Assembly (NCBI RefSeq): GCF_016433145.1
Contig: NC_058132.1
Span: forward strand, 71,458,421-71,522,420
Source: Gracilinanus agilis
Taxonomy: Eukaryota
Length of the DNA stretch: 64,000 bases
Direction of reading: 5' to 3'
Shown here: positions 1 to 64,000 of the stretch, in pieces
How the letters are laid out: each line of letters starts with the position of its first letter
Numbering within the stretch: the stretch's first letter is position 1
Notes under the pieces: model-generated
Databases searched by the model: none
Seen by the model: the letters and a program-made list of their open reading frames with translations, nothing else
What the model was told of the DNA's origin: nothing
Translations under genes and position numbers: made by a program

Positions 1-12189: not shown

Positions 12190-15100
12190 CTTTGATGTTC
12201 TTTCTCTGGAGGTGGACATTCACAAGTTATTCTTCAAACATTAATTTTGTAGCTGTATATAATGTTCTCTTGGTTCTACTCATTTTGCTTTTCATAATTT
12301 CACATAGAACAATTTTTTTAATCTGCTTATCATTTTTTATGATGCAGTAGTATGCCATCACAATCCCACAACTTGTCTGGCCATTCCCTAATGGGAGAAT
12401 TCAATTTCCAGTTCTTTGCCACCACAAAGAGAGCTGCTATAAATATTTTAGAACATACAGGTTCCTTTTCCTTTTCCCCAGTCATCTTGGGAAACAGATC
12501 CAGTAGTATTATTGCTGGGTATAAGGGTAGGCACAGTTTTATAACTGGGCATAATTCCAGATTGCTCTCTAAAATGGTTAGATCAATTCAGTTTGACCAA
12601 CAGTATGTTAGCGTTCTCATTTTTCCCTTCCAACATTTGTCATTTTGCCCTTTTATCATTTTAGCCAATCTGAAAGGTATAAAATGGTATCTTAGAATTG
12701 CGTGATTTGCATTTCTAATCAATGATTTAGATCATTTTTTCATATGATTTTATATGGTTTTGATTTCTTTATCCATAAACTAACTGTTGTTATCTTTTCA
12801 CCAGTTCTCAATTGGGGAGATCCTCAACTCTTTTTGTCAAGGAGTTATGGTTCCAACTCCCTCTGTTCCTCTTCTTCTTTGAACCAGCACACCAGTGGAG
12901 TGGGGGTGGGGTGTTCTTGCTGAGTACAGGTCTTTATAGCATTTCATTGGTCAGGAATAGGTCATAGCAGGTCTGAGAAGATTCAGAGAACTCAGCCATT
13001 CAGGCCCAGCTCTGAAGTGGTTGCTTGGCCAGACTAGACCAGTCCTGTAGCTACCAGAGAGATTCTTAAATCTGAAGGGGCCTCAGGAATCAATCTAGCT
13101 TGATTGCCTGCAGAGGACCCATAAGGGTCCAACAATCCTAAAAATCTTAGTCTAGGAACCTAAGTCTGAAAGTTTTTATTTTCATTAGTGCAATTTTTCC
13201 AAGAAAAGAGCCTTTGCTCTCTGGTGGTGGAAGTGTGGGTTCTGCTCACAAGTCCAAAGGCCTGCTAGGCCCATTTGAAAGGGCTTAAGACAGAAGGGAC
13301 CATAGAAATCATTTTAGATTATCCTGCCTTCTCCCCCATTTTACAGACATTTTACAGAACCCTTAGTATTCACTTCTTGAAAGGCAAACACCTCCTGGAG
13401 AGGTAACACATTCACTGTTACTAATGGTCATGTAAAATGGGACTAGACTGTGGGAATAGGTTGGACACAGGATTGGTGCTGAGAAGTTCTTTTTTTTTTT
13501 TTTAAACCCTTGTACTTTGGCGTATTGTCTCATAGGTGGACGATTGGTAAGGGTGGGCAATGGGGGTCAAGTGACTTGCCCAGGGTCACACAGCTGGGAA
13601 GTGGCTAAGGCCGAGTTTGAACCTAGGACCTCCTGTCTCTAGGCCTGACTCTCACTCCACTGAGCTACCCAGCTGCCCCCTGCTGAGAAGTTCTTAAAGA
13701 AGCGGTGTCAAAGACAAACTCGTGGAGACTTCACAGTTTAACTCAGGAAGGCCCCCTTAGGTAAGCTCTACCAAGCCAGTTCCACCTTTAAGCAAATCCC
13801 AGACTCTTTCTTCTCCAGAGATCTGTAAGGCCATAGTAGGGCATCTAGTTCAAAATGATCTAAGGAAGAATTCCTTTTGTAGCCTCTCAAACTTGTCATC
13901 CCAACTAGCCAAAAACTTCTAGTAGTAGGGCACTTTAAACCTCAAGAAGCAGCCCACTCCAATTTCATCCTCTAATTTTTGGAGGTGTGGAAAGATCATA
14001 GCGGATGCTGGAAGGACACTGAATGTGGAGTCGAGAGATCTGGGCTTAAATCCTAGCTCCTACACTTACTAACTGTAGCACTCTAGACAAGGCCTTTCAG
14101 ATCCATTTCATCATTTGTGAAATGAAGACATTATCCTACCCTTCACAACTGGAAAGTGCTCAAAGTTCTGTGTGTGTGTGTGTGTGTATTTATACATGTG
14201 ATCTATTGGGAACACTGAATTTAGATTCAAGAGGACTTGGACTCCAGTCCTAGCTTCATGTCTTACTAGCTGTGTGTGACTCTGGCCAAATCGCTTCTCT
14301 ATCCTGGAAATGTTTCCTCATCTATAAAATCTGATGATCCCCAGGATCCCTTCCAGCTCTAAATCTGTGAGCTTAAAATCTTCCTGTCTATAACTTACCC
14401 CAGCTACTCTTTAGTTCTGCTCCTTGGGGCCAAGTAAAAGAAATGTCTAATTTCTATTCCCAGAGGTTTCATCCCAGGATAAAATATTTGAAAGCAACAA
14501 TCATGTTTCCTCTAAGTCTTCTCAAGGATGACTTTTATGGCATGTTTTCAAATTCCTTCGACCATCCTATTCACCCTTTTCTACACCGCTCTACAGTTTG
14601 TCAAGGTTCTTTCTTGAAAATGCCCTGCCCAGAATTAAACACAGTACTCCAGATGTGATCCAACTAGGGCAGGGTCCAGGAGCACTGTCACTTTTTTTTT
14701 TAACCCTCACCTTCTATCTTAGAATTGATAATAAGCATTAGTTCTAAGGCAGAAGATAGTAAGGGCTAACTAATTGGGGTTAAATAACTTGCCTAGGGTC
14801 ACACAGTTAGGAAGTATTTGAATCCAGGGTTGAACCCAGGTCCTTCCAACTCCAGGCCTCATGTTCTATCTTTTGTGCTACCTAGCCGCCCCTTACTTCT
14901 TCTGGACACTATACTTCTCAGTACAGTCTAAGCTTATGTTTGCCATTTAAGGAGTTCTCCAGCCTTTTCTATGAACTGTCTAACTATATCTCTCCTATCC
15001 TGATTCTGTTTAAACCCTAAAATTCCTTCTTAGAATCAATACTGTGTATTGGTTACAAGGTAGAAGAGTGGGAAGGGCTAGGCAATGGGGGTTTGTGGCA

Positions 15101-18100
15101 GTACCAGACACTACAAAAAGTTCTCACGTGGGTTTTAATCACTTGTGGAGGGAAGCTAAAGACTGAGGAGCAATGGGTAAAGGTTAAGGACTAGGGAAGA
15201 AGAGGCATGGGTGGAACAAATAGACAGGAGACAGGGAGAGAGGTGTTGAGCATCCCTTCAGCAGACCAGGCCACTCACAAAGCATCTGACCTCACTGTGG
15301 TGTTTGTTATGGGTTTTCAGCATTGGGGGTTTTCAGGATGTCAATCAAACAAGGGAAATAGTAAAGGTTTTAACATAATATTAGTGTCCAATTACAAGAT
15401 AAAGGAATGAGTAGCAACACAATTGTACAGCCAGGTATTCAGGAAGAGTATTTTGCAAATCTATCCTAGCCAAGGAAAAAACTTTTGCCTTCCTGGAACC
15501 ATGTTTTAGCCCTTGTCAGATGGAAAGCCAGGCCTTTGAGTTTCCAAAAGACCTTTTCAATCTGTCTGCCATATGCTGCAGCTTTTCACAATAACAGAGG
15601 CTTAATTTTTAAGTTCAACAAAATTTAAACTTAATCCAATCAATCATGTCAAATATTAGAAATAGATCCATAAGTCTGGTCCATGAACACTTTGCTCATT
15701 AGAGTCAGCTTTTGAATACATCTTTAATATCTTCATGATTCATTATAACTGAAACCCTTCAGGGTTAAGTGACTTGCCCAGGGTCACACAGCTAGGAAGT
15801 GTCCAAGAACAGTTTTGAACCTAGGACCTCCTGTCTCTAGGCCTGGCTTTCAATCCACTGAGCCTCCCAGCTGCCCTCTAGTTGGATTTTTTTTAACCCA
15901 AATGCAAGACAACATTTTTCCTACCAAACCACGTCTTTGGATTTAATCCTAACCAGTTGAGATCTTTTTAAATCTTAATTTGGGGGACTCGAAACACCAA
16001 GACTCCTTGGTCTCTTGCTTAGCTCTGGCTCCCCTTGTCCACACTCACCAAATGAATACCAACACAATCGGTAGAAGACAGCCAGCACATAAAAGATGGC
16101 AAGAATTCCACTGAGGGTCCCATCCAACATCAGAAGCAGGGCAGTGGCAAAGCCAAAGGAGGTGTATTCGGCAAAGTCATTTATCTTGGTCCCTGCTCAA
16201 CAGAATGAGAATCAGGCACATTGGGGGAAATGCAGGGGAGAGGTAAGGGTAAAGTGACAGACAATGCCAGTGACAAGAGTGGGAGACTGGGGCAGCTAGG
16301 TAGCTCAGTGGATGGAGAGCCAAGCCCAGAGAGAGGACGTTCTGCGTTCAAAAGTGGCCTCAGACACTTCCTAGTGGTGTTTACCTAGGCAGGTCATTTA
16401 GCCCCCATTTTTTTTTTTGTTCTCTACCTACCCTGTTCTGGCATTTGCTCATCTCTAGTGTGTACTATGTAGTCTCTGTCCATGTTTAATTCCATTCCAT
16501 GAAAATAAAAAGTATGTTGTACATACTGCTGAAGAGTTGTCTTGCAAGTTAAGGCTTCCCTTTTACTATAAGACTATAAATAAAAACTTATTTTATCCTT
16601 AAAATAAAAAAGTATTGATTCTAAGACTAAAGGTAAGGGTTTAAAAAAAGTGGGAGACTGGAGAAAAAGGGCAAATGAAGCCTTGACTGATCTCCTTGAG
16701 CAATTTCCCTGTAGTCTCTATAGTATTGACAGAATCCTCATTTCCCTATTCTGGGCTTACAGGCTACTAGCTATTATATTCCACCTCTCCAAGAGATGCA
16801 AGTGAACTGCTTATAACTACACAAGATCTCTCCAGGCACTATGGGATCAGGATGTAGATTCTCCACAATCCTATGGTCTCCAGCTTTTTTTCTTTTTCAA
16901 GGAATAATTCTCTATTCCCAGGTCCCAAAATATAGTCACAAATGCTTTGGGCTGGAGATAAGAAAGATGCATTAGGTAAGTGCTGCAGAGACTGAATGGC
17001 AAGAGTCAATTTCCTGAGTTATTCAGAATGGGAGTTGGGATAAGGAGACTTAAAGCTTACACTTGCTACATAAATTTATACAAAATAAATACAAGATACT
17101 GGAGTGGCCTGGAGGGAGATACCAGTCTTTTAATGTCTACAAAACACGTTAACCTCCAGAATTTCATGAATCGAGGGGAAACTGAGTGGTTTGGTGGATT
17201 GAGAGCCAGGCCTAGAGACAGAAGGTCCTGGGTTCAAATATAATCAAAGACACTTCTTAGCTGTGTGACCCTGGGCAAGTCACTTAACTCCAGTTGCCAC
17301 ACCCTTACCATTCTTCTGCCTTAGAACCAATACTTATTATCAATTATAAGACAGAATGAAAGGGTTAAAAAAAAAAGGACCTCATGAGTTCCTATCAGTA
17401 GCTCAATGAGGCAAGCAGAGTAGAGATGAGAGGCTCAGAAAGGTTGGGTGACCTACCCAAGGGTCACACGGCAAGTTAGTGAACCAGGACCCAAACCAAG
17501 AATCCAAATCTCTTGACTCCCCATCCAGTGTTTACAACCCATCAGCCACTTGCCCCAGTTTTGTAAAGAATCAGCAAAGGCCCAGATCATAGAGGGGAAT
17601 GAGAGGCTCAGACCAGGCAGAACTTGTCTCCAAAAGGCTACTAGGGTCTTCCAGGACCATCAGGCCCTTTCTTGTTAGCATAGAGTGGCTTGTGTAATAA
17701 TGATTCCCATTTCTAACTCCCTTTAGGGTTCACAAAGTGCCTTATGTGCATGATAGCAATTGATCTTCACAATAAACCTGGAAGGTTTGTAGCATCAGTG
17801 TAAAGCTGGGTGTGATGTTCTTGGGGAGTCACTCACTTGACCTTTCTGACATGTTTCCTGATTCATAAATAAGGGTTACAATTATTGAACTGTTTTCCCC
17901 CATAGGACTAAAGTGAGCAAAAGACATCATGTAAATATAAAATGTCAAGCAACTTGTAAACCAGGAAGTGTCATTTAAATACCCCTCGTTGTTATGTACT
18001 TATTATTCTACTGAACTGTAAACCCTAGACATGGGATCTTACCCATTTCTCTATCCCTGTAGTTTCCCAGCACCAAACTCCACACAAGGCAAGAAACAGC

Positions 18101-19012
18101 AATGCTTATTGATTGAAGTAATTAATTTAGAGGCAGTGGGGGGAAGGGGAGGGGAAATAGAGAGAGAACCTTGAAACCAGTAAGTCTTGAGTTCAGGTTC
18201 TACCTCTGACATCATTTGAGGCAGTGAGGTGACATAATGGATAGTATGATAGGCTTAGAGTCCGGAAGACCTGAATTCAAATTGCCTCAGTCCCTTTTAA
18301 TACCCAAAATCTTTGTAAAAGAAGAAAGTTGGATTTGCTGATCTCAAGGTCTCTTCTGGGACCTTCCACATATACTCTTAAGACCCTGTCTGTGACTTGG
18401 GGAATGGATGTATGTCTACTATAGCTATGAGAAGTGTGATAGACTGTCATTGTTAGAGGGCAGGGAGATGAGGTCTTGAGATATGGGGCCTGAAACCCTC
18501 ACTTACCGAAATTAGAGTAGATGCCCAGTTGTCTGGCCACAGGTCCACTTGCTAGACTGAATAAAAAGCTGATGAGGAGGAGCCAACAGGCAGAGTTGGG
18601 TTTTCTGGAAGTAAAAAAAAAGTAGGAAAACCAGGGAATTTTAGAGCTAGAAAAGACAGAGATCCAACCCATTTTACAGTTATCAAAACAGGGCCAGAGT
18701 GGGAAAGTGCTTTATTTCAAAGACTCGTTTGAAGTATATGGCAAGGCTGGACATAGAACTCAGGTTTCCTGGCCTGTACTGGACCAAGTAATGTGCCCAC
18801 CCATGACCCCTGACCTCAGGCCTATAGTCCTCCCATCCCCTGGACCATGCTAACCTGTTGAAACTGCAAAAGATGGAAAACAACCCCATGATCATGTTTC
18901 CTAGGGACAAGATGATGGCAGCATTCTTCCAAGCAAACCCAGCCAGCAGGTTCATCTTCTGGACATGTTTCCTGATGCCATTGAAAAAACCTAGGATGAA
19001 ACGGGTCAACAT
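8702..19012 (-). CDS. TMEM269: Transmembrane protein 269, complement join(18855..19012,18507..18604,16049..16192,10052..10252,8702..8865), 254 aa
   Basis: Five exons with matching phases (2,1,1,1) give a hydrophobic multi-pass protein (LSLGNMIMGLFSIFCSFN, INDFAEYTSFGFATALLL, YQGLPCSYASS, SYIFFP) resembling TMEM269. It sits at the syntenic position between SVBP and C1orf50. The start codon is uncertain because the frame is open back to the acceptor at 19063. Confidence 0.9.
9196..9694. other. Two assembly gaps (9196-9394 and 9481-9608) around an 86-bp island duplicated at 9609-9694
   Basis: N runs; 9395-9480 is identical to 9609-9694. Confidence 0.95.
10052..10252 (-). CDS. TMEM269: TMEM269 coding exon 4
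   Basis: ttcacag|...|gtaagt; 201 nt; EIPFAYQGLPCSYASS...FWKKVVFTL. Confidence 0.93.
11565..11820 (+). mobile_element. MAR1-type CORE SINE
   Basis: tRNA-like head, CORE segment, and RTE-derived tail gagaaggaaagggcaaaccactccagtatctttgccaagaaa...gaacaacaaca. Confidence 0.8.
11930..12840 (-). mobile_element. Old L1 3' fragment containing a (TG)n(TA)n microsatellite
   Basis: T-rich sequence typical of antisense marsupial L1 ORF2 end and 3'UTR. Microsatellite at about 12110-12182. Confidence 0.6.
13492..13680 (-). mobile_element. Very young SINE-1-type copy with TSD
   Basis: 15-bp TSD tgctgagaagttctt at 13477-13491 and 13681-13695. Confidence 0.92.
14400..14690 (-). mobile_element. L3/CR1 3' fragment
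   Basis: ccagaattaaacacagtactccagatgtgatc resembles the antisense CR1 RT end. Confidence 0.55.
14692..14892 (-). mobile_element. SINE-1-type copy
   Basis: T tail, core and 5' head are all recognisable. Confidence 0.8.
15006..15858 (-). mobile_element. SINE-1-type element interrupted by the solo LTR
   Basis: 3' tail at about 15006-15093 and tRNA-derived 5' body at about 15762-15858. Confidence 0.8.
15094..15761 (-). mobile_element. Solo ERV LTR (668 bp) splitting a SINE
   Basis: TG...CA termini; TSD GGGTT at 15089-15093 and 15762-15766. The SINE halves rejoin when the LTR is removed. ATTAAA on the minus strand at 15134-15139. Confidence 0.8.
16049..16192 (-). CDS. TMEM269: TMEM269 coding exon 3
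   Basis: gagcag|...|gtgagt; 144 nt; GTKINDFAEYTSFG...LCWYSF. Confidence 0.93.
16291..16648 (+). mobile_element. SINE-1-type copy with about 175 bp of internal foreign sequence
   Basis: TSD agtgggagactgg at 16278-16290 and 16649-16661. Confidence 0.75.
17185..17377 (+). mobile_element. SINE-1-type copy
   Basis: ggattgagagccaggcctagagac head and A tail. Confidence 0.8.
18507..18604 (-). CDS. TMEM269: TMEM269 coding exon 2
   Basis: ttccag|...|gtaagt; 98 nt; KPNSACWLLLISFLFSLASGPVARQLGIYSNF. Confidence 0.92.
18855..19012 (-). CDS. TMEM269: TMEM269 first identified coding exon (exon probably extends to 19063)
   Basis: MLTRFILGFF...GLFSIFCSFN; donor AG|gttagc; upstream acceptor tctctag|GCT at 19063. 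Confidence 0.85.
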
Positions 19013-20769
19013 GAAAAGTGCCCTCAGGGCCTTGAACCTTTGGACCTTGGTCTTCCCACCAGCCTAGAGACTTGTCTTCCTAGAATGAGGAGTCCTTAGA
19101 GCATTGATACTTTCTCTATGGGATCTTCATCTTAAGCCACCTCTACTCATCAGATAGGGGACAGGTGAGATACCTGGGACAGGACAAAGAACAATACCAC
19201 ATGTGGAGATGGGAGATGGAGGCAGTCATGGTGCTAGAGGATGAGACCAGATGTGGGGGTAAATTTTTGAAGCAGTTGCGGGTATGGAGAATGAAGTCAG
19301 GTGTGAGAATGGAAGCTGCAGACTAGTGTCTGGAGATTAGAGGAAAGAAGGTGAAGTAGAGAATGAAGTAAGAAGGACACCAGTGTCTCTGAGGTCCATC
19401 AATCCTGACCCTAAACATAATGTTCTCATTCTACCAGGAAATGGGATGGATTATAATGACCATAGAGTTAAACCAGAGCAAGATTGAAGAGAGATTATAT
19501 TCTCACCCAGTCTAAAGCCTCCAGGAAGAGCGGGGAAAAGAAAGAAGAGGATAAAATGATGATGGCAAAATAGACCCTTACATTTAGAGAGAGACGCTAA
19601 AGGACTTGCTCAGTCATTTTGAAGCAGGGAGATGGTGGCATTGAGGGAGACCTCCTCCCTAGCTCTTTCAGCCCTGAACCCAACCATTACCACCAGTACC
19701 CACCCTTGCCCTTTCTTTGCCCCAAACTCACCAAGGAGGACTGTCAGCATCTTCAGCTGCTTAGCATTTGGGAGGATTCTTGGGATCTTCCCCTATCAGT
19801 ACCAGGATCATCAACAGCTCCAAGTCTAAAGAGCAGTAGTTTGGCCAGGGCCTGCCTGCCTGTCTGTGGCTTTAAACACCCTAGTGCTCTTCTGGTGAGC
19901 AGGACATCCTTACACAGGGGCACCAGGGAGTTCTGTTGCAGTGCCTGGGCCAAAGCCAAAAGTCTTATATACCCGGGGTACTTTAGAGGTGTGATTATGG
20001 GCAAGCTCCTCCCTTAGCCTCAGTTTTCTATTCTATAGAGGGAGTAGGATGAGTAGGAGATATACTTTGCAGCTTATAAGGGAGGCAGTAGGTAGGGAAC
20101 CTAAAGATTCAGGGGGTTTCCATAGTAGCTGGAAACACAACTCAGGCTGCTGTCCAGGTCCTTCTTTCTCAGAGTAATTAACAGGGGATTGGCAAAGAAT
20201 AAACATCCAGTATCCTGCAGCATCCCCATGCTCCTGACACTGGCTAGCTGAGCACAATGAATGGAAGGATGGATGGATATACCTAGTTGGGGAATGCAAG
20301 GCTTTGACAACTCGGATATGCTCAAAGGTGGCCATTGAGGATATTATGAGGCCATTTGAGGACTGGATAAAGGGATAGATGTTTGCAATTTCTCCTGCAA
20401 GTGGATTTGCGGTTAGGAGATCATACAAGGGAAGGAACATTAGGGACTATTTAGCATCCCTCATTTTACAGATGAAGAAACAGACCAAGATACATTAAAT
20501 GACTTGCTCATGGTTATGTAAGTATAAGCTTCATAGGATCATAGATACAAAGCTGGAAGGGACTTTGAGGCCATCTAGTACAACACCTGCATCTTAAAGA
20601 TTAGGAACGTGAGGCCCAGAAAGGTGAGGTAACTTACCCAAGGCCATAGTTGGAGTAAACGACAGTCAGGATCAGGATTCTGGTATTGCTACTTGCTAAC
20701 TATGATACTGGGCAAGTCATTTCACTTTCCAAACCTCCAGTGTCTCTATAAAATGAGGGGGTTCCCTAT

Positions 20770-22190
20770 GTACAAAAATATGCATAGCTATTCTTTTTTG
20801 AGGTGGCAAAGTTAGAAACTAAGGAGGTCACCATCCATTAGGAATGGCTGAACAAATTATGGTATATGAATGTAGTAGGATCTATTCTTTTGTAAGAATT
20901 GATGGAGATAGAATCTGGGAAATCTGGGAAGACTTGTATGCACTGATACAGAATGAAGTAAACAGAACCAGGAAAACATTGTGTACAATAATAGCAACAC
21001 TATAAAAACAAGTGACTTTGAAAGACTAAGGAACTGTGATTTATGCAACAACCATCCATGATTCCAGAGGATTCATGATTGGAAGTATGTTGCCTACCTC
21101 CTGAGGAAGGGATGGACTCAAGGTACTGACAAGATAGATGTGTTTTGGACATGGCCAATGGAGGAATTTGTTTTTCTTGACTGTGCATCTTCAAGGGTTT
21201 GTTTTGTGTTGAAAGCTATCCAACAGCTCCAGGAATCTGATAAGAGACGGCTTAGGTGAGAAAGAAGGAAAAGGGAGACAATCTGTCTGTCATCTCATGG
21301 TTGCTGCTTCGTCTGGCAAGGAGCATGGAGTTTATTTATACGGTATTCAAAAAACCCAATTTACACAAAGCACAAAGGAGTTTGCGGCTGCGTAGACACA
21401 TTATGGTTACAGAATTACCTTACTTTTTGGCATATATTATACAAAAGATTTTCTCATGAAGGGTATGCCGGATGAGAAGTTTCTTATACTTTTTATACTT
21501 ATATTTCTTATACTGAGTCTTATACTTTATTGGGAGAACTGCACCTGGATGGATGAAGTCTTGTCTAACTTTGTCTAATTTTGACCTTGTCTATCTAGAA
21601 GCCAGGGCAGCTTAATTTTCTGTATTTCTGTCTTGGAGAGAAACTGTTAACCTCTTAACTACTGGTTTGCTAAGAACTTAAACTTTCCAATAAAACTATA
21701 ATGCTTTCCAATAAGAAAAGGTGTGGATCATAAAAGGAATCAAAGAGAGGAGTCAAGATTTTTATCTTAGATAACCCATTCTGTCTGCATCCCAATAGGC
21801 AGTGCAGAAAAAAATCATACACACAGTTTCACTTGCTGATGATTTTATAATGGGATCCAGATAAAATATCTATTATAGTCTATTTCTCTCAATGACTTCC
21901 AGTTATAAAATGAGCCTCTGGGAGGGGTCAATTTGTTTTGGATTAACCAACCTTCTGGTACCACAGCTTTTCAGGGCTTAGGTTACCAGGACTAAACACA
22001 AAGGCTGTCTCAGCCTGGATTGGTCATGTAAGGAATCCAGATAACAGGCCCTATCCATGACCCTCTTTCTCTGACTGGCCTTCTACAGTTTTGGTTTTGT
22101 TTTGTTTAATTTTCTTTTTCAATGGGGATAGGGGAAAGCAGGAAGGAGAGGTAGACTTTTATTTTGAAAAAAATTTTTAAACAAAAAACC
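20770..22190 (+). mobile_element. L1 ORF2 end and 3'UTR fragment, interrupted by the 881-bp LTR
   Basis: ggaatggctgaacaaattatggtatatgaatgt...gaagtaaacagaaccagg is typical of the marsupial L1 3' end. Confidence 0.7.
21207..22087 (-). mobile_element. Solo ERV LTR (881 bp; a 6-bp TSD suggests ERV2/ERVK class) inserted in an L1 3' end
   Basis: TGTTGAAAGC...GCCTTCTACA imperfect inverted termini; TSD GTTTTG at 21201-21206 and 22088-22093. On the minus strand: TATAAAA at 21491-21497 and AATAAA at 21331-21336. Confidence 0.8.
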
Positions 22191-22539
22191 AAATGAGAGG
22201 GGTTATGTTAGATGATTTGTAAGGCTGTTTCCAGTTCTAAGGACTACCAAGCTATAATTATCCTGGACAAGAGATTACTTAAGAAGAGCAAAATTTCAGC
22301 ATTCAGTATTTGAAGGCTTTCCTGTAAAAGAAAGAGAATGGTCAGGAGGGCATCAAACCCAAGTTGAATGACCTTTTGGCAGAGAGATTTGGACCTATCA
22401 AGGTTGGCACTAGTGAACAGAACTGGGAACAATGAGTAGAAGGTGCAAAGTGGCCAATTTTGGCCAATTAGAAGCCAAACAGTTGAATAGCAACAAGAGC
22501 TGCTTTTGGAGGAAGTAGACCCTCAGTGGAGTTCTTTGA

Positions 22540-23300
22540 GTAGAACTGAATGACCTCCTGCTAGAGAACCATTGAATGACAGGATCTGAGGCCATTTAGT
22601 CCAATCTGTACCTGAATTAGAATGCCTTCTACATGATGTGTATGACTAGGAGGTATAAAGACTCTGCTCAATGACTTCCATTGAAGGGGAACCCATCACT
22701 TTATGAGGCAACCCATTCCACTTTGGGATAGCCCTCATCATTAGAAAGTTATCCCTTGATCAATCCCAAATAATACCTCTTTGCAGCTTCCTCCACTGCC
22801 CCTGGATTTGCCTTCTAGGACCAGCCAGAACAAGTCTAATCCTACTTCCACATAGTAGTCCTTCAGAATTCTTGAAAACAGCTTTCCTTTCCCTCTTCTC
22901 CAGACTAAACATCCTTAGTCCTTTCAACTGAATCTAATATAGTATGATGTTAAGCTCCTCCACACTAAAAATCTCCTCTCTTTCAGAGTAAACCATCAGC
23001 CCCTTCTTTGTCAAAGTCACCTTGCCTATCTGCATGCAGTCCAAGACTGCATTAATATTCCTTTGGCTGTCATGTCACACTGTTGACCTATTGAGCTTGA
23101 AATCATTGAAAATTCCAGATCTTTTCTAGATGAGCTGCTAACTTTGCCTCTCCTGTAATGTACTTCTGAAGCCAACTTTTGAACCTCCGTAAATCTTTTT
23201 ATATCTATTCAATTTAATCATGATTCAGCATAGTGCTCTAGACTGTCAAGATTTTGACTCTTTACTTAGTGATCGAGCATGTTAACTAAATCTATAAATT
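22540..23300 (-). mobile_element. L3/CR1 fragments
   Basis: aacccattccactttgggatagccctc...ttagaaagtt and taaacatcc...ttcaactga motifs. Confidence 0.55.
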
Positions 23301-24699
23301 TAACTAGTCTCCTCTTCTCTCAACCCTAGGACAAGTCCTCATTATGACCTAGCTGGATGATTGTAATAACACCTAGCAGGTCCCCCTGTTCTAGGCCATA
23401 TTTCACATGCAGCAAGGCCAGTCTTTCTCTTGTACATAAATGGACATGTTGCTCCACACTGAACATTTTTCATCTGATTCCTATTGCTTAATGAGTAAAG
23501 TTCAAAGTCTGGTACCTAGCATTCAAGGCATCACACTTTCAGTCTTTAACCTCTATTATCTGCCTTCACAATATCTATGTGATAGCCAAAATGGGTATTC
23601 TCTGCCTCCTTCCTCTTGTATCTTAGTCTTTCTTTGTATCCCTGTAGTAGGACACTGGCATTTGCCATTATGGCTGGCACACAAACAGATCTGTGAAATC
23701 TGTGAAAGGAGTTGTTCAAAATGATCCCCAAGTCCCTTTCAGCTCTATAGGGCAATCCTGTGAACATCACCTATACAGCCCTGCATTTTTGTGCTTTTGT
23801 CCATGCTATTTCCTATAGACAGAATGTCCTCCCTTCCTTTCCTCTGAATCCCAAAGCCATGCTTTAAAGCCCAACTCAAAAGCCATCCCATCACCCCACC
23901 CCACTGGGCTTTCCCTAATACCTAACCACAGTTCACAAAGTTTTAATATACTTATCATGTAATAATTGTGGATTTTTTTTTTTTTGTGCATCTTATCTGC
24001 TATGGGCCCTACAAGCGCAAGGAATATGTCCGTTGAAAACTTTCTCTCTCCCTTGGCCTCAGGGCCTGGCAGAGGGCTCTGCACACAGCAGGTGCATTAA
24101 CTCTGCCAAGTATATACTTCAAGGATCAGTGACTTCTCTGGGGAGAGGCTCAGATAGGCTGATCCTTGGCCCATAAACAGCCCGTTACAGGAGGGTCCTG
24201 AAAGCCTTTCCATAGCTTGTGCTCCATCAGCTCAGCCTTTTTGAGAAGCCAAGGTTACCTCCAAGCCAGAATGAGGCACCCGAGGTCTTCTTCATCAGTG
24301 GAAGAATGAGTACAGAGCAGAATGAGAATTAAAACTTATCGGTAAAGATGATAAGAACTGGAAAGTACCTTGGAAGTCGCTAAGTCCGAGCCCCTTATTT
24401 TACAGAGGAGCAAACAGCCTAGAGAAGGGAAGTGATTGGCTCAAGGTCATATGGGACCTTTTGTAGCAGAGCAGACATTTGAATCCAGGTTCTTTGATTC
24501 CAAATGTAGAGCTTCTTCCCCCACCCCTCCTGGGCCCCGCTTTTATTGCTCTCAGAAGCTGCTTTTTTTAAAAAAAGAGAGAGAGAAACGCATCTCTCTG
24601 CAGCCAAAATATAATCATTGAACTTACAGGGTGTCAAGGCTGGTGAGAACAACGGAAATCACCCGATGCAGTCTCCCACTTTTACAGAAGTGGATTGAG

Positions 24700-25930
24700 G
24701 TGCAGAGTGTGCGTGCTGGGGGGGGGGGGGCTGAGTTTCCAGAATGAAGGAGAGTGACTTTGCCAATGACAGCCAAAGTCACAGGAAATGGAGCTGAATT
24801 TTTATGTATGGGCAAAGCTGCTGAAGGCGGAACGCTATCTAGAGGAAAGGAAGGGCCCTGTGCTAACAGGGCTCCCCATTCCGCTCCCGCTCCCCTTCCC
24901 CTTCTCCTTTCCCTTCCCGGTTCCCTTCCCCTTCCCCTTCCCGGTTCCCTTCCCCTTCTCCTTTTCCTTCTCCTTCTCCTTCCCCTCAGGGCCATTCTGC
25001 CCCCAGTCCGGCCCCGTTTTTAGACTAGACTCAGAATACTCTGGGGAGGGCGCCCACGCCCTCTTCCAGAGGTTTAGACTCCGCCCCTTCCTGGAGAGAC
25101 GCCGAGCCTACGGCGCAGTTTCCTGTACTGTGTGGTCTGAGGCTCGCAGGGCTTCCCACATCCCAGCTCGTATCCCTTCCACCTGAACCTCCCGTCCCGG
25201 GAAGTCCCCCGACCCCCATTCCGTCAGTTCTAGGGGAGTTGAGGTTGAGGGTGGGGAAGTCAGGGCTTTGAAGCACCCGTCATTTGCTCTCTGGAGGCCT
25301 GAGGGAAGCTGCCCCTCCTGAATTACCTGGGGCCAGGGCATTCCCAGGGGAGGGGTAAGGGGGACCTGGCGTTCCTCAGCCGCGCCCGTCCGGGTAGCGG
25401 GGTCGGAGGGGGCGTCCCCCACTCGGGCACTGGCATCTCTATCTACCCCTACAGACCGCTGAGCTCACAATCCTAGAGGGCGGAGGGGTCCTGGGGACGG
25501 GGATCGCAGAGAGGTGAAATAACTGACTGACCTGTGGGAGAACCGGCACTTAAGACGTGCTCATTTTACCTCTCTCTCTCACTCCTTTCTTCTTTTCCCT
25601 CTCGTTCTTTTTATCTTTCTCTTTTTGGCAAGATGATGGTTTCTTGAGACGGTCTACTGGAGTCTGCCCATTTCAGAGACTCACAAACCGAGGCTACTTT
25701 TGTGGGCAGCCCTTCCCATCCCACACGTGCCTACTAGCCCCAGGAGTGCTGTAGACCTACTGCAGAGCTCCAAGTGGACAGACTTCGGGAGGTGGAAATT
25801 AAGACAAGGGACATCCCTGGACGAGTTCACAGATAAGTACCATGTAGGGTGTAGCCAAGTGACCGGGAAAAGGGAGAGAAATCCAAAGTGTTCTAGGAAA
25901 TTGATGGGGAAGACCTCGGCTAGGAGAAAT
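24700..25930. promoter_or_regulatory. Local CpG/GC-rich island-like segment, candidate TMEM269 promoter
   Basis: CpG-dense relative to its flanks; GC boxes at about 25080 and 25477; minus-strand donors at 25531 and 24628. Confidence 0.45.
24877..24985. repeat. Polypyrimidine/polypurine (TTCCCC)n low-complexity tract
   Basis: Repeated cccttccc/ccggttccc units. Confidence 0.9.
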
Positions 25931-27479
25931 AGAGCCCTTAGTTGAGCCTCGGAGGCAGAAAGATGGAGTGCATTTGAGACTGGTGGCAGCATCCAAGGAA
26001 TTATGGGAAAATTTATTTTTTTATTATGGGATTATGAGAAAGCCTCTGCCACGACCAAGGCTGTGTATTTGGAATTCAGGAGCCCTGTGAAGAGGACAGG
26101 GAAATAAATGAGGTTACTTTTCTAAATTACATTTTATCTTGTCAGCACAAGTCCACGCCACTGACCGAAATAAGTACAGTCAGGCAAAACAAATTGGGAG
26201 GCTATTGCAATCCAATAGTTTTGACAGCTGGTGATAGAGGTCCAAACTAAGATGATGACCCTGAAAGTGGAATGCAAGGGAAGGAAATGAGATGTGAACA
26301 AAGAATTTATCACACCATCATATGGCTAAAGTTTCTAGCTAGGATGAGCATTCCACCAACAGAAATAGGGAAGAAGAATGGAAGTGTGGAAGGAGAAATG
26401 ATGAAACCCTAGAATACTTTTGTTGTTACCCTCACTTACCTGCACAGTTCCATTTTCCAAATATCTTTTAAAAATCCTGAGAATGAGCCCCGTTGTTATT
26501 TGTTAAAGAGAACCTCCCTTCCCACCATATTTCCTCGGCTGCAATCATTTCTTTGTATCTTCAAAATGTCTTCTTCTGTTGTTTCCCATGTTTCTTCAGA
26601 CGATGTCCTGGAATGCAATTTTCTCCATGCCTTTCCTTTTAGATTCACAAGAATCCAGGAAAAGGTATTGGCCTCTCTTAGGTAGTACTCTTTACCTTGG
26701 AATCTATTCTGTATTTATCTTTATGTTCCTACTTTTTTTACATGCTTTCTCTGTTAGAATGTGAGTTCTTTGAGGGCAAGGATTGTGTTTTTGCCTCTTT
26801 GTATCTCCAGACTCAGCTTAGGGATTGGCTCATAGTAAACTTTTTTTTTTTTTTAACATAGTATATAAACTCTTAACAAATACTTATTTTCTGACTGGCT
26901 GGAAGCTCATCATTCCTCTATGCTGTATCTGGATACCCAAATATAATTTTCAGACACTATTTTCTTATCCAGTTGCTCATCTTCCATATGTAGAATCCTT
27001 CCTTACCTTCCTATTACTTTGTAATCTCTTCCAAAGCCTAGGGTTTATGACAAATTTTGCCTAGTTCATAAACTCCATAATGATCACTTGCAACTAAGGT
27101 ACCCATCATTTCTATTTCAATAATCAATATTCCTCCTTATTGATCAGAATTGAGGCCAGAATACAATTCTCATCTGGCTTCCTCCTTTTATAGGAAGGAA
27201 AACAGCAATAAGGAAAGCCAAGAATTTTATCAGTTACTCTACTCTCAGCAGAAAAATACCAACATAGTCAAGAGTGCCTTCTATCCAGGTTTGATGTAAT
27301 CTGACAGACTCCTTGGGAAAACTGCACCAGCTGTCTCCACTTCTCCTCTGTCTTCTAAAGCCCTACAAAATGGCAACCGACCTCATCATAAGGACCAATG
27401 ATCAAATATAATGGTCCTTTTTTCAAATTCTCATCCTTCTGGATTTATCTGCAGTATTTTACCCTACTGGTGACTTTCT

Positions 27480-28420
27480 CCTCTAGGATTCTCTCTGGGT
27501 TTTTTCATGACAGTTCTCTCCTATTTGCCCTTTGATCTATCCAACTACCTTTCAGTCTTCTTTGCTGGCTCTTCATCCACATCATTGTTCTCCTCTTCCT
27601 CCAATACCACCCAACCATGTTGGTCACCCAAATTCTGTCCTGGCCCTTGTCTTCTATTTAGTATCTGAATGATCTCATCAGCTCCCTTGTGTTTAATTAT
27701 CATCTCTATGGAAGTCAATTTCCAAACTATATATCCAGTTCTAGTCTCCCTCCAGAGCTAGTCTCTTGGATAATATGAACTGGATGTCCCAGAGGCATCT
27801 CAAATCCCACATGTCCAAAACAAAACTCATCTTTTCCTCCAAAGCCTTCCCACTTCCAAAGTTCCCTATTACTATAATAAAGGGCACCACCATCTTCCCA
27901 CACGGCTGGTGTATATCTTGGATTCAAGAGTTGGGTTAAAATCTTGCCATAGACATACTGACAATGTGACCCTGGGCAAGTCCCTTTCTGCCTGTTTCAT
28001 CTATAAAATGGTGTTAATGGCATCTGCCCCCAGAGCCATTAAGAAAATGTATTTGTAAACCACTTTGTAACCCTTCAAGGGCTAGATAACTACTATTAAT
28101 ATTGCTCAGGCTCACACCTTTGATGTCATTTGCAACTTGACACCTTTACTCCAGATATCCAATCCATTGCTGAATCTTGTACCTTCCCAACATCCTTCTT
28201 ATATATTGCTTCTCTCCACTTACAGAGCCACTATCCTACCCATCATCTCTTTCCTGGACTATTGCAACAGCCTGGTTGGGAACATTGGCCTCTTCTCATT
28301 TCAAACCATCCATTACTTCAAGGATCAAATATAATTTTAAAGTTCTTCACAACCTGGTCCTTTCCTAGCTGGGCAGTTTCCTTACATTTTATCCCTCTCC
28401 ATGTATCCCAATTCACCTAC
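27480..28420 (+). mobile_element. L2 fragments with a nested MIR-like SINE
   Basis: ggcatctcaaatcccacatgtccaaaacaaaactcatc and ctggactattgcaacagcct motifs. Confidence 0.65.
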
Positions 28421-29789
28421 ACTGACCTAGGAAGCAATTAGATGGCTTTGTGGAGAGGACTGTGCCTGGAATTAGGATGATCAGAGTTCAAATCTAGTCT
28501 CAGCCATACATTATCCTGGGTCATTTAAACTCTGCTTCAGCTGTCTTATGTGTAAAAACATCTTTTATATATATATATAATAATCTTATATATATATATA
28601 TAACAAGGTTATAGTGACAATCAAACAAGATACCTGTAAAGAGCTTAGCACAGTTTCTGGCACATAGTAAGCACTTACTGAAATGCTCATTCCCTTCCGT
28701 CCCTACTTAAGATGCCTTTGAACACAACATTCCATTGTTCATCTCCATACACATGCATTAGTTTTCTTTTATTTGGATTCATCTTGCCCCCTCACCTCCC
28801 AACTTGATTTCTCTAGCTTCCTCTATCCCCCATTCAGATTATCTTGCATTTACTCCTATGTCTTTTAGGTACCTAGTTATTTTTATGTTTTGTCCCCGAT
28901 TGGAATGGGAGCTCCTTGATGGCATACACTTAAAAAAAAAAAAAATTCCCAGAACTTAGTATAGTTCCAGGTCCATAGTAAGCACTTAATGCATACTTAT
29001 TGTGTATTGACAAACTCCTCTTCTGTCCAGCATATCTACTGTATACTTCTAAGACTATATTGCTTCTGTTCTGCCCTGCACCAACACCCTGTCATATTTC
29101 TACCCTTGGTCCCAGATTTCTTCATTTATCTTCTTTATATATAGTTAATTCCATTGGATAACTGCATTCCTTCTGAATAAAGTCAAGACTCATCCAACCA
29201 AGGGCATATTTGCTTCTTGTATTAAGATCGCCAGGTTCTCCCTATTAGCTATGGTACTTTTCAAATGTATAGACATCCAAGGCCTATCAGTTTTATAGGA
29301 TCTCAGATGTAGTTTCTTATGGATTACTGGTCCCCTCTTCTATTCTTGTAGGAACTTTCTATAGCATTAAACTTGGTAGCTATATGTTGGTAGGTTTTTT
29401 TCCTTTTCCCTTAAAGTCACTTTGAATCAGATTCAAAAGACTCCAAACAAATCCATTTGGGTCCATCATTACTAAATTTTAAGCCTTTGTCCAAAATTCC
29501 AAATCCTAACTTTTGACACCATTTTATCCCCACCCTTCCATCAACTGTAGGGATACATTTGATTGTAATGCTTATTTTAGCAGCGGGTCTTATCTTTCTT
29601 AATAATCCTAGGGGACCAAGGCTTTATCTAATCCATACCTATTCTGGAGCCCAACACATTGCTCTAGACAGCACTTAATAAACACATCTTTCTGAATGGT
29701 TCCATCCCCAAATTCTGGATAAAACATCCTAAGTTTATCACACAGGCACAGCCAGGAAAGGATTTAAGAATACCAAGTACAGGTATTCT

Positions 29790-29995
29790 TTTATTCTAAA
29801 AAGTTTTAAACCATACCTTCTCTCTTAGAATCAATAAGTATTGATTTCAAGACAGAAGAGTTCTAAGGGTTAGGCACTTGGGATTGTGACTTGCCTAGGG
29901 ACACACAGCTAAGAGGTATGAGGCCAAATTTGAACCCAGGTTCCTCCTAATTTCAGGCTGGGCCCTCTCTCCACTATTTGACCTAGCTGCCCCTC
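29790..29995 (-). mobile_element. SINE-1-type copy
   Basis: Core and tail are recognisable. Confidence 0.75.
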
Positions 29996-30317
29996 AGGTA
30001 TTCTCTTAATTCTCCCTTTTACAATACTCAGAGCAAGGAGATAGTCAGTGGCTCAGGTATGCTGTCTGAGAAGAGGGAATTCACTTCATTTCCTTAGATA
30101 CAAAATAGCTCCCCCATTCTACTATCTGCCTTGGCCCTGATTTCCCAGAAATTGAGCCTGATGAACATCTGGACTAAACTCTATTTAAAAAGTCCTTTTA
30201 GCATTCTAGGTTCTAGACCCAGAATCAACAGTAGTCACAGCACTATACCAGTGGGGTATATTGAATGAGATTCTAAGCAAGATCTATCAGACTTTGCTCA
30301 TAAGAAGTGAGCCATGT

Positions 30318-30533
30318 GGGAGGCAGCAGGGTGGCTCAGATTGAGAACCAGGCCTAGAAACAGGAGGTCGTAGCTTCAAATTTAGTCTCAGACACTTCCC
30401 AACTTTGTAACCCTGGGCAAATCACTTAACCCAACCTCCACTGCCTAGCCCTTACCACTCTTTTGCCTTGATACCAATACACAGTATTGATTCTAAGATT
30501 GAAGGTAAAGGTTAAAAAAAAAAAAAAAAAAAA
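30318..30533 (+). mobile_element. SINE-1-type copy with a long A tail
   Basis: Full length; A tail at about 30514-30533. Confidence 0.85.
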
Positions 30534-32503
30534 GAATTAAGCAGTGTGAACATCTCTTCTCCACAACTGCTTTGGCTCCCTGCTCATGCTTTCAGCCTAT
30601 CCCAGTGATGGGGAAACTATTCCCTGAGGGCCAGATGCAGGCTGTAGTTTGCCCATCACTGACCTATCCCCATGCTTCCTTCCAGCCCCAATTTGGATTC
30701 ATGTACTTTCATTTTACCAAAAGCCTCAGATGATCTTGCTAGGCTCTGGCTGGCTATGTAACTCATTGGCCAAGACAAATCAGTGGGAAAAAGCCCTAAA
30801 CCCCAAAATGAATTCAGAATTGGCAGTATATGCTATTCTCCAAAAAGTTGTAGCAGCTCTGTGGTTAAACATATCCTCGTATCTTCACAGTAAATAATGT
30901 CATAGTATAATACTTAAATATTATCTGTGTTATGCCCACACTAAATACTTAATGAATATGAAATAAATCAGGAGCTTATGGGAACTTTTGGTTAGGGATC
31001 AACCCAGGAGAATCCTATTTGCAAAACAGGTTTTTGGACAAAACAATTAGAACAGTTAGCTGAGGCAATTTACAGAAAAAATATCCTACCTTACCACTAG
31101 GCTTCTGCATATTTCAGTTTATCTGAATTATCCATATAATTGCTATTTGGCTGAAGGTAAGTGAACTGGCTCCCTACAGGAATTCCTTTGCTCTTTGTTG
31201 TCACTACTTCAAGAAGTTCAGTATAACAAATATCAAAAGCACTGGAACAAAAGTCAGGTGCCTTGGGTTGAAATCCTGGCTTTGCTACCTGTGTGACATT
31301 GAGCTAGTCACCTAACAACTAGCCTTAGTTTTCTCATGTCCATAAACAAATGAGGATGGATTAGTTGATCTCCTAACGTCCCTCCAAGGTTTCAATTCCA
31401 TAAATCCATGACTCAGAAGGTATGGTGCTCAAGTTGGGGGTTTTAGCTCACTGTAAAATAGTCAGGCTAGCTGTTCTAAATTCTATGGGGAAAACAAAAT
31501 AAATTCTATGCCAATGAAACATCAAAGTTTTCATTCCTACTGTACTGTCTCAACTTTCCCTTCTATGATATTTGGAAATAGCCAATTAAATGGACTCATA
31601 CTCCTTAGACAGATTAGCCCTGGACATTTCCCCCAAACTTGACCAACAAAAATGTAACTATCTTCGTCCAGAAGGCTGTATGGCTTCACAGAGGTATTTG
31701 GTTTTAAGTACCTCAAAGTTCAGGTATCTCAAACACTTAATAGCCATGGATCCTGGGCAAGTCACTTAATGTCTCAGTCTCCCCACATTTGTAAAAGAAT
31801 CAATGGCTTCTAAAGGTTTCTTCCAGTTCTATGTTCCTAAAACTAAAGGCAAGAAGTTAAAGGGGTGGCCACCACTCTTCTCCCCTGTACTTCTCTCAAT
31901 TTTCCAGCCAAACAAGAAGGGTTAAAAGGGAAAATCAGACTAGACAGCCCTTTAAAAAAAATGGAGTCCCTTTTCCAGTCAGCCACATTACTCTACCCGC
32001 CATTCTGCATAATACATATTCCTGAGACCCTGGATGATGCTTTTGAGTCTAAAGTTCTCTGGAACAGAGTAGAATCACTTAGAGAAACATAAAAGCCAGG
32101 CCTTTGCTTGACCCTACTCCCATTCTTAAATTTCCTGAATTAATGAAGTGCCAGTGCAGATTCCTCTTTGTATAAACAGTAGTCTGCAACCTTTTCAAGA
32201 AAGCAACAATTCTTCTCTTGCCTATATAGTCTCTAGTGCAGCTGTGGGGAGGGATTCTGTCCATCTGGGCGAGTTGTGATGTGTAATAATGGCTACTAGC
32301 CCACGTCTATTAGCTAGGGACTCCCTGAAGCAGAATGTGGAGCCCAAAATAGAGTTGATATACTTTCAATTCACACAGGCTCTCCATCCAAGGTACTTCT
32401 ATGTACATCATATCTCACTTTTCACCTCCCACAAAAGTAGGAGGTAGGGAAGCTAAGGAGACTAGAACAGCCAGACCCACATTCTATTTGACACTGTCCA
32501 TTG

Positions 32504-39588
<7,085 letters not shown>

Positions 39589-39599
39589 CTTACGGGACA

Positions 39600-40514
39600 C
39601 CACGTTCCCGGATCAACTCTAGGGACGCCAGAAGACAACGCATGCGCAGTGAAGAAGAGGTGGAGCTGCGTCCTAATGGCCGAGCTACGTAAGGGGGCGT
39701 GGCCTTGAGCTGAGGGAGCGCCTCCAGGGTCCGATAGAAGGGGCTAGGTTAGCTTCCTCCTGGAAGGAACTTGGGCTTCATTGTAGGGAAGAGTCCCTGA
39801 GAGCATCATTTAGGAAGTTTTCAGAGGCGGGGCTCTGCTCCGAAGGTACCGCCTCCATTTCAGGAAGCGGAGACGATTGGAGGGATGAACTTTTTGTTGA
39901 CCAGGGGTGGGATTCTCCCGTGGGAATGGGACAGAGTCCTGCTAGTCTGGAGGCTTACCTCTGTCCTGAAGGGCGGGGCGAAGACGTGGTTACGATCTAG
40001 GGTGGTGCGGGACTCTGCCCCTGGGAAAAGACTCCTGGAAATGGGGCTCTTGTCTGAGTACCTTCATTCTGAAGAAGAGGAACTTAGGGGTGACGAATCA
40101 GTCTAGGGCGGGGAAAGTGTAGGTGTGTGTGTGTGTGGGGAGGGTCCCTTGGTTCCACCAAGGATAATTGCCCTAGGGGCGGAGCGTAGACCTAAGGACT
40201 AGTCTCGTCCTGTGGGGGCGTGGCATTGGGGCGGAGTGTAGGTGTAGGGGCGTGGCTCACCTTCTGATGAGGTCTAAGGGCCAGGCTTCACCCTATAGGA
40301 GGGAGGGAGCCGAAGGTCTAGGGGCGGGGCTCACTCTGGGAGGTCTAAGGGAGGGAGTTCACCCTATGGGGGACGTTTTAAGGTTCTAGGGGCGGGGCTC
40401 AGCCTGCGGAGGCGAGGCATAGGTTTAGGGGGTGGGGTTAGTATTCTGGGGCGGAGCTCCAGGCGAGCAGTGGTTGGTTGCAGGCAGAAGCCTGTTAGGT
40501 TTTCCCGGCTTGCT
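39600..40514. promoter_or_regulatory. Bidirectional CpG-rich promoter of C1orf50 and P3H1
   Basis: Head-to-head ATGs at 39588 and 40515. NRF1-like CGCATGCGCA at 39639-39648, YY1-like GCCATCTT over the C1orf50 ATG (39584-39591), and roughly 11-12 GGGGCGGGG/GGGGCGTGGC-type Sp/KLF boxes. Confidence 0.85.
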
Positions 40515-41009
40515 ATGTCCTGGTACGTTCTCTTGCTGTGGTTGGCCGTGGCCTGGGCTGGGGCCGAGGCCTGGCTCTGGACTGCGGCAGACCCGACGTC
40601 CGCGACTTCTGCTGTGGCGGGGCTGGGAGCGGCCGAGGCTCCGGATGGGCTATTCGCTGCCGGCGCCGCGGCCTACGCGCGTGGAGACTGGGCAGCCGTG
40701 GTGCTGCACATGGAGCGCGCACTGCGCTCCCGGGCCGCGCTTCGCGCCCTGCGCCTACGCTGCCGCTCGCAGTGCGCCGCCCAGCATCCTTGGGAGCCCC
40801 AGCTGGGGCCGGGTGGGGTACCTGAGACCGAGGCCGGCCGGGCCGCTGCCGCCCTGCAGGACGTGCACTTCTTCGGGAGGCTGCTGCGACGCGCCGCATG
40901 CCTCCGCGGTTGCCTGGGCCCGCCGGCCGCGCACACCCTCAGTGAGGAGCTGGAGCTCGAATTTCGCAAGCGGAGCCCCTACAACTACCTGCAAGTGGCC
41001 TACTTCAAG
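40515..41009 (+). CDS. P3H1: P3H1 exon 1 coding part
   Basis: MSWYVLLLWLAV...SPYNYLQVAYFK; donor AAG|gtgcgg. Confidence 0.93.
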
Positions 41010-44000
41010 GTGCGGCTACTGGGGGCTAAGCTGGGGGCCACGGTCAGGCCGAGGGGGAAGAAATTTCCCATCCCTTAGAGGGAGCTGTTCCAAAATGAAT
41101 GAGCCAAAGGTAGTGAGGATCTGGTCACTGGAGGTCTTCAAGGAAAGGCTGTCTAACTGTTTGGGATATCGTAGAGGGGGCTACTGCTGAGATACAGGCT
41201 GAACTCGCTGTCTCCAAACTTCTTTCCTACTCTGAAGTTCTGTGGTTTTAGCTGATGGGATCCCTCGTCCCTTCCAGGGTAGTCTAGGAAACTGGTCATA
41301 TCAGAGCCTGATAGGTGTTTTGAGGATGAAACCAAGTTCGAGCCAGCCTTACGCCTTTTAAGCTTGGAGGAGCATCTTTCTTCCCAGCTCCTCCCCCAAC
41401 CCATAGATCTGGCTGAGCCGGAAACTTTCCTTCTGATGGCTTTAACGCTAGTTTGGAGTCCATGGCATAAAGTCGCTACTCTTGGTTTCAGGCCAGTACC
41501 TCCCCCTAAGTTTCTCAGCCCCATCTCTTTGCAAGCCTAGAAGAGGAGACATAAGAACACTATCTTGCAGGCCTTTTCTTGATTGGAATCCTTTTCCTAC
41601 CAACTCCAGCGCCTCCCCTTTCAGGACTTGGAATGCCACGTAGCAAACAGGGGGCCCCAGACTCCTCCTTGCTGGGGACCCTCTCAAGTTTCTCAGCAAA
41701 GTTAAAATACAGTTAGAAATTACAGAGTACTGCTACCAGTTCTATTTCTGGGCCCTTGGTATGGTTTAGTTCTTTCACTGTTTGCTCCCACAGTTTTGAC
41801 TTCACTAGACCAGCCCTTTAGGGTTAATTCAGTAGTGCCAATCCTTCACTGTAGTTCTGTAGAACATATTAGTGGTTCTATGAGGAGAGAATAAAAAAAT
41901 AGCCAAGGTTTCTGGATCTACTTAAGAGCTAGCATTACTGCTGCTATGTTTTTCCAAAGTTCACCTTCAAAAAAGGTCTTTTAACTCAGCTTACAGATAA
42001 GTCAGAAAGAATCTGAACTCAGATGTCCATCTCCCCTCAACATTTACACTGAAAAATACCTTTCTTCTCCTGCCCCACCCCCCAGTCTGATGGAGAAAAT
42101 ACAAAGCTCCTCAAGTACACAGAATTCCTCTCCAAACTCACTTCTCAAAAGCCTAATGATATAACAATACAACTATATGGAGGAAGGATAGCTGCTTCAG
42201 GAGAGAGACATTTCCACGCACAAGAAGAGAGAGGCTCAAAGAAAATCAAATAAAAATCCATCATAATAGGATAGCTTCATTTCAGTTGCTCTAATAATAA
42301 AAACCGAATTTAGGTCGCCTCTTCACTTGACCCATAAGGAAACCAAGGCTTTAAGAATTTAAGGGGTTTTTTTTCCTCCCAAGTTCACCCCATTTGTTAG
42401 AGTGCCACTGTTCCTCATAGTTCCTTTGGGCCAGGGGCTGGTCAGAGTCAGCACACATTCTTAGAATGAAAGGTCTGGGCTCTGTTTGGCTAGAAAGGGT
42501 CTGAGGATTTCTGTTTACCATCAGCTGACCTTTTGGATTATAGTTGTTCATGCTTCTTGCTGTGTCCTGTAAAAGTAAAATTTGGGAGATGTCATCTAAA
42601 AGTATATATATTTTCTATGGACATGTGGAAATTATCAAACTACATTTCCCGTGGTCCAATGGGTTTCCGGTTCCGGTTCTTTGGGCGTGGGGACACCTAC
42701 GTCTCCACACAGAGAAGAGTTTATAATCTCCTGGGTTAGGCGGGAGTGCTCTCTTGGCCAGCAGACTCGGGAGGAGATGGGAGACAATAATGGCGCAGGT
42801 GGCAGTTTTGAATTCTTACAAGCGCGTGGTCTAATAACTTTATCAGCATGGCTTTAATTAAATTACTAATTTATATTATTATATCAGCCTTTATTATTTT
42901 TTATCCTTATAGTCCCCAACATGTCAATCAATCAGTTGGTCAATAAGCATTTACTAAGGGCACCACTAAGGTAAGTGTTGAGATTCAAAGAAAGACAAAA
43001 ACACAATCCCTACTTTAGAAGTTCATAGTCTAATAGGGAAGCCAACACAAATCTACGTATTTAGCATAAATGGGATTGTTTTAACCCTTTTTATTTTTTT
43101 TTAAACCCTTATCTTCTATCTTAGAATTCATCTTGTTTATTGGTTCCTAGGTAGAAGAGCAGTAGGGGCTAGGCAATGGGGTTAAGTAACATGCCAAGAG
43201 TCATAGAGCTGGGAAGTGTATGAGGCCAGATCTGAACCCAGGACCTCCTGCTTCTAGGCCTGGCTCTTAATTCACTGGAGTTACTTAGCTGCCTCCAAGG
43301 AAGGAAACCTGGGAAGCCAAGAGGAATGAGGAGGTGAGGAAATGAGGAGAGCATCCCGAGCTTGGCCAGTAATTGAGTGGATGCAGGTCAGAGTGTCCTA
43401 TGCATTTACAGGCTCACAGTATTTGATGGTACAATGGGTCAGGGAAGAAATCTTAGCAGACTTGGAAGGTAGGAAGAGTCAAAGTGTAAAGGGCTTCAAA
43501 TGCTGAGCAGAGCCCATATTCAACTCTGATGGCCAGAGGCAACCACTGGCATTTAAACAAGAAGTGACCTGCACAGACCTGTGCTCTTTGGCAGTCTAGG
43601 GGCTTGGAGGCAGGAAGTACCATCAGAAAGGAGGCTATCCAACTGACACAGACTTGAGAACTTCTTCCCTTTACTTCACTTCCAGATTAATAAACTGGAG
43701 AAAGCCGTAGCAGCTGCACACACCTTCTTTGTGGGGAACCCAGAACACTTAGAGATGCGACAGAACTTGGACTATTACCAGACAATGTCTGGAGTCAAGG
43801 AGGAGGACTTCAAGGACCTTGAGGCCAAACCCCACATGGTGAAACAAGGCTTCCAAGCCTTCCTTTCCCTGTGCCCTTTCTGTCCTGCCCACCTCTGTCA
43901 ACAGGGAAGGCCCACTACTCCTGAGAAGGTCTAAAGAACACGTGGTCTTCCTAAAATCCTTGTGCAGTTTTAAATTTGGAGATCTTCCCTTTTAGTTGCA

Positions 44001-47000
44001 TTAGCAACTACTTGAAAATAGCATCTCAAAGCCAATTTATTTCTGTTTGATATAGATGCTATCTATACTTTGACACACAGGACTCAGTTCTTATTTCAGG
44101 TCCTGTGTGGCTAAAGGGAAATGCTTCCCTCAGGCACTGGTATCCCGGGACAGCTAGAACTGAAGCCCCTGTCTGCAGTGAGAAAAGAACTCACTGCTCC
44201 CTACCAGACTGAGTAAAAGCTTGCAAACCAATAGCCCAAATCATAGTAGCTGATAAAATGTTTTCAGACTGCACAGGGACTTTCTGAAGATCCCACTTTC
44301 CATTTTGTAAAATGGAATATGGCTTTAGGCTAGTTACTGGATCTCCTGAGTCTCAATCTTATCATCTATAAAATGGAGCTAATGATGCCTGGTGTATTTT
44401 ATGTTACATCAAAGGCTCTTATGAGAGCTTTTTAAAAATAATTATCAATCAAGTCTTTATTATTCCTACTAATTTTCCAGCCAGGCACACTTCATTCATT
44501 TCATGAGCATTTGCTTAGACCCAAATCTATAGGGACAGGAGATTATGAACCTTGTAGCAGTGGCCAAAGGGGAAGGAATAGGCCTTCCTTAGTTCATGGC
44601 CTGGAGGGCTAAATCCCTTGTCCTTCCTCAAGCATGAGTTCCGGCTGGGTGTCCGGCTCTACTCTGAAGAACAGCCCCATGAAGCTGTGCCTCATTTGGA
44701 GGCAGCCCTGCAGGAGTATTTTATGGCAGATGAAGAGTGCCGTGCCCTCTGTGAGGGACCCTATGACTATGACGGCTACAACTACCTCGAATACAATGCT
44801 GACCTCTTCCAGTCCATCACAGGTATGCCCTGCTCTTCTCTTCTTAGGGGCATCCTCTCCTTATTTTTCCTCCAGAAAAGATTTGGTTGATACCTGAGTA
44901 GGGTCTGCCTCCTGGAATGATGCCAGTGCAGGCTGGGTAGGGATGGGGCTCTGGGCTGAGCCCCAACCTGGGGAGAGATAGAGGGCTTCCACTGTACTTG
45001 CTGGATGTAGCAGGATCCAACATTTGTAGCTCTCTGGTTCTCCAGACCAAGTACTGCCTCAGTGTCTGATGGCTTGCATCCAGCCTTTTAGACATTTGAC
45101 CATAGATTAAATTTGCTCGATTTTGTTATCTACTCCACAGCTTTCAGCCTCCCAGACTGATCTGATGTTCTTTCCCCTCTCCTGATTTCTTTCAGATCAT
45201 TATATCCAGGTGCTCAGTTGTAAACAGAGTTGTGTTACCGAGCTTGCCTCCCATCCTAGCCGAGAGAAGCCCTTTGAAGATTTCCTCCCATCACACTATA
45301 ATTATCTGCAGTTTGCCTACTACAACAGTAAGAACCATCTTCCTCCTTTGCCTCTCTCAGCTCTTCATTAATAATTTGATTTCTGGCTTGTAAATATAGC
45401 ATTCCCTGGGATGCTTGGGCATATTCTTTAGAGCATATAGATTATAGAGTTCTAAAATCTTACAGGTTCCACAGGATCTCAGAATTTATAACCAGAAAGC
45501 ACTTTAGAGATCATCTGGGAAACTTCATTTTACAGATAAGGAAACTGAGGCCTAGAGAAGTACTTACCCTAAGGTCACACAAGTAGGAAATCTCATAACC
45601 AGAATTTGATGTTCTAAATTTGATTACAAGGTTCTTTCCACCGTATCATATAACTGACATAGGAAGCCAGTACCAGCACCTCCTCAGCACTGGGAGGAGA
45701 AAGCCTGCACCAGGAGGGCTTTCCTGTAGTTCTTTCTTTAGCATCTTCTAATTAAGGCTTTCACGGAAATTAAAACAAAGCAAAGCAACCCCTAAGGGCC
45801 CAGAGTCTTTATAGGCAGGCCACAAAACAGACTCCAGACCTGCCCATTGTCCTGATGCCAGGGTTTTTGATGACTGTAAACTTCAGTAGACAGAACAGCT
45901 ATTACTTAACAACTCTTGAGAGCCTACTCTGTGTCCAGCCTAGCTTAAGGGCTAGCCTTCAAGAAACTCGGGGGGGGAGTGCAGCTGGGTAGCTCAGTGG
46001 ATTGAGAGCCAGGCCTAGAGACAGGAGGCCCTGGGTTCAAATCTGGCCTCAGATACTTCTCAGCCATGTGACCCTGGGCAAGTCACTTGACCCCCATTGC
46101 CTAGCCCTTATCACTCTTCTGCCTTGGAATTGGCTCCAGGATAGAAGGTAAGGGTTTAAAAAAAAAGAAACTCGGATTCTGGTGGGGGTGACTTAATATA
46201 TAACAATAATGACTTGTTGAGTTCCAAAGATCTCTGCCATACAATAGCCCTGCAAGGTAGATAGGGGAAGATCTCTGGGCTGAGGGTAAGTTAACAACCT
46301 ACCTTCTAGGTTTGGCGGGGCAGGAGGACATGCTTTGTCGATCAGAAAGCACTATGAATATGTGAGTAATAGTAGGAGTTATTATTGTTAGGAGTCCCAG
46401 GCTCTACTACTCATTAGCTCTGGTATTCTGGACATATGATTTCCCACCTCTGTCTGTCAGTCTCCCCATTTGTAAATGAGAGGATGGGTCTCCAAGGTCT
46501 CTTGCAGCTCTTAAAGAGCTATGAATCATCCTGTAGGAGGTACTGGATGGGATGGTTAACCCTGCAAAGGCATCAGGAGATTGAAGCCAGATGAGGAAAG
46601 GCTGGAGGAACTTGGGAAGGCTTCCTATGAAGAGTAAGACTTGAGCCATCAACTGGTCAAGAAGTGGGACTAGATCAAGGAAGAGGCTAAGGCCAGGAGA
46701 GATTTAGTAGTCATTGGTATCACGGGGAGAAGAGAAAGAGAATAGGGTTCATATGGGTGTCAGAGAGAAATGAAGGGAACCCAAAAGCAGGGAGGATGGG
46801 AGCCAAGATTAGAGTGGGGTCAGTCAGTCACAAACTTTTATTAAGCACTTACCATATGCGAGGTACTGTACTCAACATGGAATACAAATACTTGCCCTCA
46901 AGGAGCTTATGTGCTAAGGGGAGAAGACAGTACAGAAGAAGCTGAAGTGGGGAGAAGGAGGCTTCTGACTTGGGGCATGGCAGAAGAACTCTGAAGTGCA

Positions 47001-50000
47001 GCCCGGAGAGGGATGGAAGCATGACTGGTCTGGGCACTTCCTTTGATGGGAGTCCAGTGTCCCTGAAACCAAGAGAGGAGAAGATGTTGAGAAAGTTGGG
47101 GGCCCATTAGGATGGGATAAACAAGAGGATAAGGACAGAAAAATCCTTGATTGGGCAGTTAGTATCAATGGCCTTGGAAGGAGAGATTTCAGGGTTGTGC
47201 TAGAGGCGTTAGCCCTAAAGGGGTTAAGGACTGAGCTGGTGGGAAAGAAGTAAAGGCAATAAGTATAGATTATTTTTTCGAGAAGTTTGTCAGTAAGGGG
47301 AGAAGTGAAATGGAATCCTAGCTTGAGAAGGTACCAGAGTTAAGAGAACACTTTTTTCTTTTAGACTTGGGGACACCAAAGCATGTTTGATGGCAGGACT
47401 TAGTGGAGAGGAGACTAGAAATGCAAGAGAGCAGGAATGACCAATGGGGCAGATTCTGGAGATAGAAAGAGGGAATGAATTTAAGGAATTAGCAGGCTGG
47501 ACTTGGACACAAGAAGACATGGTCTCCAATCTTGCCTTTAACACTTGCTGTATGACCTTGGGCAGGGAATCTAATCTCTGCCTCACTTTCTTCCTCTATA
47601 AAATGAGAAGAGTTAGGCTGGAGGGTCTATAAGTTCCCTTCCAGTAGTTAGTCCTGTGACTGGGCGGGGGAAAAGGAGGAGGACAGGTGGAGAGAGAGAG
47701 AGAGGTTTAAGGAGGAGAACAGGCCGGCCAGCAGCAATTTCACAAGAAGCCAGGTGAGTGCCCGCTTCCACCACAGAGAGAGGCCGAGCAACGGTGGCTG
47801 TGTTGGAAGCGGGCACTCACCTGGCTTCTTGTGAAATTGCTGCTGGCCGGCCTGTTCTCCCCAGCCCGGATCTGGGGGGCTGGGAGGGTCAGGTGGCCTC
47901 TGTGTGTGGGCACCGAAGGACAGAAGCCAGCCCCTGCCCTCGAGGAGCTCTGGGGCGAAGGGGGGAGCTTTGGGGAGGCTCATCAGGAGGCAGCCCCCGG
48001 CGCCTGTAGGGACACGCTGACGGGGAGAAACGCCAGGCTCTGCACTTTGTCCTTTGTTGTTTGGGACAAGGAACCTGGCGTGGCGAGCCCATGAACTGTC
48101 AGGGGGACCCCCTGGTGGGGCCCCCCAGTAACATCTCCTAAGGAAACCAGGCCCAAGCCCTGGCTCTGGTCTTACTGGCCGTGCAATCGTGTTCTAGGCC
48201 TTTGCCTCGAGCCTCCATTTCTTCCTCCGTAAAATGGAGAAAATACTTGCTTCACCTGGCTCATGCCTGGGGAGGAGAAAGCCCTTTGCACGGGGCCGTC
48301 CTCTCCCCTCACAGCTGGCTCGGGGGTCTGTGTTTTCTGTGAGCAGGACACCAGTGCCCCGACAAGTGAGCTAAAGGGGTTAACAAGGAGGCCAGGCGGA
48401 CAGCCATCGACCGACCCAGCAGGCCTCGCTTGCCCATCTGCCTGGGCCCCGGGCCCGGCGGACGGTTAGGCCTGAGGCGGGGCTCCCTGGAAGGCTGGGG
48501 GGTCCTCCTAGGCAGCTGTTTTTCTCTTTTCAGTTGGGAATTATACCCAGGCCATCGAATGTGCCAAGACCTACCTGCTCTTCTTTCCCAACGATGAGGT
48601 GATGCAGCAGAATGTGGCCTATTACACGGCTATGCTGGGAGAGGAGCAGGCTCAGCTCCTGAGCCCCCGCGAGGTGAGTGGCGGCCCTTCGCCCTGGTGT
48701 CCCCGGGGCTTACGGGATCCGGACCAGGCCCAGAGGTGGGGGGAGCCCGGCTCCCGAGGATGCCTGCGCTAGGTCATCCTTCTGAGAGTAAAAGGGCCTG
48801 GCAACAAGCTGGTCCCACCCAACCTAGGAGAGAATCTACCACAGCTTAGCCCCCAGAGGGTCATCCGGCCTCTGCGTGAAGAGGATGCTCCGCTCCCTCT
48901 CAAGGAGGGCGTCCTGCCGCCAGGCTTCAGCTTGCCTCTCAGCGGCTTTCATTTCTGCCCTTTAGGTCCAAACAGAATGTTTCCGATCCCTCATTTATGC
49001 AGTGAAACCCCCTTAAGTCTTCTCTTCTCCAAGCTGCATGCCCTTTGACATGGCAGTGCCCGAGAGGGCCAGCCCCGGGCCAGGCAGAAGAGGAGGGCGT
49101 CCTGGCAGAACGTGGGGCCAGACAGCTGGAAAAAGCTCAGGACAGAGGAGCCTCCCTTCCTTTGGGAAAGAGGCCAGGCCACCCCGGAGACAGATTCGGC
49201 ACCCCAAAACGGGCTGAACGCGACCATTCTCCTCCTCTTCTCGCTCGGTGCTCTGTGCACAGGCTTCCTTTTCTTTCTCTTCCCCCTTCCCCTCGGCGGC
49301 ATTGTGGGGCGTCCGGCCCTTCTGCTCTTCTCCCCCAACCCAAAAGACATTTCCGGACGTCGGCCGCTCTGCCCTTTGTGTCCGAGTTGTAGCCTCCTGA
49401 GCCCACTGAGCCTAACCAAGAATTCCTTCTGCGGGATCAGTCAGGAGGTCATCCAGCCTCTCCCACTCTCGCCCAAGGCTGCTTGTTTCACTTACGGACA
49501 CCTTGAACTGTTAAGAAGTTTTTAAAAATGAAGCCAAGATTTGCTTCTTTGCACTTCTGCCTGCTGCTACCAGTTCTACCCTCTGTGGCCAAGCAGGGCA
49601 CTTTGAATCCTTCTTGCACATAAAAGCCTTTCCGTAGTTGAAGACAGCCATCATTTGGTCCGAAGCCCTTCAAGGCTTAAATGGCAGGCTCCTGAAAAAG
49701 GAGGGCACTCCTAATAAAGGCTGATGATGGTGTGTGCCGATTCTAATTATACAGGCTTTAAAAATGAAGGGGAGAGGAAGGGAACTGCTTATTTAAATCC
49801 CCCAATCTGCATAGAAAATACCACACTCTGGGAAGAATAGCACTAAGAGGCCGGCCAGAAGTTCAGAGGACACCAAATCCAAATAGGCACACTTGCACAG
49901 AGTACGGCGGGCAAGCAAGAGGCATTAACAAGGAGGAGGCCAATCTGACCACAGGCGTTATGGCCTCATGGCTAGACATCTGGCTTCTGGAGAGAGGAAA

Positions 50001-53000
50001 ACAGATTAAAATCCTACCTCCGACTCCTGGCTGTGAGACCTGGGCAGGGCATTTGCTCTCAGTGTCCCAAGCCCCTTTGGAAGTGGCAGGGGCGCTATCC
50101 CTTAGCATTGGAGGGAAAGTTCCTCTCCGGGACCTCTCTACCCTGAGGAAATCACAGGTCTAGGTTTTTGGCTGTTTTTAAGTCTCTTGGAAATGTGGCG
50201 AGCAGAGACCCATAATTAGAGGGATGGTATACCATGTTCGGAAGAAAGGATCAGATGAGTGGGGTGCAAAGTAGCACTGTAAATTAGATGAAATATTCAT
50301 GTAAGGAAATCTAGGAACTAGAACAGGGCTGCAGGTGAAGAGAGTATTTGGATGAACACCAGTAGTGGTAGAAATAGGTGCAGTATTATCATCCAAGTTG
50401 TATTATAGCCCACCGAGTCAGAAAGGGAAATAGATGCAGTGATTGTGAAACAGATCGTAAGGCCGGCATAGAAACCGGATGTAATAGGGATGTAGGACTT
50501 CAGTTATCTGGTCATTTGTTGGTGTTATCTCTCTGCCTAAAGCAGAAGAGCTAATAATTTGTTATTTTTTTAAACCCTTATCTTCCATCTTGGAATCAAT
50601 ACTATGTATTGGTTCCAAAGCAGAAAAGTGGTACAGGCTAGGCAATGGCGGTTAAGTGAACTTGCCAAGGGTCACACAGCTAGGAAGTGTCTTGAGTCCA
50701 GATTTGAACCCAGGACCTCTTATCTCTAGGCCTGGCTCTGTCCATTGAACCACCGAGCTGCTCCTGAAGCTAATAATTTCTTAACTTGCCTTAATGATAA
50801 TTTTATTCTTCAAATGGGAGAGAAATCAGTAACGAAATTCTCTATGTGATTTGATTCATACCAACGAGATGACTGAGATGGAAGTGATGAGAACATTGGG
50901 AAAAATAAAGGAACAATTCTGACCAAGAACAAAAGAGGGAATTTAAATTTTAAAATTAGAGTCAGCTGTCTATGCACAATGAGTTCACCAAACAACTTCA
51001 ATTACAAAAAGACATGCAAGAGTTGAAGCATCTGATAGGTAATAAAAGACAACAGATCAACCCAGAATGAGCCAAGACTAGCCAGGAAGGCTGAGGACAA
51101 AAGGAGCCTTACTTCTGTTGGATAAAGAGAAGGCAGGTGGGACCATGATGACACCAATCAAGGATAGAATTGCTCAATTTATTTTGCTTCTGTTTGCCCA
51201 AGAGAATAATTTCTGGAAACAAAAATGGCAAATAACAAATGGATACCCAAGATAAGGAGATAATAAGGGAATTGTTGATGAGTTCAATTTACTATCTGTT
51301 CTGGAAGGATTTGTCCTTGGGTACTTCCCTTGGTAGTGGCATGTGGGATGGCTGAGACCTTGTCAGTGGTCTTTGAAAAATCATGGTGAAGGAGCCCTGC
51401 CACAGGACTAGAGAATTCAAGAAGGGGAAAAAAATAAGAGTTTGTACATTCTGGGCCAGGAAGCTTGACTCAATTCCTAGAAAAATTCTAGAACAGATTC
51501 TTTTTTTTTTTAAACCCTTGTACTTCGGTGTATTGTCTCATAGGTGGAAGATTGGTAAGGGTGGGCAATGGGGGTCAAGTGACTTGCCCAGGGTCACACA
51601 GCTGGGAAATGGCTGAGGCCGGGTTTGAACCTAGAACCTCCTGTCTCTAGGCCTGACTCTCACTCCACTGAGCTACCCAGCTGCCCTAGAACAGATTCTT
51701 AAAGGAATATCTCTCTAGAAGAGGAAGCAGAGATTGCCAGAAGCTAGCACGGTTTCCTCAAGAATATGTCTTGCCAAGCTAATTGTGTTTCTCTTTTTGA
51801 TGGAGCTATCAAACTGATCGATCGATAGAAAGTCGTAAGACTATTTGACAAAATGTTTTTGTCTAGGGGAAAAGGAAGAGAAAGATGGTTGGACAAGGAC
51901 ATAGTCTTAGAACTGACTGAATGACGAGGCCTTAGTACCAGTCTTAAATAATGGAGTGTGTACTCGGAAAGAAGTTGCTGGAGGTGAGCCCCTGTAGAGC
52001 TGTGCTCTCAAATGTCATCGTCAGTGATTTGGACCAGGGCCTAGCTGGGGAACGTGAGCCTGGGGATGACAGCCGGTGTGCAGTCAGGCTTTGACAGGCT
52101 GGAATGCTGGGCTGGGTGGGCTCAACATCATCAGAAGCCCCTGAAAAGGAACTCCCTCGACCAATGCAGGCTGGCATCTTCTCTGCAGCTTATAGTCCTA
52201 GAGAGATCCCTGAGGGCACAGAGAGAGTCAGTGATTTGCTCATGGTCACACAGCCAGGCTGTATAAGATGGGGCAGCTAATGAAGGCCCACTGTCCACTG
52301 TTGCCTCTAACACAGTAAATTTAATAGAGAAAAAATGTAAATAAACATTGGACTTTAGTCTAAAACTTAGGTTCAAAAAACAGTTTTCCAAGTACATTTG
52401 ACTAGATGGTAGTTCTGAAAAAGATCTGGGGATTTTAGTGGACTGCAAGCTTCCTATGAAAGACAGCCAGGAAAGCACGCATGTGCTAAGGTCGCCCTAC
52501 ATGGAAGTGTGACGTCTAGGACGAGCCGTGATCGTTCTGCTGGCCTGGCCCCAGCTACAGTGTCTATTTGATGCTGGGTGCCACACTTCAGACCGGAGGG
52601 CTCCTGGAGCAGACGGCCAAGAGAAGGAAGGCTCTGGGTTCGAACCGTGTGAAGATCCGTGGAAGAGCTGCCATGTGGAGGGGGGAGCAGGTGCCCGGGG
52701 CCCCTCACAGCTCTGAGATTCCGGGATTCTCTAGGCTAACGCCCTTCCCTTCCTTTCCTTGAGTCCTGTCCATCTGTTTGAAGGCCCACCAGGAAGCCTC
52801 CTCTGCTTCCCCCGTGGGCCTTGGGGTATTTTGGGGCTCCTCCTTACCCGCAGTGTGAGCCCCAGAAGGGCACGAGCCGCCTTATCTAAGATGGCTGTCT
52901 TCTCCCCCAGCACCGAGCAGGATTTTGCAGGCGACCAGTAATTAGGCGCTGCTTTTCCTTGTCTTTCCTCAGAATGCCCGGGCCTACCGCCACCGGAGCC

Positions 53001-56000
53001 TGCTGGAGAAGGAGCTGCTCTTCTTCGCTTATGACGTATTTGGAATTCCCTTTGTGGACCCAGTAAGTGGGAGCGCAGGCTGGCCTGTAGGGGATTCAGG
53101 AGAAGGGGGGGAGCCCAGGCCACAAAGGGGGGAGCCCAGGCCGAGAGGGGGGGAGCCCAGGCTGAGAAGGGGGAGCCCAGGCTGAGAAGGGGGGAGCCCA
53201 GGCTGAGAAGGTGGGAAGGGGCCTGGGGATGGACGGCAGCAGGAAGCCCCATCTTAGTTCTCCTCAGCAAGCCGAGATGCGGGAGGCGCTCCGAGCGGGC
53301 CGGGCCTGACCCTTCCTCCCTGTTGTAGGACGCCTGGACCCCTGAGGAAGTGATCCCTAAGAGGCTCCAAGAAAAGCAGAAGTGAGTGCCTGGGCCGGAG
53401 TCTCGGGCTGGCTCTGGGCCCTGCCAGATGGGGGTCCCAGCCGAGGATGGACGGGCCGCCGGGGGGACGGTCTGGGGATGTTGGGGCGGCATCTTAGTCC
53501 GGTGACTCGTCCTGACAGGACAGAGCGGGAGACGGCGGTGCGCATTTCTCAAGAGATCGGAAACCTCATGAAGGAGATCGAAACCCTCGTGGAAGAGAAG
53601 ACGAAGGAGGCCGTGGACGTGAGTCTGCTGGCTCGGGAAGGTGAGAGCAGGCCTGGGGCCGGTCCCGGAGCTCTGCCCAGAGGGGTGCGTGTGCCCTCAG
53701 CCCCCCCGGGGAGGCGCCTCATGAATCCTCTCCAGACGTCCGGCGAGGCCTCGTTAGCACAGGGAGCCTGGGAGGGAGGAGACGGGCCTTTAGGTACCAC
53801 GGCGAGGCCGACGCTCGGCTGGGCCTGTCCCCGGGGGGGTTGCTGGCTTCAGCCTGGGCCCTTTCTGCTTCCTGGCTGCGGGAGGCCCTGCCGGAGAACC
53901 GGCACGAGGCTCGGACCCTGCCTCCATCTGGTGATCCATCTGGTGACGAGGAGGTGGCCACGCTGGGACAGCCCAGCCCCGGGGAGGACAGGCCTGAGAG
54001 AGCCGCTCCCCTCCTCCCCCTGCAGGCGGCCCCCTGCTCTACGAAGGCATCAGCCTGACCATGAACTCCAGGGTGCTGAACGGCTCCCAGCGGGTGCTGC
54101 TGGACGGAGTCATCTCGGACGACGAGTGCCGGGAGCTGCAGAGACTCACCAACGTGAGTGGAGGCTCCGGGCTGCGGGCCAGGAGGGCGGCGAGCCGTAG
54201 GGGGAGGCTCTCTGGCTCCGGCTGGCTCCGGCCCTCACTGCTTCATCACTCCTAACCCTTGCTTCTGCCTCAGAATCAGCCCTGGGGGTCTGTACCAGGC
54301 AGTGGGGTTAAGTGACTCACCCAGGGTCACGGCTACATGCGTCTGAGGCCAGATTTGAACCCGGGACTTCCCTTCTCCGGGCCTGGCTCCCTCCCTACCA
54401 AGCCACCTCACCTGCCCTGGGCTGTGCGGTTCTGGACAAGCTGTCCCTTCCCGGCCTCGGGCTCCTCGCCTCTTCAAGGGGGAGAGTCCCGGTGGGCCCC
54501 TTGGCGAGGCCAGCCTCCATCACAGAGACCCGTGACCAGCACTGCGGTTCTGCTTTCTAGGCAGCGGCAATAGCGGGGGACGGCTACCGAGGCCACACGT
54601 CCCCCCACACCAAAAGCGAGAAGTTCTATGGTGTCACCGTCTTCAAAGCCCTCAAGGTGAGTGTGTGGGAGCCCCCACCCCCCGGGCCCCGCATTTAGGG
54701 GATTGTGGGCATCACACACTGTCAAGATGGGGGGGCCGGGCTGGGACTCCCACCATGAGGAGAGGCTTGGGCCGAGGGGAGCAGGGGAGCCACGGCAAAG
54801 GAGAGGATGGGGGGAAGGGCGGCGTGCCGGGCACCCACCCCCGGGCCGTGCCCCCCACTCAGCTGGGCCAGGAGGGCAAAGTGCCCCTGCAGAGCGCCCG
54901 CCTCTACTACAACGTGACGGAGAAGGTGCGCCGCGTCATGGAGTCCTACTTCCGGCTGGACACGCCGCTCTACTTCTCCTACTCCCACCTGGTGTGCCGC
55001 ACGGCCATTGAAGGTAGGCCCTGGCCCTTCCCCATGGGGTCTCTCCCCTTCTCCTTCCCCTTCCCCCCAGAGGTCCTTCCCCTTCTTCCCCCTCTTCCCT
55101 TCTTCCCCTTCTTCCTCTTCTCCTTCTTCCTCTTCCCCTTCTCCTTCCTCTCCTCCCCCCTCTTCCCCTTCCGCTTTTTCTTCTTCCCCTTCCCTGCGGG
55201 GGTCCTGCGCCTGGCAGAGCCCCTGCCAGCGTCTGTGCTTGGCTTCCAGACGCTCAGGAGGACAGGACAGACAGCAGCCACCCCGTGCACGCCGACAACT
55301 GCATCCTGAACGCCGAGGCCCTGGCCTGTGCCAAGGAGCCCCCCGCCTACACCTTCCGCGACTACAGGTATAGACGGGCGTCCAGGCTGGGGCCGGGGCG
55401 CCACAGGGCAGGGGTCACGCCGCTTGTGTCTTTCCAGCGCTATCCTGTACCTCAACGGGGACTTTGATGGTGGAAACTTTTATTTCACTGAACTGGATGC
55501 CAAGACGGTGACGGTGAGTGGCCGGCCCTGGGGCTGAGTGCGGGGGGCCAGAGGGCACCTCGAACACCCCACGACACACACACACACACACACACACACG
55601 TGCCAGCCCCGGAGCCCCGGTCTCAGGGGTCAGTGGGTGCCCTGAGCTGGCACCTCTGCCCGCCGCCCCCCGAGGTTTGTCCCGGCCTTCTCCTGCTCCC
55701 AGAGCCCCTCCCCCGCCTGGGCACCCTCCCTCGTCTCCTCTCTCCAGGCCGAGGTGCAGCCGCAGTGTGGCCGGGCCGTGGGCTTCACCTCGGGGGCAGA
55801 GAACCCGCACGGCGTGAGGGCCGTCACCAGGGGGCAGCGCTGCGCCATCGCCCTGTGGTTCACCCTGGACCCCCGGCACAGCGAGCGGGTGAGTGCGGGG
55901 TGGGGCGGGCCTGGCTCAGAAGAGCCTCCCCTTCGGGCCTCCTCCCTTCCCCGGCCCTCAGCTCTGGGGCCCCTCGGTCAGGGCCGGCCCTCCCAGGCCC

Positions 56001-56295
56001 TCCTCTGCGGGCCCTCGGAGCTCTTGGGGTCCCCGTCTCACCGGGCCAGGCCCCCCGACATCGTCAGCCCCAGCACAGCCAGGAGGGGGACGCCCCCCCT
56101 TGGGATCCCCTCAACGGCCCCAGGGCCAGAGACTCCCAGCCAGGGCCCCGGGCCTCCCCCCACGTGGCCCTTCTGTCCTCACAGGACCGGGTGCAGGCGG
56201 ACGACCTGGTGAAGATGCTCTTCAGCCCCGAAGAAGCGGAGCTGCCCAGGGAGCCGCCCGCCGAGGCCACGGCCGGGCCCAGGGACGAGCTGTGA
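40515..56295 (+). CDS. P3H1: Prolyl 3-hydroxylase 1 (leprecan), 15 exons, 731 aa
   Basis: The exons sum to 2196 nt. The protein has a signal peptide, four CXXXC motifs (CRSQC, CLRGC, CRALC, CKQSC), the 2OG-Fe(II) dioxygenase residues H-A-D, NPHG and GQR, and a C-terminal RDEL. Confidence 0.98.
43085..43292 (-). mobile_element. SINE-1-type copy in P3H1 intron 1
   Basis: Core and tail are recognisable. Confidence 0.8.
43686..43838 (+). CDS. P3H1: P3H1 exon 2
   Basis: ttccag|INKLEKAV...AKPHM|gtgaaa; 153 nt. Confidence 0.95.
44633..44822 (+). CDS. P3H1: P3H1 exon 3
   Basis: cttcctcaag|HEFRLGV...FQSIT|gtatgc; 190 nt. Confidence 0.95.
45196..45327 (+). CDS. P3H1: P3H1 exon 4
   Basis: tttcag|DHYIQVL...QFAYYN|gtaaga; 132 nt. 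Confidence 0.95.
45972..46164 (+). mobile_element. SINE-1-type copy with TSD
   Basis: 11-bp TSD aagaaactcgg at 45961-45971 and 46165-46175. Confidence 0.88.
46530..47420 (-). mobile_element. L2 fragments in P3H1 intron 4
   Basis: ttattaagcacttaccatatgcgaggtactgt L2 3' end plus purine-rich body. Confidence 0.6.
47714..47860. repeat. Perfect 57-bp inverted repeat with a 33-nt spacer
   Basis: 47714-47770 is the exact reverse complement of 47804-47860. The ORF track shows the same peptide (EAGTHLASCEIAAGRPVL) on both strands. Confidence 0.97.
48534..48673 (+). CDS. P3H1: P3H1 exon 5
   Basis: ttttcag|GNYTQAIEC...LSPRE|gtgagt; 140 nt. Confidence 0.95.
50565..50765 (-). mobile_element. SINE-1-type copy
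   Basis: Full length; flanked by a repeated agctaataattt. Confidence 0.85.
51503..51686 (-). mobile_element. Very young SINE-1-type copy with TSD
   Basis: TSD ctagaacagattctt at 51488-51502 and 51686-51700. Confidence 0.92.
52973..53062 (+). CDS. P3H1: P3H1 exon 6
   Basis: cctcag|NARAYRHRSLLEKELLFFAYDVFGIPFVDP|gtaagt; 90 nt. Confidence 0.95.
53105..53209 (+). repeat. G-rich minisatellite, 5 copies of about 21 bp (G5-7 AGCCCAGGCTGAGAA)
   Basis: Read directly in P3H1 intron 6. Confidence 0.92.
53329..53381 (+). CDS. P3H1: P3H1 exon 7
   Basis: ttgtag|DAWTPEEVIPKRLQEKQK|gtgagt; 53 nt. Confidence 0.95.
53519..53640 (+). CDS. P3H1: P3H1 exon 8
   Basis: gacag|TERETAVRISQEIG...LLARE|gtgaga; 122 nt. 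Confidence 0.95.
54026..54153 (+). CDS. P3H1: P3H1 exon 9
   Basis: ctgcag|GGPLLYEG...QRLTN|gtgagt; 128 nt. Confidence 0.95.
54252..54417 (-). mobile_element. GC-shifted SINE-1-type copy in P3H1 intron 9
   Basis: ggggttaagtgactcacccagggtcac...tctgaggccagatttgaacccggg. Confidence 0.75.
54561..54656 (+). CDS. P3H1: P3H1 exon 10
   Basis: ttctag|AAAIAGDGY...FKALK|gtgagt; 96 nt. Confidence 0.95.
54863..55013 (+). CDS. P3H1: P3H1 exon 11
   Basis: ctcag|LGQEGKVP...CRTAIE|gtaggc; 151 nt. Confidence 0.95.
55020..55196. repeat. Polypyrimidine (CCTT/CTT) tract filling most of P3H1 intron 11
   Basis: About 175 nt of almost pure C/T. Confidence 0.9.
55250..55367 (+). CDS. P3H1: P3H1 exon 12 (HxD iron ligands)
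   Basis: ttccag|...SHPVHADNC...FRDY|gtatag; 118 nt. Confidence 0.95.
55438..55513 (+). CDS. P3H1: P3H1 exon 13
   Basis: tttccag|SAILYLNGDFDGGNFYF...KTVT|gtgagt; 76 nt; the preceding intron is only 70 nt. Confidence 0.95.
55748..55888 (+). CDS. P3H1: P3H1 exon 14 (distal His and 2OG-binding Arg)
   Basis: ctccag|AEVQPQC...NPHG...GQRC...HSER|gtgagt; 141 nt. Confidence 0.95.
56185..56295 (+). CDS. P3H1: P3H1 exon 15 coding part
   Basis: tcacag|DRVQADDLVKMLFSPEE...GPRDEL*. Confidence 0.95.
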   Translation, partial: DRVQADDLVKMLFSPEEAELPREPPAEATAGPRDEL

Positions 56296-56517
56296 CGGTG
56301 CAGGGAAGGAGGCCGTCCTGGCCCCCCGGAGCCTCGGCGCAGGGACTGTGGGGCACGTGGGCCGCCGCCCCGTCCCTTCTGCAGAGCCGGTGATGGACAC
56401 GAGGCCCTCCTTGGTGCTACTGAAGGGCCGGCCTGCTGCTCCTCCCTCGGGGGCCTCCTCCTGGGCGCAGGCCGGGCCGTGAAGCTGCGGGGTTTGGTGC
56501 TGGCCTGGACCCCAAGG

Positions 56518-56523
56518 AATAAA
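56518..56523 (+). terminator. P3H1 polyadenylation signal
   Basis: AATAAA about 220 nt after the stop codon. Confidence 0.75.
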
Positions 56524-57249
56524 GGCTCTTTTCTAGCCACGCCTCCTCTGCCGCCCATCCCGCCTCGGCCCGCCCCGACAGTCTCCTGATCCCGGCCGGG
56601 CCTGAGCTTCCCTCCCTGCTGTGGGCATCGCTGGAGTCCCCGGAGCCTCCCCAAAGCGGGCCGAGAGGCCACGCTGCTTCTGCCGCCGGCCCGCCCATTG
56701 GGCCGCCCCTTCCCTCCTACCCTAAGCCAGGGCGGGTACCTCGGCCCTGCCGGGGAGGCGCACTCAGGAGCAGCTGCCCACGGTGCTCCCGTAGGGGCCC
56801 CCAGACGCCTCGGGGCCTGCAAGGCGTCCACGTGGCCGAGGGGAAGAGAAGCTTTCCCAGCAGACACTGACCGCCGACATGGGGGAGCGCTTGGCTGTGG
56901 TGGGGAGCCACAGCCAGCAGTGGCAGCTTCCATCAGAGCAGTCTGAGCAAGGGGAGCTGTCTGTCTGTCTGTCTGTCTGTCTGTTAATGAGGTTGCCGTT
57001 CAGGCAGAGAGGGAGGCAAGCTCAATCCTCATTTGTTTGTCGATCATTCTTTGGAGAAGGATAATCGCTGTTCGGGTGTATAGAGTCTTCTCACAACCCT
57101 GTGTAGGGCAACTATTATACCCACTTTATAGGTGAGGAAACTGAGGCTTATCAAGATTACGGCTCCACCGAGCCACCTGGCTGATATCAGCTAAAAAGCA
57201 ATTCCCCTGGGTTACACATGTATTATCACTCAATACCTATTTCCATATT

Positions 57250-58545
57250 ATTTAATTTTGTAATAATCTTTTAAAACCCAAACCCTAAATGTTTGATTGT
57301 TTCTTGATGTCTCATGGAGTCATTAGCTTCCACTTGCCCAATTCTTATTTTTAAGACATGATTTTCTTGATTGAGTTTTTGTACCTCCTTTTCTTTGGCC
57401 AATTCTACATTGTAAAAAGTTCTTTTCCTCAGTGAATTTTTGTATCTCTTTTCCATAGGGCCAATTATGCCTCACAAGAAATTTTTTTTTAATCTTCAGT
57501 GAATTTTTGTACCTCTTTTTCCATTTGGTCAAGTCTGCTTTCTAAGGAGTTCTTCTCTTTGGGTTTTTGTATCCTTTTTTACCAGCTGTCCTATTCTGGT
57601 TCTTAAGGTATTGATTTCTTCAGAATTTTTTTGTGCCTCCTTTACTGAGTTGTTGATTTTTTCATGATTTTCCTGCATCACTCTCATTTCTTTTCCTAGT
57701 TTTCTTCCTCCTGTCTTATTTGATTTTTAAAATCTCTTTTGAGATACTCCATTAACTTTTTGGGATTGAGAGCAATTCCTGTTTTTCTTGGAGGCTTTGG
57801 ATGCATCAGAATTTGTTTTGTCTTCTGTGTTTGTATTTTGATCTTCTCTGTCACCAAAATAACTTTCTATGTTGAATTTCTTTTTGTTGTTGTTGCTTGC
57901 TCATTTTCCTGCCTTTTCCTTTTCATTTAAAAAATGTTAAAGTTGGTGAAGGGAGCCCTGTTCCAAGCTTCAGGTTCTTTGCGCAGCTGCCTTCAGAAGT
58001 AGCTCTGGGGGTGGGGGTGAGGGGTGGGCTATCTGCCTTCAGTTCTTTGGTATGATGGAAGGTGAAATGTTTTTAATACTCTCCAGGCCTGTGCTCTGGT
58101 CTGCAAGTAACCCCAAGCACTCTTTTAGCCCTTGGCACAGTGACCCCACGACTGCTCCTCCTCACCCTGTGACTGAGCCCCAGGACTAAGACCTGGCTCC
58201 ATGGGGCCCTGTGACAAGAGTCTTGTACCCAAAGCCAGCAAATGGGCCCCTATAATCTCCTTCTGAGCAACTGTCTGACCCCCCCCCCCTTACCATCTGT
58301 GGCTGAGAGTTCCCGATGTCTCTGCTGCTGCTTCAGCTGTTGTGGGGCCTGCCCTGGCGTACTGCTCTCTGTTGTGCCAGCCTTCTGAATTGTTTTGTGC
58401 TAGAAAATTCCTTCCCCTTGTCTTCTTGTGGGTGATGCTGCACCTGATTTTGTTCTAAGGCATTATATCAGGTTTTTTCCAAGGGTAATTTTTTGGAGAT
58501 CAGACAAGGATCTTCTCTGCCATCTTCACTCCACCTTCCATCATC
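57250..58545 (-). mobile_element. Decayed L1 5' portion (5'UTR and ORF1 coiled coil)
   Basis: The minus strand encodes NQENHVLKIRIGQVEANDSMRHQETIK, with tandem cagtgaatttttgtacctctttttcca repeats. Confidence 0.75.
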
Positions 58546-58624
58546 ATTATTACTAGCTATTACACTGAAAACTTCTAGGAGTATACCTTTTAATTTTTTA
58601 AAAACATTTTATTTTTTCCCCAAT

Positions 58625-58832
58625 AACATGTAAAAACAATTTTTTTAAAACCCTTACTTTCTGTCTTAAAATCTATACTGAGTTCCAAGGCAGAAGAATG
58701 GTAAGGGCGAGGCCATTGGGAATAAGTGATTTGCCTAGGGTCTCACAGCTAGGGAGTGTCTGAATCCAGATTGAACTAAGGACCTTTCCTCTCCAGGCCT
58801 GACTTTCTATCCACTGAACGCCCAGCTGTCCC
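58625..58832 (-). mobile_element. SINE-1-type copy
   Basis: Core and tail are recognisable. Confidence 0.75.
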
Positions 58833-58964
58833 ATAAATACAGTTTTAAACATTTTTCAAATTTTTGAGTTCCAAATTTTCTCCCTCCCTCCTCTCTTCTT
58901 CTCTCCCTGAGATAGTAAGCAATCCAATGTAGATTTTACATGCACATTCATGTCAACTATTATT

Positions 58965-59146
58965 ATTATTTTTAAACTCTTAACTTCTGCATATTGGCTC
59001 CTTGGTGGAATAGTGGTAAGGGTGGGCAATGGGGGTCAAGTGACTTGCCCAGGGTCACACAGCTGGGAAATATCTGAGGCCAGATTTGAACCTAGGACCT
59101 CCCGTCTCTAGGCCTGACTCAATCCACTGAGCTACTCAGCTGCCCC
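58965..59146 (-). mobile_element. SINE-1-type copy
   Basis: Near full length with little divergence. Confidence 0.85.
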
Positions 59147-59419
59147 TCTAAATATTATTATTTTTAACAAAACTCTAGCATTTGTTTGGGTTGGTAGAAC
59201 ATTTTACTTTTCAAAATGCTTTCATTCCCATTACCTTTTGATCCTGGAAATGTGCTTGAGGCATAATTTCCAGCTGAGCAGCCTAGGCTGGGGAGAGAAG
59301 AGATTCTAGATTAGAACTCACCTCCTAACTCCCTAACTCTAGGTCCTGAGTTCTTACCGTGACCCTGGCCTAGATTCAGCATTGAGGGTGTCCTAAAGAA
59401 AAGAATTAGATGGTGAAGA

Positions 59420-59604
59420 ATGTAAGGCATGGAGTCAGGAAGACCTAAATTCAAATTTGGCCTCAGATACTTACTAGGCAAGCCTCAGTTTCCTCTTCTG
59501 TAAAACAAGCTGGAGAAAGAAATGGCAAACCCTCTGGTATCTTAGCCAAGAAAACACCAAAGGGGGTCCCAAAGAGTTGCAGGACAGAAACTGAACAACA
59601 AAGA
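59420..59604 (+). mobile_element. MAR1-type SINE, internally deleted
   Basis: gagaaagaaatggcaaaccctctggtatcttagccaagaaa tail. Confidence 0.7.
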
Positions 59605-59609
59605 CAGTT

Positions 59610-61640
59610 CAAGATAGAGCCAAGAAAGTAGAGAAAGGAAGCTTTGTTATGAGTGCCTGTCTGCAAACTCCTCTAAGCCAAACAAGAAAATGCCCTTAAT
59701 CAAACCCTGATGGGGAAATCCCCCCAAAGCCACAGGGAGCCCTTGGTGCAGCCCACCTTGGCAAGGGGAGACAGACAAGGAGATCTGCAGATATTGGGGA
59801 CAGGGTTGAGGTGGAAGTATGCCACACAGACCACTCCAGCATTCAGGGAGAGGCCAGGCACCAGGGCTAGTGGAGACTTTAGAGCATCTGCTGTCTGCTG
59901 TCATGGGGAAAGGTGTGAACTAGCGGCTTTCTTGTCACTTCCTCCCTGGTTCTGGATCCCAGATCCAGAGCAGAATGAAAAGGGGCTAGAGAGACCCTGT
60001 GAGGTATATGGAGAAAGAAGGAAGCAGCAGTGTGACCCCAACTTCAGGCACAGAGCAGGTTTGAGGCATCTAGCCTAAGCTAGGAAAATAACAAAAGCAG
60101 GAATCTTACATCAAAGGGATCCCTACAACTCTGCCACTGAACCAGTGATACCTTCCCCTTGGTCAATAGGCTCAGAGTCCAGCAGAGTCTCAGACCGAAA
60201 CCCAAGTCAATAACTTGCAGAGATCAAACTGGCAGGGAGGGGTGAGATGGGAGACCACTAGAAAGCAGCAATCAGATTTTGCCCTGGGTCACACCACTTT
60301 GGGTCTGAAAGCTTGCAATCCCCCTGTCTTAGATCCCACAATAACAACACTCAATACTACAAGAAAAGAGCAACAGGACTAACCCAGATCTTCCCACCAG
60401 AAGTACTCCCAGCCCTAACAGTAGCCTTGGCAAAGGTTTTCAAGTTTGCATGCCCAAACTATCTTCAAGCTGCTTGTGAGCACCGCCACCCCCCCCCCAA
60501 TATTACTGCAGAGTGGATGGAGGAGGTGCTCACTTTGTGCAGCTAGACAGAGGAGTGGAGTAAGCAAAAAATGTCTTTGGGTGCTCATAAGAGGGGGAAT
60601 GGAGCAGCCCCCCTCCCTGTGCCAGCTGGGCACACATGCCAGTACTTTACCAGTGCTGCCTAACAGCAAGTCTGATTTCAGAAAGTAGTCTGGAAGAATG
60701 AGCAAACTATTCCAGAGAAAGAACTATTGGAGTTGGATGGATGCAGATCAAAGCATACTATCTTTCACATCAGCGTATTCATAATTTTATTTTGGGGTTT
60801 TGGTTTTGTAGGAGTTGACTCTTACAACAAGGACCAAGTGGAAGTGTTTGCATGATAATAAAAAAAATGGGCAAACCAAAAATGTATTCCATCAAAAGGA
60901 GCTATTGTGGTATCCAGGATGCTCAGACAAAACCACAGAAGGGAATGACCCTAAAATGTCTGCAAACAGGCAGCTGGGTGGCTCAGTGCATTGAGAGCCA
61001 GGCCTAGAGACGGGAGGTCCTAGGTTCAAATCCGGCCTCAGACACTTCCCAGTTGTGTGACCTTGGGCAAGTCACTTGACCCCCATTGCCTACCCTTACC
61101 AACTCTTCCACCTATAAGTCAATACACAGAAGTTAAGGGTTTAAAATAAAAAATAAATAAATAAATAAAAATAAAATGTCTCGGGGGCAGCTGGGTAGCT
61201 CAGTGGAGTGAGAGTCAGGCCTAGAGACAGGAGGTCCTAGGTTCAAACCCGGCCTCAGCCACTTCCCAGCTGTGTGACCCCTGGGCAAGTCACTTGACCC
61301 CCATTGCCCACCCTTACCAATCTTCCACCTATGAGACAATACACCGAAGTACAAGGGTTTAATAAAATAAATAAATAAATAAATAAAGTGTCTGCAAGCA
61401 AAGCCTCAGAGTAAAAGTCAGTGAGGGCACAATTCCTAGAAGAGATGAAGCAAGAGTTTTTTGTTTTGTTTTGTTTTTCAAACTTTAAAATTTGTTTTAG
61501 AAATGGAATAAGAGCACTTGAGAGGGGGAAATGGGGAAAAAATGAGAACTATGGACGGAAGAATTAGAAAGGAAATTAATACCTTGGCCTAAGAGGTATA
61601 AAACCTTGCCCAAGAAACAAACTCTCTGAAAATAAGAATG
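59610..61640 (+). mobile_element. Older L1 5'UTR and ORF1 start, with a nested L1 3' fragment (about 60708-60868) and two SINEs
   Basis: The ORF1-like sequence atgagcaaac...aaagcctcagagtaaaag...ctagaagagatgaagcaagag rejoins across the insertions. aatgagcaaac/aatgggcaaac flank the inner L1 piece. Confidence 0.55.
60968..61386 (+). mobile_element. Head-to-tail pair of young SINE-1-type copies (60968-61180 and 61183-61386)
   Basis: Two full bodies with (AAAT)n tails and different subfamily 3' ends. Confidence 0.92.
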
Positions 61641-61642
61641 GA

Positions 61643-61845
61643 GGGGACAGCTGAATGGTTCAGTGGATTGAGAGCCAGACCTAGAGATGAGAGGTCCTCA
61701 GTTCAAATCTGGCCTCAGACCCTGCCTAACTGTGTGACCCTGGGCAAGTCACTTAACCTCCATTGCCTACCCTTACCACTCTTCTGCCTTGGAACCAATA
61801 CACAGTAGTGATTCCAAGATGGAAGGTAAGGGTTTAAAAAAAAAC
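61643..61845 (+). mobile_element. SINE-1-type copy
   Basis: Full length with an A tail. Confidence 0.85.
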
Positions 61846-61849
61846 ATCA

Positions 61850-64000
61850 AGGAAGGACTGAAGTTTAAGAGAGTACCCCAACTTCCCAGAAAACAGAGCC
61901 TACCTATAATTAGATAGGGAAAATGAGCAAATAACAACAACAAAAAAGCACCTAACTAAAGAATTTTTATGGAGACAAAGAGCAAGGCACAGACACCGAA
62001 TGAGAGAGTAAAAGCAAAGGAAACACATACAAAATCCAAACAAAAATATGGATTGGACACAGAGTCTGAAAGAGCTCAAAAAAAGACTTCAAAAACCAGT
62101 TAAGAGAGGCAGAGGAAAAGTGGGGAAGAGAAATAAAAAAGATGCAAGAAGGAATGAACGTGACATAAAGAGAAAAGAAAGTAATGCAAGAAGAAATGAA
62201 AGTGATAGAAGAAGAAATGGGCCAATTGAAAAAGAATCAAAAACTGACAGAGGAAAATCAGGTCTTAAAAATCAGAATTGACTATATAGAAACTAATGAT
62301 TTCATGAGAAAACAAGAAACAATAAAGCAGAATCAAAGGAATGAAAAAACAGGACAGTATAAAATATCTTGTTGAAAAAACAACAGACCTAGAAAATAGA
62401 TCTAGGAGAGACAAGACAAGAGACTTGAGAATTATTGGACTACCTGAAAGCTGTGATGAAGGAAAAACCTTGGACATCATATTAAAAGAAATTATCAACG
62501 ATAACTGCCCAGAGATCCTCGAAGAAGACAATAAAATTGAAAGTGAAAGAATTCACAGATAGCCTCCAGAAAGAAAACCTCAATTGACAACTTCTAGGAA
62601 TGTAATAGATAAATTTTTTTTCAAAATTTTTTAAACCCTTACCTTCCACCTTGGAGTCAATACTGTGTATTGGCTCCAAGGCAGAAGAGTGCTAAGGGTA
62701 GGCAATTGGGGTCAAGTGATTTGCCCAGAGTCACACAACTGGGAAGTGCCTGAGGTCAGATTTGAACCTAGGACATCCCGTCTGTAGGCCTGGCTCTTAA
62801 TCCATTGAGCTACCCAGTTGCCCCCTGTAATAGATAAATTTAAGAGCCACCGAGCCAAGGAAAAAATACTTCAAGCAGCCAGAAAGAAACCATTCAAATA
62901 CTATGGAACTGCAATCAAAATCATACAGGATCTAGTGGTTTCTACATTAAAGGATCAAAAGGCATGGAAAATGATATTCAGGAAGGCAAAAGATTTGGGT
63001 TTACAACCCAAAGTCAACTATCCAGCAAAACTGAGTATATTTTTTCATGGGGAAAAATGGTCATTCAATAAGATAGAAGATTTTCAAGCATTCCTGAGGA
63101 ATAAACCAGACCTAAACAAAAGATTTGAAGTCCAAACACAAGACACAAGAGAAGCCCAAAAAGGTAAATAAAAAAAGCGAAAATTGAAGGGACTCATTAA
63201 GGTTAAAATGTTTACATGTCTTTATGGAAAGAAGATTTCTGTAAATCTCAAAAATTACTCTTAGTAGTAGAGAAGATAGAAGGAATTTACTCAGAAAGAG
63301 AGTGAAGTAAACTGATTATGATGATATGATGTATATGTAAATGCGATGATATGGAATGATATGTATGTCTCATATGACATGTATGCATATGAATGACATG
63401 TAAAAAATCAATTGAGGGCTGAAAGAGGGTTGCACTGAGAGAAAAGGGAAGAGAGATAGAATGGGGTGAATTATGTAACATAAAGAGGCATGAAAAACCA
63501 TAGAGAGGGGAGGATAAGGGTGGTGATGGGCAATGCTTAAACTTTACTCTCATTGTAACTGACTCAGGGAAAAACGAATATACTCATTGGGGTATAGAAT
63601 TCTATCACTCTACAGAGAAGTAGAAGGGGAAAAAGACAAGGGAAGGGAGTGGCAATTGAAAAGAGGGGGAAGAGGTGGTGGTGACAAAAAGTAAAATACT
63701 GGTGAGGAGGAACAGAGTGAAAGAGAATAGAGCAGGATCTAAAGGGGGTAATATGATGAAGGGCAATACACAATAACCATAGTATTGAATGTGAATGGGA
63801 TGAACTCATCCATTAAATGGAAGTAGATAGCAGATTGGATTAAAACCCAGAATTTTTATATATTGTTTACAAGAAACACATCTGAAGCAGAGTGACACAC
63901 ACAGATTCAAGGCAAAAGGCTGGAGCAGAATTTATTATGCATCATCTAAAGTAAAAAAATCAGGAGTAGCAATCATGATACCAGACAAAGCCAAAGTAGA
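61850..64000 (+). mobile_element. Inactive L1: ORF1 (about 61923-63171), spacer, and ORF2 endonuclease start (from about 63770), running off the window
   Basis: ORF1 motifs LENRSRR.NLRIIGLPES and QPKVNYPAKLSI; ORF2 motifs LNVNGMNS, LQETHL and KKSGVAI; multiple stops and frameshifts. Confidence 0.9.
62617..62825 (-). mobile_element. SINE-1-type copy inserted into L1 ORF1
   Basis: 16-bp TSD tgtaatagataaattt at 62601-62616 and 62826-62841. Confidence 0.92.

Follow-up and report, generated by a model that had tools for sequence, protein, structure and literature searches.

A long inverted repeat in intron 4 of P3H1

Intron 4 of P3H1 in the 64-kb stretch of opossum DNA analysed here (the window, meaning the whole stretch) carries a long and almost perfect hairpin, and we consider it probable, at roughly 0.7, that this hairpin is a young scar of error-prone replication or repair in the opossum lineage, as opposed to an evolved device. 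The inverted repeat itself is a genuine sequence observation: a repeat search of the window returned two arms that are complementary at 62 of 63 positions (98%) with a spacing of 21 nt, and base-by-base comparison of the arms resolved these into 57 perfect pairs, one mismatch and five further pairs (CACAG/CTGTG), that is, the perfect 57-bp stem, single mismatch, five additional pairs and loop of about 21 nt given in a preliminary description of this DNA. The features that bear on its origin and possible effects are as follows.

45197-45327, plus strand: P3H1 exon 4 (tblastn and translation)
47645-47753, plus strand: hypothetical 109-nt cryptic exon, from a conserved acceptor to a new donor
47709-47723: left junction zone, purine-rich and ending in GGAGAACAGG, with a possible microhomology of 6-10 nt
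47714-47776: arm 1, 63 nt, read as a derived inverted copy of arm 2
47751-47759, plus strand: consensus 5' splice-site motif CAGGTGAGT, within the stem (arm 1)
47771 (C) versus 47803 (T): sole mismatch between the arms, from the base-by-base comparison
47772-47776: inner microhomology CACAG, pairing with CTGTG at 47798-47802
47777-47797: loop, 21 nt, ancestral sequence
47798-47860: arm 2, 63 nt, read as the ancestral template
47815-47823, minus strand: mirrored CAGGTGAGT, in the ancestral arm 2
47819-47843: conserved core in arm 2, also present, inverted, in arm 1
48534-48676, plus strand: P3H1 exon 5 (tblastn and translation)

The host gene was identified by tblastn and translation as P3H1, the gene for collagen prolyl 3-hydroxylase; it matches P3H1 of Gracilinanus agilis without a difference, and its span of 15,781 bp compares with 17,997 bp in Monodelphis. 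The hairpin lies inside intron 4, with exon 5 beginning 674 nt downstream (about 670 nt had been claimed). The "CpG-rich zone" that was said to begin here stands only as a rise in GC content, from 0.43-0.50 to 0.61-0.64; the CpG observed/expected ratio rises no higher than 0.34-0.59, below the usual island criteria. No relatives of the 111-aa open reading frame spanning the hairpin were found in the protein collection searched, the exon-5 read-through frame had matches only in eutherian and sauropsid contigs, and a metagenome scan with the conserved 22-mer gave zero matches.

Folding, a step suggested in the preliminary description, gave a very stable structure on both strands. As RNA, the plus strand folds at -146 kcal/mol (z -18.5, with 0 of 200 shuffles equal to it) and the minus strand at -141.7 kcal/mol; the DNA fold is -89.9 kcal/mol (z -19.1). 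The arm sequence occurs in just two places in the window, namely arm 1 and arm 2, and this hairpin is the only tight, long inverted repeat across the 64 kb.

Arm 2 is the template and arm 1 the copy

We compared the intron with its orthologues in koala, Dromiciops and Antechinus, all members of Australidelphia and representing three orders, the window being the sole didelphid in the comparison; with intron identity of about 70% between the window and these outgroups, the parent state is read from distant relatives and not from a sister species. Intron alignments were anchored separately on the left and on the right, and these were used in place of a whole-intron MAFFT alignment, which forced the hairpin onto the start of the segment missing from the window and was discarded.

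The alignment of marsupial introns that had been proposed as a check gave a clear result: the arm sequence is present as a single copy in all three outgroups, in the orientation of arm 2 and colinear with the loop and right flank (E of 5e-12 in koala; also in Dromiciops and Antechinus). Arm 1 matches that single copy in reverse only (koala L004 10288-10232, Dromiciops L003 10377-10332). The loop is orthologous to the outgroup DNA directly upstream of the arm-2 orthologue, with the common motif AGCAAC(G/A)GTG, and reads as pre-existing genomic DNA, neither new nor adapter. On these alignments, arm 1 is the derived inverted copy and arm 2 the template.

The one difference between the arms points in the same direction. 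In both alignments, koala, Dromiciops and Antechinus each have G at the column of 47803; on this evidence G is the ancestral base, its complement survives as the C at 47771 of arm 1, and arm 2 changed from G to T after it had been copied. The "active homogenisation" that had been offered to account for the identity of the arms is unnecessary. The structure also appears to have been gained suddenly, as the value of -146 kcal/mol in the window compares with -52 kcal/mol for the orthologous region of koala (z +1.7) and -38.5 kcal/mol for that of Antechinus (z +2.2). An earlier proto-hairpin is ruled out, with both orthologues folding no better than shuffled sequence.

The shape of the element, long terminal inverted repeats around a short centre, is what a MITE or another foldback transposon inserted in the intron would also show, and it is the only feature that such an insertion explains. 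Against it, there is no target-site duplication, in agreement with the preliminary description, which had likewise argued that the hairpin is not a MITE, and the bases outside the arms do not repeat; further, no additional copy exists in the 64-kb window or in 88 kb of orthologous loci, and one arm plus the loop has a single-copy orthologue in each of three other marsupials. A transposon origin is refuted by this orthology of arm 2 and loop, and we see practically no probability left for it; an adapter palindrome was rejected on the orthology of arm 2, the loop and the flanks.

Within arm 2, the core at 47819-47843 is strongly conserved: 21 of its 25 columns are invariant among the window, koala, Dromiciops and Antechinus, against a background of 35%, and only one 25-mer of intron 4 ranks above it (top 0.4%). 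In cat, where intron 4 is only 1.27 kb long, neither the arm nor the conserved block has a homologue.

The junctions of arm 1

The left flank is orthologous to the outgroups as far as 47713-47718. Past this point the outgroups carry about 1.75-2 kb of unique DNA that is absent from the window, colinear among all three at 67-72% identity, and the orthologue of the DNA that neighbours arm 1 on its left lies, in the outgroups, about 1.75 kb farther upstream. That is, the ~1.75-kb gap in the window falls exactly at arm 1, all comparisons of this junction being with Australidelphian outgroups. No TIR, LTR or obvious TSD was found in the ~1.75-kb outgroup segment.

Apparent short homologies are found at both ends of arm 1. 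On the left, the junction stretch is common to the left flank and to the outer end of arm 2 read as its reverse complement; the left flank of Antechinus runs on as GAGGAGCAACAGG, the outer end of arm 2 in Dromiciops carries CCTGTTCT, and all three outgroups have an A(G/A)AACAGG 8-mer upstream of the loop (AGAACAGG in koala and Dromiciops, AAAACAGG in Antechinus), which in koala sits 12 nt before CATAG/CCTAG. On the right, the outgroups have CATAG or CCTAG at the position aligned to CACAG, just upstream of the loop. It is likely that CACAG was the primer of a fold-back or the return point of a template switch, and the first ~10 nt and last 5 nt of arm 1 may be older microhomology as opposed to copied DNA. 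These junction microhomologies lie in low-complexity, purine-rich DNA aligned at about 70% identity, and the breakpoints are approximate.

Taken together, single-copy outgroups, the position of arm 1 at a ~1.75-kb junction and the microhomologies form what is, as read from the alignments, the signature of fold-back synthesis or template switching, and the recent template-switch origin claimed previously is supported by the first two of these, arm 1 being an apparently derived inverted copy that sits at a rearrangement junction. The event may be pictured as follows. The ancestral intron would have contained the loop and arm 2 alone. A DNA 3' end terminating in the complement of CACAG would have folded back onto CTGTG (or, equivalently, a nascent strand would have switched template), about 50-58 nt of arm 2 would then have been copied in inverted orientation, and a short purine-rich microhomology with AACAGG at its end would have let the extended end join the left flank again. 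Between that flank and the loop some 1.75 kb of intron would have disappeared, probably as part of this event, the single event being our inference. The product would have been a perfect inverted repeat (63/63), in which a later, single G>T change in arm 2 produced the mismatch.

At a rate of ~2.4e-9 per site per year, one difference in 63 nt would put the age of the hairpin near 3.3 My (0.08-18 My), an estimate that is accompanied by a split date of 80 My. Steps of this kind have precedents: a sharp drop in folding energy has been described for template-switch hairpins (PMC10710096), and microhomology-primed fold-back synthesis leads to templated inverted duplications at breaks (PMC11724301; also PMC2943611 and PMC5728401).

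One event, two events or an artefact

Alternatively, the inverted copy and the ~1.75-kb loss could be two separate and unrelated events, with an older 1.75-kb indel followed by a local template switch that replaced ~12 nt beside the junction. The length difference could then be an old insertion in the Australidelphian ancestor instead of a deletion in the didelphid, or else an old didelphid deletion between AACAGG repeats. The 8-mer found upstream of the loop in the outgroups, together with an AACAGG-like motif at the left breakpoint, is compatible with such a history, a local four-point switch from the AACAGG motif yields the observed product, and local template switches are the common class (PMC10710096). 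However, both events would have to share one breakpoint to within a few bases, and the 1.75-kb segment is without transposon hallmarks. We regard two events as very unlikely.

A different possibility is that the inverted copy, and perhaps the absence of the 1.75 kb too, arose in the assembly, either through a faulty consensus or through a read that was a fold-back chimera. Of 43 words sampled around the hairpin, about 8-9 are missing from the only public run that contains this DNA, and nearly all words farther out are present in it, which would fit an artefact; yet missing 31-mers are also expected from a de Bruijn graph when an inverted repeat exceeds k. Moreover, the loop and the two flanks have genomic orthologues and are not adapter, and the assembly runs on colinearly, leftward as far as exon 4 and rightward as far as exon 5. 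At the one base that distinguishes the arms, the putative copy keeps the ancestral state, and apparent microhomology is found at both junctions, as in biological template switches. An artefact thus appears highly improbable, and we favor the fold-back or template-switch origin outlined above.

A splice-donor motif created by the copy

The preliminary description had placed a consensus donor on each strand. The motif CAGGTGAGT is indeed present on both strands, at 47751-47759 (plus) and 47815-47823 (minus) and nowhere else in the window; the two occurrences are, however, a single 9-mer mirrored by the duplication and not independent of each other. The outgroup sequence on the donor strand is CAGGTCTGT, which is not the consensus motif, and the outgroups have GCACAGACCTGG where the window has GCACTCACCTGG (the mirror motif in arm 2). 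The minus-strand motif in arm 2 is, by this comparison, neither conserved nor ancestral, and the sense-strand CAGGTGAGT is missing from the outgroups because arm 1 is missing there; the sense-strand donor motif was, by the same reading, created by the duplication.

The acceptor of the hypothetical 109-nt exon, TCCCTTCCAG, is conserved in the outgroups. Inclusion of this exon would shift the reading frame and, by translation, lead to a stop within exon 5; the arithmetic behind the frameshift claimed earlier is correct.

Possible effects on P3H1

Once P3H1 is transcribed, a 63-bp duplex of the two arms should form in the pre-mRNA within seconds; intron 4 would then be a likely ADAR substrate, and the stem would hide the strong sense-strand 5' splice-site motif made by the copy. 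That is, the copy would have created a donor inside the very stem that hides it, and the new donor would therefore have been masked from birth. We expect no selected function of the hairpin, while a functional consequence of doubling the strongly conserved block of arm 2, which its conservation makes conceivable, is possible.

It is nonetheless worth considering that a hairpin of the same origin has since been co-opted, either as a source of miRNA-like or other hairpin-derived small RNAs expressed with P3H1 or as a gate of the new donor and the 109-nt exon. Both ideas, together with that of a first exon of an internal or antisense transcript, came from the preliminary description and are hypothetical here. 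New miRNAs are documented to have arisen from intronic template-switch hairpins (PMC10710096), the stem has high stability on either strand, and the hypothetical exon combines a conserved acceptor, purine-rich content, a perfect donor and a premature stop in exon 5. On the other hand, a stem of 63 bp departs widely from the pri-miRNA design of ~35 bp, and of the primate template-switch hairpins, which number more than 6,000, most never became genes (both PMC10710096). No Rfam family came near its threshold, the best match, to mir-1451, scoring 28.5 bits where the gathering score is 85 and the hits being sub-threshold generic hairpins only; the structure also seems to be no more than a few My in age, and conservation of the donor motif is lacking. 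We consider co-option unlikely. That the hairpin acts on P3H1, through lineage-specific small RNAs or as a structural switch that decides on the use of a 109-nt poison exon and its new 5' splice site, is likewise doubtful, indeed quite unlikely; in a variant of this reading, the inverted doubling of the conserved arm-2 block would have altered an intronic regulatory element. If the small-RNA or splice-switch reading were true, the hairpin would tune P3H1 output.

Relation to known systems

Inverted Alu pairs are an example of intronic inverted-repeat dsRNA that is edited by ADAR. The P3H1 hairpin resembles them in forming a long, near-perfect intramolecular duplex within a pre-mRNA intron and differs from them in that it does not consist of two transposon copies and is far shorter. 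FoSTeS/MMBIR rearrangements are usually described at the kb-to-Mb scale in disease. Common to these and the event proposed here would be serial, microhomology-mediated template switches that join a deletion to an inverted duplication, whereas the present case is a 60-nt inversion-duplication that a wild species carries in fixed form, or at any rate in its assembly; templated insertions by MMBIR are described in PMC8421209. Pri-miRNAs and mirtrons are similar to the hairpin in being intronic stem-loops with a loop above 10 nt. Against a design of a ~35-bp stem and a loop of at least 10 nt, the P3H1 hairpin has a 63-bp stem, about twice the preferred length, and a 21-nt loop; its ends are not at splice sites, and it has no Rfam match.

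The closest likeness is to template-switch mutation hairpins (the four-point model of Loytynoja and Goldman; Monttinen et al. 2023, PMC10710096), in which adjacent sequence is copied inverted in one lineage and a perfect stem results in one step, with a sharp energy drop, within an intron of an expressed host gene and with the hairpin missing in outgroups. The inverted fragment is the reverse complement of nearby sequence over 63 nt, where at least 15 nt defines the class, and the distant outgroups (~70% intron identity) hold the source and not the copy. The 63-bp stem is longer than most reported, inverted fragments of template-switch cases being 28 and up to 83 bases (PMC10710096), and the simple two-jump model has no counterpart to the coincident 1.75-kb length difference. 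In this latter respect, if the difference is a deletion in the window, the hairpin would be similar to the fold-back templated insertions that double-strand breaks give rise to (SD-MMEJ, Pol theta end joining and yeast fold-back inversions), which combine a deletion with an inverted copy of break-adjacent DNA (PMC11724301, PMC2943611, PMC5728401) and have a microhomology of a few bases at the fold-back point (for which CACAG/CTGTG is the candidate here) and at the rejoining point; experimental inserts are mostly 5-34 bp (PMC11724301), as opposed to ~50-58 nt here.

The mechanism, that is, the birth of a hairpin by template switching, is thus already known, and the P3H1 hairpin adds one case and raises no new question. 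As such, it would be a natural case, outside primates and rodents, of one replication or repair error giving rise to a long perfect RNA hairpin in an expressed gene, in which the sequence tells which arm was the template and which the copy, where the two junctions lie and roughly how old the hairpin is. It would also provide a strong splice donor that was born masked by the structure that created it, which illustrates why such events may be tolerated. The value of the hairpin may therefore lie in offering a dated case for template-switch catalogues and a marsupial candidate for dsRNA editing and splice-site occlusion.

A long hairpin in intron 4 of P3H1

An inverted-repeat search of the window placed the hairpin within intron 4 of P3H1 (collagen prolyl 3-hydroxylase), with a spacing of 21 nt between its arms:

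45327 (end of exon 4) to 48534 (start of exon 5), + strand: P3H1 intron 4, host of the hairpin
47714-47776, 63 nt: arm 1
47798-47860, 63 nt: arm 2

Base-by-base comparison of the arms gave 57 perfect pairs, then a mismatch (47771 C / 47803 T) and then 5 pairs, exactly as the preliminary description had it for this place. The folding check proposed there gave RNA energies of -146 kcal/mol (sense) and -141.7 kcal/mol (antisense), a DNA energy of -89.9 and z-scores of about -18 to -19, with no shuffle equally stable for RNA of either strand or for DNA. Neither further copies of the arm sequence in the window nor a second tight long inverted repeat within the 64 kb were found, and an Rfam search of the hairpin returned no family close to threshold. 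Several imperfect inverted repeats downstream of P3H1 (58900-62900; arms of 96-200 nt, 84-93% complementary, 0.8-1.9 kb apart) are probably oppositely oriented transposon copies.

The P3H1 exons in the window matched 727 of the 731 residues of the Gracilinanus agilis protein, the other four being a micro-exon beyond tblastn placement, and the coding span (40515-56295; 15,781 bp) is the same as the gene span recorded for G. agilis; that of Monodelphis exceeds it by 2.2 kb. The window accordingly represents a didelphid opossum, either G. agilis itself or a form that cannot be told apart from it. The window also contains two N runs (9196-9394, 199 bases, and 9481-9608, 128 bases). Arm 2 ends 674 nt before the start of exon 5 (about 670 nt had been estimated). 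The GC increase reported to begin at the hairpin is genuine, but the CpG observed/expected ratio there is no higher than 0.34-0.59; in the orthologous koala and Dromiciops DNA, GC is about 0.5 and the ratio mostly <0.3. This GC-rich zone (47600-49400; GC 0.6+, moderate CpG) is specific to the lineage of the window and could be the product of GC-biased gene conversion where recombination is active. Two 26-nt direct repeats flanking the hairpin (47580-47605 and 48211-48236; 85% identical, each with a TAAAATG end) resemble the cores of two MIR-type SINE copies.

Arm 1 as a derived inverted copy

Comparison with the orthologous loci of three marsupials, all Australidelphian (Antechinus flavipes, Dromiciops gliroides and koala; about 66-74% identity to the window across intron 4), a comparison that had been suggested earlier, revealed a single copy of the arm in each, in the orientation of arm 2. 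The left flank is colinear with all three outgroups as far as 47713-47718, and arm 2 with its right flank has a forward match at one place per outgroup:

Koala, 10223-10320, forward (E 5e-12): orthologue of arm 2 and right flank
Dromiciops, 10332-10413, forward: orthologue of arm 2 and right flank
Antechinus, 9859-9965, forward: orthologue of arm 2 and right flank

The loop is orthologous to the outgroup DNA directly upstream of these places (alignments A1 and A3). Because arm 2 and the loop have this forward orthology while arm 1 matches the outgroups only in reverse, at the arm-2 orthologue, the loop and arm 2 are ancestral and arm 1 is a derived inverted copy. Folding of the orthologous regions is unremarkable (z of +1.7 in koala and +2.2 in Antechinus). 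Between left flank and loop the outgroups hold about 1.75-2 kb of unique DNA, absent from the window, which is colinear among all three (67-72% identity) and in which no transposon hallmarks were found. Dromiciops also carries a SINE-like insertion of about 170 nt between the orthologues of loop and arm 2 (about 10165-10330 of its locus, L003), with related copies elsewhere in L003 and at 45981-46102 of the window.

Junctions, origin and age

The innermost stem pairs are formed by CACAG (47772-47776) and CTGTG (47798-47802). Because the corresponding outgroup position reads CATAG or CCTAG, the CACAG is probably ancestral and probably either primed the fold-back or marked the return point. On the outer side, arm 1 starts GGAGAACAGG and the left flank in Antechinus goes on as GAGGAGCAACAGG; an A(G/A)AACAGG 8-mer lies upstream of the loop in all three outgroups (AGAACAGG in koala, where it is 12 nt before CATAG, and in Dromiciops; AAAACAGG in Antechinus), and the Dromiciops arm-2 outer end carries the complement CCTGTTCT. 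Anatomically this is an inverted templated copy at a junction, bounded on either side by short matches, as fold-back priming or replicative template switching yields. The recent template-switch origin proposed earlier is supported by the single-copy outgroups and the inverted arm 1 at the junction. Template switching is known to make entire perfect stems in a single step; primates have >6,000 hairpins of this origin, and the miRNAs that arise from it show intronic enrichment (PMC10710096). Break-associated fold-back synthesis produces templated inverted duplications via microhomology (PMC11724301, PMC2943611, PMC5728401).

Since the 1.75-kb difference and the inverted copy have a common breakpoint, we favor one complex event in which about 1.75 kb would have been lost and 50-58 nt copied inverted; with outgroups that are all Australidelphian, the length difference may instead be a gain on their side. 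The junction motifs also allow a local template switch adjoining an older indel, although both changes would then have to fall at one breakpoint.

It is also possible to view the hairpin as an assembly artefact. In X1, the sole public sequencing run that contains this DNA, the sampled words present amount to 0.79 on 47560-48010 vs. 0.94 on 47400-48700 (about 8-9 of 43 sampled 31-mers missing on the former, nearly all words present in the wider 1.3 kb), and hence the missing words gather at the hairpin, as an artefact might have it. De Bruijn collapse at an inverted repeat exceeding k in length would be expected to leave such a pattern, although the pattern does not prove it and could also represent a true difference in the X1 sample. 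With loop and both flanks being orthologous genomic DNA, an assembly colinear to exon 4 and exon 5, a one-base arm difference whose ancestral state is retained in the copy, and microhomology at both junctions, we consider an artefact very improbable.

The inverted repeat was 63/63 at birth and arm 2 altered later, because all three outgroups have G at the mismatch column, where arm 2 has T and arm 1 retains the complementary C. One difference in 63 nt, an assumed raw intron divergence of about 30% and the 80-My split used for dating would give an age of about 3.3 My (Poisson range 0.08-18 My), a figure that would become a minimum if the arms underwent gene conversion.

Splice motifs, conserved core and consequences

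The donor motif described for each strand, CAGGTGAGT, does occur on the sense strand at 47751, with a mirror copy at 47815-47823, and nowhere else in the window, but the two are one motif, doubled because the arm was duplicated. The outgroups have GCACAGACCTGG vs. GCACTCACCTGG in the window, the latter being CAGGTCTGT on the antisense strand, and the motif is not ancestral; absent before arm 1, the sense-strand donor first arose with that arm and thus inside the stem from birth. The upstream acceptor TCCCTTCCAG, which we take to be the tail of a MIR-type SINE, is kept in the outgroups. Translation bore out the frameshift ascribed to the exon between acceptor and donor:

47645-47753, 109 nt: candidate exon; inclusion would lead to a frameshift and a stop within exon 5

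The arm-2 core at 47819-47843 has 21 of 25 columns invariant across four marsupials of four orders (window, koala, Dromiciops and Antechinus) and ranks second among intron 4 25-mers for conservation (top 0.4%; background 35%). This core, which may loosely resemble C/EBP or STAT-type sites, is now present in two mutually inverted copies; no counterpart could be detected in the cat intron, which is 1.27 kb long.

Given the established biology of ADAR and splicing, a 63-bp duplex is expected in the P3H1 transcript, where it should be edited and should hide the new donor. Co-option of the hairpin, either to supply small RNAs or to gate splicing, is the main rival to a neutral scar and seems unlikely. 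The stem is about twice the preferred pri-miRNA length, which speaks against the small-RNA version. Our preferred hypothesis, with a probability of roughly 0.72, is that the hairpin is a neutral scar with passive consequences, namely the duplex, its editing and the hidden donor.
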